From Candidatus Micrarchaeota archaeon (GTDB taxonomy: Archaea; Micrarchaeota; Micrarchaeia; Micrarchaeales; CABMGC01), in contig JAKAVL010000022.1 of NCBI GenBank assembly GCA_021817305.1, positions 3,365 through 41,074 on the forward strand: a DNA stretch of 37,710 nt, read 5' to 3'. The notes under the pieces are model-generated. The model ran no database searches and had not been told where the DNA came from. It saw nothing but the letters and a program-made list of their open reading frames with translations. Of this stretch, positions 1 to 37,710 are shown in pieces. The translations under genes were made by a program, and so were the position numbers. Numbering within the stretch: position 1 is the first letter of the stretch; the number at the start of each line of letters is the position of its first letter.

Positions 1-1930
1 GAGGTATTACGCTACCTAAAGAGAGTCAGAGTTACTCCCGCTCTTTGCTAGGGCTTAGTCCCGTTGAAATGGGGTTTCGCTGACTAGCGGTGAGCAGGCG
101 TCACCCACTATACAAAGCCTTACGGCTGTGCGGTGAGTTGTGTTTTTGATAAACAGTCGCCGTCCCCTTGTTAATGCTATCTGCGCTTACCAAGCGCAGA
201 CATGGCTTGTCGAAAACTTACGCCACTAATTTGCCGATTTCCCTAACCTTGGTTCTCCTGACACGCCTTGGCCTTCTCGGCCAGCAGCACCTGTACTGGT
301 TCTAGGTACGAATTAACACGATCGTTGCGTATTCCCTTTTCACGGGCTCAGGAATTCAGGCATATAGTTCATTCAGCTGCTTCTCCTCACAATGAGACTC
401 CGCAGCCATATGCACTTTGTTTCAGCCCTATCCCCAAGCGTCAGAAATACGCCTTGCGTTGCCGCGCCTACGTGTTAAGCGCATGAATATTAACATGCTT
501 CCCTTTTGCACACGAGTAATTAGCTGTGTGCTTAGGATCGGCTAACTCCCAGCTGACGATCATCGCAAGGAAAACCTTGTGCTTCCGGCGTAATGGATTT
601 TCACCATTATATGCTGTTACTAACACCAGGATTTTCACTGCTGCACGATCCACATGCCTGCACAGGCATGCTTCTAGTCATGCAGCACGCCCCCCTACCC
701 ATCTTTCGATGCCTAGGTCTCGGTACTTAGTTTAGCCCCGTCCATCTTCAGATAGTACGGCCTCAATCGGTACGCTATGACGCGTTTTTTGAAGGATGGC
801 TGCTTCTGAGCCTACCTCCCGACTGTCTAAGACCGTATCGTCTTTAGGTACACTTAACTAAGATTTAGGGACCTTAACCAAGGTCACTGTCGTTCCAGTC
901 TCGTCCGCCTAGCTTACCCAAGCGAACCGACTCCCGGGGTCTACGCAGCACATGCATTCGGAGTTTGAGAGGAAGGCGGGACCTTTCGATCCCAAGACTT
1001 CCAATCGGTCGCTCTACCTCATGTGCGAGCTCGCCCGGGGCTATACTAAATATACTTCGGAGGGGACCCGCTATTGCCATGTTCGAGTGGTCTATCGCCC
1101 CTACCCGCAGCTCACCCAGTCGGATATACCAGAATTGGTTGCGGGCCTCCATCAGCTGTAAAGCTGACTTCGCCCTAGCCGCGCGTAGATCACAATGGCT
1201 TCGGGTCGTATGACGGTGACTTGAGACGTTTTCACGTCCTGCGCCTCGTTGCCTGCGCGCACTCGCTTTCACTTTGCCTTTCGGCTTGCCACACCCATAC
1301 ACTCCCTGGCTCTTGCTTCGAGAAGAAGGACATGACATTGGTCCATGCGTTTTGCTTGATGTTTTCACATCTTCGCTTGGCGCGCTTCATTCCTTTCATG
1401 CCATATCTTCTCGTAACCACCTAGTTTCAGATCATTTCACTCCCACGCGTGTGGGTGCTTTTCAGCTTTCGCTCGCGCTACTTGTTCGCTATCGGTCTCT
1501 AACCAATATTTAGGGTTGGGGTTTAATGCCCCCGCGTTCGCACAGGATAACTAACCTGCGCTACTCTCCATCAGCAGTGGCCGGTCTCTGTACGGCTACG
1601 AGGCTGTCACTCTCTTTGGCCGTTCTTTCCAGAACGTTCGCCTCCAGAAACCGGTCAGGCGCTGAACCACATCTACGGCTGCTTGCGCAACCGCATTCAG
1701 TTTGCCCTGTGCCGCGTTCATTCGCATTATTAACGGCATCGCGTATGCTTTCTTCTCCTGCGGGTACTAAGATCTTTCAGTTCCCCGCGTGCGCATGCGC
1801 CATTATTCATGGCGCAATCGGAAATCCCGGGTTCAACGTTCGACTTGCAACTACCCCGGGCTTATCGCAGCTTGCCACGTCCTTTGACGCTGTTAGAGCC
1901 TAGCCATCCTCTAGGTGGCTTAAAAATTTT
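1..1930 (-). rRNA. rrl: 23S (LSU) rRNA, 5' ~1.9 kb; the gene runs off the window start; the 5' end is approximate
   Basis: No credible ORFs. The reverse complement of ~1809-1920 reads gccacctagaggatggctaggc...gacgtggcaagctgcgataagcccgggg...gaacccgggatttccga, which is the conserved archaeal 23S 5' domain. The reverse complement of 1455-1500 reads gagaccgatagcgaacaagtagcgcgagcgaaagctgaaaagcacc, a universal 23S domain I motif. Confidence 0.85.
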
Positions 1931-2119
1931 AGTGTCTTTCAAGCTTGCTTCTCCTCAAATCAATCGCCTATCGGCGATCTCACGCGGTTATCATGGCGCA
2001 CTGGCTCTGACTGTTGTACTTTGCATCTCATCAAGCAAAAATAGCTCTCAAAACGAAGTTGCCTGTCAGAAGCTAATGGCTGCCACAAAAGCACCAAGCC
2101 TACATATACGCAGAAAAGG

Positions 2120-2128
2120 TTTATATAG
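2120..2128 (-). promoter_or_regulatory. Candidate TATA box for the 23S rRNA transcript
   Basis: The minus strand reads ctatataaa about 190 nt upstream of the inferred mature 23S 5' end. No other gene lies between them. Confidence 0.3.
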
Positions 2129-2289
2129 CTTGCCTGAAGCCGACACGAAATGCCTATTAATAGATTTTCAGAGAAGAGGTCGTGATGCAATGAAAACAGC
2201 AGTCAAGGAACGTTCAGAAAGCATTGGAATGGGCTGGGAGTCTGAGATACTCGCACGAGGGTAAAATCTTATTCTCAGAAGCGACATGT

Positions 2290-3339
2290 TCATCTCAATG
2301 GTTGTTCCAGGAGCCTGAACGTTCTCTTTCTGCAATCAATCTCCGCCTCGATTCCCAGCGGAAGTATGAGCATGGGATCCGTATGACCGAACTCCATGTG
2401 CGCTACGATTGGCAGGTCGTCGCGGCCGTACTCGTCCGATACAACATCGACAAGAATGCGCTCTAAGTCGCACTCCTGTGCCGCGGTGTAATTGTACGGT
2501 ATTGCAACGAGCAATGCACGTATCTCGTCAAGAACCCCCATAAGCCCGTAGTTCCTCAACCAGTCCCTGACAAGGCCAGGCGGCGGATTGTTCTCCGAGG
2601 TCTCAAGGAAGAATATCCTGTCCTTCCAGAATCTGTCCTCGGGCCAGAACCTGCTGCCCTTGAACATCTCGAACATGTCTGCGCATCCGCCGAACAGCCT
2701 TCCCCTTGCGATGCCATCGCCCTGTATCCAGTGCCATCCCGAGTTCTTCTTCGGTGCGTTTACCTTTCCTGTGTTTTTCTTGTAAGTCCATTCAGGATAT
2801 CCGGAGAAATATACGTCGTATGGCCTGTACGCGTACGTCGGCTTGGAATTCGTGAGCATCTCCCTGACATGCACTGAAAACTCGTCAGGCAGGCTTTTCA
2901 TCTGGGAAAAGCCCGTCATCACGGCAGGCCCGTAAAACGTCACGAGGCCTGCCTGATTAAGAAGCGTGATTATTGTTGTGGGATCAGACATGCCCATGAA
3001 TATCTTCGGATTCGACAAGGCGGCATCTACGTCTATGTGCCCCATCACCCTTATGGAATCACCGTCGCCTCCTACGGAGGAGATTATGGCCTTTACCTCC
3101 GGGTCCAGAAAGGCATCATTAACGTCCTTTGCCCTCTTTTCCGGGTGCTTGTGCAGGTATTCCCGGCTCATCCTCGTCGTAGGATACTCCTTAACGTTCA
3201 CTTGCAGAAGCTCCCTGATGTTTTTTATTCCGTTCCTGAATATGTGTGGGTATGCCGCGGCGGCTCCTCCGCAGGCCGAGACTACAGCAACAGTATCCCC
3301 CTCCACAAGTCCTGCAGGCTTTATCACGCGCGCTTCCAT
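2290..3339 (-). CDS. Peptidase S66 family (LD-carboxypeptidase / MccF-like serine peptidase)
   Basis: 349-aa ORF. GDTVAVVS N-terminus, nucleophile loop GMSDPTT, ETSE and MEFGHTDP, consistent with the Ser-Glu-His triad layout of S66 enzymes. Confidence 0.8.
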   Translation of the reverse strand: MEARVIKPAGLVEGDTVAVVSACGGAAAAYPHIFRNGIKNIRELLQVNVKEYPTTRMSREYLHKHPEKRAKDVNDAFLDPEVKAIISSVGGDGDSIRVMGHIDVDAALSNPKIFMGMSDPTTIITLLNQAGLVTFYGPAVMTGFSQMKSLPDEFSVHVREMLTNSKPTYAYRPYDVYFSGYPEWTYKKNTGKVNAPKKNSGWHWIQGDGIARGRLFGGCADMFEMFKGSRFWPEDRFWKDRIFFLETSENNPPPGLVRDWLRNYGLMGVLDEIRALLVAIPYNYTAAQECDLERILVDVVSDEYGRDDLPIVAHMEFGHTDPMLILPLGIEAEIDCRKRTFRLLEQPLR

Positions 3340-3403
3340 ACATTAACCTATCCAAGAGTAATATAATAATATTCTCTGCGAACGTTACTGCAAAGCAATT
3401 CCC

Positions 3404-3477
3404 GCCCCCGTAGTATAGCTCGGACAGAACACGGGCTTCCGGAGCCTGTGACCCGGGTTCAAATCCCGGCGGGGGCG
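3404..3477 (+). tRNA. tRNA-Arg (anticodon CCG)
   Basis: Acceptor GCCCCCG/CGGGGGC, T-arm CCGGG-TTCAAAT-CCCGG, anticodon stem CGGGC/GCCTG with loop TTCCGGA. The D-stem has one mismatch. No encoded CCA. Confidence 0.85.
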
Positions 3478-3486
3478 CTGCTCATA

Positions 3487-3759
3487 CTACCTTAACAGCG
3501 CAGCGAACTCTGCCCTTTTCTTATCGTCAAGCCTGGACAGGTGGCCCCTTGCCTCCGCATATGTCCCCCTTATTGCGATATTGGGATGATTCGACATTGC
3601 CTCTGCGCATCTCCTGTCGAATGAAAGGCTCATGGCGATTTCCGTAGGAATATAATTTAGCAGATCGCCCCTCCCATCCAGCAGGACACCCCTGTAGTAC
3701 TCCACAGCATTTATGGGCTTTATCCCGACTCCATTAGCCTTCGCATTTCTCATTGCCAT
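3487..3759 (-). CDS. Hypothetical protein (90 aa)
   Basis: ORF with a TATA-like cacctatatat about 30 nt upstream on its strand. I recognise no family. Confidence 0.45.
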   Translation of the reverse strand: MAMRNAKANGVGIKPINAVEYYRGVLLDGRGDLLNYIPTEIAMSLSFDRRCAEAMSNHPNIAIRGTYAEARGHLSRLDDKKRAEFAALLR

Positions 3760-3893
3760 TAAACCGTCACTCAGGTATTCCCCACCCCACCTATATATTA
3801 CTTTTCCTACTTACTTTCTTGGCGTAATTATCTCAAAAAACACAAGAACCTATATATGCATTCGCATGGAAATAGCGGGTGTAAGGCGATATA

Positions 3894-4970
3894 ATGTCAA
3901 TGTACACTGATGCTCAAAACCAGTCGGGCCAGTACGATGATGCGCCCGCGCATAGAGTTCAGCAAAACGATCCGCAGAACGACTCACAACATCCACTGCC
4001 TAAGGATGGCGGAGGCAATCCATTCAAATACATAACCGCACTGCTGATAATAGCTGCCGTTGCAGTGGTCGCATACTACGTTGTGTTCAGGAGCGGCGTG
4101 ATAAAGACCAATGCGGGCTACAGCTCGCTGGAAAGTGCAGGAAGCCTTACCGCACTCGGCAACGTCGTTTCATACGGATACAACTCTATTCCGGATCTCA
4201 ACGCGAGCTACAGCGGCATCGCATCGCTGAGCTCCAGCATATTCGGGGTGTCTGTTCCGTTCACCATGACTGTGCAGAAGTATGGAAACAACAGCGCGGA
4301 CCACATATCCATATACCTGAAGAACATCGCCGACATACTCGGTTCCTTAGGGTCCTCCTCATCATCAACCCAATACCTCAACCTCAGCCTGTACTACCTT
4401 AACGGCACTTCTTACATATGCTCCGTTCAGGCTGCAGGCTCGTATTGCGCAAACGAAAGCAGACAGCCAGCGTCTCCAGGCTCAAGTTACTCCTCCATAG
4501 GTGGCCTGTTCTCTCAGCTGCAGAGCAGTCTACAGCTGTCGATACTCAACAAAACCCTCACCGGTGCATCATATAGCGGAAACGCATGCACGTTGTTCTC
4601 TGAGAAGGCGCTTGCCAATGTAAACGCCGGCACAGAGGCCGGAATAATGGGAAGCCTTGCAAGCGCGAATACAGTAAGTTCAAACGCATCAGCGCAGGCA
4701 GTGCCCTCCATACCTACGTTCCCAATATACCTGACGACCTGCCTTTCGAACCAGTATTACGGCATACCCTTCAATATATCCATTGACCTGCCAGAGGTAA
4801 CTATCGATTCCTCTGGATCGTCGCTTCTCAGCAGCAATGTGTCGCTGAGTCTTTCTGTCGCGATGAATGCGCAGTACATGAACACCAATGTTTCGCAGCA
4901 GGAGGTCGACGTGCTTCCGTATCCCATCGTCTCAGTCGCAGCCATCCCTGGCATAGGAAACTATACCTGA
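3894..4970 (+). CDS. Membrane-anchored Ser/Asn-rich putative surface glycoprotein
   Basis: 358-aa ORF. One N-terminal hydrophobic helix (ITALLIIAAVAVVAYYVVF) is followed by a Ser/Asn/Gly-rich domain with 11 N-x-S/T sequons counted by eye. TATA-like cctatatat lies ~40 nt upstream. Confidence 0.65.
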   Translation: MSMYTDAQNQSGQYDDAPAHRVQQNDPQNDSQHPLPKDGGGNPFKYITALLIIAAVAVVAYYVVFRSGVIKTNAGYSSLESAGSLTALGNVVSYGYNSIPDLNASYSGIASLSSSIFGVSVPFTMTVQKYGNNSADHISIYLKNIADILGSLGSSSSSTQYLNLSLYYLNGTSYICSVQAAGSYCANESRQPASPGSSYSSIGGLFSQLQSSLQLSILNKTLTGASYSGNACTLFSEKALANVNAGTEAGIMGSLASANTVSSNASAQAVPSIPTFPIYLTTCLSNQYYGIPFNISIDLPEVTIDSSGSSLLSSNVSLSLSVAMNAQYMNTNVSQQEVDVLPYPIVSVAAIPGIGNYT

Positions 4971-4995
4971 CTTGCACAGGCAAAAACGAGAAAAG

Positions 4996-5070
4996 CGGGC
5001 CCGGTGGGATTTGAACCCACGACTTAAAGGTTAAAAGCCTTCCACTCTAGCCAAGCTGAGTTACGGGCCC
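4996..5070 (-). tRNA. tRNA-Lys (anticodon UUU)
   Basis: The reverse complement folds as GGGCCCG-TA-ACTC...GAGT-G-GAAGG-CTTTTAA-CCTTT-AAGTC-GTGGG-TTCAAAT-CCCAC-CGGGCCC-G. Confidence 0.9.
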
Positions 5071-5104
5071 TCGCAGTATAATGTTCAGAACTCCTATAAA
5101 ACCT

Positions 5105-6106
5105 TTACTTACTCCCCTCCGAAAGAAATCCCTTCATTATCCCATTTATCACGTACTGCCTCGCCTCTTCAATGTTTGCCTTTTTCTTCCCGAAGGCGCC
5201 TGCAGCGCACGGATGACCCCCACCCGTGCCGCGAAGCATACGCCCGGCTTCTCCAAGCATCACTCCCAGGTTAATCGAAAGCTTCTTGTCGAGGGGTGAG
5301 CGCAGCCTTGCGGAGACGCTGGCCTCGCCTTTCCTGACCGACCAGAACACCGCTGCGTCTGCGCCCATGCGCAATGTTGTCTCGGCTGCGGTGTTCGCCT
5401 GGAACTTTGCCTCTCCGCTCACGAGTAGATAATTCCCGTATTGCGCAACGTTAGCGGAGAACATGTCCTTGAGCACCATATCCCTTATCTCCGGCGACTG
5501 CGCCCCGTGGACGTTTTCGACGACCTCGCTGTAAAGCATGCCTGCCGAGTCCAAGAGCTCGGATATCTGCATGAACGTATGTGCACTGGAGTTCTGGAAG
5601 TCGGCAGAATCAGCAACAATTCCGTTTATCAGCATGCATGCGCGGCTCCTGTCTATCCCCGCGCCGCCTGCCTTCAGCACGTCGTAAACTATACTCGACG
5701 CGCTGTTGTAGTCCTCTCTGTTGAACAACGATGCATTCCTGGGTATCCTATCGGGAGGCGAATGATGGTCTATGAAGAGTATCTCACCTTTGAACTGCCT
5801 GAGCCTTCTCTCGAATTTCCCCATCAGCTCCAGCCTGTTGGCATCAAGGATCACGACCGCCTCTACGCCCTCAGGAAACTTCGAGCCTATCCTTGCGTCA
5901 GAGTCCGCCTTCCCTATCATGTGCTTTGCGTTGTTTGTTATGTAGTCGGGAGTCGCGACAACTGAATCGTTCAGCATCGCGGAAAGGCCAAGCGCTGCCG
6001 CAACGCCGTCCCTGTCGCCTATCGTATGGAAGGTAAGCAGGAATTTCCTGCCCTTGTTTCTCTCGAAGAATTCCAAAAGCTCTTCAAACGAGAGAAACCC
6101 TGCCAA
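5105..6106 (-). CDS. DHH-family phosphoesterase (NrnA-like DHH/DHHA1)
   Basis: 333 aa. DHH motif (LFIDHH), DxD-type N-terminal motif (HTIGDRDG), and the DHHA1 GGGH motif (GTGGGHPCAAG). Confidence 0.85.
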   Translation of the reverse strand: MAGFLSFEELLEFFERNKGRKFLLTFHTIGDRDGVAAALGLSAMLNDSVVATPDYITNNAKHMIGKADSDARIGSKFPEGVEAVVILDANRLELMGKFERRLRQFKGEILFIDHHSPPDRIPRNASLFNREDYNSASSIVYDVLKAGGAGIDRSRACMLINGIVADSADFQNSSAHTFMQISELLDSAGMLYSEVVENVHGAQSPEIRDMVLKDMFSANVAQYGNYLLVSGEAKFQANTAAETTLRMGADAAVFWSVRKGEASVSARLRSPLDKKLSINLGVMLGEAGRMLRGTGGGHPCAAGAFGKKKANIEEARQYVINGIMKGFLSEGSK

Positions 6107-6110
6107 GCGC

Positions 6111-6470
6111 TCACGACTGGCCCTGCTTGTACAGCCTTGTAAGCTCCTCGTTCAGCTGGCGTTCTCTTGCCTTTACATCGGTATACTGCTTGTTTATCGA
6201 CTGCAGCCTTGCGGAAGTCAGCTCATGCCTGTCGTTTATGTCAGTCAATGCCTTCTCCTTCGTTGTCTCTACTATTACCCCGCCGACGCTGAAGTATACC
6301 TTGCCGGAAGCCTTCCCAAGCTCTTCCTTCGCGCGCTCCATCTCGAGCTTCTGCGCCTGGAACTGCTCAAGCTGTATTGCAAGGGTGCGCAGCTGCTCCT
6401 GCGTTGTCTGGTAATCCTTCAAAAGCTTCTCCACTTCCTGCTCCGGCTGCGGTGTTGCTGCATGCGCCAT
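6111..6470 (-). CDS. pfdB: Prefoldin beta subunit
   Basis: 119 aa. Coiled coil, beta hairpin (KVYFSVGGVIVETTKEKA), coiled coil, as is typical of archaeal prefoldin beta. Confidence 0.8.
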   Translation of the reverse strand: MAHAATPQPEQEVEKLLKDYQTTQEQLRTLAIQLEQFQAQKLEMERAKEELGKASGKVYFSVGGVIVETTKEKALTDINDRHELTSARLQSINKQYTDVKARERQLNEELTRLYKQGQS

Positions 6471-6523
6471 AGAATCATCAGTTTATTTTAATCGCAAAAT
6501 GCTAATAAGTTACCGATTTGCAG

Positions 6524-6889
6524 TCACAGGAGCTTCAGCGACGAGGTGAAGAAGTTAATCTCGCTGGCTTTCCACGGCCCCACTCCCAGCGCAGTGACTG
6601 TGCCCGGCGGTATCTGCGTAAGCCCAGCGTCTGTCACGAGCGCGCAGGGGAATCCCTTGTACTTGAATGCCTCATGAAGCTTTCTCAGCGCCTTCTCGTC
6701 GTCGACCTTCAGCACTATCTTCTTCTCCCCGGTGTCTAGCCACTCCTTGGCGATCTTCTCGTCTGTCTTCTCAGCCTTGAAATAGCTCATCAGAGATGCA
6801 TGTGCCACCTGCGCCGCAAGCTTTCCTGTCCCGAGGTTAAGGTCTTTCCTTACAATTATGGCCTGCTTTATCTCGTCCATCGGAATCAC
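6524..6889 (-). CDS. pth2: Peptidyl-tRNA hydrolase, archaeal type (Pth2)
   Basis: 121 aa. LGTGKLAAQVAHAS, KIVLKV, VTDAGLTQIPPGTVTALGVGP, and the C-terminal LKLL. Confidence 0.9.
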   Translation of the reverse strand: MIPMDEIKQAIIVRKDLNLGTGKLAAQVAHASLMSYFKAEKTDEKIAKEWLDTGEKKIVLKVDDEKALRKLHEAFKYKGFPCALVTDAGLTQIPPGTVTALGVGPWKASEINFFTSSLKLL

Positions 6890-6901
6890 TTGGTAGCGCA
6901 G

Positions 6902-7393
6902 CTATAAATTACCGCTGTCTTTAGACTGTCGATGCTTCTTGCCATTAAATGCGACAACACAGCTGTAAGACGCTACCGCAACGGTCCCGGCCAGAACCCA
7001 TAGATTCACGCCGCGCGCTCTTCCTAAAAGAGACGAATTGCTGCCCAAAAGAGTGTCGGCCACATTGAAGAGCACTATCATCATAGTCCACCCACTTGCC
7101 TTCAGGCCATTAAGGCCCATAGTGAAGTCTACGGAATTTCTACGCAACGCATTGGAAATGCTCTTTCCCGCGGCGTCGCTGATAACGCCAACCAGGACAG
7201 ACGCGCCCAGAACCTCGGCGTTGTTGATGCCGACGCCCCGCGTACCATGCTCCACAACACCATATGCCACGGAGGCGGCCCCGACAAGCGTGCCCATCGT
7301 CCGCGCCGCAATGTTAATTGTTGCGCCGACATCCTTTCTCACGCTTTCGCGGAGCGCCTTTGCGGCCCATCCGTCCTCCCTGAGCTTCAGCAT
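6902..7393 (-). CDS. Hypothetical membrane protein
   Basis: Hydrophobic ORF. The ORF track extends to 7435, but that start would abut the TATA at 7437-7443, so the ATG at 7393 (MLKLRED...) is preferred. Confidence 0.5.
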   Translation of the reverse strand: MLKLREDGWAAKALRESVRKDVGATINIAARTMGTLVGAASVAYGVVEHGTRGVGINNAEVLGASVLVGVISDAAGKSISNALRRNSVDFTMGLNGLKASGWTMMIVLFNVADTLLGSNSSLLGRARGVNLWVLAGTVAVASYSCVVAFNGKKHRQSKDSGNL

Positions 7394-7457
7394 ACCCTCA
7401 CATACAAAAATGCAACAACATAAATCTATTCCCACCTATATATGCCTGATGGTGTGA

Positions 7458-8630
7458 ATGGGGCTTACGCGCGAGCAGGGCAACGGCCTTGCGCTGAAGA
7501 TGTTCGGCGAGTACTATTCCAAACAGGACTCGTCATCACTGTCACCGGAGAAGGTATCGCAGCGCGAGTTCGGGATAGGCGATTTCGAGCGCAAGATAAA
7601 GTTCAGGCATGCCGAGTTCAAGAACGCAAATGAACTTAAGGATTATCTCGTGAAGCAGACGCCGGCATTCGTTTCATGCTCTACTGCATACTACTCGCAC
7701 CCCAGCTTCCGGCCCATGGAGAACAAAGGATGGCTCGGATCCGAGCTTGTATTCGACATCGATGCTACGGACATGCATCTCGCATGCCAGAAAGAGCACG
7801 GATCATCATGGGTGTGCGACAGCTGCTTCACTAGCGTTAGGGACGAGGCCATAAAACTCATAGAGGAGTTCCTTGTTCCGGACTTCGGGTTCTCGAATCA
7901 TGAGATATCGGTCAACTTCAGCGGCAACCGCGGCTACCATGTCCATGTCAGCAACGAATCAATCCTGAAACTTGACTCCAATGCACGAAAGGAGATAAGC
8001 AGGTACATAACCGGCTCAGGGATAAGCTTCGAGGACTTCTTCATCGTAGAGGAGATAGGCCAGGGCAAGCGGATAAAGCGCCTTGCGGGCCCGAAGCCAA
8101 CCGAGCCGGGCTGGCGCGGCAGGATTGCGAGGAGCGTGATAAAGGACATCAGCATGGGCGCCGATCATCTTATCTCGACGGGCATGGACGCGAAGACAGC
8201 GCGCAACATCTACAAGAAGCGCGCCCTCATCGAGATGGGCATAAACAACGGGAACTGGGACATGGTATACGTCAAGGACAAGGCGCAGTTCTGGTCCGAT
8301 GTCATAAAGAGCCACGCGATAGCACAGTCGGACAGGATCGACGAGAACGTGACGAACGACACCGGGCACATGATACGCCTTGCAAACACCATACACGGCA
8401 GCACCGGCCTTCTGTCGAGGAAAATGGGCGTGCAGAAGTTGCCTTCATTCGAGCCGATGTCGGAGGCCGTTGTACTGCCCGATGCTCCAATCAAGGTCAG
8501 GGCAAACACAAAGGCCGCGCTGCACATGAAAAACGAGACTTTTGGACCATACCCAAATGCGGAAGCAGAGATTCCGGGATATGCGGCAATGTATCTTTTC
8601 CTGAAGGGCTTTGCGGAGATCATGCGATAA
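7458..8630 (+). CDS. priS: DNA primase small (catalytic) subunit PriS
   Basis: 390 aa. Archaeo-eukaryotic primase motifs ELVFDIDATD and SGNRGYHVHV, plus IRLANTIHGSTG. TATA cctatatat lies ~21 nt upstream of the ATG. Confidence 0.9.
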   Translation: MGLTREQGNGLALKMFGEYYSKQDSSSLSPEKVSQREFGIGDFERKIKFRHAEFKNANELKDYLVKQTPAFVSCSTAYYSHPSFRPMENKGWLGSELVFDIDATDMHLACQKEHGSSWVCDSCFTSVRDEAIKLIEEFLVPDFGFSNHEISVNFSGNRGYHVHVSNESILKLDSNARKEISRYITGSGISFEDFFIVEEIGQGKRIKRLAGPKPTEPGWRGRIARSVIKDISMGADHLISTGMDAKTARNIYKKRALIEMGINNGNWDMVYVKDKAQFWSDVIKSHAIAQSDRIDENVTNDTGHMIRLANTIHGSTGLLSRKMGVQKLPSFEPMSEAVVLPDAPIKVRANTKAALHMKNETFGPYPNAEAEIPGYAAMYLFLKGFAEIMR

Positions 8631-8760
8631 GTATATAAATTAATTCAAACATAGTGTAGCCATATTCTTCAGTCCTTTTGAAGGAATTGCAGCTCTGCGT
8701 TGGCAGGCGATTTTGCGTTTGCAAGAATATCTACGTTCAGCATTGCACACCGTGTTTCCA

Positions 8761-9339
8761 ATGGGCGCATACAAGTACATAAAGGAAAGTTTCCAGAAAG
8801 GCTACGCCGAGCGCAGCGACCTTCTGCGCTCAAGGGTATCCGCATGGAGGAAGGAAGGCACCATCGTCAGGCTCAGCGGGCCTACGAATCTAGCACGCGC
8901 GCATGAGCTGGGGTACCGCGCGAAGCCCGGAGTGATAATCGCAAGGGTCAAGACATCAAAGGGAATGTCGAAGCGCGTAAAGCCGCGCGGAGGCAGGAAG
9001 CCCTCCAAGGCCGGAAGGTTCTTCTCATACACCAAATCGCTGCAGTCAGTGGCAGAGGACCGCGCATCGCGCAGGTACATGAATGCAGAGGTGCTCAACT
9101 CATATTACATAGGCGAGGACGGCAAGTACAAGTTCTTCGAGGTCATGCTTCTCGACAGGGCGCATCCGGCAATAGCAAACGACCCGATCTACTCTGGGAT
9201 AGTGCGCTCAAAGGGCAGGTCCTTCAGGGGGCTTACAAGCTCGGGCATAAAGCACCGCGGCATGGGCGGAAAGGGCAAGGGCTTCGCCAACAACAGGCCA
9301 AGCTTCAGGTCAACGCACCGCGGAGTGAAGGTAATATAA
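8761..9339 (+). CDS. rpl15e: Ribosomal protein eL15
   Basis: MGAYKYIKE... N-terminus and the LGYRAKPG, SYYIGEDGKYKFFEV and RGLTSSG motifs. Start set at ATG 8761 rather than the upstream TTG. Confidence 0.9.
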   Translation: MGAYKYIKESFQKGYAERSDLLRSRVSAWRKEGTIVRLSGPTNLARAHELGYRAKPGVIIARVKTSKGMSKRVKPRGGRKPSKAGRFFSYTKSLQSVAEDRASRRYMNAEVLNSYYIGEDGKYKFFEVMLLDRAHPAIANDPIYSGIVRSKGRSFRGLTSSGIKHRGMGGKGKGFANNRPSFRSTHRGVKVI

Positions 9340-9347
9340 GTGATATA

Positions 9348-9626
9348 ATGATCAACTCCACAATCTCGATAAACCTGGGCTCCCCTGCTGACTACGCAAA
9401 GGTGGTCGGCAGCAGGCTCTCGTACTCGAATTCCGAGGCGCATCTTCGCGCAAAGGAAAACGTGCTGGAGATAAGCTTCTCCGCAGACGACGCGAAGTCT
9501 CTGCTGGCTGCGATGGGAAGCGTGATGCGCCAGCTCACAGTGGTCAACAATGCCCTCGAGTTCGCAGGACAACGTATAAATACCAAGAACAGTGAAAAGA
9601 GCAGGAACGGCAAGAAGGTAGTATAA
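9348..9626 (+). CDS. pcc1: KEOPS subunit Pcc1-like protein
   Basis: 92 aa. The pattern STISINLGSPADYAKVV...ENVLEISFSADDAKSLLAAMGSVMRQLTVVNNALEF matches archaeal Pcc1 (for example, as I recall it, the Pyrococcus ...ILDIKATDSSALRGTVNSYLRWIKAA...). The stop overlaps the rpl3 ATG (TAATG). Confidence 0.6.
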   Translation: MINSTISINLGSPADYAKVVGSRLSYSNSEAHLRAKENVLEISFSADDAKSLLAAMGSVMRQLTVVNNALEFAGQRINTKNSEKSRNGKKVV

Positions 9627-10585
9627 TGAAGAAAGGATCAATGGAGTACTGGCCGCACAGGCGCGCAAAGAGGCTGATGCCCAGAGTGCGCAACACCCCC
9701 AACTCCACAAACAAGGAGACCCTCGGCATGGTGGCGTTCAAGGCGGGGATGACCCACGTCATGATGATAGACGACACCGATGGCCCAGCAAAGGGCACTG
9801 AGGTTGCGCGCGCAGTCACTGTTCTGGAAATACCAAAGGTAAGCGTTTACGGGATAAGGTTCTACAGCAAGGGCTATTCATCGTACAGGCACTCACTCGG
9901 CGAGGCATATGACACTGCTCTAGCGGCAAAGGTCGGCATCAAGTCGGTGAAGAAGAACGACCTGGCGGGATTGAAGGGAATGTCAGACAAACTAGACGAC
10001 GCAACAGCACTGGCGTTCCTAGATGCATCAGTCCTCGGCTTTGGCAGCAAGCGCATAATGCGCTTCGAGATGCCTGTCGGCGGAAAGGACGTGCAGGAGA
10101 AGATAGCATTCATAGAAGGCATGCTCGGCAAGGAAGCGAAAATAAGCGAGTTCATCAAGCCGGGCGATTACATAGACGTCACAAGCGTAAGCAAGGGCAA
10201 GGGCTGGGCTGGAATAATCAAGAGGTTCGGTGCAGCAAGGCGCTACAGGAAGTCAACAGGAAAGATACGCCACATAGGAACCCTTGGGGCATGGCACCCC
10301 CCTAAGGTGCTCTTCGGAGTACTTCAGGCAGGCCATCTGGGCTACAACTACCGTACCGATATAAACAAGCGCGTGCTCAAGATAGGGAGCAACGCCGACG
10401 TGAATGCGGTGAACGTGAAGGGCGGCTTCCTGAACTACGGCCTGATAAAGAACGACTACATTCTTGTAGACGGCTCGATACCTGGGCCGGCGAAGCGCCT
10501 TGTCCGCATAAGGAAGTCGATAAGGAACAATTGGCCTGTCAAGCAGCCGCAGCTAAACTACATATCCTTGGCATCCAAGCAGTGA
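9626..10585 (+). CDS. rpl3: Ribosomal protein uL3
   Basis: 319 aa. WPHRRAKRLMPRVRN..., FKAGMTHV, KGKGWAGIIKRFG. Confidence 0.92.
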   Translation: MKKGSMEYWPHRRAKRLMPRVRNTPNSTNKETLGMVAFKAGMTHVMMIDDTDGPAKGTEVARAVTVLEIPKVSVYGIRFYSKGYSSYRHSLGEAYDTALAAKVGIKSVKKNDLAGLKGMSDKLDDATALAFLDASVLGFGSKRIMRFEMPVGGKDVQEKIAFIEGMLGKEAKISEFIKPGDYIDVTSVSKGKGWAGIIKRFGAARRYRKSTGKIRHIGTLGAWHPPKVLFGVLQAGHLGYNYRTDINKRVLKIGSNADVNAVNVKGGFLNYGLIKNDYILVDGSIPGPAKRLVRIRKSIRNNWPVKQPQLNYISLASKQ

Positions 10586-10590
10586 TATTC

Positions 10591-11388
10591 ATGGAAGTTG
10601 ACGTATATTCATTGGACGGAAAGGTCTCCGGAAAGGTGGCATTGCCATCTGCATTCTCGAAGGGCTTCAGGCCAGAGATAGTTCGCAGGGCAATACTCAG
10701 CGAGCAGAGCCAGGAATACCAGCCGCAGGGCCACAGCGTCATGGCAGGATTCAACACTACTGCGGTGTACGTAGGAAAATATTCAGGATACAGGCGCGGC
10801 AGGCACATGGGAATGTCCATCAGGCCGCGCCAGAAGCTCGGCGGCGGCGCAATGGGTGACGTACGCAGGGTGCCTTCGAGCGTCAAGGGACACAGGGCGC
10901 ATCCGCACAAGATAGAGAAGAGGATTACGGAGCAGATTAACAGGAAGGAATACCTTCTGGCCATAGAATCAGCGATATCCGGCGCAGCGAGCGCAGAGCT
11001 CGTGTTGAAGAAGCACGTCCTCGACAAGAAGGTTTTCCCACTCGTAGTGGACGACGGCATAGAGAAGGTCTCGAAGTCGAAGGAGCTCACAAAGGTCCTC
11101 GGCGCGCTGGGAGTGTCAAAGGACCTCGAGAAGTCGCACAAGCCTAGGCTCAGGAAGGGCACGGCGAGGCTCTCCTCAAAGAGGCACTTCAGGAACAGCG
11201 TGCTCATAGTCGCAAAGGACGCATCTTCGATAGGAAGGGCGGGGCGCAACATAGCGGGAGTGGACGTATGCGCCATAGACTCCCTGACGGTGTCGAAGCT
11301 GGCCCCCGGAGCGATTCCGAGGCTGATGCTGTGGAGCAAGTCCGCAGTCGAGGGCGTCGAGTCGGCCCTAAAGAAACAGGTATCATGA
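10591..11388 (+). CDS. rpl4: Ribosomal protein uL4
   Basis: Start at ATG 10591 (MEVDVYSLDGK...). Follows rpl3 in the conserved order. Confidence 0.9.
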   Translation: MEVDVYSLDGKVSGKVALPSAFSKGFRPEIVRRAILSEQSQEYQPQGHSVMAGFNTTAVYVGKYSGYRRGRHMGMSIRPRQKLGGGAMGDVRRVPSSVKGHRAHPHKIEKRITEQINRKEYLLAIESAISGAASAELVLKKHVLDKKVFPLVVDDGIEKVSKSKELTKVLGALGVSKDLEKSHKPRLRKGTARLSSKRHFRNSVLIVAKDASSIGRAGRNIAGVDVCAIDSLTVSKLAPGAIPRLMLWSKSAVEGVESALKKQVS

Positions 11389-11642
11389 TGGAAAATGTCC
11401 TCCAGTACCCAGTAGCTACGGAAAAGGCCCTGAACCTGACAGAGTCAGGCAACACGATAATATACATAGTGAGCAAGAACGCAGACAAGAAGTCCATAAG
11501 GGGCGAATTCGAGAACACGTTCAAGGTGAAGGTCGACAGGGTGAACACGGTCATCGGCCCGGACAACAGGAAGCGGGCCTACATAAGGCTGAAGAAGGAG
11601 TTTCCGGCCAGCGACATAGCAAAGAAGCTCAAGCTTGTATGA
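11385..11642 (+). CDS. rpl23: Ribosomal protein uL23
   Basis: MMENVLQYPVATEKAL... The ATG overlaps the rpl4 stop (ATGA). Confidence 0.9.
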   Translation: MMENVLQYPVATEKALNLTESGNTIIYIVSKNADKKSIRGEFENTFKVKVDRVNTVIGPDNRKRAYIRLKKEFPASDIAKKLKLV

Positions 11643-11651
11643 TGTGATAAA

Positions 11652-12362
11652 ATGGGAAAGAGACTTAAGCAGCAGAGGCGCGGAAAGGGCAGCAACGCCT
11701 ACACGAAGCCTCCTAACCACTTCAAGGCGGACGTCATGTTCGTGAACAGACCCGGGAAGATGACTGGCGAGGTCATAGAGTTCATAGACGATCCGGGACA
11801 CACTGCGCCGCTCATGCGCGTCAGGTACGATGATTACACCGAGAACACGCTCATTGCTCCTGAGGGCATAAAGATAGGCGACAGGATACACGAGGGCAAG
11901 GGATCAGAGATCACGCTAGGAAGCGTGCTCCAGCTCGGCGACATACCGGATGGAATGCCCGTGTACAACATAGAGTCAAAGCCGGGCGACGGCGGCAAGC
12001 TTGCTAGGACAGCGGGCACGTACGCCACTGTCGCGGCACACGTTCAGAACAAGGTTACGGTTCTTATGCCTTCCAAGCACACCATGGACTTCAGTCCGGA
12101 ATGCAGGGCAGAAATAGGCGCAGTCGCCGGGGGAGGAGCAAAGGCAAGGCCCATAATGAAGGCCGGAAGGAACTTCTACATAAAGCACGCGGTCAACAGG
12201 ACATGGCCTACGAACCGCGGAGTCAAGTCAAACCCTGTGGACCACCCATTCGGCGGAAAGCAGCACCACAAGGGGGCATCGAGCATGGTGTCCAGGAACG
12301 CGCCTCCTGGCGCAAAGGTCGGGCACATTGCCGCAAGCAGGGTAGGAAGAAGGAAGAGATGA
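11652..12362 (+). CDS. rpl2: Ribosomal protein uL2
   Basis: 236 aa. GKLARTAGTYATV, NPVDHPFGGKQHHKG. Confidence 0.93.
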   Translation: MGKRLKQQRRGKGSNAYTKPPNHFKADVMFVNRPGKMTGEVIEFIDDPGHTAPLMRVRYDDYTENTLIAPEGIKIGDRIHEGKGSEITLGSVLQLGDIPDGMPVYNIESKPGDGGKLARTAGTYATVAAHVQNKVTVLMPSKHTMDFSPECRAEIGAVAGGGAKARPIMKAGRNFYIKHAVNRTWPTNRGVKSNPVDHPFGGKQHHKGASSMVSRNAPPGAKVGHIAASRVGRRKR

Positions 12363-12366
12363 CATT

Positions 12367-12759
12367 ATGCCAAGAATATACACATTTAGAGGCAAGACCG
12401 CGGAAGAGATGAAGAATATCACGAAGGACCAGTACCTGGGCCTTATCACCTCGAGGCAGAGGCGTGCGATAAAGCGCATGAGCCTCGGCTACCGTGAGCT
12501 GCTTGCGAAGGTGGAGGAGGCTAAGAAGACAGGGTCCGACAAGCCCATACGCACTCATGTGCGCGAGGCAGTAATACTGCCTGACTGGCTTGGCAGGAGG
12601 TTCGCGGTTCACACGGGCAAGGAATACAAGGACATAGCGATAACAGAGGAGATGCTGGGCCACAGGCTCGGCGAGTACGCGTTCACAACGAAGCGCGTGC
12701 AGCATTCTGCTCCGGGCATAAGGGCCACGAGGGGCAGCAAGTTCCTTGCGGTGAAGTGA
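12367..12759 (+). CDS. rps19: Ribosomal protein uS19
   Basis: 130 aa. FAVHTGKEYKDI, GHRLGEYAFT. Confidence 0.92.
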   Translation: MPRIYTFRGKTAEEMKNITKDQYLGLITSRQRRAIKRMSLGYRELLAKVEEAKKTGSDKPIRTHVREAVILPDWLGRRFAVHTGKEYKDIAITEEMLGHRLGEYAFTTKRVQHSAPGIRATRGSKFLAVK

Positions 12760-13532
12760 TGGCTTACTCATTCAATCTCAAGATGGACAGGGCGAACATG
12801 GCATTCGCCATGCGCAGCGACGTGAACGCAAGCTACAAGGACCTGGGCGCCGTTTGCGATGCCATAAGGTACCTCAGGGCAGGCACCGCGCTCAAGTTCA
12901 TCGACAGAATCTCGAACATGGAGATCCCGATACCCTATAAGAAGCACAACAAGCACATGGGCGCAAGGCACGAGCTGCACGGGCGCAAGGGCGCATATCC
13001 CGTAAAGGCAGCGAAGGAGGTGCGCATCGCGCTCAAGAATGCTATAGCAAACGCAGCGAACAATGCGATGGACGGGGAGGAAATGGTAATCGTTCACGCG
13101 TGTGCAAACAAGACAATGATAATGCGCAGGTATCCTTCAAAGGGAAGCATATCCTGGGGCCGCGGAATGTACGGAAGATCGGCAACGATGCACAGCGACA
13201 TAGAGTACGCGAAGATAGAGATAGGCCTCGCATATGCGGATTCGAAGGGCCTGTCCGAAAACATGAAGCATTTCATCTCGAACAAGGGCTCAATCAGCAG
13301 GATAGTCGAGCGCATTTCAAAGGGCGCGCCAAGCAAGCCTGCAAAGGAAGCCAAGAAGGAGAAGAAGCAGGAAAAAAAGGAAAAGGCAGCCGATAAGCCT
13401 GTTACGGAGAAAAAGGCAGAGGCAGGGGCAAAGCCGCAGGCACAGGCGCAGAAGAAGGAAGAGCCGGCACCCGCAGCGAAGGAGAAGAAGGCAGAGCCTG
13501 AGAAAAACGCAGAGGCGAAGGAGCAGAAGTGA
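12759..13532 (+). CDS. rpl22: Ribosomal protein uL22 with a long Lys/Glu/Ala-rich C-terminal extension
   Basis: The uL22 core spans roughly the first 160 aa. About 70 low-complexity residues follow (PSKPAKEAKKEKKQEKKEK...KEKKAEPEKNAEAKEQK). The ATG overlaps the rps19 stop. Confidence 0.88.
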   Translation: MAYSFNLKMDRANMAFAMRSDVNASYKDLGAVCDAIRYLRAGTALKFIDRISNMEIPIPYKKHNKHMGARHELHGRKGAYPVKAAKEVRIALKNAIANAANNAMDGEEMVIVHACANKTMIMRRYPSKGSISWGRGMYGRSATMHSDIEYAKIEIGLAYADSKGLSENMKHFISNKGSISRIVERISKGAPSKPAKEAKKEKKQEKKEKAADKPVTEKKAEAGAKPQAQAQKKEEPAPAAKEKKAEPEKNAEAKEQK

Positions 13533-13536
13533 TTGA

Positions 13537-14328
13537 ATGGTAGTCGAGAGAAAGTTCATCCAGGACCTTATAATAAAGAGAAGCATATCCAAGTACATGG
13601 AAGATGCGCTCACGAGGGCGGGCTTCTCGAGGGTGGAGATACAGAAGACTCCTGTGATAACTAGGATAACCCCGTATGTCATGAACCCCGGCAGGGTCAT
13701 AGGCCGCGGAGGAGAGACCATAGACTCGCTGACCGATACTATGAAGAAGAAGTTCAAGCTCGACAACCCGCAGATAAGCGTTGCCGAAGTTGCAAATTCA
13801 AAGCTCGAGCCGAGGCTCGTCGCAAAATCCATAGCAAACGCGCTGGAGCGCGGCATAAATCCACGCCGCCTGATTCACACGGCCATAAAGGAGATAATGC
13901 AGAACGGCGCATTGGGCGCGGAGATAGTCGCAAAGGGCAAGCTCGCGTCGAAGGGCGCAAGGGCCAAGAAGATGAAAGTAAGGCTGGGCTACCTGCCTAA
14001 GTCCGGAAACTCATCCAAGCTCGTCGACATGGCGCAGATAGCCTCATATCCCAAGTACGGCGCGATAGGCGTTACTGTGCGTATAGTTCAGCCTGGCACT
14101 AAGTTCCCTGACCGCGAAGTCAAGAAGGTGGCGCTTCCGAAGAACATAGCCGCATCGACAATGAGGAGTCAGAGGCCGAGGACAGACGCTCCGAGGTCAT
14201 ATGCGCCTGCGGCCGCGCCTCAGGCAGCTGCACCTGCACCGGTGACAACCGTTCAGCCAGCCCAAGCGGCGCATCCAAAGCCCCAGGGAGAGCCTCAGGA
14301 TTCCCAGGAAAAGAAGCCCGAAGCGTAA
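13537..14328 (+). CDS. rps3: Ribosomal protein uS3 (KH domain) with an Ala/Pro/Gln-rich tail
   Basis: 263 aa. KH motif VIGRGGETI and the conserved order after rpl22. Confidence 0.92.
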   Translation: MVVERKFIQDLIIKRSISKYMEDALTRAGFSRVEIQKTPVITRITPYVMNPGRVIGRGGETIDSLTDTMKKKFKLDNPQISVAEVANSKLEPRLVAKSIANALERGINPRRLIHTAIKEIMQNGALGAEIVAKGKLASKGARAKKMKVRLGYLPKSGNSSKLVDMAQIASYPKYGAIGVTVRIVQPGTKFPDREVKKVALPKNIAASTMRSQRPRTDAPRSYAPAAAPQAAAPAPVTTVQPAQAAHPKPQGEPQDSQEKKPEA

Positions 14329-14330
14329 TT

Positions 14331-14771
14331 CTAGAATCCGAATTCGCTGTATAGTTGCTTATCCTTTATTTTTTTCAACGCATGTCTCAGCAGCGGCGCC
14401 GTATTCCGCGGAAGCCTGCCCAGATCAAACCACTTTATCCCGGAGCATTTATCGGGCTCCATGTTCCTCGGTTTGCCATCCCATTTGCGTGCCTCGAAGA
14501 ACACCACAACGTAATCGCCTTCCTTTCCAATGCCGTCTGTTTTGTGCAATACATGCACGGCCTTCAGGTTCTTTACGGCTATAAATATCCCCACCTCCTC
14601 CCTCGCCTCGCGCACTGCGGCCTCCCTGAGGGTTTCTCCAGGCTCCAGGTGTCCCGAGACAACGGCATAATTTCCGTCGTTCCAGCCCGTGCCTTTGCGC
14701 TTTGTCATGAGTATTCTCCTGCCTTTTCTGAGGATGAGCCAGGAGCCGGTCTTCACGCTGAATCTCTTCAT
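14331..14771 (-). CDS. NUDIX hydrolase
   Basis: Nudix box GHLEPGETLREAAVREAREEVGI. Start set at ATG 14771 because the upstream part of the 216-aa ORF overlaps rpl29 and its promoter. Confidence 0.85.
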   Translation of the reverse strand: MKRFSVKTGSWLILRKGRRILMTKRKGTGWNDGNYAVVSGHLEPGETLREAAVREAREEVGIFIAVKNLKAVHVLHKTDGIGKEGDYVVVFFEARKWDGKPRNMEPDKCSGIKWFDLGRLPRNTAPLLRHALKKIKDKQLYSEFGF

Positions 14772-14799
14772 ACAACCATGGAGACGTTGCAAAATAAGG

Positions 14800-14809
14800 C
14801 TTATATATC
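14800..14809. promoter_or_regulatory. Palindromic TATA element (cttatatatc) between divergent NUDIX and rpl29 starts
   Basis: It lies ~28 nt upstream of the rpl29 ATG (14830) and ~37 nt upstream of the NUDIX ATG (14771) on the other strand. The intergenic space is only 58 nt. Confidence 0.45.
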
Positions 14810-14829
14810 TTCTCTGCGTATATAATAGC

Positions 14830-15027
14830 ATGAAGATAAAAGACCTAAGGTCACTCTCAAGTGAGGCGCTCAAGGCCAAGCTCTCCGAGCTCCGCCTCGA
14901 GTCCGGGATAGAGAGGCGCAAGATAGCCTCTACCGGAGTGGCGAGCAAGCAGGTAAAGATAGGCGAGATCAAGCGCACCATAGCACAGATACTTACTCTT
15001 CTTAACGAAAGAGGTGCGGCAACCTAA
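14830..15027 (+). CDS. rpl29: Ribosomal protein uL29
   Basis: 65 aa. MKIKDLRSLSSEALKAKLSELRLE... Confidence 0.88.
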   Translation: MKIKDLRSLSSEALKAKLSELRLESGIERRKIASTGVASKQVKIGEIKRTIAQILTLLNERGAAT

Positions 15028-15332
15028 TGCCTGACATTTGCCCCAAGTGCGGTCTCCCCAAGGAGATATGCGTATGCGACGTCCTTAGCAAGGAAACAAA
15101 CAGGCGCATAAAGATATACACGGAGAAGAAGAAGTTCAGGAAGTACATGACCGTGGTGTCGGGCCTGGAGGGCGACGACATGGACAAGACGGCGAAGGAG
15201 CTCAAGCGCATCCTCGCATGCGGCGGAACCTCGAAGAACGGAATCATAGAGCTTCAGGGAGAGCACAAGGACCAGGTCAAGAAGGCGCTTCTGAGCCTCG
15301 GCTATCCGGAAGAAAGCGTCGACGTGGCGTGA
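15027..15332 (+). CDS. sui1: Translation initiation factor aSUI1 (eIF1 homologue)
   Basis: 101 aa. N-terminal CPKCG...CVC zinc knuckle followed by the SUI1 fold (RKYMTVVSGL..., ACGGTSKNGIIELQGEH). The ATG overlaps the rpl29 stop (TAATG). Confidence 0.88.
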   Translation: MPDICPKCGLPKEICVCDVLSKETNRRIKIYTEKKKFRKYMTVVSGLEGDDMDKTAKELKRILACGGTSKNGIIELQGEHKDQVKKALLSLGYPEESVDVA

Positions 15333-15982
15333 TTCCTCTCCGTGCTGCTAGGGCAAATGTCCTTCAGCACGCATCTTCCGCAAAACTTTGTCCTAGCCGT
15401 GCACGTGTCGCGGCCAAGAGCTATGAGCAGATTGGATATTATCTTCCAGTCCCTCTTCGGAACCTTCCTCATCAGGTCAAGCTCTATCCTGTCCGCTGTC
15501 TTGTGCCGCGTGAGGCCGAGCCTCCTCGACACGGTTATGCAGTGGGTGTCTATCGCGATTCCATGCTCAGAGATGCCAAATCCCTCGTTGAGTATGACAT
15601 TAGCTACCTTCCTCCCCACGCCATGGAGCTCCATGAGCTGGTCGATGGTCCTTGGCACCTCGCCATCGAATCTTGACATGATCATCCGCGCCGCCTTCCT
15701 CAGGTTCCGCGCCTTTGTCTTGTAGTAATTGAGACCGCTCAGGTCGCGCTTCAATGCCCTCAGGTCAGCATTCGCATAGTCCTCAAAACCACTGTACTTC
15801 TTGAACAGGCTCTTCGTAACCACGTTGACCTGCTTATCGGAGCACTGCGGGGACAGGAGCACAGCAACGAACAGCTCGGTTATGTTCCTGTGCACTAGCT
15901 CGGTCTGCAGCTTGTCGCTGTATCTCCCAATGAGCCTGCGCATCACTTCGGAAACGTAGGCATCTTCTGAAGCTTTTCGCAT
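15302..15982 (-). CDS. nth: Endonuclease III (HhH-GPD DNA glycosylase with a 4Fe-4S cluster)
   Basis: HhH LMELHGVGRKVANVIL and C-terminal CX6CX2CX5C (CTARTKFCGRCVLKDIC). Start taken at MRKASEDAY. The 3' end overlaps sui1 by 31 nt (convergent). Confidence 0.85.
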   Translation of the reverse strand: MRKASEDAYVSEVMRRLIGRYSDKLQTELVHRNITELFVAVLLSPQCSDKQVNVVTKSLFKKYSGFEDYANADLRALKRDLSGLNYYKTKARNLRKAARMIMSRFDGEVPRTIDQLMELHGVGRKVANVILNEGFGISEHGIAIDTHCITVSRRLGLTRHKTADRIELDLMRKVPKRDWKIISNLLIALGRDTCTARTKFCGRCVLKDICPSSTERNHATSTLSSG

Positions 15983-16002
15983 GCATACCGTGTACCTTTC
16001 AC

Positions 16003-17571
16003 ATGTCATGTATAAAAACAGAACCGCTCCGGGCATGTATTTATACTTATTCTTGGCTAATTACTAACAGTGTTTCCTTGTCAAAGAGAAGGACATTGTA
16101 TTTGGTAGGCATAGATTCGGCTCCCCTCCAGATAACGGCAGAACTGTCAAGGAAGAACGGTATGAAGGGCTTCGAAAAGATAATCAAAAATGGCACGTAT
16201 GCGGCCCTCGAGTCAACGCTTCCGCCGATAACGGCAGCGGCGTGGCCGACGATCTACACGGGCCTAAGTCCTGCAGCGCACGGAGTGATGAACTTCTTCT
16301 CACTTGACAAGGAGTACAACAAGCAGCTCACGTTCTACGATACGCAAAAGCACCCGCCGTTCTGGGACGTGCTCGCCAAGCACGGAAAGCGCAGCCTGGT
16401 CATAACTCCCGCCATGGTCGTCGAGCCTTCAAGGAGCGAAAACGTAGACATGATAACGGGCTTCCCGCTCAAGCCGAAGTTCAGCTCAAGAAGCATCGAG
16501 GAAGCGGCGGGCAAGTTCCAGTTCGCAGGAGAGCCTGAGATAGAGCAGGGCCTCAAGGAGGGAAGGATAAGCTTCGAGGATGCAACCCGCAGCTATGTGG
16601 AGAGCATACGCAAGCGCGCAGAAGTAAGCGCATACTTGTTGGAAAGGAAGCAATACGATCTTGTGCTCGTGTGCTTCACCGAAACGGACCGGATACAGCA
16701 TTATGCCCTAAGCCTGAAGAACTGGGAAGAACTCATCTCGCCTTTGTATGCGGAGATATCTAAGTTCATCGAGCGCATAACAAGCAACGCGGAGAAAAGC
16801 GGCGAGGACTTCGCCATAATGATAGTGTCAGACCACGGCGCACAGCCGATAAGGAAGAAGATACTGCTCAACAGCTGGCTAATAAAGAACGGCTACGCCT
16901 CACTCGGCTCGATAATAACCAAGAACGGCCTCAAGGTAGACACCTCGCAGTCCAGGCGCCTTGCCTCTGCAGAGGGGCTTCGCGAGGAGAGGTACTACGA
17001 GCAGCTGCGCATTTCATCGAAGTCGCCGGTCACCCGCTTTATATGTGCAAGCGAGGTCGAGACGAGCTACGAGGACTCGTTCTACAAGAGATCATTCGAC
17101 ATGAAGAACACGAAGGCGTTCGCATCGCTCTCTAACAATCCCGTGAGCAGCATATGGGCAAACGACGGCAGGTTCACCGAGCCCGGAATAAGCGATGGCT
17201 CAAAGAAAAGGACCGTAGACGAGATAAGCAAGAAGCTCAAAGAGCTCAGGGACGGAGACGTGAAAGTCATATCACGAATATCCATGGGCAAGGCGTACTA
17301 CGGCGATACGAGCCTCTTCATAGCCCCGGACCTGATCGTAGAGGCGAGCGACGGCTACACCATTGATGTGTTCAACCACTCGGAGGAGAGCGTGTTTGCT
17401 GAGCCAGAGCCTGCGCGCAGCGGGGACCACACGCGCGAGGGCGTCATGGGCTTCTATTCCAATTCGTCTTCCCTCGACTCGGAGAACCTCAGCGTGCTCG
17501 ACGTCTCGCCAATGGTACTAAGCTATCTGGGAATCAAGGGCCACGTCAGCAAGCTGAAACCAGGCGCATAG
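16003..17571 (+). CDS. Alkaline-phosphatase superfamily enzyme, nucleotide pyrophosphatase/phosphodiesterase (NPP)-like; start uncertain
   Basis: LVGIDSAP, TLPPITAAAWPTIYTGLSPAAHGV (Thr nucleophile region), IMIVSDHG. ATG 16003 leaves only 20 nt to the divergent nth start, so an in-frame TTG at 16078 is a plausible true start. Confidence 0.75.
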   Translation: MSCIKTEPLRACIYTYSWLITNSVSLSKRRTLYLVGIDSAPLQITAELSRKNGMKGFEKIIKNGTYAALESTLPPITAAAWPTIYTGLSPAAHGVMNFFSLDKEYNKQLTFYDTQKHPPFWDVLAKHGKRSLVITPAMVVEPSRSENVDMITGFPLKPKFSSRSIEEAAGKFQFAGEPEIEQGLKEGRISFEDATRSYVESIRKRAEVSAYLLERKQYDLVLVCFTETDRIQHYALSLKNWEELISPLYAEISKFIERITSNAEKSGEDFAIMIVSDHGAQPIRKKILLNSWLIKNGYASLGSIITKNGLKVDTSQSRRLASAEGLREERYYEQLRISSKSPVTRFICASEVETSYEDSFYKRSFDMKNTKAFASLSNNPVSSIWANDGRFTEPGISDGSKKRTVDEISKKLKELRDGDVKVISRISMGKAYYGDTSLFIAPDLIVEASDGYTIDVFNHSEESVFAEPEPARSGDHTREGVMGFYSNSSSLDSENLSVLDVSPMVLSYLGIKGHVSKLKPGA

Positions 17572-17572
17572 C

Positions 17573-18931
17573 ATGAAAAAGCTCTTCGGCACCAATGGCA
17601 TAAGGGGCATAACCAACAAGGAACTGGCTCCGGAGCTTGCGCTGGGTATGGGCAGGGCGATAGGTACCTATTTCAAGGAAGGCAGCAGAATTCTCATCGG
17701 CAGGGACATACGCGCCGGAGGCGACATGCTCGCTAGGGCACTCACAAGCGGGCTTCTCAGCGCAGGAATAGACGTTTGCTACGCAGGCATCCTGCCGACC
17801 CCAGTGCTCCAGTACAGCATAAGAAGCAACAAATACGACGGCGGCGTGATGGTGACGGCGAGTCACAATCCCCCGGAGTTCAACGGCATAAAGGTCATAG
17901 ATGCTGACGGCGTGGAGACAAACAGCGCGAACGAGGAAAAGATAGAGGAATACTACCTATCGGGAAACTTCAGGGCGGTTGACTGGAAGAGACTGGACCG
18001 CGACGTCATGGAGGTTCCACGACTGACAGGCCCGTACGTGGACAGCGTATTGAAGCATGTCGACGCAGAGAAGATTCGCGAGAGGAGATTCAAGGTGCTG
18101 ATCGACGGCGGAAACAGTGTCGGCTCGATAACCAGCAAGGCGATAGCAAGCTCCCTCGGGTGCGAAATCCACGAAATCAACACAGACCTCGATCCGCTGT
18201 TCCCGGGAAGGACGCCAGAGCCGACGCCAGCGAGCCTGGCAAAGACCGCTGAATCCGCAAAGAGGCTTGGCGTAGACATCACCGTTGCGCATGACGGAGA
18301 TGCGGATCGCGCAATATTTATAGACTCCGAGGGCAGGGTGCAGCTGGGCGACAAGAGCGGCGCCCTTCTTGCGTACTGGGCAGTCATTCGGAACGGGAAA
18401 TCAGACAAAAAGGTGGTAACTCCCTTCTCAAGCTCTGACCTTGTAGAGGAGTTCCTCAAGTTGCACGGCATAAGCACCGAGCGCACGAGGATAGGCAGCA
18501 TATTCGTCTCCAGAACGCTGATGAGCGGCGGAGGAATCGCAGGCTTCGAGGACAACGGAGGCTTCATATATCCAAGGCACCAGTGCGTGCGCGACGGCGC
18601 AATGGCATTCGCGTTCATGCTGGATTTTCTGGCCTCGCAGGGAAAGAGCTCAGCCGAATTGTTTGACATGCTTCCCAGATACTTCGTCGAGAAGATAAAG
18701 ATCCCGATGGACGGGATCAACACGGAAAATATTTTTGGCGCCATAACCGCAAAATACGGAGATACCTGCAGGGTCATCGACACGGACCACGACGGATTGA
18801 AGATGGCCGGAAATGGCTTCTGGTTCATAGTCAGAAAGAGCGGCACAGAGCCGGTGCTCAGGATAAGCGTCGAGGCCAAGGAAAAGGCCGTCCTTGATGA
18901 CACACTGGAAAATCTTAAGAAACTTGTATGA
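17573..18931 (+). CDS. Alpha-D-phosphohexomutase (phosphoglucosamine mutase / phosphomannomutase family)
   Basis: 452 aa. Active-site loop TASHNPPEFNGIKV and metal loop AHDGDADR. Confidence 0.88.
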   Translation: MKKLFGTNGIRGITNKELAPELALGMGRAIGTYFKEGSRILIGRDIRAGGDMLARALTSGLLSAGIDVCYAGILPTPVLQYSIRSNKYDGGVMVTASHNPPEFNGIKVIDADGVETNSANEEKIEEYYLSGNFRAVDWKRLDRDVMEVPRLTGPYVDSVLKHVDAEKIRERRFKVLIDGGNSVGSITSKAIASSLGCEIHEINTDLDPLFPGRTPEPTPASLAKTAESAKRLGVDITVAHDGDADRAIFIDSEGRVQLGDKSGALLAYWAVIRNGKSDKKVVTPFSSSDLVEEFLKLHGISTERTRIGSIFVSRTLMSGGGIAGFEDNGGFIYPRHQCVRDGAMAFAFMLDFLASQGKSSAELFDMLPRYFVEKIKIPMDGINTENIFGAITAKYGDTCRVIDTDHDGLKMAGNGFWFIVRKSGTEPVLRISVEAKEKAVLDDTLENLKKLV

Positions 18932-19890
18932 GCATATGTAGTGATACAATGTCAGGGAAAAGAGTACTGGTTGCAGGAGGAGCAGGATTCATAGGCAGCG
19001 CTATAGTGGACAGACTTGTCGAATCAGGTTACAGCGTGCGCGTCGTAGACGACCTATCTTCGGGAAAGAAGGAGAACCTGAGCGCGCACATGGGCAAGGG
19101 CTACTTTGAGTTTGTGGAAGGCAGCATAATTGACAAGAGCGTCGCAGAGAAGTCGGTAAATGGCGTAGACGCGGTGATAAGCATGGTCGGCATAGGGGAT
19201 CTTGCAAAGTCGGTCGCCAACCCGATGCACTACCACGAGGTAAACCTTACGGGCAACCTGAACCTGCTTATAGCCGCGCAGGGCAAGCAGATAAAGAAAT
19301 TCATATTTGCATCCTCCGGTGCTGTATACACGTCGAAGGCCATAGGCGTCATATCCGAGACTGCCGAATATGGGCCCGTGTCACCGTACGCGGCAACAAA
19401 GGTCTGCTTCGAGATATACGCGAGGACCTTCAATGAAGTCTATGGCATGGAGTGCGTGTGCTTCAGGTTCTTCAACGTGTACGGGCCCCGGCGCGAGAAC
19501 AGCACTTACGGCGGAGCTGTAACAAATTTCATGCTGAACGTCATGCACGGGAAGGAGATAACGATGTTCGGCACCGGAGAAGACAAGCGCGACTACGTCT
19601 ACGTCAAGGACGTCGCAAGGGCAGTCGTGATGGGCCTGAAGAAAGGAGTATCCGGGGAGTTCAACGTAGGCACCGGCACCGGCACCTCGACAAATGACCT
19701 TCTTGCAATGATAGAGGCGACGATTGGCAAGAACGCGAGTGTGAGCAGGGCACCGGCCCGCAAGGGCGACAGCCCGAGCAGGATAGGGAACATTTCCAAG
19801 ATAGGAAGCACTCTTGGGTATAAACCGGAATACTCCCTGGAGAAGGGCCTCGCCGAGTTGAAGGAATACCTAAAGGACAAGGGCGCATGA
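18928..19890 (+). CDS. NAD-dependent nucleotide-sugar epimerase/dehydratase (GalE-like SDR)
   Basis: VLVAGGAGFIGS Rossmann motif and catalytic SPYAATK (YxxxK). ATGA overlap with the upstream mutase gene. Confidence 0.85.
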   Translation: MSICSDTMSGKRVLVAGGAGFIGSAIVDRLVESGYSVRVVDDLSSGKKENLSAHMGKGYFEFVEGSIIDKSVAEKSVNGVDAVISMVGIGDLAKSVANPMHYHEVNLTGNLNLLIAAQGKQIKKFIFASSGAVYTSKAIGVISETAEYGPVSPYAATKVCFEIYARTFNEVYGMECVCFRFFNVYGPRRENSTYGGAVTNFMLNVMHGKEITMFGTGEDKRDYVYVKDVARAVVMGLKKGVSGEFNVGTGTGTSTNDLLAMIEATIGKNASVSRAPARKGDSPSRIGNISKIGSTLGYKPEYSLEKGLAELKEYLKDKGA

Positions 19891-19920
19891 AGCAAACGCA
19901 TCAGAAATCCTACCTGAGTG

Positions 19921-21006
19921 CTATGCGCCGTCTATTATCCTTTCATATCCATTAACAACTTTCCCGAAGCTGAACCGCTTGATGAACTTTCTGGTGTTTG
20001 CGGCAAGCCTCTTCTGCAGCTTGGTGTCTGAATATAACCTGTAAAACTGACTGGAGAAGTCGCTCATGTCCCCATACCTGTATATAAGGCCATTGTACTT
20101 CTCCCTCACAATCGTTGCCTCTGGTTTTTTGCTTATCACGGTGTTTATGTTGTCGTTTATGAGCAGGGGCAGTCCGCAGGCCATCGCCTCAAGCAGCGAC
20201 CTGCTGAGCCCCTCCCATTCAGAAGTGGAGACCAGGAACGCGGCATTGTTGTATCTTTTCACAAGCTCCTTCCCAGTGAAGAAGCCCACAAAGCGTATGC
20301 TCTTCTGCAGCCCGAGCGAACTGACCAATGCCCTGTAGCTCTTCTCGTCCACGCCAGTGCCTATTATCCTAAGGAGCTCCACGCCCCTCAGCTCCGGGTG
20401 CTCCTCTATTACCCTCGCTATGCCCCTTATCATGAAGCCTATCCTCTTCTGTCGTTCGTCCAGCCTCGCAGACGCAAGCGCGCCATGGTATGTTTTCTTC
20501 GATTTAAGGATCCTGAACTCTTCGTGGGGCGCTATGAGTATGTACCGTACGTCTGTTCCGGCGCCGAAGAAGCGTTTCGCGTATTCGTACTGCTCAAGGC
20601 CTATCGCGACATAGTAGTCAAGCCACCTTCCCATGAGGGACACAAGGCCCCTCCGTATCACCATCTTAGGAAGAAGTCGCCTGAGGCCCCCGTCCCTGAA
20701 GTTCAGGAGGACGTTGCCGCGATCGACGTAAAGGAACTTTGCCCTGCCGCCACCATGCCTTTTTCTGTACCCATCGGCTATCAAGACGTCGCGTATCGAG
20801 TTCATCCACACGATGTCGTAATCTCTGGACATGAGCTGCTTCAGGGTGACCGTCTCCGCATGCTTGTCAATGCCAGAGAAGTTGCCATAGAGGTCTATGC
20901 TGTAATCCTTCCTGAGCCTGAGCTTGCTGTAAAGCTTGTAGGTGTCCTTGGCCGCACCACCAATCACCTTGAAGGAGCCTGACTCCATAATTAATACCCG
21001 TTTCAT
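19921..21006 (-). CDS. Glycosyltransferase, GT4-like (GT-B fold)
   Basis: 361 aa. C-terminal STSEWEGLSRSLLEAMACGLPLL (EX7E motif). Confidence 0.82.
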   Translation of the reverse strand: MKRVLIMESGSFKVIGGAAKDTYKLYSKLRLRKDYSIDLYGNFSGIDKHAETVTLKQLMSRDYDIVWMNSIRDVLIADGYRKRHGGGRAKFLYVDRGNVLLNFRDGGLRRLLPKMVIRRGLVSLMGRWLDYYVAIGLEQYEYAKRFFGAGTDVRYILIAPHEEFRILKSKKTYHGALASARLDERQKRIGFMIRGIARVIEEHPELRGVELLRIIGTGVDEKSYRALVSSLGLQKSIRFVGFFTGKELVKRYNNAAFLVSTSEWEGLSRSLLEAMACGLPLLINDNINTVISKKPEATIVREKYNGLIYRYGDMSDFSSQFYRLYSDTKLQKRLAANTRKFIKRFSFGKVVNGYERIIDGA

Positions 21007-21074
21007 ACAACCCGTCTTAGTAACACATAAATCTTAATGGCACAAAGGATATAAAGCTTGAATTCAAAGAATAA

Positions 21075-21864
21075 ATGAGGTGCTTATATAATCGTATCAA
21101 GGGCGATAATAACCGCCGCAGGAGAAGGAAGGAGGATGCAGAGGGTCACCTCCGTAGTCCCAAAGGCGCTCCTCCCGCTTTTCAAGGGCGAGAATGGAGG
21201 AAAAATAGTCACGCCTATTGCTGATCTGATAATGGAATCTCTTGAATCGGCAGGCGTGTCGAGCTTCTGTTTTGTCGTTGGCAAACATCGCAATCTCCTC
21301 ATGGATTATATGTTTGAGCGAGGCGTAACATTTGTCTTCCAGAACCAGCCAAAGGGCTTCGGCGATGCCGTTTTGCGCGGCGAGGACTTCGCCAGCAGGG
21401 GGCCTATGTCCGGCAAGAGCCCTGTCTTCGTGCATGCTGATGACGGTGTGCTCACCGGCGGATACAAGGAGGCGGTAGAGCTTTTTTCGAAGATGAATGC
21501 AGACGGGGTGCTTCTGCTCAGGAAGACAAACAACCCAAAAAGATACGGAATAGCAGAGCCGGGTAAGGCGTTCACCCATCTGGGCCATAAGGCATTCGAG
21601 ATTGTCGGCGTGCAAGAGAAGCCCGAGAATCCCAGGTCAGACATGCTCATATCCGCAGTCTACTTGCTGTCTCACAAGATATTCAAGGCCATAAAGGACG
21701 CATCACCAGAACACGGCGAGATACAGCTGACCACAGGAATTCAGAACCTAATAAAGGAAGGCCATAAAGTATACGGCATACTGCTCGAGAAGGAGCAGTG
21801 GCTCAATGTGGGCGATACGGAGAGCTACCACAAGGCCCTTGAGTATTCCTACAAGAACCTCTAA
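21075..21864 (+). CDS. Sugar-1-phosphate nucleotidyltransferase (UDP-glucose pyrophosphorylase-like). The N-terminus is disrupted or non-canonical; the intact ORF starts only at 21136.
   Basis: In-frame codons upstream of ATG 21136 encode ...RAIITAAGEGRR-M-QRVTSVVPKALLPL, the GxGxR...PKxLLP signature, yet no ATG/GTG/TTG lies before the upstream stop. ATG 21075 sits behind TATA ggatataaag and comes into frame if one G of GGG 21101-21103 is removed. Confidence 0.75.
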
Positions 21865-23037
21865 CTATCTCGCGTTTTCTGTTTTTCTCCAGTTGGTGTA
21901 CGGAAGAATCCTGTTGTGGAACCTGCTCATGTGCTCCTTGTACGGCACAAGGTCCTGTATAAGCTGGCCTGTGAGATCAGCCATCTTGAGCTTCGGCTTG
22001 AAGCCGAGGCCCGGCAGCACCTTTATCTCGGGATTGTAGTGGTGCCTGTCCGCCTCTACTCTCGGGTTCTCATGCTTTCCTATCGTAACCTCAATGCCTA
22101 GCCTCTTCGCTGCTTTCTGCACCGTCTCCGCTATCTGGTTTATGCTCAGCAGCTCAACGAACTGGTTAGCTACCCTGTACTCGCCATGCTCCGGAGGGTT
22201 CTCTATGAGCAGGCTCAGCGCCTGCACACTGTCCTCAAGCGAGAGATATCCGCGCACCTGCTGGCCGCTCCCGTAAACTGTCAGCGGAATGCCAAGCACC
22301 GACTCGACGCAGAACCTGTTGACAACGGTTCCCCACACCTCGTCGAAGTCGAAGCGAGTGTGCAGCTTCTCGTCTGTTATCTCCTTGGTCCTCGTGCCGT
22401 AAACCGGTCCCTGCATTATATCTGTAAACGTAAGCTTCAGCACCTTGTTCGCGAAGAGTATGTTATTAGTATCATGAACCTTGGACCAGTGGTACCATGA
22501 GCCTGCGAACTTCGGAGTAGTTATCCTGTCCTTTCTGCCTTTTATCTCAACGTCAACGTACGCTGACTCGGGTATGTCGAAATTCGGTGTGCCGTACTCT
22601 CCCATGGTTCCCATCTTCACGACATGCGCCGACGGATTTGTCTCCATCATGGAATAAATGAGATTGATGGTCCCCGAGATGTTGTTTGTCAGGGTGTAAG
22701 TCGCGTGCTTTGCGTTTATCATCGAATACGGGGCGGATCTTGTCTCTGCGAAGTGCACCACCGCATCCGGCTTCTCCTCCTTCATGACCTTGTGGAGGAA
22801 CTCGTAGTCCGTTATGTCCCCTTCATGGAATTTCATGTTGAATCCATGGATGTCCTTTGCAGCCTTTATCCTGTCTTTCATTGCCGGGATAGGTATCGCC
22901 GAATCAGAGCCCACCTCCTTGACGTTCTTCCTTGTCACAAAGTTGTCGACTCCTATTACATCATGGCCCCTTGCCAAAAGCCTGAGCGACAAAGGCCAAC
23001 CAAGATAACCGTCAGCTCCTAGTACCACTACTTTCAT
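21865..23037 (-). CDS. agl3: UDP-sulfoquinovose synthase (SQD1/Agl3 family SDR)
   Basis: 390 aa. VLGADGYLGW, HFAETRSAPYSM, GTMGEYGTPNFDI, WYHWSKVHD, NRFCVESVLGIPLTVYGSGQQVRGYL, NPRVEADRHHYN. As recalled, these are near-identical in pattern to plant SQD1 and Sulfolobus Agl3. Confidence 0.85.
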   Translation of the reverse strand: MKVVVLGADGYLGWPLSLRLLARGHDVIGVDNFVTRKNVKEVGSDSAIPIPAMKDRIKAAKDIHGFNMKFHEGDITDYEFLHKVMKEEKPDAVVHFAETRSAPYSMINAKHATYTLTNNISGTINLIYSMMETNPSAHVVKMGTMGEYGTPNFDIPESAYVDVEIKGRKDRITTPKFAGSWYHWSKVHDTNNILFANKVLKLTFTDIMQGPVYGTRTKEITDEKLHTRFDFDEVWGTVVNRFCVESVLGIPLTVYGSGQQVRGYLSLEDSVQALSLLIENPPEHGEYRVANQFVELLSINQIAETVQKAAKRLGIEVTIGKHENPRVEADRHHYNPEIKVLPGLGFKPKLKMADLTGQLIQDLVPYKEHMSRFHNRILPYTNWRKTENAR

Positions 23038-23070
23038 GATATCACCAATATTATTGCGTGCAAAACCTTA

Positions 23071-24297
23071 TCATACTTTTGTAATCGTGCAGATGCCTGC
23101 AAAGACGTCATCGCTGTACAGCACAAATCTTCCCAGTTCCTTTGTTGCGCGGTACTCCTCAACAGGCAGTTTCCTGTCGAATTCGACTCTGGCGTCAATA
23201 GCGTTGAGCACTTCCGGAGTTTTGCGCTGCATCTTTTCTCCCGTAGTGGTGTCGATGCCGTCTATCACATCAACCGACCTGCATCCCATGTCTATGCCAT
23301 TGAATTTTACGTGCAGCTTTTTTCCTATGACTCCGGTGACAAATATCCTTGCAGTCACCGAGTCAACGACCCGCGGCCTGTCATCGATTCCGGATATCAC
23401 GGCCCCCCTCAGCCCGAATCCCGCCTTGCTATCCAGGGTTATCGCGGCATTTTCTCCAATGCCGGCAGAATTCACCCTCCTGCCCTTGACTATTATCTCT
23501 TTCACCTTGGCATTGTGCCCATTAGGCAAGATATCCACCTTATCCCCTTCCGTCAGCCTGCCGCTTATGACTTTGCCTGCGATGATGTTGCCCTCGGAGT
23601 CTATGGCGCCCTGGACCACTATCCTGAGCGCACTCCCGCTGCCTGCGCCGCTAGCATCGGCAAAGATGCCGTATATGGAATCTATCAAAGTGCTTCCGCC
23701 ATACCACGCCATCTTTCCGCTTTTCTTGACAAGGTTCTCGCCGTTGTACGCAGATATGGGCACAAAGCGCACGTCTCTTTCCTCAAAACCTATCCTGCTT
23801 ATGAATTTCCCAAGGCTGTCCCTTATGCTGTTGAAACTTCCTTCTTCATAGCCCATGCTGTCCATCTTGTTAACCGCAACCACAAGCCTGTCTATGCCGA
23901 GCATGCGCGCTATGAACAGGTGCCTCTTCGTCTGGTCCCGTATCCCCTCGTCGCCCTTCGCGGACACTAGAAGCACGGCTACCTCGCCGTAGCTTGCGCC
24001 GCTTATCATGTTCTTTATGAGCTCCTCGTGCCCCGGCACGTCGATGAATGAGAAGGCCAAATCCTTGTACTTTATCTGCGCGCGCGTAGTGTCATAGGTC
24101 ATCCCCTGCTCGCGCTCCTCGGAAAAGCTGTCGAGTATGAACGCAGGCTCGAAAGGCTTGCGCAGCTTCTCGCTGTACGCCTTTGCCTCGTTTATCCTCA
24201 CCTGCGTGGCAGAACCTGTCTGCATGAGCATGCTGCCTATTAGCGTTGACTTGCCGTGGTCCTTGTGGCCCAGAAGTGCGATTGTCTTTACTATCAT
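23071..24297 (-). CDS. cysN: EF-1alpha-like GTPase, sulfate adenylyltransferase large-subunit (CysN)-like
   Basis: G1 GHKDHGKST, G3 DVPGHEEL, G4 NKMD, followed by beta-barrel domains. It lies immediately downstream of cysD. No APS-kinase domain. Confidence 0.72.
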   Translation of the reverse strand: MIVKTIALLGHKDHGKSTLIGSMLMQTGSATQVRINEAKAYSEKLRKPFEPAFILDSFSEEREQGMTYDTTRAQIKYKDLAFSFIDVPGHEELIKNMISGASYGEVAVLLVSAKGDEGIRDQTKRHLFIARMLGIDRLVVAVNKMDSMGYEEGSFNSIRDSLGKFISRIGFEERDVRFVPISAYNGENLVKKSGKMAWYGGSTLIDSIYGIFADASGAGSGSALRIVVQGAIDSEGNIIAGKVISGRLTEGDKVDILPNGHNAKVKEIIVKGRRVNSAGIGENAAITLDSKAGFGLRGAVISGIDDRPRVVDSVTARIFVTGVIGKKLHVKFNGIDMGCRSVDVIDGIDTTTGEKMQRKTPEVLNAIDARVEFDRKLPVEEYRATKELGRFVLYSDDVFAGICTITKV

Positions 24298-24301
24298 CTC
24301 C

Positions 24302-25090
24302 TCACATGTATCCGAGCGACCTTAAGCGCTGCATGACGTATTCCCGCTCCTTGTCCATGCTTCTGCCGGATCTCTCCTCGCCGGTAGTGGTCTCAAGCTC
24401 ATTTATTATGTCATCCACTGTCTTTGCCTCCGACCTCAATGGCACGGTGCAATGCGTGCATCCCAAACTTCTGTATCTATGTCCATTTCTTGAGAAATAA
24501 AGCGGATTGACCGGTATGTTTTCCTGCTTGACGTAGCTCCATATGTCGATCTCGTTCCAGTCCAGAAGCGGGTGCACCCTGATATGGCCTTTCTTGTCCA
24601 TCTTCGAGGAATAATCATCCCATAGCTCCGCGGGCTGATCTTTGTAATTCCACCTGAACTCCTCGTCGCGGGGGCTCATATAACGCTCCTTCGCGCGAAT
24701 TCCATGCTCGTCCCTCCTTATCGAAACTATGAGAGCATCGAATCCGTGCTCCTCCATCACCTTCTTGAGGGTTTCCGGCTTATTCTTGCCGCAGCATGCG
24801 GATCCGACGAGATCGGGCTTTATCTCGCTCTGCGCAACTATCAGGTCAAGGTTCCATTCCTTTGCAAGGTCCTGCCTGAACTTATATGTCTCTGGGAAGT
24901 CAATGCTATTATCAATGTGAATAACGGGGAAGGGCACCTTTCCCAAAAACGCCTTCCTCGCCAGCGCAAGCATGGTGGTAGAATCCTTTCCCATGCTCCA
25001 TAGCGCAGCTATGTTCTTGAACTTCATCTTCGCTTCGCGTATCACGTAAATGCTTCTCTCTTCCAGAACGTTCAAATCCTGCTTAATCAT
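24302..25090 (-). CDS. cysD: Sulfate adenylyltransferase small subunit (CysD), a variant with a CC...CxxC cysteine set
   Basis: PP-loop SMGKDS, RRDEHGIRAKERYMSPRD...QPAELWDDY, RVHPLLDWNEIDIW, RYRSLGCTHCT, C-terminal LRSLGYM. Confidence 0.85.
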   Translation of the reverse strand: MIKQDLNVLEERSIYVIREAKMKFKNIAALWSMGKDSTTMLALARKAFLGKVPFPVIHIDNSIDFPETYKFRQDLAKEWNLDLIVAQSEIKPDLVGSACCGKNKPETLKKVMEEHGFDALIVSIRRDEHGIRAKERYMSPRDEEFRWNYKDQPAELWDDYSSKMDKKGHIRVHPLLDWNEIDIWSYVKQENIPVNPLYFSRNGHRYRSLGCTHCTVPLRSEAKTVDDIINELETTTGEERSGRSMDKEREYVMQRLRSLGYM

Positions 25091-25389
25091 TCGCTCACCT
25101 TGTTTGAAACCTGAAGCCCCATCAAGTATATCGTGGCGCCGCGCACCTTCTTGCCCTCCTTCTTCACTATTGGGACTTTCGTTATGGGCTTGTATTCGGC
25201 ATCGTAAATCTCTGCATACGATTTCGTGAGGTCCTGCATCTTGCTGAGCTTGCCTTCATTCGCGAACACGACCTTGTAATACGCGGCATTGCTGCCCACC
25301 AAAGCCCCGGCGAACTCCCCCCATTTCTCATCGCTCTGCTCCCTCCAGAGCTCCTCCGCTGCCTTTTCAAGCTTAGAGTTGCCTGCCAT
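25087..25389 (-). CDS. Hypothetical 100-aa protein, translationally coupled to cysD
   Basis: ORF whose stop overlaps the cysD ATG (ATGA). No Cys, no TM segment, and no family recognised. Confidence 0.55.
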   Translation of the reverse strand: MAGNSKLEKAAEELWREQSDEKWGEFAGALVGSNAAYYKVVFANEGKLSKMQDLTKSYAEIYDAEYKPITKVPIVKKEGKKVRGATIYLMGLQVSNKVSE

Positions 25390-25405
25390 AAAACCACTAA
25401 ACTAA

Positions 25406-25633
25406 CTATCCCGTGTATCCAAGGGCCTCAAGCTTCTCTATGACAGCGCCCTTCGTCTTCTTGTCCTTGTTGTTCATGTCTATCATGGTCTCGCGGAGCA
25501 CAAACGTCACCCAGTCCGAAACCGACGAGAAACCCGTGTCCTCTATGCTCCTGCTTATCCTGTCGAACAGAGGCTGCGGTATGGTTATTGTTGTGTACTT
25601 CCTCACCGCCTTCCCAACCCTTTTCGGTTTCAT
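25406..25633 (-). CDS. Ribbon-helix-helix (CopG/Arc/MetJ-like) transcriptional regulator
   Basis: 75 aa. YTTITIPQPLFDRISRSIEDTGFSSVSDWVTFVLRE fits the beta-strand plus two-helix RHH pattern. First gene of the operon. Confidence 0.7.
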   Translation of the reverse strand: MKPKRVGKAVRKYTTITIPQPLFDRISRSIEDTGFSSVSDWVTFVLRETMIDMNNKDKKTKGAVIEKLEALGYTG

Positions 25634-25641
25634 AGGCTCAC

Positions 25642-25675
25642 TTACATTACAATGTAATTTAATGTTACCACATTA
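25642..25675. promoter_or_regulatory. Two adjacent inverted repeats built from ACATT/AATGT half-sites (candidate operator) between the TATA and the RHH start codon
   Basis: TTACATT-ac-AATGTAA (25642-25657) and TAATGT-tacc-ACATTA (25660-25675). A TATA-like atatataaa at 25677-25685 follows directly. Confidence 0.45.
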
Positions 25676-25769
25676 AATATATAAAGATATCGCCCGCCTT
25701 GGCCGGATAGGCCCACTGCACGGAAGCAATAAAAGCATGTATCTGCAATACTTCTGTGAAGGTAATAGG

Positions 25770-27467
25770 ATGAGGATACTCCAGATGGACGTGGACAACA
25801 TAACCTACGAGCCGGTGCGTCCAGAAGCAAGCATTTACGACGACGTCAAGAAGGAGAGGACATCCATAAACGACACCCTTGTCATATTCGTCTGCGTTGA
25901 GAAGGGAGACTCGCCTGATATGGCGGACAGGGCCATGATGGATACTGATGAATACATGCAGAAGCTCGCCAGAAAGCGGCTTGTGATATATCCCTTTGCA
26001 CACCTCAGCAACAACCTCGCCGACATCAATGAGAGCAGGAAGATAATAGAATACATGTTCAAGAAGGTGCCGAAGGACATAGAAGCAAGCAAGGCGCCTT
26101 TCGGGTGGAACAAGAAGCTCATTCTGGACATAAAGGCGCATCCTCTTGCGGAGCAGTCGCGCTCCTATTCGCCCAACGGCGAGGAGCAGAAGACCTACAA
26201 GAAGGCAAGGCCGGTGAGCGTCAACACCTCGCTTGTGCGCAAGAGCAGCTGGGCCGGGCTCCCGGAAACGGATCACAGAACCATAGGAGAGAAACTCGAC
26301 CTTTACAGCTTCCAGGAGATATCCCCCGCGATGGTGTACTGGCATCCGAACGGGTATGTGATTTACAGGGAACTCATAGCCCTCATGCGGTACCTCGAGT
26401 CGAAGTACGATTATCTTGAGACGAGCACGCCTGTTGTCGCGAATCTTGCGCTCTGGCAGGTGAGCGGGCATCTTGAGCACTACAAGGACAACATGTTCGT
26501 GTTTGACACCGAATCCGGAAGCCACGGCCTAAAGCCCATGAACTGCCCCTCCACCATGATGATCTACAAGTCCAGGAAATGGAGCTACAGGGAACTTCCG
26601 TTCCGCACCGCCACATTCGACAGGATATACCGGAGGGAGCTTTCTGGCGTCGTGTCGGGCCTCTTCCGCGTGCAGGAGCTCACGCAGGACGACGGGCACA
26701 TATTCATAACAGAGGAGCAGCTTCTCCCTGAGATGTCCAAGCTCCTGCAGATGGTCAAGGAGACTTACAACATCTTCGGCATGAAGTTCAATGCCAAGCT
26801 TTCAACAATGCCTGACAGCCATCTGGGCGACGAGGCGCTTTGGAAGAAGGCGACCGCTGCGCTCGAGGAGGCGCTGCAGAAGAACGGCATGGAATACGAG
26901 GTGAAGGACAAGGAAGGAGCATTCTACGGCCCCAAGATAGATTTCGACGTCTTGGATTCCATGGGAAGGAGCTGGCAATGCGCTACAATACAGGTGGACT
27001 ACCAGCTTCCTCTGCGCTTCAACCTTGAGTACACCGGCGAGGACGGAAAGGCGAAGAGTCCAGTGGTGATACACCGTGCGATACTCGGAAGCATAGAGCG
27101 CTTCGCAGCCGTCATGGTCGAGCACTTCCAGGGCAGATTTCCCACATGGCTCGCCCCTACGCAGGTGCGCATTGTGTCCATATCGCAGGCGGTAAACGAT
27201 TACGCAACCAAGGTCTTCGAGGAGCTCAGGAAGAGCGGGCTCCGCGCTGAGCTCGACATAGGAGACAAGACCCTTGAGCACAAGCTCCGCGACGCCATAA
27301 CGATGAGGATACCGTACATACTTGTCCTGGGAAAGAAGGAGATCGGTGCCGGCAAAGTCACGGTGCGCAGCAGGTCCGGCAAGCAGCAGTTCGGCGTCGT
27401 TCTGGAAGAGTTCACGGAAAAGGTCGGAAAAGAGATAAAGGAGAGGTCGCTTGCGCTTTCGTATTGA
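25770..27467 (+). CDS. thrS: Threonyl-tRNA synthetase, archaeal type with N-terminal editing domain
   Basis: Start at MRILQMDVDNITYEP. Class II motif 2 region RELSGVVSGLFRVQELTQDDGHIF, and a C-terminal anticodon-binding domain (QVRIVSIS...IPYILVLGKKE). Confidence 0.9.
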   Translation: MRILQMDVDNITYEPVRPEASIYDDVKKERTSINDTLVIFVCVEKGDSPDMADRAMMDTDEYMQKLARKRLVIYPFAHLSNNLADINESRKIIEYMFKKVPKDIEASKAPFGWNKKLILDIKAHPLAEQSRSYSPNGEEQKTYKKARPVSVNTSLVRKSSWAGLPETDHRTIGEKLDLYSFQEISPAMVYWHPNGYVIYRELIALMRYLESKYDYLETSTPVVANLALWQVSGHLEHYKDNMFVFDTESGSHGLKPMNCPSTMMIYKSRKWSYRELPFRTATFDRIYRRELSGVVSGLFRVQELTQDDGHIFITEEQLLPEMSKLLQMVKETYNIFGMKFNAKLSTMPDSHLGDEALWKKATAALEEALQKNGMEYEVKDKEGAFYGPKIDFDVLDSMGRSWQCATIQVDYQLPLRFNLEYTGEDGKAKSPVVIHRAILGSIERFAAVMVEHFQGRFPTWLAPTQVRIVSISQAVNDYATKVFEELRKSGLRAELDIGDKTLEHKLRDAITMRIPYILVLGKKEIGAGKVTVRSRSGKQQFGVVLEEFTEKVGKEIKERSLALSY

Positions 27468-27565
27468 TCCTAAACAACACCCCATAGCTGACGCCGGGCA
27501 TCACGCCGCTTGGAGGGCAGGTACGCTACGACAGACTATGGTGAGCTAAAATAACAAATTGATAT

Positions 27566-27590
27566 TTGGTTATTTTACACAAATAACCAA
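27566..27590. promoter_or_regulatory. Perfect 10-bp inverted repeat TTGGTTATTT-N5-AAATAACCAA upstream of the ATPase gene
   Basis: Read directly. The AAATAAC core also occurs at 27549-27555 and 27609-27615, the latter overlapping the TATA-like ttttaaata ~30 nt before ATG 27635. Confidence 0.4.
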
Positions 27591-27634
27591 CTTTCAATAT
27601 GAAGTTTTAAATAACCTGGCTCCCAAATAGGCGC

Positions 27635-28936
27635 ATGGACATAGACGCCGCACTGCTCAGGTACAAAGGCTACGGAAAGGGCTTCAGCATCATCGAGCGG
27701 CAGATAGATCTGCCTGAGGGGAACTTCATAAACTCGGTGATAGGTCCGCGCAGGGCCGGAAAGACATTTTTCATGCTTCAGTGCAAGAATTCAATAGACC
27801 TGCCGGACAGCAACAAGATATTCATAAATGCGGAGGACATAGATTTGGAGGGAATTACGTCGCATGACCTTGACAAGCTGGAAGAGGCAATGTTTTCGGT
27901 GTACTCGCCGGACCGCGGTAAGGCAATACTGCTTTTCATAGACGAAGTGCAGAACCTTCCCAGCTGGGGGAGATGGCTGAGGACCCTCGCAGATGAGAGG
28001 ATTTATAAGATAATAATATCCGGATCTACGTCGGTTCTGTCTACAGACAAGCTGCCCGACGAGCTGAGGGGCCGTGCAATCAACACGATAGTGCTGCCCT
28101 TCTCATTCAGCGAGTACTGTTCAGCCAAGGATGTCATCTATTCGGACAGGATGCGCCCTGAAGAGGCCGGCGCAGTGGTCTCAGCATTCAGGGATTACCT
28201 GGAATACGGCGGTTATCCGCTTGTGGTTGAGGCAAAAACTCCAGAGCTAAAAGCCTTCATGCTGCGCGAGCTCTACGAGACAGTACTACAAAGGGACATA
28301 ATAGAGAAGCACAGGATAAGGAAGCCCAATGTCCTCAGGGCATTCATAAATACGGCAATGGGTTCAGCATGCAGGGTCGTTTCTGCGCCCGCGCTGTCGT
28401 CTTGGTTTACAAATCAAGGAACAAAGCTATCAGATCAGGCGGCAGCTAACTACCTTGCATACGCGCAGGACGTCTTCCTTTTCTTCTTCCTGTACCAATA
28501 TTCAAGGAGGCCAAAACAAAGGAACGTAAAGCCAAGACTGTACCTTCCGGATTCGGGGTTGTTGGAAATGGCGGGCGCAGACACTGCAAAGAAGCTTGAG
28601 AACCACGTTTTCGCAGAGCTGATGCGCAGAGGCAAGCGCATCTCTTATCTTGCAAGCCCGGAGATCGATTTCGTAGTGGAGAGCGGAAGAGGCATCGAGG
28701 AGCTTATCCAGGTAAGCTACTCGATAGAAGACCCAGGAGCGTATGCGAGAGAGGCAAAGGCCCTAACCGAAGCTGCAGGCGCGCTGAAGTGCAGAAGACT
28801 GAAGATTATAACCTTCAATGAGGAAAAAAAGCTGAAGATAGGCAGGTACGCAATAGAAGTAATCCCCGCATGGAAATGGATGCTGTCATTGCCCGCGCCC
28901 AGGTCCCTTACGCAACGCCCCCGAAGCCGGGCATGA
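27635..28936 (+). CDS. AAA-type ATPase with a DUF4143-like C-terminal domain (COG1373-like)
   Basis: Walker A GPRRAGKT and Walker B LLFIDEVQ. The length and the C-terminal EIDFVVE...IPAWKW pattern are typical of this family. Confidence 0.78.
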   Translation: MDIDAALLRYKGYGKGFSIIERQIDLPEGNFINSVIGPRRAGKTFFMLQCKNSIDLPDSNKIFINAEDIDLEGITSHDLDKLEEAMFSVYSPDRGKAILLFIDEVQNLPSWGRWLRTLADERIYKIIISGSTSVLSTDKLPDELRGRAINTIVLPFSFSEYCSAKDVIYSDRMRPEEAGAVVSAFRDYLEYGGYPLVVEAKTPELKAFMLRELYETVLQRDIIEKHRIRKPNVLRAFINTAMGSACRVVSAPALSSWFTNQGTKLSDQAAANYLAYAQDVFLFFFLYQYSRRPKQRNVKPRLYLPDSGLLEMAGADTAKKLENHVFAELMRRGKRISYLASPEIDFVVESGRGIEELIQVSYSIEDPGAYAREAKALTEAAGALKCRRLKIITFNEEKKLKIGRYAIEVIPAWKWMLSLPAPRSLTQRPRSRA

Positions 28937-29560
28937 CTCTCGAAGAAGGGCAAGCGGCACTCACATTGCTGTTAAGTTGGCAACAAGAATTTTTGCGCTT
29001 ACATCTAAGTCGACCAAGTGATTACTACCTCCCCCGCATTGCCATTGGAACCAGAGCCACCTCCCTCTCCTATGGTTCCTGACGGATTTCCCGCAGTGTC
29101 ACCGCTGCCTCCTGTATTTGTAATGCTGCTTACTGTTATGGAGTTCGCCCAGCTTGAGCCCCCTCCTCCTCCGCCTGGCGTAGCCCCTCCAGGATCGCCT
29201 CCACCTCCTCCAAAATATCCACAACCTCCCCCTCCACCCGGAACTCCGGTGTCAACGGAAGCCCCGCTTCCTCCGTTATAGCCGCTCCCGCTGCCGCCAG
29301 CTCCTCCGCCACTACCCCCGGCCGTTTGTGTTCCTCCATAACCCCCATAGGTGCCTGTGCCAGCCTGCCCTGCAGTTCCCCCACCAGCTCCGCCGCCTCC
29401 CGCAGCATAATAACTTCCCCCGCCTCCTCCTGCGGCTACGATGATAACACTTGGATTGGACAATGAAGCAGTGCTACTTATGGCAGAACAACCGCCACCA
29501 CCTCCGCCCCCGTTACTTACCGTACTGCCTCCTCCGTTTAAGCCTCCAGTGTAACCAGTG

Positions 29561-29570
29561 CCCCTCCCCC
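29561..29570 (-). repeat. Homopolymer tract G5-A-G4 (minus strand) at the frame-switch point of the glycine-rich gene
   Basis: The plus strand reads cccctccccc. The frame changes between ...YVYVGGG and GTGYTGGLNGGG... Confidence 0.8.
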
Positions 29571-30310
29571 TACATATACATAAAGCGGTGTACCTGGACT
29601 TGTACTATAAATGCCTTCTATGTATCCGCCACCACCTCCATAAGCATGTCCCCCGCTTCCTCCCCCTCCCCATAACTGGAATGTTGCCTGGTTACAGCCT
29701 GCAGGCACAGTCACCGAATATGGGCCTCCTGCAATGCCAAAAGTGTTTGCCGGAGCAGTGCAACTTGGGCCGCTGACTACTGTATTCGACGTCACCGCCT
29801 TCGCTGTGAGCGTCGCGATCTGGCTCACCTGCCCTGTTTGGCCGTTCTTAGTGTACTGTATCCACAGTGTGCCTGTGAAGGCCGCGCCTATGGCGTTCGA
29901 TGCAAGAGGGCACTGGAATACCATGCTTAGCGTCTCGCCCGACACAACATTTGCTGTTATGCTGTTGAATGATGATGGTGTGCCGCTGCTGCCGGAGACG
30001 CAGGCGGTGCCTGTTATGCCGATGCCCGCGCCGAGGCCCTCGCCGAACGTTACGAGGACGTTGCCCGTTGTGTTCATCATGGGTCCTTTGCACTCGAATC
30101 CGAACTGCGCGAGGCACGATGACGTGAACGCGCCCGCGCCGCCGCCGAAGGCGCCTGTTATGTACAGCGCAAGGACCACCACGACGATGACGAGTATGCT
30201 CCACCCATAGGTCGTGAGGTACTCCATCGCGCCCTGCGCTTTCGATGAAACCTTTCCTAAAGGCTTCGCTGACTTAGGCCTGTAACTGTGGCTAACTGCC
30301 GCTGCTTTCT

Positions 30311-30320
30311 TGTGTGTGTG
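30311..30320 (-). repeat. (CA)5 dinucleotide repeat (plus strand (TG)5) between the promoter-proximal ATG 30333 and the pilin signal peptide
   Basis: Read directly. One additional CA unit would put ATG 30333 in frame with the signal peptide. Confidence 0.8.
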
Positions 30321-30461
30321 CCGTTATTTGCATGCCTGACCAGCCATAATAACTTCATCCTCTGCGCATTTATCCCTTCCGCTGAATTGCCGCACTGCGC
30401 CCGCGGCTGAAACGCCCTCATGTGGTACGCTGTTTAATAAGCTTCCTGCCCATATTGTACC

Positions 30462-31106
30462 ATGCCGGAATTGCGCCTGATAGTTGACAACAGGGAGCGG
30501 AACCTTGAGATAATCGACAGCTTGGCGCAGGAGAACGTGAAACTGTCATTCGCACAGCTGCCTGTCGGCGACTACATAGTATCGGACCGGATGTGCGTGG
30601 AGCGCAAGACCGTCCGCGATTTCGAAAGCTCCATAATAGACTCGAGGATATTCGATCAGGCGTCAAGGCTGAAGGATGCTTTCAAGAACCCGATAATACT
30701 GATCGAAGGAGATCTCGGCGAGTGCACTCTGGGAAGGAACGCGGTTCTCGGCGCCATACTCTCCCTGTACACGGATTACGGAGTGCTTGTTGCCTATTCC
30801 GGAAGCCCCTCAGACACGTCTTACATGCTATCTAAGTTCGCGGAGCGCGAGCAACTCCAGAAAAAAAGGGAGCCGCGTCTTGCAGGGAGCAAGAAGGCAT
30901 ACACGCAGTACCAGTGGCAGCTGATGATACTCGGCTCGCTGCCTGGCATAGGCCCGAGCCTTGCGAGGAACCTCATCAACAGCTTCAAGACCATACGCAA
31001 CCTGTGCAATGCAGAAGTCAAGGAACTCATGGAGGTAGACAAGATAGGCAAGAAGAAGGCAGAGGCCGTATTCAAGGTGCTGAACTCGGAGTTCACGGTG
31101 GAGTGA
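30462..31106 (+). CDS. xpf: ERCC4-type structure-specific nuclease, short archaeal XPF form (nuclease domain plus (HhH)2)
   Basis: VDNRE, GDYIVSDRMCVERKTVRDF (GDxnERKx3D), and C-terminal HhH LPGIGPSLARNL / VDKIGKKKAE. Confidence 0.85.
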   Translation: MPELRLIVDNRERNLEIIDSLAQENVKLSFAQLPVGDYIVSDRMCVERKTVRDFESSIIDSRIFDQASRLKDAFKNPIILIEGDLGECTLGRNAVLGAILSLYTDYGVLVAYSGSPSDTSYMLSKFAEREQLQKKREPRLAGSKKAYTQYQWQLMILGSLPGIGPSLARNLINSFKTIRNLCNAEVKELMEVDKIGKKKAEAVFKVLNSEFTVE

Positions 31107-31738
31107 TGTGGGGCATACGCGGCTTCTTCGAGACCGGAGAGGAGAAGGCCTTCACGCAAACCAAGGGCATACTGCGCATAGCGCATAAGGCCAACCATCT
31201 CCTCAACGACATAATAAGGGGCATGAGCAGCATCGACGATATCAAAAAGCTGGAGAGGGAATCATCGAGGGAATACTTCAAGGCGTCGCATGTCATAGTG
31301 TCCGGAGCGATAGCCCCCAATCTGATAGACAACATGATAATAATGGTGGGCAAGGAGGAGAACATCACGGACTCGGTCTTCAAGCTGTCGAGACAGCTCA
31401 TGCGCTACAGGGTAAAGGGCAGGAAGATCAACGATTATGTAAACGGAAAGATGCATGAATTCAACAGGCTCGCCGATTCAGCGATAACAATGCTCATAGA
31501 GATGCACGGCACGAAGAGCATAAGCAGGATGCGCGAGCTAAGGCACAGGATAAAGGCCATAGAGAACAAGGGCGATGCGGTGCGCGACTCGCTCCTAGAC
31601 TACGCGTACAAGGCCAACGTAGGGTTCAAGGGATTCTACCACATAACCGACCTGGCATATTTGTATGACGACATATTGGACGACTGCGAGGACTCGTCGG
31701 ACATATTCATGAGCATAGTCCTCGCACTGGCGACATAG
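31106..31738 (+). CDS. DUF47 / PhoU-like helical protein (transporter-associated)
   Basis: Predicted all-helical ~210-aa protein directly upstream of a PiT-family permease, which is the usual DUF47-Pit pairing. The ATG overlaps the xpf stop (TGATG). Confidence 0.65.
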   Translation: MWGIRGFFETGEEKAFTQTKGILRIAHKANHLLNDIIRGMSSIDDIKKLERESSREYFKASHVIVSGAIAPNLIDNMIIMVGKEENITDSVFKLSRQLMRYRVKGRKINDYVNGKMHEFNRLADSAITMLIEMHGTKSISRMRELRHRIKAIENKGDAVRDSLLDYAYKANVGFKGFYHITDLAYLYDDILDDCEDSSDIFMSIVLALAT

Positions 31739-31747
31739 CGTGGTTAT

Positions 31748-32668
31748 TTGCTCGCGGAAATCATAGACCTTGCGCTCGTTTTCGTCCTCGTCGCACTTGT
31801 ATCGGGAAACAACCTGTCCGCATGCGCAGGACCCGCCATAACCGGAAGGGTAGTAAAGAGGAGAACCGGGGTTGTCCTCACAATAATAGGGTACGCTGCC
31901 GGCTTCCTGCTTCAGGGTCAGATATTGCGCAGTGGGGTTAGCAGGCTCATACCGTTCGGCAATTCTCTGATTCCTATAATATTCATAATCTCGATAGCGG
32001 TGTTCATAATCGCGCACAGGAAGCGCGTGCCAGAGTCGCTCTCCGTCACGTTCATCTCCGCTCTAATTGGTGTTGGGCTCGCGTACGGCACCCTCGACAC
32101 GGGGTTCGTGGCAGAGATACTGCTCTTCTGGATAATCGCCGGCATTCTATCCCTCGTGATGGCGTCAGTCGCGCTGCGCGCAGTGCAGAAGGCCCTGTAC
32201 AGGGACAAGGTCTGGAATGGAGTGAGGACAGTGCGCATCCTTCTCCTAGTGTTGTCGTTCTTCACCTCATTTACCCTAGGCGCGAACACCATAGGGGTTG
32301 TCGCATCTGTGCTCCAGCCGACGTGGTACGCATATGTCGTTATACTGCTTGCAATAGTCCTCGGCAGCTTCCTGTTGAGTTCTGGGGAGCTGCGCAGGAT
32401 AGGCAACGAGATAATACCGATCCGCTATGCTAATGCGCTCGTGTCGCAGCTTGTCGCTGCCGCGTTCGTCGAGTTCGCCACCCTCCTCAGCATACCCATA
32501 TCGAACACGCAGATGCTGACAAGCACCATTTACGGCACGGGCCTCGGCTACAAGGAAAAGCTTCTCTCAAAGAAGCCGGCCGTGCAGATAGCATCCATCT
32601 GGATATTCACCGCTGTTTTCAGCGTTTCTGTTGCTTACGCCGCGGCGCGCATCATTGTTCTTCTCTGA
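31748..32668 (+). CDS. PiT (PHO4)-family anion permease, divergent
   Basis: 306-aa polytopic membrane protein. It has two internally repeated signature-like segments, SGNNLSACAGPAITGR and LGANTIGVVAS, in the positions of the PiT GANDVAN-type motifs. TTG start. Confidence 0.65.
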   Translation: MLAEIIDLALVFVLVALVSGNNLSACAGPAITGRVVKRRTGVVLTIIGYAAGFLLQGQILRSGVSRLIPFGNSLIPIIFIISIAVFIIAHRKRVPESLSVTFISALIGVGLAYGTLDTGFVAEILLFWIIAGILSLVMASVALRAVQKALYRDKVWNGVRTVRILLLVLSFFTSFTLGANTIGVVASVLQPTWYAYVVILLAIVLGSFLLSSGELRRIGNEIIPIRYANALVSQLVAAAFVEFATLLSIPISNTQMLTSTIYGTGLGYKEKLLSKKPAVQIASIWIFTAVFSVSVAYAAARIIVLL

Positions 32669-33275
32669 CTCTGTGCCTGGAAGCGCCTATGAATGCGGCA
32701 ACGTGCAATCCTCCCCCTTTCACGTGCCAGTTCACGCTGGCAATGTCACGCCCCGCAGGGCGCATAGCTACGTCCCTGGCAAGCACGTATACGGGCCTAA
32801 ACGTCCTGGCATCTTCGGCAGGCACGACCACGACGCCAGCCTCCTCCCACACTCCAACCCCAATAATTACCTTGCTGTCCGTTCTTGTTCCGGCGCTCAC
32901 ATACACTTTTTCTTCATAAGGCACCAACTTGTACCAATAATCAACGTCCTCAACCGGCTTAACAGCGGCGCCACCGGTTCTACGGCAGTGCACCCCATGA
33001 TTTTCAGGGCCGTTATAATATGCGTACACGAAGTTTCCCACCGGAGATATAAGTTTTCCATTCACCTTCAGCAGCGCAACCATCTCCGGGCACGAAACCC
33101 AGTCCATGATGTCTGTGAACCTGCCCACTGCCGCAGAAGACCTATGTGCAGAAAAAATCGCCTCTGAGAAGTTTTCCGCCTCGCCTAAAATTCTCAACAT
33201 AGGGGTCAAATTCACTTTCACAGCGGGCTTCTCTCCGGACACTACCCTCGACCGCGCCGCTACCAAAATCGCCAT
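32652..33275 (-). CDS. Hypothetical protein (~207 aa)
   Basis: ORF with TATA-like gatttataag ~40 nt upstream of ATG 33275 (the ORF track starts at TTG 33296). No family recognised. The 3' end overlaps the permease gene by 17 nt. Confidence 0.45.
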   Translation of the reverse strand: MAILVAARSRVVSGEKPAVKVNLTPMLRILGEAENFSEAIFSAHRSSAAVGRFTDIMDWVSCPEMVALLKVNGKLISPVGNFVYAYYNGPENHGVHCRRTGGAAVKPVEDVDYWYKLVPYEEKVYVSAGTRTDSKVIIGVGVWEEAGVVVVPAEDARTFRPVYVLARDVAMRPAGRDIASVNWHVKGGGLHVAAFIGASRHRVREEQ

Positions 33276-33346
33276 TATATCACCATTTGAAATCAATCCA
33301 GACGCTTATAAATCTTGTCCTAAGGCGTACGAAGAAAAGGAAAAGA

Positions 33347-33790
33347 TCACGCGTCTCCCACCAGGCCCGCCATCGCGGCCTCTCTCGCAGAATCCCACTT
33401 AACCGATAATTTATACTGTTTCGTTATCCTGGAATGCGACAATCTGATGAACGTATCAAGCAACGCCCTGCCGCTTGCGAACGCCACAAACTCCCTAGGG
33501 TCCACAATTCCTCTGTTACTTATCGCCTTGCCTATGTTCATGGTCCCAGCCGCGAAGAGAAGGACCTCCTTCTGCAACGACTCCGAGCGCATGCTCTTCT
33601 CCGAGTACCTCAGCAACGCATTCATGAATGCCGGAAGCAACCTGTCCTCGAGGCTCCTGGTGTTCCTCATGAGAAGTATGAACCTGTCGCCTCTTGACAG
33701 CTTCAGTGCGATGTCCAGAAGCACCTCCTTTTCAAGGTCTGATCCGGCAAGGCAGGCAGCAGGCTTCTTACCCTTAAAAATATCGTTCAC
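33347..33790 (-). CDS. cgi121: KEOPS subunit Cgi121-like protein
   Basis: SLQKEVLLFAAGTMNIGKAISNRGIV...FVAFA parallels archaeal Cgi121 (...MEILVRASGQRQIHEAIKIIG... as recalled). A GTG start at 33790 gives ~147 aa, the usual size. The ORF-track start 33874 would overlap rps8e. Confidence 0.6.
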   Translation of the reverse strand: MNDIFKGKKPAACLAGSDLEKEVLLDIALKLSRGDRFILLMRNTRSLEDRLLPAFMNALLRYSEKSMRSESLQKEVLLFAAGTMNIGKAISNRGIVDPREFVAFASGRALLDTFIRLSHSRITKQYKLSVKWDSAREAAMAGLVGDA

Positions 33791-33817
33791 GAAACCGTTA
33801 TTAACCTTTTCCTGCAG

Positions 33818-33826
33818 ATATATAAA
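33818..33826. promoter_or_regulatory. Single palindromic TATA element (atatataaa) shared by divergent cgi121 and rps8e
   Basis: It lies ~29 nt upstream of the rps8e ATG (33848) and ~36 nt upstream of the cgi121 GTG (33790). The intergenic space is 57 nt. Confidence 0.45.
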
Positions 33827-33847
33827 CCTATTAAAGTGAGTGTTACC

Positions 33848-34243
33848 ATGAGTCAGTTTGGATCGCAGCTGCACGGAAAGTCCGATAGGAAGCTATACGG
33901 CAACGGCAAGCTCAAGAAGAAGAACAGGGACAAGAAAAGGTACGAGATGGGCGGCTACTTTGCCAACACCAGGCTTGGCGAGGAGAACAAGGTAAACAAG
34001 GTGCGTGGAAGGGGCGCATCCACCAAGAACAAGCTCAAATACGCTGCATACGCCAACCTTCTTGTCGGCAAGTCCTACAAGAAGGTGAAGATCAAGTCGA
34101 TACTAGAGTCGAAGGACAACAGGAACTTCGCAAGGCTGAAGATAATGACGAAAGGCACGGTCATAGACACAGACGAGGGCAGGGCCGTGATAACCAACAG
34201 GCCGGGCCGCGAAGGAAGCATAAACGCAAGGCTCGTCAAGTGA
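33848..34243 (+). CDS. rps8e: Ribosomal protein eS8
   Basis: Lys/Arg-rich ~131 aa. HGKSDRKLYGNGKLKKK..., NKVRGRGASTK, and the ...AVITNRPGREGSINARLV ending, typical of archaeal S8e. Confidence 0.85.
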   Translation: MSQFGSQLHGKSDRKLYGNGKLKKKNRDKKRYEMGGYFANTRLGEENKVNKVRGRGASTKNKLKYAAYANLLVGKSYKKVKIKSILESKDNRNFARLKIMTKGTVIDTDEGRAVITNRPGREGSINARLVK

Positions 34244-34247
34244 TAAT

Positions 34248-34622
34248 ATGCCTGCGCGCGTCTATACCTGCGATTCCGCGGACGCGAACGAGCTGAAGAA
34301 GCTCATGGAGTACGACCCATACCTTGACAAGGACCTCAACGAGGGGCAGCTTGCCGGGCTGAAGAACGACGAGATGGCAAACATAATCTTTGCGAGGCAG
34401 GACTATAGCATAAAGGACGGCATATCCATAAACCTCGACACGAAGAAGTACTATCTTTACCTGAGCGCCAGCGACGAATTCCTGGAAAAGGCAGGCAAAA
34501 AGCTCAAATCCTCGATAAAAAGCATAGCCCGCGCAGACAAGGAGACCGAGGACAAGGTAATCGGAATAGTCGAGGGCGAAAGGTCGCAGAGCGAGCAGGG
34601 CCTCGGCGCGATATTCGGCTGA
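34248..34622 (+). CDS. Hypothetical 124-aa protein with a ribosomal P-stalk-like C-terminal tail (…SEQGLGAIFG)
   Basis: ORF 4 nt after rps8e. The N-terminal ~100 aa are unlike aP1. The last residues match the archaeal stalk tail consensus GL[GS][AS]LFG. Confidence 0.6.
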   Translation: MPARVYTCDSADANELKKLMEYDPYLDKDLNEGQLAGLKNDEMANIIFARQDYSIKDGISINLDTKKYYLYLSASDEFLEKAGKKLKSSIKSIARADKETEDKVIGIVEGERSQSEQGLGAIFG

Positions 34623-34638
34623 AGCCGCAGGTGTGCAA

Positions 34639-35055
34639 ATGGACTTCGAGGAGATAACCGGAAAAGTAAGGGAGCTAAACCTAATCTCTGGAAAGTATGC
34701 ACTTTTCGGTTCTGTTCCCATGACCGCCCACGGAATACGCGAATGCAAGGACATAGACGTGATACTCACACCTGACCTGTACGAAAAATTCAGAAGATCG
34801 GGGGAATGGAGGGAGGAAACCCTGCCCGACGGCGACAAAAAGCTGGTGAAGGAGCCGTTTGACCTCATGAAGACCTGGTGGTCATCAGATTCCTATCACC
34901 GCGATGTTTCAACGCTCATCGCGGAGGCAGACCTGATGAATGGGATACCTGTGGTAAGGCTTGAGGAAGTACTCGCCTGGAAAAAGGCATTCGCACGGGA
35001 GAAGGATCTGAGTGATGTCAAGCTGATTGAGGAGTTCCTGAGCACGCGGAAGTAG
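34639..35055 (+). CDS. Minimal nucleotidyltransferase-fold (Pol-beta superfamily) protein
   Basis: FGSVPMTAHGIRECKDIDVIL, i.e. G-S-x11-D-x-D. About 138 aa. An alternative GTG start lies at 34633. Confidence 0.6.
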   Translation: MDFEEITGKVRELNLISGKYALFGSVPMTAHGIRECKDIDVILTPDLYEKFRRSGEWREETLPDGDKKLVKEPFDLMKTWWSSDSYHRDVSTLIAEADLMNGIPVVRLEEVLAWKKAFAREKDLSDVKLIEEFLSTRK

Positions 35056-35092
35056 AGAGAATCTACTTAAACCTTTATTCCGATAATAAAAC

Positions 35093-35992
35093 ATGGCGAA
35101 GGTCAGGAGCCTAACGAGCATAAACGACTTGTCGAAAAGAGACGTCGAAGACATACTCGGCGTGGCAAAGCAAATTGACGAGGGCAAGGCGAAAACGCTG
35201 AAGGGAAGCCCGCTGCTGGCCCTATTTTTCGAGAAGCAGTCGACGCGAACCAGAATGTCGTTCGAGGCCGCGATGCACAGGCTCGGCGGATCATCGATAT
35301 ACCTTGACGCGACAACGACCCAGTTCTCAAGAGGAGAATCCGTCGAGGATACCACAAGAACTCTTAGCCTCTACACCGACATAATCGCGGCAAGGCTGTA
35401 CTCGCATGACAACATTGTGCGCATGGCAAGGAGTACATCTGTGCCTGTGATAAACGCACTGACCGACCTGGAGCATCCGTGCCAGGCACTGAGCGACATC
35501 TATACGATAAAGAAGCTGAAAGGCCTGAGGAATATCAAGGTCGCATTTGTCGGTGACATAGCCGCGAACACTGCCAACTCGCTCATGTTAGCGTGCACGA
35601 AGCTCGGGGTTAAAGTGGCGCTCGTCGGGCCATCTGCAGTGAAGCCGAGCAGGCTTTATCTAAGCAGGGCAAGGAAGCAGGGAAGCGTCGATGTATTCAA
35701 TGACATCAAGAAAGGCCTGAGCGGCGCAGACGTGGTGTACACTGATGTCTTCGTCAGCATGGGCGAGGAAGCGGAAAGGAAGAAGCGCCTGCAGGAGTTC
35801 AAGGGCTACGAGGTCAGCAAAAAGGCGATATCCTACGCAAGGAAGGATGCAATCTTCATGCACTGCCTGCCTGCGCATAGGGGGGTAGAAGTCTCAGCAG
35901 ACGTCATCGACGGAAAGCAATCAGTGGTCTGGGAACAGGCGCGCAACAAGATGATAATCGAGCAGGCGATACTCGCGTGGCTGCTCGGATAG
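35093..35992 (+). CDS. argF: Ornithine carbamoyltransferase
   Basis: STRTR, HPCQ, DVFVSMGEE (DxxxSMG) and FMHCLPAHRG (HCLP). This motif set is OTC-type rather than ATCase-type. Confidence 0.85.
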   Translation: MAKVRSLTSINDLSKRDVEDILGVAKQIDEGKAKTLKGSPLLALFFEKQSTRTRMSFEAAMHRLGGSSIYLDATTTQFSRGESVEDTTRTLSLYTDIIAARLYSHDNIVRMARSTSVPVINALTDLEHPCQALSDIYTIKKLKGLRNIKVAFVGDIAANTANSLMLACTKLGVKVALVGPSAVKPSRLYLSRARKQGSVDVFNDIKKGLSGADVVYTDVFVSMGEEAERKKRLQEFKGYEVSKKAISYARKDAIFMHCLPAHRGVEVSADVIDGKQSVVWEQARNKMIIEQAILAWLLG

Positions 35993-35995
35993 CGT

Positions 35996-37240
35996 TCACT
36001 TCACGACTACCTTGTCTGTTATTTCGACTATACGGTCTATGTTGTAGTTGATAGGGTTCCCGAAGCTCGTATTTATTATGAACCTGCCATGCCTGAGGTC
36101 AAGCCTGCCAGCCTTCCCTATAAGCGCGCCAAGTTCATTTACAACAAGCTTGTCCTTGATGCGCCTCTTCCTGAGCACGCGGCTGCGCAGGAAGCCTGCG
36201 GTGTAAGACACGCCTATGCCTATCACTATCGCAAGCGCGGCGAAATCAACGAACTGGGCGAAGTATATCTGGCCGACTATCCATGCGACTATGGAGTAAA
36301 GGAATACCCAGACTATTATCGAAGAGCCTATGTATATGCCGTACCTGAAGTTGCGGAATAGGTACCTGCCGGACTTGGTGTCAAGCATCCTGCCTATGAG
36401 GTAAAGCACGAGGACGACTGGCAGGAGCAGCAGGAAGCCCTCTATGCCGTATGCCACTGCTATCGGAATGCTGGTGCTGAACTCTGCGGTATAATTGCCG
36501 ATGCCTATCAGGGCTCCCACAACAACGAAAATCATGGACGCGAGGTAGAACACAAAGCTCATCCTGTCTATGCTGAAGCCGAAGCCCCTGAACGACTCTA
36601 GAAGCGAGTTTTCGAAGCCGAAGCCCTTTATGAGCAGGTACAGGCCGATAAGCGCAGCCGGGGCCTCCCAGCCGGCGCCAGCAAGGTAGCTTATGGCGAA
36701 TAGAAGTATGATAAGCGCAGGTATGCCGAATATTATGCGCGCATAGTGGGGCTCCTTGAGTTTCTCAAGCACCGTGAAGTATGCGCTCTCCAGATGCTCC
36801 GCCTGCTTCACCACCACCAACTTTATGCTGTTTACCTTGACCCTGGCCTCTACCAGCGGAAGGACCCTGCTGTCGCTCGCCCCGTCGGTCACGAACACGC
36901 ACGAATCGGCCTTGTACCTGTCGAGCACGAGCTCAAGCTGGCGCACCAGCTCGCGGTCTGCCTCGTAGCCCTCTGTCTCCGTGCCCGTTATGAGCGCGAC
37001 GTTGGCTATGTACCCGTTCTTCCTCAGTTCATCATGCATCTTGACTGCCTGGAACATGGCATTCGAATCCGTATCCTCAGGGTCGGCGAGCGCAAGCTGC
37101 GCCGCGCCGCTGAGCACCTGCACCCTGCCGGTCAGCGGCCCGCTTATCCGGGTCTTCCGGTAAAGATCGTTGTCAATGTCGGCTACGAGCACAAGTACGC
37201 GCTCCTCCTTCTTCACCGAGCCTCTCCTTCTCCGCGCCAT
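35996..37240 (-). CDS. DUF373-family archaeal membrane protein
   Basis: N-terminal soluble domain VLVLVADIDNDL...LALADPEDTDSNAMF followed by multiple TM helices and a C-terminal soluble domain. Confidence 0.75.
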   Translation of the reverse strand: MARRRRGSVKKEERVLVLVADIDNDLYRKTRISGPLTGRVQVLSGAAQLALADPEDTDSNAMFQAVKMHDELRKNGYIANVALITGTETEGYEADRELVRQLELVLDRYKADSCVFVTDGASDSRVLPLVEARVKVNSIKLVVVKQAEHLESAYFTVLEKLKEPHYARIIFGIPALIILLFAISYLAGAGWEAPAALIGLYLLIKGFGFENSLLESFRGFGFSIDRMSFVFYLASMIFVVVGALIGIGNYTAEFSTSIPIAVAYGIEGFLLLLPVVLVLYLIGRMLDTKSGRYLFRNFRYGIYIGSSIIVWVFLYSIVAWIVGQIYFAQFVDFAALAIVIGIGVSYTAGFLRSRVLRKRRIKDKLVVNELGALIGKAGRLDLRHGRFIINTSFGNPINYNIDRIVEITDKVVVK

Positions 37241-37307
37241 ATGACCATTAATATATGGGCAAGAAAAAGCTTAAATGTGTTGGTTGCGATTAGGTATGCG
37301 CCGAAAT

Positions 37308-37431
37308 GCCAGGGTGGCAGAATCTGGTAACGCGCTGGTCTTGAGTTTTCAAAACCGCAAGAGCTGATTTGTGATGCGACAAGCGAACCAGTGCCCTTCG
37401 GGGCTTTAGGGTTCAAATCCCTACCCTGGCG
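37308..37431 (+). tRNA. tRNA-Ser (anticodon UGA) with a 40-nt intron at the canonical 37/38 position
   Basis: Acceptor GCCAGGG/CCCTGGC, anticodon stem CTGGT/ACCAG, loop CTTGAG|intron|A, long variable arm GCCC-TTCG-GGGC, T-arm TAGGG-TTCAAAT-CCCTA. The D-stem is weak. Confidence 0.82.
37346..37385 (+). other. tRNA-Ser intron
   Basis: It interrupts the anticodon loop after position 37. The intron segment CAAGA (37358-37362) can pair with TCTTG of the anticodon region. BHB geometry was not verified. Confidence 0.6.
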
Positions 37432-37644
37432 AACTATAAATCGTTCAAATCCAGACGTCGTCCTTATAAAGAACGAAAGTCCCTACCTGTTCATGCCTCA
37501 AAGCGTGTTCTCACTTGCCTGCACCTACCATAAACGCAGTAGTTTTCCCGTCCACTGATGTGTTGACCTATTAATTAAAATACGCTTCTTCTCCCAAGTT
37601 GGGGAGTAAAATAGATGTAGTTCCAATGGATTTTGGAGATTAAT

Positions 37645-37710
37645 ATGGAACCCACACCTCCGTCGGATACTATAATGACCGTATACTCTTATAAGGGTTA
37701 TCGGATCTTA
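37645..37710 (+). CDS. Possible start of an ORF running off the window (MEPTPPSDTIMTVYSYKGYRIL...)
   Basis: ATG preceded by ggag. Only 22 codons are visible, in an AT-rich region. Confidence 0.2.
   Translation, partial: MEPTPPSDTIMTVYSYKGYRIL

Follow-up and report, generated by a model that had tools for sequence, protein, structure and literature searches.

Gene content of the locus

The window analysed here is a 37,710-nt stretch of a Micrarchaeales (DPANN) genome. Within it, five genes follow one another on the minus strand: a probable ribbon-helix-helix (RHH) regulator of 75 aa (25406..25633), a small conserved protein of 100 aa (orf100, 25087..25389), CysD, the catalytic subunit of a GTP-driven ATP sulfurylase (262 aa, 24302..25090), a GTPase of the EF1A/CysN superfamily presumed to be its CysN-like partner (408 aa, 23071..24297) and a UDP-sulfoquinovose synthase (SQD1/Agl3, 390 aa, 21865..23037). 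The spacings from RHH to SQD1 (16, -4, 4 and 33 nt, the second being an ATGA overlap between orf100 and cysD) were reported in an earlier note on this DNA and are reproduced by the ORF coordinates. The RHH call was made from a weak match to the NikR N-terminal domain (E = 0.004) together with a typical sequence pattern, and on no other basis. Just upstream of the RHH start, a TATA-like archaeal box (TTTATATATTTAA) and two overlapping palindromes (inverted repeats at 25642-25662 and 25657-25678) form what is likely the promoter/operator of this RHH-first module (25642..25685).

The five genes sit within a surface-glycan island. Domain matches confirmed the adjacent genes as previously named: a plus-strand sugar-1-phosphate nucleotidyltransferase (21136..21864; PF00483), probably a glucose-1-phosphate uridylyltransferase, with weak GalU/AglF/RmlA-type matches; a minus-strand GT4 glycosyltransferase (19921..21006; PF00534, PF13692); and, both on the plus strand, an NAD-dependent sugar epimerase/dehydratase (18928..19890; PF01370, 197.8 bits; GalE-like at 183 bits, below the cut-off) and an archaeal GlmM-type phosphohexomutase (17573..18931; TIGR03990, 494.7 bits, above the cut-off of 439). 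Beside the phosphohexomutase, also on the plus strand, is an NPP-like enzyme of the alkaline-phosphatase (AP) superfamily with a Thr-nucleophile motif (16003..17571; PF01663, 117.9 bits). Pfam scanning of 40 window ORFs, which include almost every plausible gene of 110 aa or longer, detected PAPS_reduct in CysD alone and did not detect APS_kinase, ATP-sulfurylase or NIR_SIR, in agreement with the earlier statement that neither the operon nor the window encodes a reductase step.

The 390-aa protein falls within SQD1/Agl3, as had been proposed. It scores 630.7 bits with the NCBIfam equivalog for UDP-sulfoquinovose synthase (NF041015, cut-off 575) and shares 59-62% identity with its Sulfolobaceae orthologues. 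The closest known systems are Sulfolobus acidocaldarius Agl3 and Arabidopsis SQD1. All residues needed in Agl3 according to mutagenesis (PMC4388408) are present, namely His95, Arg(100/101), Thr144, Met145, Glu147, Tyr148, Tyr182 and Lys186. Unlike in those systems, SQD1 here belongs to a DPANN symbiont with a reduced genome, a CysDN-type sulfurylase lies beside it, and the surrounding genes include no source of sulfite.

CysD and its presumed partners

The window CysD scores 301.7 bits with the CysD model NF003587 (cut-off 195), against 57 bits with the APS-reductase model, and 192 bits with PDB 1ZUN_A. Its matches at 75-96% identity carry the names Micrarchaeota or Micrarchaeia. As in bacterial CysDN (Pseudomonas syringae 1ZUN; E. 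coli CysD/CysN), a PP-loop subunit with a C-terminal tail is encoded next to an EF1A-family GTPase. However, a ~35-aa insertion (1ZUN 232-266) is missing from the window CysD, which has CC...CxxC where APS reductases have their Fe-S ligands, while the unit as a whole adds the conserved 100-aa protein and the RHH regulator, and downstream assimilation genes were not found near it.

In an alignment with true APS reductases, these cysteines, CC(99,100) and CxxC(211,214), match the four that bind Fe-S; 120/120 close homologues retain them. The window protein belongs to a short class of CysD with an APS-reductase-like four-cysteine site, probably holding a [4Fe-4S] cluster. It shares PF01507 and the CC...CxxC columns with assimilatory APS reductases (CysH with [4Fe-4S], as in loci L164 and L034 and in the N-terminal domain of P0126), but the catalytic cysteine of their C-terminal ECG[LI]H motif is replaced and the protein is CysD-like overall. 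Within the class, one member adjoins a canonical CysH (L164), one is fused to CysH (P0126) and two are fused to APS kinase (P0130, P0135). The possibility that the window CysD is itself an APS reductase was rejected for these two reasons, the missing catalytic cysteine and the fusion of its relatives to CysH or APS kinase; the latter points to a sulfurylase.

The four-cysteine site could nevertheless be part of a new route, in which a complex of orf100, Fe-S CysD and the GTPase, possibly with a thiol protein or an AP-superfamily enzyme, would free sulfite from bound APS without a CysH-type reductase, or in which SQD1 would take the sulfo group directly from APS-derived material. Consistent with this, CysD keeps exactly those cysteines that bind [4Fe-4S] beside the APS sulfate in APS reductases, orf100 is an obligate partner whose translation is coupled to that of CysD, peroxiredoxin- and thioredoxin-reductase-like genes occur near the module in 8-12 loci and no canonical reductase was detected in the flanks and MAGs described below. 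orf100 matched no Pfam or NCBIfam family and its AF2 model (pLDDT 77.5) no fold in the PDB; a homologue also precedes CysD in L167/L168, two distant loci (40% identity, HMM 70.8 bits). We consider such a route improbable. The catalytic cysteine is replaced in CysD, orf100 has no conserved cysteine (56/62 homologues contain none at all), class members P0121, P0132 and P0134 have lost the four cysteines, and SQD1 is not near most modules. Moreover, since the same Fe-S CysD class is paired elsewhere with a separate CysH or APS kinase, the cluster alone confers no reduction.

The GTPase contains GTP_EFTU and domains 2 and 3 only and, as noted earlier, no APS-kinase (CysC) domain. It retains intact G1, G3 and G4 motifs, with SA-Y at the G5 position. 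Compared with bacterial CysN it is at least as near to archaeal EF-1alpha (277 bits, against 231 bits for CysN, both under the cut-offs). FMN adenylyltransferases belong to the same Pfam family as CysD, a FAD synthase is among the PDB matches to the window CysD, and the GTPase is missing in some relatives (L166, L167). One may therefore ask whether sulfate is activated here at all: the PP-loop protein could adenylate another substrate, or work with the EF1A-like GTPase on tRNA or protein, the link to SQD1 being coincidental. This we hold to be the least probable of the readings considered, given the CysD-family score and the ~45% identity to P. syringae CysD, which includes the CysD-specific C-terminal tail. 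In addition, among class members sharing 48-51% identity with the window CysD, some are fusions with APS kinase or APS reductase and others lie beside CysH or a TauE-type anion permease.

A conserved module and a separate SQD1 cassette

About 240 related loci were compared overall. Among 80 species-level Micrarchaeota loci, CysD is preceded by RHH in 78 and by orf100 in 73 and adjoins the GTPase in 78, whereas SQD1 lies within 10 kb of this group in only 2/80. RHH-orf100-CysD-GTPase is thus a phylum-wide conserved module, and the five-gene unit is composite. Close gene packing is ordinary in archaea; it is the recurrence of the module order that exceeds chance. GT4 is the module's most frequent neighbour (28 loci), followed by a sulfatase-like AP enzyme (24) and PF01663 (22). 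In 18/77 Micrarchaeota loci GT4 is the gene directly downstream of the GTPase, and in 44/77 an AP-superfamily gene (PF01663 family or sulfatase-like) comes after the GTPase at a distance of no more than 5 kb. Outside Micrarchaeia, L167/L168 carry orf99-CysD-sulfatase-like without the GTPase, inside a rhamnose/GT cluster.

SQD1 and the sugar-1-phosphate nucleotidyltransferase make up a separate, widespread cassette: of the best 80 SQD1 loci, from archaea and bacteria, 40 have a homologue of the latter no more than 300 nt from SQD1, and 52 have one no more than 3 kb away. In the cultivated Micrarchaeon ARM-1, SQD1 (631 bits) stands alone among housekeeping genes, without the module, and its authors found the majority of sulfur-assimilation genes missing (PMC8784108). 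The view that cysDN and SQD1 form a dedicated unit is not supported by these data. Linkage of SQD1 to cysD/cysN, which the earlier note had suggested surveying, does recur among the surveyed loci, in four arrangements, only in L003, L004, L009, L014, L021 and L100; the SQD1 scans found close relatives among the matches listed and kept the best 80 loci, and do not prove genome-wide absence of SQD1 from most CysDN species. The cases with SQD1 near the module represent about six Micrarchaeales lineages.

Sulfate activation beside SQD1 in other archaea

Dedicated sulfate-to-sulfite-to-SQD1 clusters exist in other archaea and contain CysH. cysH-sat-SQD1 is complete in a Nanobdellati locus (L176), also DPANN, and in a Bathyarchaeia locus (L034). 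As in the window, sulfate-activation genes there adjoin SQD1 inside glycan clusters; however, Sat in these loci is the homo-oligomeric enzyme and a CysH-type reductase bearing the ECGLH tail is present, whereas the window has CysDN and no reductase. Sat also accompanies SQD1 in L079. APS kinase (CysC) occurs with SQD1 in Bathyarchaeia and adjoins it in Thermoplasmata (L047, L053, L054, L063, L073). The Thermoplasmata clusters (SQD1-nucleotidyltransferase-APS kinase-PF01663) resemble the window in having an activation step and a PF01663 enzyme by SQD1 and no reductase in cis, although the step is CysC (APS to PAPS) instead of CysDN and identity to the window's PF01663 protein is only about 25%. 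Having the reductase in trans is therefore a normal arrangement there.

Search for a sulfite-forming step in Micrarchaeota

No second PAPS_reduct protein, CysH, AprAB, APS kinase (CysC) or Sat was found within 10 kb on either side of about 85 Micrarchaeota modules. In phmmer searches of about 1.6 Mb of Micrarchaeota flanks, CysH queries did detect CysD but no second PAPS_reduct protein. Consistently, a published METABOLIC HMM table, of which about 14 MAG columns were covered, finds none of cysH, cysC, aprAB, sat and cysJ in seven cysD-positive Micrarchaeales MAGs, which are about 67-78% complete and were scored with strict KOfam thresholds (PMC12153355 supplement). In one of the seven, DBS2-1.bin104, CysDN clusters with a divergent SQD1. 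These thresholds miss divergent members, as judged by the module GTPase, which was scored 'cysN absent'.

The earlier note had inferred that the reductase lies elsewhere or that the sulfo group comes by an undescribed route. The lack of a canonical reductase around the modules and in the MAGs fits this alternative. The adjacency of the genes does not by itself favour the second branch, because the module is conserved without SQD1, the SQD1 cassette is independent and ARM-1 has SQD1 alone. The first branch amounts to an ordinary pathway with one gene missing in cis: CysDN would make APS, an unlinked and perhaps HMM-divergent thioredoxin-dependent APS reductase or other sulfonucleotide reductase would release sulfite, and SQD1 would use it. 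The repeated SQD1-CysDN juxtaposition in Micrarchaeales, the complete clusters of Nanobdellati and Bathyarchaeia, the Thermoplasmata layout and the escape of divergent members from KOfam thresholds all speak for it. Against it stand the empty flanks and MAGs, genomes of about 0.8-1 Mb and the largely absent sulfur assimilation of ARM-1. Furthermore, SQD1 is absent from the vicinity of most modules; in such species, lacking a sulfite reductase too, any sulfite formed would serve no purpose. On balance we regard an unlinked reductase as rather unlikely.

A proposed composite surface-glycan island

Taken together, the genes are those named in the earlier note, whose overall interpretation is partly supported. 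The reading we favour, with a probability of about 0.45, is a composite cell-surface glycan island and not a dedicated sulfate-to-sulfoquinovose operon. RHH-orf100-CysD-GTPase would act as a GTP-driven ATP sulfurylase converting sulfate to APS. The SQD1/nucleotidyltransferase cassette, with the phosphohexomutase, would provide UDP-glucose and then, with sulfite, UDP-sulfoquinovose, and GT4 presumably transfers the sulfo-sugar. The conserved job of the module appears to be independent of SQD1; most likely it provides APS for some other modification of the glycans, O-sulfation for example, together with the GT4 and AP-superfamily enzymes commonly encoded downstream. No sulfotransferase was identified, and we know of no verifiable precedent for APS-dependent sulfotransfer by an AP-superfamily enzyme. 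SQD1 would be an add-on in this lineage, and its sulfite may come from sulfite-containing acidic surroundings or the host, or from APS via an unrecognised step. The SQD1 of ARM-1 must draw on surroundings or host, and the same source is offered for the window lineage.

Across the loci compared, sulfate activation and sulfoquinovose synthesis are two separate modules, found together only in some cases. On the other hand, the occurrence of SQD1 by the module in four arrangements, and its recruitment of Sat and CysH, of CysC or of Sat elsewhere, argue for a real functional coupling of the two processes and count against the composite reading.

The gene cluster and its flank

Five minus-strand genes lie in close order: an RHH regulator with a weak NikR-type match (25633..25406, 75 aa), orf100 (25389..25087, 100 aa), CysD (25090..24302, 262 aa), an EF1A/CysN-type GTPase (24297..23071, 408 aa) and the UDP-sulfoquinovose synthase SQD1 (23037..21865, 390 aa). 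The spacings of 16, -4, 4 and 33 nt and the coordinates agree exactly with those of the earlier note. The flank comprises a sugar-1-phosphate nucleotidyltransferase (NTP-transferase), a GT4, an epimerase and a GlmM-type phosphohexomutase, the four neighbours also named there, together with a PF01663 enzyme of the alkaline-phosphatase (AP) superfamily. We refer to the first four genes of the cluster as the module and to SQD1 and the NTP-transferase as the cassette. Elsewhere the window encodes archaeal housekeeping proteins, among them ribosomal proteins, ThrRS and primase. Pfam scans of the window ORFs found no APS/PAPS reductase (CysH), APS kinase (CysC), homo-oligomeric sulfurylase (Sat) or sulfite reductase, so that the reductase step, claimed by the earlier note to be missing from operon and window, was indeed not found in the window.

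CysD belongs to a short class with reductase-type cysteines

CysD scored 301.7 bits against NF003587 (cut-off 195). It carries a PP-loop motif of the SxGKDS type (SMGKDS, residues 32-37) and, in alignments A1 and A2, the CysD-type C-terminal tail (ER-GR..DKE...GY[MF]), not the ECGLH tail of reductases. Its scores were below those of the E. coli-type equivalogs (217 bits against 396.6 for TIGR02039, 223 against 413 for NF009214), and it aligned with P. syringae CysD (1ZUN_A) at 192 bits, without the ~35-residue insertion of the latter. As judged by these alignments, the window CysD is a member of a distinct short CysD subclass.

The protein has four cysteines in total, a CC pair (99/100) and a CxxC (211/214). 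C99, C100, C211 and C214 share alignment columns with the cluster ligands of the reductases found at L164 and L034 (two of the surveyed loci), and they match the CC...CxxC ligand columns of APS reductases ending in KECGLH, whereas three of the four are missing from E. coli/Pseudomonas-type CysD. The C-terminal catalytic Cys of ECG[LI]H is replaced, the tail being DKEREYVMQRLRSLGYM. Both Cys motifs occur in 120/120 close homologues and in 54 of 150 representatives at 50% identity. This Fe-S short class (CC...GCxxC; CysD homologues P0001-P0120, P0122, P0123, P0127, P0129 and others) is without the proteobacterial ~35-aa insertion; the cysteines are no longer present in a few of its members. We found no report of an Fe-S site or Fe-S ligands in CysD in the literature searched.

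At L164 a short-class CysD directly adjoins a canonical CysH, together with a 544-aa CysN. P0126 (517 aa) is an APS reductase domain (with ECGLH) fused to a short Fe-S CysD, and in P0130 and P0135 (430 and 448 aa) the fusion partner is an APS kinase. Since members of the class adjoin CysH or are fused to CysH or CysC, and since the catalytic Cys is replaced, we take its members to be genuine subunits of ATP sulfurylase which would keep an ancestral reductase-type cluster, rather than reductases. The same fusions and adjacency lend indirect support to a GTPase-stimulated conversion of ATP and sulfate to APS and PPi by CysD. A bifunctional sulfurylase/reductase, considered on account of the CC...CxxC motif, was downgraded: the ECGLH catalytic Cys is absent, and the occurrence of the same class beside or fused to separate CysH/CysC domains also disfavours it.

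LAGLIDADG inteins interrupt three other CysD genes (P0124, P0128 and P0153; 674-737 aa). At another locus (L166), a GT4 and a TauE/SafE-type anion permease stand next to a short CysD (10001-10852) without GTPase. Apart from these, the contig is rich in small unknown ORFs and in genes for replication (family B DNA polymerase, RNase H-like and ERCC4), and may therefore be a virus or plasmid bearing sulfate-activation genes.

GTPase, orf100 and putative control sequences

The GTPase motifs are intact (GHKDHGKS at G1, DVPGH at G3, NKMD at G4), with an SA-Y stretch at the G5 position. The protein scored 230.9 bits against the CysN model TIGR02034 (cut-off 336.1) and 277 and 248 bits against EF-1alpha models, below both the EF-1alpha and the CysN cut-offs; against PDB entries, aEF1A reached 218 bits and CysN 168 bits. 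No APS-kinase domain was found in it, in line with its earlier description as a CysN-like protein lacking CysC. By context it works like a CysN, and it is no clear member of that family. The pairing, in archaea, of a short CysD with Fe-S ligands and an EF1A-like GTPase bears on how CysDN arose out of an archaeal EF-1alpha and a PP-loop enzyme akin to the reductases. These sub-threshold scores could also fit a module with a non-sulfate function; set beside the CysH and CysC fusions of the CysD class, we hold such a function to be very improbable.

For orf100, a word search gave only 17 database homologues. It has no family match in Pfam or NCBIfam and no conserved cysteine, and no PDB fold matched its AF2 model significantly (best E = 0.41). 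On these grounds orf100 was rejected as a thiol carrier or reductase subunit.

The stretch at 25642-25685, between ThrRS and the RHH gene, holds a strong TATA-like box, TTTATATATTTAA, and after it, just upstream of RHH, a palindrome with perfect 9-nt arms (ATTTAATGT/ACATTAAAT) and a second one overlapping it (TTACATTACA/TGTAATTTAA). Box and palindromes may form a candidate module promoter with an autoregulatory RHH operator. About 20 nt ahead of the SQD1 start codon (ATG), the 33-nt gap carries AATAATATT, and because of this SQD1 may have its own transcription start there. A five-gene transcript is thus no more than plausible.

SQD1 and its two-gene cassette

SQD1 matched the equivalog NF041015 over its full length (1-384/384) at 630.7 bits (cut-off 575). 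The motifs VVHFAETRSAP, GTMGEYG and SWYHWSKVHD, the SDR catalytic Thr/Tyr/Lys included, are at the same positions as in Agl3, and all the residues needed in Sulfolobus Agl3 by mutagenesis (His95, Arg101, Met145, Glu147 and Tyr148; PMC4388408) are kept. Judging from score and residues together, the 390-aa protein is a UDP-sulfoquinovose synthase, and its initial SQD1/Agl3 assignment stands.

The best 80 loci of an SQD1 scan were taken for a neighbour survey. The regular companion of SQD1 was a nucleotidyltransferase, which lay ≤300 nt from it in 40 of them. CysD and GTPase occurred within 10 kb at five only (L003, L004, L009, L014 and L021), all Micrarchaeota-type, and neither stood beside SQD1 within 10 kb in the ~60 loci of Thermoplasmata, Sulfolobales, Bathyarchaeia, Marsarchaeota and Verrucomicrobiia among these 80. 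Where SQD1 is next to the module, four different arrangements were seen (counting L100, the locus of the MAG DBS2-1.bin104). In SQD1-free relatives (for example L133), GT4 and PF01663 genes directly follow the GTPase; their window counterparts stand just past SQD1 and the NTP-transferase. Because the SQD1-free relatives join these genes directly, the two intervening genes look like a cassette insertion.

Verrucomicrobiia SQD1 (L006, L007, L008 and L019; at L007 about 10001-11170) is 74-77% identical to the window SQD1 and, among the matches listed, nearer to it than most archaeal SQD1s. The nucleotidyltransferase beside it is 60-63% identical to that of the window, and one of the loci is on a 1.83-Mb contig. 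These identities suggest that the cassette of two genes moved from one domain to another recently.

The module is conserved in Micrarchaeota, mostly apart from SQD1

A CysD scan using one genome per species gave at least 80 loci. Nearly all of them carry a Micrarchaeota label, and one is from the closed genome of Ca. Micrarchaeum strain A_DKE (NZ_CP060530). Homologues 75-96% identical to CysD come from MAGs named Candidatus Micrarchaeota/Micrarchaeia. The nearest genome locus, at 85-90% protein identity, is that of MAS4.bin50 in the Micrarchaeales family CABMGC01, and these archaea are DPANN symbionts with genomes of ~0.8-1 Mb. In these species-level loci CysD is flanked by RHH (78/80), orf100 (73/80) and the GTPase (78/80). 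SQD1, on the other hand, lay within 10 kb of CysD in only 2 of the 80, so that the CysDN-SQD1 unit of the earlier note does not describe the module in general. CysD is 70-91% identical across species whose ThrRS is 51-86% identical. Since it is kept in at least 80 species with small genomes (~0.8-1 Mb) and is more conserved than ThrRS of the same loci, the module must matter to Micrarchaeota.

Clustering of the neighbouring ORFs gave GT4 as the commonest neighbour (28 loci), followed by a sulfatase-like AP protein in which Thr replaces the formylglycine residue (24) and by PF01663 (22). An AP-superfamily gene was present ≤5 kb downstream of the GTPase in 44/77 loci. The loci L167/L168 of a distant lineage lie within a rhamnose/glycosyltransferase cluster; there CysD, which has no GTPase with it, is overlapped by an orf100 homologue and followed by a sulfatase-like gene. 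A PDB sequence search with the PF01663 protein returned a single marginal, apparently unrelated match (4gak, E = 0.002). The longest ORF of its gene (16003-17571) has 522 aa as against 497 aa in the public contig (L001, 6454-7947); translation probably begins 25 codons after 16003.

A peroxiredoxin (AhpC/TSA) is encoded directly upstream of RHH in 8 Micrarchaeota loci (for example L150, 8922-9383), and 8 loci (such as L149, 14097-15044) have a 315-aa thioredoxin-reductase-like flavoprotein close to the module. Both may simply reflect synteny, or else a thiol/redox link with the chemistry of APS.

Sulfate activation beside SQD1 in other archaea

An alignment-based scan for divergent Micrarchaeota SQD1, in which other phyla mostly made up the matches listed, revealed a locus of groundwater Nanobdellati (DPANN; L176) with NeuB, CysH, Sat, SQD1 and an epimerase on one strand (cysH-sat-SQD1 at 8002-11173). 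In a Bathyarchaeia MAG (L034), TrmB, CysH and Sat are divergent from SQD1 (cysH-sat-SQD1 at 7008-11155). Both clusters seem dedicated to supplying sulfite for sulfoquinovose. In contrast to these complete sets of sulfurylase, reductase and SQD1, the window holds a CysDN-type sulfurylase and SQD1 only, with no reductase. A TrmB-family regulator adjoins SQD1 again in L035, L038, L040 and L082.

An APS kinase was found 1-2.5 kb from SQD1 in six Thermoplasmata and three Bathyarchaeia loci, with a PF01663 gene also in five of the six Thermoplasmata loci; at L079, likewise of Thermoplasmata, PF01663 occurs with Sat, and no kinase was detected. Since these loci, L176 and L034 all pair activation genes with SQD1, sulfate activation is a recurrent SQD1 partner in archaea, and the complete clustered pathways include a CysH-type enzyme. 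The Thermoplasmata order is SQD1, nucleotidyltransferase, APS kinase, a 392-aa protein and PF01663 (L063, 11269-15602; L047, L053, L054 and L073). The 392-aa protein is conserved with no Pfam or NCBIfam match, and it and the PF01663 enzyme are unexplained sulfate-activation partners.

The clustering of sulfate activation with SQD1 in archaeal glycan islands is thus of an already known kind, with complete versions in public genomes. What differs here is a CysDN-type sulfurylase with an Fe-S CysD, the obligatory orf100 and RHH regulator, the DPANN host and the absence of a reductase. We found no description of this CysDN-type variant in the literature searched, and the Micrarchaeota genome papers PMC5864196, PMC8975820, PMC5498576 and PMC8784108 do not discuss the module.

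Possible fate of APS and source of sulfite

Searches with phmmer using true CysH, CysC and Sat queries, within +/-10 kb of ~85 Micrarchaeota modules (~1.6 Mb), found CysD only. In the part of the METABOLIC table for acid-mine-drainage DPANN MAGs considered here (PMC12153355 supplement), ~14 MAG columns that leave out the nearest relative MAS4.bin50, seven MAGs are cysD-positive. All seven are scored absent for cysH, cysC, cysNC, aprA, aprB, sat and cysJ, and likewise for organosulfonate sulfite-forming enzymes, at thresholds that also miss the GTPase and in MAGs that are incomplete. One of them, DBS2-1.bin104 (793 kb, 77.6% complete), is of the same family as MAS4.bin50. At its locus L100 the order is RHH-orf100-CysD-GTPase-GT4-epimerase-SQD1-PF01663, the SQD1 being divergent (520 bits). 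An ordinary pathway with the reductase in trans would fit thresholds that miss divergent proteins, as it would the clusters of other archaea that include CysH, and would make this a usual pathway in an unusual host. Set against the absences in all seven MAGs and around the modules, we consider it possible but rather doubtful.

The cultivated Micrarchaeon ARM-1, with a closed genome, has an SQD1 (631 bits) alone among housekeeping genes, and most sulfur-assimilation genes are absent according to its authors (PMC8784108). It would thus seem that at least one Micrarchaeon supplies its SQD1 with sulfite not of its own making. Ca. Micrarchaeum harzensis, for its part, has CysDN with no SQD1 near it.

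We favour, at a probability of roughly 45%, a composite reading in which an SQD1-independent APS module and an added SQD1 cassette share a glycan island. The module would make APS by PP-loop adenylyl transfer to sulfate, driven by GTP hydrolysis as in CysDN. Because most modules have no SQD1 nearby and no use for sulfite is apparent in these genomes, the purpose for which Micrarchaeota conserve it would be other than sulfoquinovose. The persistence of GT4 and AP-superfamily neighbours points to a decoration of surface glycans or lipids, which would most simply be O-sulfation from APS. We identified no sulfotransferase for this, and APS-dependent O-sulfation by an enzyme of the NPP/sulfatase fold would be hypothetical chemistry. 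Agl7, the sulfation factor of Haloferax, was considered as a possible precedent with the sulfatase fold and is not counted as support, as the paper text gave no confirmation of its family. In the window lineage, the cassette would add sulfoquinovose to the same island. Its sulfite might come from outside, given the acidic, sulfur-rich habitats of these organisms and their sulfur-metabolising hosts, or an unrecognised step might yield it from APS. The inference offered by the earlier note, a reductase elsewhere or an undescribed route, is weakened.

We judge a truly new route from APS to sulfite or to sugar improbable. Unlikely, though less so, is the proposal that in Micrarchaeota orf100, the Fe-S CysD and the EF1A-like GTPase, usually with AP-superfamily enzymes, are an unrecognised APS-consuming system that would pass sulfate sulfur to surface glycans and need neither APS kinase nor a PAPS-dependent sulfotransferase nor a CysH-type reductase. 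Such a system might act through APS-dependent O-sulfation by a sulfatase-fold transferase, or through sulfite formed without a reductase and captured by SQD1 in lineages like that of the window. In acidophilic archaea, sulfoquinovose and sulfated sugars help to form the charged cell surface, and DPANN symbionts rely on cell-cell contact with their hosts. If APS were used here without a canonical kinase, sulfotransferase or reductase, this would be new sulfur biochemistry and also a handle on DPANN surface chemistry.

Other ORFs of the window

A PiT/PHO4-family anion transporter is encoded at 31748-32668, 6 kb from the module, with an ORF without Pfam match upstream of it (within 30914-31738; both within 30914-32668). 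Since the PiT family takes in a Bacillus sulfate permease, this transporter could be a candidate sulfate importer. Far from the cluster lies the gene of a DHH/DHHA1 phosphoesterase (333 aa, 5105-6106). Its family includes enzymes able to serve as pAp phosphatases in sulfate assimilation, but this one may simply be a nanoRNase. At 29005-30227 there are two adjoining minus-strand ORFs with no family match, one of 152 aa and extremely Gly-rich, the other of 229 aa with a hydrophobic N-terminus and a C-terminus rich in Gly, similar to pilin or surface proteins of archaea.

Follow-up and report, generated by a model that had tools for sequence, protein, structure and literature searches.

The window analyzed here, a stretch of 37,710 nucleotides from contig JAKAVL010000022.1 of a Candidatus Micrarchaeota archaeon (GenBank assembly GCA_021817305.1), carries on its reverse strand a gene encoding a CysD-type PP-loop protein, directly followed by a gene for a CysN-like GTPase (Table 1). 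The protein matches PF01507 (Pfam, E = 2e-38) and the NCBIfam model NF003587, "sulfate adenylyltransferase subunit CysD" (301.7 bits; cutoff, 195), and its closest solved relative is P. syringae CysD (1zun_A, E = 8.7e-56). A PDB fold search with its AF2 model (pLDDT 82.6, weakest near the tandem cysteines, with 57 for residues 91 to 100) also returned 1zun_A first (E = 1.5e-20), followed by 2goy_A, the APS reductase of P. aeruginosa (E = 7e-13). The gene product is a CysD. Its scores were below the cutoffs of the classical CysD models (217.2 of 396.6 bits for TIGR02039 and 222.7 of 413 bits for NF009214), which places it in a divergent short branch and not in the classical proteobacterial type. 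The C terminus reads ...QRLRSLGYM.

For the gene context, we retrieved 80 species-representative loci using an alignment of six CysD sequences as the query. The CysN-like GTPase gene adjoins cysD in 72 of them. In the window, this GTPase scores below the NCBIfam cutoffs of both EF-1alpha and CysN (230.9 bits versus the 336.1 bits set for CysN) and is closer to archaeal EF-1alpha (218 bits) than to the CysN of 1zun_B (168 bits). Since CysD and its partner both fall below the classical CysD/CysN equivalog cutoffs, ATP sulfurylase is an activity that we infer for the pair. On the other side of cysD lies orf100, which precedes cysD in 42 loci from Micrarchaeota and Thermoplasmata and has the conserved core FANEGKLxKMQDLTKSY. 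It matched no Pfam or NCBIfam model, its 17 word-sharing homologs are all unnamed or hypothetical, and its AF2 model (pLDDT 77.5) gave no significant fold match in the PDB (best E = 0.41). The ribbon-helix-helix (RHH)-like protein encoded next to it is a probable regulator of the cysDN module.

The gene downstream of the GTPase encodes a UDP-sulfoquinovose synthase (SQD1), with 630.7 bits to the NF041015 equivalog (cutoff, 575). An SQD1 gene after cysN is confined to the window and to close relatives whose CysD proteins are 90 to 96% identical; none of the 80 species-representative loci has it within 8 kb of cysD. A homolog of the GT4 gene lies directly after cysN in one locus (L039). Homologs of the alkaline-phosphatase-superfamily protein (PF01663/PF00884) stand beside a four-Cys cysDN in 52 of the 80 loci; the window's own copy has no solved relative by sequence and no NCBIfam equivalog. 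In Bathyarchaeia, a 230-aa form is encoded between the cysD and cysN genes. Within 8 kb of cysDN, neither the window nor the 85 loci searched contained an APS kinase gene or a second gene of the PAPS-reductase family.

Table 1. Genes and sequence features around cysD, in positions of the window
Feature	Positions	Strand	Description	Basis or remark
Alkaline-phosphatase-superfamily gene	16003-17571	+	Window's copy of a cysDN-accompanying gene	PF01663, E = 9.5e-34
Phosphoglucomutase gene	17573-18931	+		
GalE-like epimerase gene	18928-19890	+		
GT4 glycosyltransferase gene	19921-21006	-		PF00534
Sugar-1-phosphate nucleotidyltransferase gene	21136-21864	+	UDP-glucose supply	PF00483; GalU/AglF-type matches
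SQD1 gene	21865-23037	-	UDP-sulfoquinovose synthase, SQD1/Agl3 type	NF041015 equivalog; 33 nt downstream of cysN
CysN-like GTPase gene	23071-24297	-	408 aa, without APS-kinase domain	GTP_EFTU; start 4 nt past cysD stop
cysD	24302-25090	-	262-aa CysD-type PP-loop adenylyltransferase, short four-Cys form	
ERxGR motif, E239-R-S-G-R243	24362-24376	-	Common to CysD and APS reductase	E, R, G, and R columns invariant
Cys211-Thr-His-Cys214	24449-24460	-	Codons TGC ACG CAT TGC; CxxC in RSLGCTHCT	Sequence, alignments
Lys104 codon	24779-24781	-	Equivalent of APS-reductase Lys144	hhalign; position computed from ORF start
Cys99-Cys100	24791-24796	-	Codons TGC TGC; tandem CC at N terminus of predicted helix 97-115	Sequence, alignments
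PP-loop, S32-M-G-K-D-S37	24980-24997	-	ATP-binding signature, intact	Alignment with E. coli CysD SIGKDS
orf100	25087-25389	-	Conserved 100-aa protein, no Cys	Stop overlaps cysD start (ATGA)
RHH-like protein gene	25406-25633	-	Ribbon-helix-helix-like protein, 75 aa	Weak NikR-type match; upstream of cysD in 44 loci

The open reading frame encodes four cysteines in total, C99, C100, C211, and C214. Reading of the reverse strand confirmed the positions given for them in the original prediction, with the tandem pair in LVGSACCGKNKPETLKK (24796 to 24791) and the CxxC motif in RYRSLGCTHCTVP (24460 to 24449). That prediction had also stated that E. coli CysD lacks three of the four; the K-12 protein reads HGSAKHTDIMKTEGL and RFRTLGCWPLTG and has only the equivalent of Cys211. 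The motifs it gave for assimilatory APS reductases were likewise found as ECCGIRKIEPL and SIGCEPCT in 2goy and as ECCRLRKVVPL and SIGCAPCT in 7lhr.

When a profile of 90 CysD sequences was aligned with the 2GOY sequence using hhalign (probability, 97.9%; E = 4.9e-13), C99 and C100 fell on Cys139 and Cys140 of the P. aeruginosa enzyme, C211 and C214 on Cys228 and Cys231, and K104 on Lys144, a match well past what chance would give. The arginines of the ERxGR motif, R240 and R243, are equivalent to Arg242 and Arg245 in the alignment. The four cysteines of the window CysD are thus positional homologs of the ligands of the APS-reductase cluster, and the protein likely has a [4Fe-4S] site, to which these four residues would bind the cluster. 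K104 is invariant in three alignments (A1, A3, and A4). Because K104 and ERxGR are also present in cluster-free CysD proteins, they are not discriminating.

All four cysteines are conserved in each of the 120 closest homologs listed, which are at least 75% identical to the window protein. The same holds for the 120 best profile hits listed, at 55 to 64% identity, which include proteins from Bathyarchaeota, Aenigmarchaeota, and ANME-1, and hence for 240 of 240 listed homologs spanning 55 to 100% identity. At the level of genomic loci, 77 of the 80 species-representative loci encode the four-Cys form. Homologs and loci together extend over Micrarchaeota, Thermoplasmata, Bathyarchaeia, ANME-1, Dehalococcoidia, Planctomycetota, and CPR bacteria; judged from the organism names, these lineages are largely anaerobes. 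An alignment of 20 sequences with 39 to 54% identity to the query has only 11 invariant columns, four of which are the cysteines; as the 20 sequences were chosen for having them, cysteine invariance is circular here, and the informative part is the small number of further invariant columns at this divergence. The four-Cys form is not rare among archaeal homologs; it is the norm in this branch of CysD, a large one that has gone unstudied.

Among family representatives clustered at 50% identity, the CC pair is present in 77 of 130 and the CxxC motif in 63 of 104. Where all four positions were resolved (n = 85), four cysteines occur in 47 representatives, one in 18, none in 12, and two or three in only 8, so that the set behaves as a unit, close to all-or-none. 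Losses occur even near the window protein. P0121, at 60% identity, has T, E, Y, and C at the four positions and has lost three of the four cysteines, while L074 has T, E, Y, and V, which shows that some backgrounds can do without the cluster.

Compared with classical CysD (E. coli b2752 and P. syringae 1ZUN; 43 to 45% identity), the window protein has the same PAPS-reductase fold, an intact PP-loop, K104, ERxGR, a ...GY(M/F) tail, and an adjoining EF-1alpha-like GTPase partner. The classical proteins differ in having K-H or V/L-T/H in place of CC and C..L in place of CxxC, which leaves a single cysteine, the Cys211 equivalent, in the E. coli and P. syringae proteins. They also have, ahead of RFRTLGC, an inserted stretch of about 35 residues that is missing from the window CysD. 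Classical cysD genes are linked to cysC and cysH, as seen in E. coli, while the loci examined here have no APS kinase gene within 8 kb.

Assimilatory APS reductases (P. aeruginosa 2GOY and M. tuberculosis 7LHR) share the fold at only 20 to 25% identity, and have, like the window CysD, four cysteines in CCxx(R/N)K and (I/L)GCxxCT together with the lysine and ERxGR around the phosphosulfate. In three respects they are the opposite of the window protein: their PP-loop is degenerate, they have a catalytic cysteine in a C-terminal ECGLH motif, and they have no GTPase partner. The PP-loop residues S32, K35, D36, and S37 are invariant in alignment A3, whereas APS reductase reads SGAEDV at this place in the A4 comparison. 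The window CysD has no ECGLH cysteine and no fifth cysteine of any kind. PP-loop ATPases that use a [4Fe-4S] cluster for non-redox chemistry are represented by thiolation enzymes of the TtuA/Ncs6 type (5B4F and 5MKP), which were weak fold matches of the window model (TMq of about 0.5). Their cluster has three cysteine ligands and one iron free for sulfur binding. However, the ligands are located elsewhere, the substrates are tRNAs, and there is no sequence-level relation at the cysteine motifs.

In a rough neighbor-joining tree rooted on the four-Cys APS reductases, a distance tree without support values, CysD proteins split into a classical clade, which is cluster-free, and a clade made up mostly of four-Cys proteins, in which losses are scattered. 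The Cys211 equivalent persists as a relic in classical CysD, and two classical-like proteins with KKREGYF tails, P0198 and P0235, still have all four cysteines. From these sequences, the Fe-S form appears to be ancestral to CysD and the sulfonucleotide reductases.

With moderate confidence, we favor the explanation that the window CysD is an ancestral, non-redox Fe-S ATP sulfurylase, the catalytic subunit of a GTP-driven CysD/CysN enzyme. A branch of CysD, mostly from uncultured and anaerobic organisms, would have retained a [4Fe-4S] site already present in the ancestor that CysD shares with assimilatory APS reductase. ATP would be bound by the PP-loop, and sulfate would attack its alpha-phosphate to give APS and PPi, with GTP hydrolysis on the adjoining CysN-like GTPase driving the unfavorable formation of APS. 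The cluster, ligated by C99, C100, C211, and C214 beside K104 and R240/R243, would organize and charge the pocket in which sulfate or the phosphosulfate group is bound. The same has been proposed for APS reductase, where Carroll et al. (2005, PMC1175818) suggest a possible interaction between the cluster and the sulfate of APS. The CysD cluster would transfer no electrons; the product would be APS, with no reduction of it, and a non-redox role is what we infer for the cluster. The four cysteines look like an inherited trait for holding the substrate and not like a hidden sulfite-making activity. A 2024 review gives CysD simply as an ATP pyrophosphatase, and we found no description of an Fe-S CysD in the literature, which is absence of evidence only, as most subscription journals were outside the coverage.

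Four cysteines could also hold a structural zinc ion or form regulatory disulfides instead of binding an Fe-S cluster. Four-Cys sites of other PP-loop enzymes are often zinc sites, the sequence computations used here do not tell metals apart, and sporadic loss of the cysteines in close relatives suggests a stabilizing role and not a catalytic one. We nevertheless consider this unlikely, given the residue-for-residue homology to the crystallographically defined [4Fe-4S] site of 2GOY and the largely anaerobic lifestyle of the carrier lineages, as judged by their names. In addition, the tandem Cys-Cys is a recognized marker of the APS-reductase [4Fe-4S] cluster (Carroll et al. 2005, PMC1175818).

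To the same low degree, we would expect the cluster to act chiefly as a switch responding to oxygen or redox state, whose oxidation or loss inactivates sulfate activation and so makes CysD a regulated adenylyltransferase, the second possibility raised in the original prediction. The distribution biased to anaerobes would fit, as would the cluster-free CysD proteins of aerobic and facultative species (E. coli and P. syringae, for example) and the dedicated RHH regulator upstream in the module. The conserved contact set of K104 and ERxGR, however, points to substrate binding. Such a switch is compatible with a non-redox ATP sulfurylase.

Much less probable is a bifunctional, redox-active Fe-S CysD which, alone or with CysN and orf100, forms APS and turns it into sulfite for SQD1; the original prediction had raised a redox-active adenylyltransferase in an operon that needs sulfite. 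CysD and CysN, possibly with the co-translated orf100, would then be a self-contained machine from sulfate to sulfite that feeds SQD1 in this lineage and releases sulfite reductively at the cluster, bypassing the thiol chemistry of known APS reductases, a proposal to which we give very little weight. SQD1 is co-oriented right after cysN, both here and in the relatives of 90 to 96% identity, and CysD has the cluster ligands and APS-binding Lys/Arg residues of a reductase. Neither the window nor the 85 related loci contained a CysH, APS kinase, or sulfite-forming gene, and sulfite is the substrate of archaeal SQD1/Agl3 (PMC4388408). However, the sulfo-carrying thiol of all known APS and PAPS reductases is missing, with no spare cysteine in CysD and none in orf100 to replace it. 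Electron delivery is not known for the APS-reductase cluster either (PMC1175818), and sulfite could come from the environment, a host, or a gene elsewhere in the genome. Moreover, 77 four-Cys loci have no SQD1 within 8 kb, so the four-Cys form did not evolve for supplying SQD1 with sulfite, and an adaptation to the SQD1 operon is rejected. Thus, of the original interpretation, the Fe-S site stands as likely, being supported at the sequence level by ligand homology, wide conservation, the all-or-none pattern, and the kept K104, R240, and R243, while the reductase role does not: ECGLH is absent, the PP-loop is intact, and the four cysteines are not specific to SQD1 operons. That the protein is simply a mis-called APS reductase is excluded by the same missing ECGLH and intact PP-loop and by its scores below the cutoffs of the reductase models (57.3 of 235.3 bits for TIGR02055 and 75.7 of 154 bits for NF002537).

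In a less radical version of the sulfate-to-sulfite proposal, CysDN would activate sulfate for a PAPS-independent pathway whose sulfotransferases, of the alkaline-phosphatase superfamily, draw on APS directly. Agl30 and Agl31 of Halobacterium salinarum are "sulfatase-like" N-glycan sulfotransferases of this superfamily, with a sulfate donor that is not named (PMC11980604). The genes neighboring cysDN, including the one in the window's glycan cluster, belong to the same superfamily, the level at which they were compared, and by this analogy an Agl30/Agl31-like sulfotransferase may be linked to CysDN.

What assimilatory APS reductases need their [4Fe-4S] cluster for, with no obvious electron transfer by it, is a long-standing question. 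If the window CysD is a non-redox Fe-S ATP sulfurylase, the cluster site of APS reductase is conserved in an enzyme whose reaction, at the same phosphosulfate group, involves no redox step. This would be a direct argument that the APS-reductase cluster acts in substrate binding or electrostatically, and the Fe-S CysD would offer a second, simpler system for testing that role. With the Fe-S form as the apparent ancestor, the textbook cluster-free CysD of E. coli looks derived, perhaps as an adaptation to oxygen or iron limitation, and loss of the cluster would have a parallel in the change from APS to PAPS reductases that has been proposed. Genes annotated as cysD in thousands of metagenome-assembled genomes, from Bathyarchaeia, ANME-1, Dehalococcoidia, DPANN, and others, are taken to indicate assimilatory sulfate reduction. 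Since no kinase or reductase gene is nearby and glycan and sulfatase-like genes adjoin, CysD may in these organisms mark sulfation or sulfonation of cell-surface glycans and not sulfur assimilation.

The cysD gene encodes a 262-residue protein whose only cysteines are C99, C100, C211, and C214. Reading of the reverse strand confirmed that the first two are encoded by TGC TGC at 24796-24791, in the residue context LVGSACCGKNKPETLKK, and the other two by TGC ACG CAT TGC at 24460-24449, in RYRSLGCTHCTVP, as the original prediction had it. By sequence, the protein is CysD: it matches PF01507 (E = 2e-38) and the NCBIfam model NF003587, "sulfate adenylyltransferase subunit CysD" (301.7 bits, cutoff 195), and its top solved relative is P. 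syringae CysD (1zun_A, E = 8.7e-56). It scores below the cutoffs of both classical CysD models, TIGR02039 and NF009214, and has no counterpart of the roughly 35 residues that classical CysD inserts ahead of its RFRTLGC motif.

We compared a profile of 90 CysD sequences with P. aeruginosa APS reductase, using a sequence identical to 2goy_A (residues 1-267, zero mismatches). The hhalign alignment (probability 97.9%, E = 4.9e-13) pairs C99, C100, C211, and C214 with Cys139, Cys140, Cys228, and Cys231, which reportedly bind the cluster in the structure solved by Chartron et al. 2006, and K104 with Lys144. In a MAFFT alignment, E239-R-x-G-R243 corresponds to the Arg242/Arg245 motif of the reductase. 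The APS reductase pattern given in the original prediction, a CC segment plus S(I/L)GCxxCT, agrees with the motifs of 2goy (ECCGIRKIEPL and SIGCEPCT) and of M. tuberculosis APS reductase 7lhr (ECCRLRKVVPL and SIGCAPCT). E. coli CysD had been said to lack three of the four cysteines, and the translation of K-12 cysD (b2752), with HGSAKHTDIMKTEGL and RFRTLGCWPLTG at the aligned motifs, indeed keeps the Cys211 equivalent alone. Carroll et al. 2005 (PMC1175818) use the Cys-Cys tandem as the marker by which an APS reductase with a [4Fe-4S] cluster is recognized. In an AlphaFold2 model (pLDDT 82.6, pTM 0.83), the CC pair lies at the N-terminus of helix 97-115, and confidence is lowest in the preceding loop (pLDDT 57, residues 91-100), as expected of an unliganded metal site. 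The best Foldseek match of this model was 1zun_A (E = 1.5e-20), followed by 2goy_A (E = 7e-13).

The original prediction proposed checking the cysteines in close orthologues and left open how common the variant is among archaea. CC and GCxxC are kept in 120 of the 120 closest homologues listed (75-100% identity, Micrarchaeota), and the four cysteines in all 120 best profile-search matches (55-64% identity), whose sources include Bathyarchaeota, Aenigmarchaeota, and "Methanospirareceae" (ANME-1). When each GTDB species was represented by one genome, a relative was encoded at no fewer than 583 loci; among the best 80, which we examined, 77 have the four cysteines, two sequences are truncated, and one (locus L074) has T, E, Y, and V. 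These 80 include Micrarchaeota, Thermoplasmata, Bathyarchaeia, and Hydrothermarchaeota as well as bacteria such as Dehalococcoidia, Phycisphaerae, Pirellulales, Sedimentisphaerales, and a CPR Liptonbacterium. Judged from these sequences, the variant is widespread and conserved, and in this branch of CysD it is the norm. Across the 150 best family representatives at 50% clustering, CC occurs in 77/130 and CxxC in 63/104. Where all four positions were resolved, four cysteines are present in 47 representatives, a single one in 18, and none in 12, which leaves just 8 with two or three; CC and C214 co-occur (Fisher's test, p = 9e-13, phylogeny uncorrected). This nearly all-or-none pattern means that the set behaves as one unit, as would be expected of the ligands of a single cofactor. 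That the four cysteines form a structural zinc site or disulfides we consider unlikely.

A disguised APS reductase was rejected, as known defining features of reductase chemistry are absent. The cysteine of the C-terminal ECGLH motif carries the sulfo group in APS reductases; the window CysD ends in ...LRSLGYM, with neither this nor any spare cysteine. It is far below the cutoffs of APS reductase family models (57 bits against 235 for TIGR02055). Like ATP-cleaving CysD, it has an undamaged PP-loop (S32-M-G-K-D-S37), whereas that of APS reductase is degenerate (SGAEDV), and it is paired with a GTPase gene, adjacent to cysD in 72 of the 80 loci. The redox-active reading of the original prediction is not supported. 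We think it probable that the protein is a true subunit of a GTP-driven ATP sulfurylase, keeping an ancestral APS reductase-type [4Fe-4S] cluster as a non-redox organizer of the sulfate/phosphosulfate pocket. A redox or oxygen switch at the four-Cys site, compatible with this main reading, has a similarly small chance to the zinc site or disulfides, and a bifunctional sulfite-forming enzyme is very improbable.

A rough neighbor-joining tree without support values, rooted on two four-Cys APS reductases, places classical long CysD in a single cluster-free clade (patterns xxCL and xxDx). The other clade is mainly four-Cys with scattered nested losses, one of which (P0121: T, E, Y, C) is sister to the window CysD at 60% identity. 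Two family sequences, P0198 and P0235, are classical-like (KKREGYF tails, short insertion) yet have the four cysteines. Together with the relic Cys211 of classical CysD, this suggests an ancestral site that has undergone several losses.

Features of the window and of related loci
Feature	Location	Strand	Remarks
AlkP-superfamily gene	16003-17571	+	PF01663
Sugar gene set	17573-23037		phosphoglucomutase, UDP-glucose pyrophosphorylase-like transferase, SQD1/Agl3, GalE-like epimerase, plus GT4
SQD1	21865-23037	-	NF041015, 630.7 bits (cutoff 575)
CysN-like GTPase, 408 aa	23071-24297	-	starts 4 nt past cysD stop
cysD, 262 aa	24302-25090	-	ORF read
orf100, 100 aa	25087-25389	-	stop overlaps cysD start (ATGA)
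RHH-like protein, 75 aa	25406-25633	-	weak NikR-type match
Glycine-rich proteins	29005-29463; 29538-30227	-	adjacent ORFs, GGGGSGG-type runs
PHO4/PiT-family transporter	31748-32668	+	
AlkP-superfamily genes, other loci	L059:8814-9506; L060:10029-10808; L049:10128-11480; L068:6573-7958; others		
TauE/SafE permease	L060:7161-7982; L074:7110-7946; 7 more loci		directly upstream of cysD
TnpB/Cas12f-like gene	L082/L083:7376-8596	-	PF07282

The minus-strand gene order is RHH (ribbon-helix-helix-like), orf100, cysD, cysN-like, and SQD1 (UDP-sulfoquinovose synthase), adjoined by genes for a nucleotidyltransferase, a GT4 glycosyltransferase, a GalE-like epimerase, phosphoglucomutase, and a PF01663 protein. 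Relatives with CysD 90-96% identical also have SQD1 (85-88% identical) after cysN; within 8 kb, it was found in none of the 80 species-level loci. A related locus (L039, 91% identity) is ordered ThrRS-RHH-orf100-cysD-cysN-GT4-AlkP, and the window looks like this cluster with SQD1/nucleotidyltransferase and epimerase/PGM inserted. The four-Cys site is thus older than, and independent of, the SQD1 association. On the original argument, an operon needing sulfite without a reductase, the window has neither CysH nor an APS kinase nor a gene for sulfite formation, and tblastn with E. coli CysC (verified) and P. aeruginosa APS reductase matched only cysD in the window and 85 loci. The sugar genes are a predicted complete set for a C-sulfonated sugar, and the epimerase product might be the 4-epimer of UDP-sulfoquinovose; 6-C-sulfofucose is reported in Thermoplasma N-glycans.

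The "CysN" partner (218 bits against archaeal EF-1alpha, 168 against CysN 1zun_B) falls below the NCBIfam cutoffs of both and appears to be intermediate or early-branching among the GTPases of the EF-1alpha/CysN group. Unbiased clustering of ORFs around cysD in the 80 loci recovered CysN (72 loci), RHH (44), orf100 (42), and two alkaline-phosphatase-superfamily (AlkP) groups (23 and 19). The orf100 product, encoded upstream of cysD in Micrarchaeota and Thermoplasmata and translationally coupled to it by the ATGA overlap, has no cysteine and a strongly conserved core, FANEGKLxKMQDLTKSY; no family, named homologue, or PDB fold match was found, and it could serve the module as a third subunit or as a chaperone. 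The RHH gene, kept upstream and at times on the opposite strand, probably encodes a dedicated regulator. In L082/L083 (CysD 90% identical), a TnpB/Cas12f-like gene between RHH and orf100 is a mobile-element insertion upstream of the module. Elsewhere in the window, two very glycine-rich proteins, the larger without a Pfam match, may be secreted or surface proteins. The PHO4/PiT gene is paired with a PhoU_div gene in relatives (L082); since PiT-family proteins can transport sulfate, as does B. subtilis CysP, its product could be the sulfate importer. In Dehalococcoidia and a few further bacteria, the TauE/SafE permease might transport sulfate or sulfite for the module.

With sensitive seeds, an AlkP-superfamily gene (PF01663 or PF00884) was found in 52 of the 80 loci, in archaea and bacteria, mostly directly after cysN; in Bathyarchaeia, a 230-residue "mini" form lies between cysD and cysN and overlaps the cysN start. 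Inspected by eye, these proteins carry T-x-P-S-H, or Thr, in place of the C-x-P-S-R (formylglycine Cys) of sulfatases, and no characterized equivalog was matched. In Halobacterium salinarum, the N-glycan sulfotransferases were shown genetically to be two sulfatase-like AlkP proteins, Agl30 and Agl31, with no sulfate donor given (2025; PMC11980604). Together with the AlkP gene beside cysDN and no APS kinase nearby, this suggests as a lead that four-Cys cysDN may supply APS to AlkP enzymes for glycan sulfation, with no need for PAPS.

A literature search with partial journal coverage found no description of an Fe-S CysD, and a 2024 review describes CysD simply as an ATP pyrophosphatase. Carroll et al. 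2005 (PMC1175818) propose that the APS reductase cluster may be in contact with the sulfate of APS, and a four-Cys CysD bears directly on the role of that cluster. It also alters how "CysD" is to be read in MAG-based sulfur-cycle inference, where ANME-1 CysDN, for example, has been treated as assimilatory (PMC6286981).

What the first reader, a model, noticed from the sequence alone, without database searches (positions are those of the whole stretch)
34248..34622. Small protein after rps8e ends in a copy of the ribosomal P-stalk C-terminal tail
Seen in sequence: the 124-aa ORF starts 4 nt after the rps8e stop and ends ...EGERSQSEQGLGAIFG* (tail codons 34593-34619). Its N-terminal ~100 residues do not resemble the aP1/L12 dimerisation domain.

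Established knowledge:
- Archaeal stalk protein aP1 ends in an acidic linker plus ...GL(G/S)(A/S)LFG.
- This hydrophobic tail is the element that recruits aEF1A, aEF2 and aIF5B, and reportedly ABCE1, to the ribosome.

Inference: this protein could use the same tail to bind translational GTPases off the ribosome, acting as a competitor, a delivery factor or a regulator. I am not aware of such a function being described. The next gene, only 10-16 nt downstream, is a minimal nucleotidyltransferase that may act with it.
Basis: partly seen in the sequence, partly recalled or inferred. Interest (0 to 1): 0.6.

Follow-up and report, generated by a model that had tools for sequence, protein, structure and literature searches.

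The report
Non-stalk protein carrying ribosomal stalk tail
A small gene fused to the end of the ribosomal protein S8e operon in a tiny symbiotic-type archaeon (Micrarchaeota) encodes a member of a widespread, unnamed protein family. The family's body is unrelated to stalk proteins, but its most conserved part is the short end-peptide that the ribosomal stalk uses to catch translation factors, so it probably handles those factors; binding has not been shown.

Summary
ORF 34248-34622 (124 aa) starts 4 nt after rps8e and ends ...SEQGLGAIFG. Among 3301 six-frame ORFs of this genome, only it and the true aP1 (another contig, ...GGLASLFG) end hydrophobic-x-x-hydrophobic-F-G.

- **Not aP1.** There is no Pfam or NCBIfam hit, and the first 105 residues show no profile similarity to aP1 or P0. 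The predicted fold is a small ferredoxin/KH-like alpha/beta domain, a long helix and a floppy tail.
- **A wide family.** It occurs in 149 of 151 Micrarchaeota genomes sampled, 58 of 101 Thermoplasmatota and about 30 of 151 Halobacteriota, and also in Aenigmarchaeota and Woesearchaeota. The only invariant columns are the tail residues.
- **Its own tail form.** The family has G-phi-G-x-I-F-G, against G-L-(G/S/A)-(A/S)-L-F-G in 185 aP1 proteins.
- **Neighbours.** rps8e lies directly upstream in 80 of 80 loci of the window's order. The downstream nucleotidyltransferase is there in only 2 of 80, so it is not a partner.
- **A lead.** Genomes with the family often have a P0 without its own tail, but a tree-aware test was not significant.

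Factor binding is inferred, not shown. The scan has already noted this family on other DNA.

The parts
33836..34243 (+). rps8e (ribosomal protein eS8), 135 aa, GTG start. It is the gene directly upstream of the stalk-tail gene.
   Evidence: PF01201 E 3.3e-24 and TIGR00307 E 7.4e-25. It lies directly upstream on the same strand in 80 of 80 related Micrarchaeota loci.
34244..34247 (+). 4-nt spacer (TAAT) between the rps8e stop and the ATG of the stalk-tail gene. This suggests co-transcription and probably coupled translation.
   Evidence: Sequence read. The spacer length is most often 4 nt (27 of 48 parsed loci; range -1 to 32).
34248..34622 (+). Stalk-tail protein gene, 124 aa plus stop, pI 4.8. 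Member of an unnamed archaeal family.
   Evidence: ORF. There are 134 close homologues and 156 cluster representatives by profile search. No Pfam, NCBIfam or PDB sequence match. pI.
34248..34535 (+). N-terminal alpha/beta domain, residues 1-96. Order of elements: b1, a1, a2, b2, b3, a3, then a short b4. It carries the invariant motifs Y-D-P-x-L-D and N-x-I-x-x-R-Q.
   Evidence: AlphaFold2 model with mean pLDDT 88. The same core fold is predicted for a 98-aa distant member, pLDDT 86. Only generic ferredoxin/KH-like structural matches were found, best Z 8.2 and 8.5. Invariant columns.
34539..34598 (+). Long acidic C-terminal helix, about residues 98-117, leading to the tail.
   Evidence: DSSP on the model gives a helix at 98-122. 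pLDDT is about 93 up to residue 110 and falls towards the end.
34593..34619 (+). Stalk-type tail E-Q-G-L-G-A-I-F-G (residues 116-124), with hydrophobic triad L119, I122, F123.
   Evidence: G118, G120 and F123 are the only invariant columns in the 72-sequence family alignment, and G124 is kept in at least 90%. hhalign aligns only these last 16-18 columns with the aP1 profile (P 1.3e-5, probability 80%). The triad spacing is that of aP1 L103/L106/F107 (PMC6125642).
34633..35055 (+). It is a lineage-specific insertion between the tail gene and argF, not a conserved partner.
   Evidence: No Pfam or NCBIfam hit. It is present downstream in only 2 of 80 related loci (L002 and L003).

Best explanation
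**What it is.** The gene encodes a housekeeping translation accessory of an undescribed family, here called 'stalk-tail proteins'. A small acidic ferredoxin/KH-like alpha/beta domain carries, at the end of a long helix, a flexible C-terminal peptide of the ribosomal-stalk type (acidic/small residues, then G-phi-G-x-I-F-G).

**Proposed mechanism.** The tail docks as a short amphipathic helix, through its phi/I/F triad, into hydrophobic pockets of the translational GTPases (aEF1A, aEF2, aIF5B) that the aP1 and aP0 tails use. The N-terminal domain places this extra factor-docking peptide somewhere other than the P0 spine. The protein is made together with ribosomal protein eS8. It most likely adds to or partly replaces stalk tails in keeping factors near the ribosome, for example where P0 has lost its own tail, and is less likely to block them.

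**Shown here:**
- the ORF and its tail;
- family-wide invariance of the tail under amino-acid-level selection;
- no relation to the aP1 or P0 bodies;
- near-universal presence in the phylum;
- fixed rps8e linkage in the window's order.

**Inferred:** binding to the GTPases, action on or near the ribosome, and any link to tail-less P0.
For: - **Tail match.** The tail aligns with aP1 only in its last 16-18 residues (hhalign P 1.3e-5). It has the same i, i+3, i+4 hydrophobic spacing that is needed for ABCE1 binding by aP1, in the motif region cited as the major binding site for aEF1A and aEF2 (PMC6125642).
- **Specificity.** Only this protein and aP1 carry such an end in the genome.
- **Conservation.** The tail residues are the only invariant columns across 72 diverse members, and 262 of 277 sequences keep the motif. 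Synonymous codons vary freely at the invariant residues.
- **Core gene.** It is present in 149 of 151 Micrarchaeota genomes and 85 of 85 genera, mostly as one match per genome.
- **Operon.** It lies directly after rps8e in 80 of 80 loci, most often with a 4-nt gap.
- **Candidate partners.** aEF1A, aEF2 and aIF5B are encoded in the genome.
- **P0 tail.** P0 lacks the tail in all 30 Micrarchaeota read. In Thermoplasmatota, 29 of 32 genomes with tail-less P0 carry the family. Counts there: with the family, 29 tail-less and 19 tailed; without it, 3 tail-less and 39 tailed.
- **Exposed tail.** Model confidence drops in the last ~10 residues in two independent models, as expected for an exposed flexible tail.
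Against: - No binding data exist, and no complex prediction could be run.
- The tail has its own form. In the family the residue before F is I in 85%, the Gly after the first hydrophobic residue is invariant, and that hydrophobic residue is variable, often F. In 185 aP1 proteins both hydrophobic positions are L in 100%. The partner or its preference may therefore differ from aP1's.
- The link to tail-less P0 is not exclusive. 29 genomes with the family keep the P0 tail, and a large Halobacteriota clade without the family has a tail-less P0 (14 genomes in all). A tree-aware independent-pairs test was not significant: 7 supported pairs, with the family changing the same way in about 1.2 of them.
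- rps8e linkage is confined to one order. Other Micrarchaeota families, Thermoplasmatota and Halobacteriota show no conserved translation neighbour.
- The protein is acidic (pI 4.8), so direct rRNA binding is unlikely, and no ribosome-binding site can be proposed.
Confidence: 0.45

Rival explanations
1. Off-ribosome binder of translational GTPases. The free protein uses the tail to compete with the stalk and so sequesters, buffers, chaperones or regulates aEF1A, aEF2 or aIF5B away from the ribosome, for example as a brake on translation.
For: The tail evidence is the same as for the best explanation. The protein is small and acidic, with no detectable stalk-anchoring domain and no recognisable rRNA-binding motif. 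The KH-like fold lacks the GXXG loop (sequence, models).
Against: - The gene is near-universal and mostly found as one match per genome, and it is translationally coupled to a ribosomal protein gene. That would produce an inhibitor in step with ribosomes.
- Enrichment in genomes whose P0 has lost its tail is easier to explain by redundancy with stalk tails than by antagonism.
- No stress-related or regulatory neighbours were seen.
Confidence: 0.25
2. The tail resembles the stalk peptide only superficially and serves a different partner. It could be another hydrophobic-groove protein, or it could work as a C-terminal docking motif of the hydrophobic-aromatic-x kind used on proteasome activators. 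The family's function would then lie outside translation-factor handling.
For: - The family tail has its own strict form, G-phi-G-x-I-F-G, distinct from the uniform aP1 G-L-x-x-L-F-G in the same genomes.
- Outside one order there is no translation-related gene neighbourhood.
- Similarity to aP1 covers only 16-18 residues at 80% probability.
Against: - The acidic/small-residue run before the motif is also stalk-like.
- In the own genome the motif occurs only on aP1 and this protein.
- rps8e coupling is present in 80 of 80 loci.
- There is a raw association with P0 tail loss in three phyla.
- The aP1 tail itself binds structurally unrelated pockets by induced fit (PMC6125642), so a variant form can still bind the same factors.
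Confidence: 0.15
3. It forms a two-gene functional unit with the downstream minimal nucleotidyltransferase, for example as an adaptor that brings the enzyme to a translation factor.
For: The two ORFs are 10-16 nt apart on the same strand in this window. The same arrangement is seen in the two closest relatives, L002 and L003.
Against: The nucleotidyltransferase-like ORF is absent from this position in 78 of 80 related loci; a homologue of argF lies downstream in 61 of the 80, usually directly. The ORF has no Pfam or NCBIfam hit. The family exists in hundreds of genomes without it.
Confidence: 0.03
4. It is a divergent genuine stalk protein: an aP1 paralogue that binds the P0 spine.
For: It has a stalk-type tail and acidic character. 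The C-terminal ~45 aa of two distant members weakly match the end of the P0 model NF003098 (E 0.015-0.025).
Against: - A normal aP1 sits next to L1 and P0 on contig C19.
- There is no PF00428 hit.
- Residues 1-105 compared with aP1 and P0 profiles give a probability below 1%.
- The predicted N-domain is alpha/beta, not the helical dimerisation domain of aP1.
Confidence: 0.02

Closest known systems
Archaeal ribosomal stalk protein aP1 (L12e/P1; Pfam PF00428), for example P. horikoshii aP1, whose C-terminal peptide was crystallised with aABCE1 (PMC6125642) and with aEF1A (PMC4267659)
   Same: - The extreme C-terminus has an acidic/small-residue run followed by G-hydrophobic-x-x-hydrophobic-F-G.
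- The hydrophobic triad has the same i, i+3, i+4 spacing.
- The end is flexible.
- The protein is acidic overall.
   Different: - The body is unrelated: an alpha/beta domain instead of the helical dimerisation domain.
- There is no Ala/Pro-rich hinge.
- The gene lies outside the L11-L1-P0-aP1 cluster.
- The tail form differs: I instead of L before F, and an invariant Gly after the first hydrophobic residue, which is itself variable.
- Nothing suggests binding to the P0 spine.
Archaeal P0 (uL10) C-terminal extension
   Same: In typical archaeal P0 the same tail sits on a non-aP1 body. Two distant members of the family weakly match the last ~48 positions of the P0 model NF003098.
   Different: There is no similarity to the P0 body. 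In this genome and in all 30 Micrarchaeota read, P0 itself has no tail. The family is not a simple split-off piece of P0, because its alpha/beta domain has no counterpart there.
Type I KH domains and small ferredoxin-like domains (C-terminal domain of TT1547 in 2cve; domains III and V of EF-G, LepA and TetM; C-terminal domain of aSBDS in 1p9q)
   Same: The predicted topology b-a-a-b-b-a(-b) superposes on these at Z 6-8.5 over 60-70 residues in both models.
   Different: Scores are in the range the tool gives for common arrangements. There is no GXXG loop, sequence identity is 3-17% in the matches quoted here, and Foldseek finds nothing at E <= 0.001. No functional inference is justified.

Membership tests
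aP1 / Ribosomal_60s (PF00428) | N-terminal helical dimerisation domain that binds the P0 spine | tested here: not met
   No PF00428 hit. Residues 1-105 against an aP1 profile give hhalign probability 0.8%. The predicted fold is alpha/beta.
aP1 / Ribosomal_60s (PF00428) | C-terminal acidic stretch ending G-L-x-x-L-F-G | tested here: met
   The protein ends S-E-Q-G-L-G-A-I-F-G. hhalign aligns the last 16-18 columns with aP1 (P 1.3e-5). The feature is met in a variant form, with I before F and an invariant Gly after the first hydrophobic residue.
aP1 / Ribosomal_60s (PF00428) | Gene in the L11-L1-P0-aP1 cluster, as the stalk protein of the genome | tested here: not met
   The genuine aP1 (100 aa) lies after L1 and P0 on contig C19 (L001). 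This gene follows rps8e on contig C4.
Unnamed 'stalk-tail protein' family (defined here and in earlier notes of this scan) | Protein of about 100-155 aa: small alpha/beta domain, long helix, and G-phi-G-x-[IL]-F-G at the extreme C-terminus | tested here: met
   Profile search E down to 1e-50. Alignments A1 and A2. Tail present in 262 of 277 sequences. Two concordant models.
Type I KH domain | b-a-a-b-b-a topology | tested here: inconclusive
   The predicted topology agrees, and KH domains superpose at Z 6-7.5, but this is within the range of common arrangements.
Type I KH domain | GXXG loop between helices 1 and 2, which binds nucleic acid | tested here: not met
   The segment between the helices reads E-Y-D-P-Y-L-D-K-D-L-N-E and has no GXXG. 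KH Pfam hits in distant members are below threshold (E 0.015-0.15).
Translation-factor-binding stalk peptide (functional class) | Direct binding to aEF1A, aEF2, aIF5B or ABCE1 | not testable with these tools
   No complex prediction or binding assay was available. aEF1A, aEF2 and aIF5B genes are present. ABCE1 was not detected in this clade.

The most novel reading that the evidence does not exclude
Many archaea have a second carrier of the factor-docking stalk peptide that is not anchored to the stalk. This free or separately anchored small protein would form its own pool of translational GTPases or hand them to the ribosome. Its presence would have allowed repeated loss of the tail from P0: all sampled Micrarchaeota and many Thermoplasmatota, Methanocellales and Methanoperedens. 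That would add a new component to the archaeal translation apparatus.
Probability: 0.4. Interest if true: 0.8.

Novelty: new variant of a known kind. Interest (0 to 1): 0.65.

Why it matters
The C-terminal stalk peptide is the known handle by which archaeal and eukaryotic ribosomes recruit elongation, initiation and recycling factors. So far it has been described only on the stalk proteins themselves.

A separate, old and widespread family whose single most conserved feature is this peptide suggests an unrecognised layer of factor handling in archaeal translation. This is especially notable because the family is a core gene of a whole phylum with minimal genomes, and is coupled to an r-protein gene.

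The question can be tested directly with existing assays: peptide binding, hybrid-ribosome GTPase assays, and ribosome profiling or cryo-EM in cultured Methanocella. It also bears on why P0 tails are dispensable in some lineages.

My full-text searches found no paper describing such a protein. They cover only the held library.

Tried and rejected
- **Family libraries.** Pfam and NCBIfam scans of the protein and of 10 distant members gave nothing above threshold.
- **Solved structures.** A PDB sequence profile search gave a best E of 0.06, to designed proteins. Foldseek against the PDB found nothing at E <= 0.001. VIA-align wide searches on two models gave only generic ferredoxin, KH, PII or ACT matches at Z <= 8.5.
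- **ESM Atlas.** Only 'hypothetical protein' clusters.
- **aEF1B substitute.** Rejected: aEF1B is present in the genome.
- **Nucleotidyltransferase partnership.** Rejected by synteny, 2 of 80 loci.
- **Piece split off from P0.** Rejected: there is no similarity to P0 outside the tail.
- **P0 tail loss and the family.** The raw counts are strong. However, the independent-pairs test on a P0 tree was not significant, and a parsimony mapping on a midpoint-rooted single-gene tree gave implausible 'regains' and was discarded.
- **Gene context elsewhere.** Context in other Micrarchaeota families, Thermoplasmatota and Halobacteriota was uninformative.
- **Viral contigs (IMG/VR).** No relatives found with two profiles.
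- **Tool limits.** I had no handle for Thermoproteota, Asgard or Methanobacteriota genomes, so presence there is untested.

Full report
**1. The observation**

The window holds an ATG-started ORF at 34248-34622 (+) of 124 codons. It begins 4 nt after the stop of a gene at 33836-34243 that is clearly rps8e (PF01201 E 3.3e-24; TIGR00307 E 7.4e-25). The product ends ...EGERSQSEQGLGAIFG, so the coordinates and the reading of the first-stage reader are correct.

The window is contig C4 of an 840-kb assembly that is 81% complete. Homologues name the lineage as Micrarchaeota.

**2. The protein is not the stalk protein**

- The genome has an ordinary aP1 on contig C19. It is 100 aa, follows L1 and P0, matches PF00428 at E 1.2e-14, and ends ...AAGGLASLFG.
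- The 124-aa protein has no Pfam or NCBIfam hit.
- In profile-profile comparison, only its last 16-18 columns align with an aP1 profile (P 1.3e-5, probability 80%).
- Residues 1-105 show nothing against aP1 or P0 (probability 0.8% and 0.2%).
- AlphaFold2 gives a confident model (pLDDT 88, pTM 0.77). It has a three- to four-stranded alpha/beta domain (b1 3-9, a1 10-21, a2 32-39, b2 52-57, b3 67-73, a3 76-89), then a long helix from residue 98. Confidence falls to 71 and then 52 over the last ~14 residues.
- A 98-aa distant member modelled from its own alignment gives the same plan: b-a-b-b-a-b, a long helix and a floppy end (pLDDT 86).
- Structure searches return only generic small alpha/beta domains: the 2cve C-terminal domain, KH type I, domains III and V of EF-G/LepA, PII and ACT. 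Scores are Z 6-8.5, and Foldseek finds nothing at E <= 0.001. The KH-defining GXXG loop is absent.

**3. The tail is specific and under selection**

- Among 3301 six-frame ORFs of at least 50 aa in the genome, only this protein and aP1 end hydrophobic-x-x-hydrophobic-F-G.
- The protein belongs to a large family. There are 134 near-length homologues at E <= 0.001, and 156 cluster representatives by profile search of 1.8 billion proteins.
- In a 72-sequence alignment spanning the family (19-52% identity to the query), the only invariant columns are G118, G120 and F123, and G124 is kept in at least 90%.
- 262 of 277 collected sequences end in the motif. The others are mostly truncated or frameshifted.
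- At these residues all four Gly codons, both Phe codons and three Ile codons are used among close relatives, so the constraint is on the peptide.
- The triad L119/I122/F123 has the spacing of P. horikoshii aP1 L103/L106/F107. Those residues contact ABCE1 and are required for its activation, while the last Gly is dispensable. The same paper calls L/GxxLF the major binding region for aEF1A and aEF2 (PMC6125642, read).

**4. The tail has its own form**

In 185 aP1 sequences from three phyla the motif is G-L-(G/S/A)-(A/S)-L-F, with L at both hydrophobic positions in every case. In 261 family members it is G-(F/L/I/M/V)-G-x-(I in 85%)-F-G, with the Gly after the first hydrophobic residue invariant. 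The same contrast holds within single genomes of Methanoperedens, Methanocellaceae, Thermoplasmata and the window's own genome. So the tail is not kept identical to aP1 by gene conversion. It may favour a subset of aP1's partners, or a different partner.

**5. Distribution**

| Group | Genomes with the family | Source |
|---|---|---|
| Micrarchaeota (phylum) | 149 of 151; 131 of 133 high-quality; 85 of 85 genera; all 20 family-level groups; mostly one match each | |
| Thermoplasmatota sample | 58 of 101 | |
| Halobacteriota sample | 31 of 151, one of them doubtful | |

- Titled records include Thermoplasmata, Methanocellales, Methanoperedens, Aenigmarchaeota and Woesearchaeota.
- All source names are 'hypothetical protein', apart from one evidently spurious JGI name.
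- No relative was found in IMG/VR viral contigs.
- Other archaeal phyla could not be reached.
- One genome in the Micrarchaeota samples, G029, is unpublished. The tallies 149/151 and 30/30 tail-less P0 include it and become 148/150 and 29/29 without it. No other claim rests on it.

**6. Gene context**

- In 80 of 80 related loci (the 124-aa form, from the window's order), rps8e lies directly upstream on the same strand. A homologue of argF lies downstream in 61, and Cgi121 lies divergently upstream in 43. The nucleotidyltransferase-like ORF is present in only 2, the closest relatives.
- The rps8e-to-start spacer is most often 4 nt (27 of 48 parsed loci).
- In other Micrarchaeota families (the ~105-aa form), in Thermoplasmatota and in Halobacteriota there is no rps8e neighbour and no conserved context.
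- The coupling to an r-protein gene is therefore stable but specific to this lineage. The suggested partnership with the nucleotidyltransferase is not supported.

**7. A lead: P0 without a tail**

In the own genome P0 (288 aa) ends ...EEKKEEAKE and has no stalk motif. The same is true in four other carriers from three lineages. I then read the P0 C-terminus next to aP1 in 203 genomes.

| Phylum | With family: tail-less / tailed P0 | Without family: tail-less / tailed P0 |
|---|---|---|
| Micrarchaeota | 30 / 0 | none sampled |
| Thermoplasmatota | 29 / 19 | 3 / 39 |
| Halobacteriota | 20 / 10 | 14 / 39 |

- In Halobacteriota, most of the 14 tail-less genomes without the family belong to one clade. 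The genomes without the family that I read there were a subsample of my own choosing.
- The raw association is strong in Thermoplasmatota, where 29 of 32 tail-less P0 genomes carry the family.
- It is not exclusive, and it is confounded by shared ancestry. An independent-pairs test on a P0 tree found only 7 supported contrasts. The family changed the same way in about 1.2 of them and the opposite way in 0.1, which is not significant.
- I treat this as a lead. It is compatible with redundancy between the family's tail and the P0 tail.

**8. Candidate partners**

aEF1A, aEF2 and aIF5B are encoded in the genome, and so is aEF1B. ABCE1 was not found. The RLI Fe-S domain is not detected over its cut-off in the own genome or in 20 relatives. 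The full-length ABCE1 model scores at most 85 bits against a cut-off of 469 in 13 genomes, and these hits are generic ABC ATPases. If this holds, ABCE1 cannot be the partner in this clade.

**9. Interpretation**

The best-supported reading is a constitutive translation accessory that presents a stalk-type factor-docking peptide on an unrelated scaffold. I lean towards a helper role, as an extra or replacement factor-catching arm near the ribosome (confidence 0.45). A competitor that holds factors away from the ribosome is less likely (0.25). The reasons are the near-universal presence with mostly one match per genome, the coupling to rps8e, and the tail-less P0 pattern. None of these shows binding or location. 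A diverged partner remains possible because of the tail's own form (0.15). A divergent aP1 and a pairing with the nucleotidyltransferase are essentially excluded.

**10. Relation to earlier notes of this scan**

After forming this reading I looked up earlier notes. The same family has been reported on other DNA several times: e1-704501, e1-937761, e1-761818, e1-2591917 and e1-2758778. One of them also noted the tail-less P0 of Micrarchaeota. These are unchecked AI notes and are not independent evidence.

This report adds:
- the rps8e linkage count;
- the rejection of the nucleotidyltransferase partnership;
- the comparison of tail forms between aP1 and the family;
- the three-phylum P0 tally, with its negative tree-aware test;
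- the apparent lack of ABCE1.

Noticed in passing
L001:550-1416 (own genome contig C19); also L348-L376: P0 (uL10) of this genome is short (288 aa) and ends ...EEKKEEAKE without the G-L-x-x-L-F-G stalk tail. The same holds in all 30 Micrarchaeota P0 genes read, while aP1 keeps the tail. One of these genomes (G029, locus L365) is unpublished.
   Followed up: yes
own genome G000 and 20 relatives: No ABCE1 was detected. The RLI Fe-S domain PF04068 is never over its cut-off, and the best score to the full-length model NF009945 is 85 bits against a cut-off of 469 (generic ABC ATPases only). All four archaeal control genomes score over the cut-off. A missing ribosome-recycling ATPase in this clade would be remarkable and needs checking on complete genomes.
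   Followed up: partly
window 34633-35055 (+): The 140-aa ORF between the tail gene and argF has no Pfam or NCBIfam hit. It occurs at this position only in the window and its two closest relatives (L002 and L003). It looks like a recent insertion into the otherwise compact rps8e / tail gene / argF arrangement.
   Followed up: partly
L280, L281, L286, L288, L290-L293, L300, L301, L307, L313 (Halobacteriota): A clade of Halobacteriota without the stalk-tail family also has a tail-less P0, ending in a conserved ...IYEKDVIDAIIGKAxRE... helix. P0 tail loss is therefore not confined to carriers of the family.
   Followed up: partly
proteins P0178, P0190, P0198, P0228, P0235, P0258; P0217, P0237; P0089, P0092, P0112-P0114: The family has architectural variants. 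Some have a Cys-rich (zinc-ribbon-like) insertion after helix 1. Some have two tandem alpha/beta domains with a single tail (175-194 aa). A Micrarchaeota subgroup has a ~30-residue insertion (153-155 aa).
   Followed up: no
window 33347-33874 (-): A weak Cgi121 (KEOPS subunit) homologue (PF08617 E 1.9e-5) lies divergently upstream of rps8e. The arrangement recurs in 43 of 80 related loci.
   Followed up: partly
window 35996-37240 (-) and 31748-32668 (+): A DUF373 membrane protein (PF04123 E 1.2e-75) and a PHO4-type phosphate transporter (PF01384 E 2.9e-26) flank the locus. They appear unrelated to the finding.
   Followed up: no
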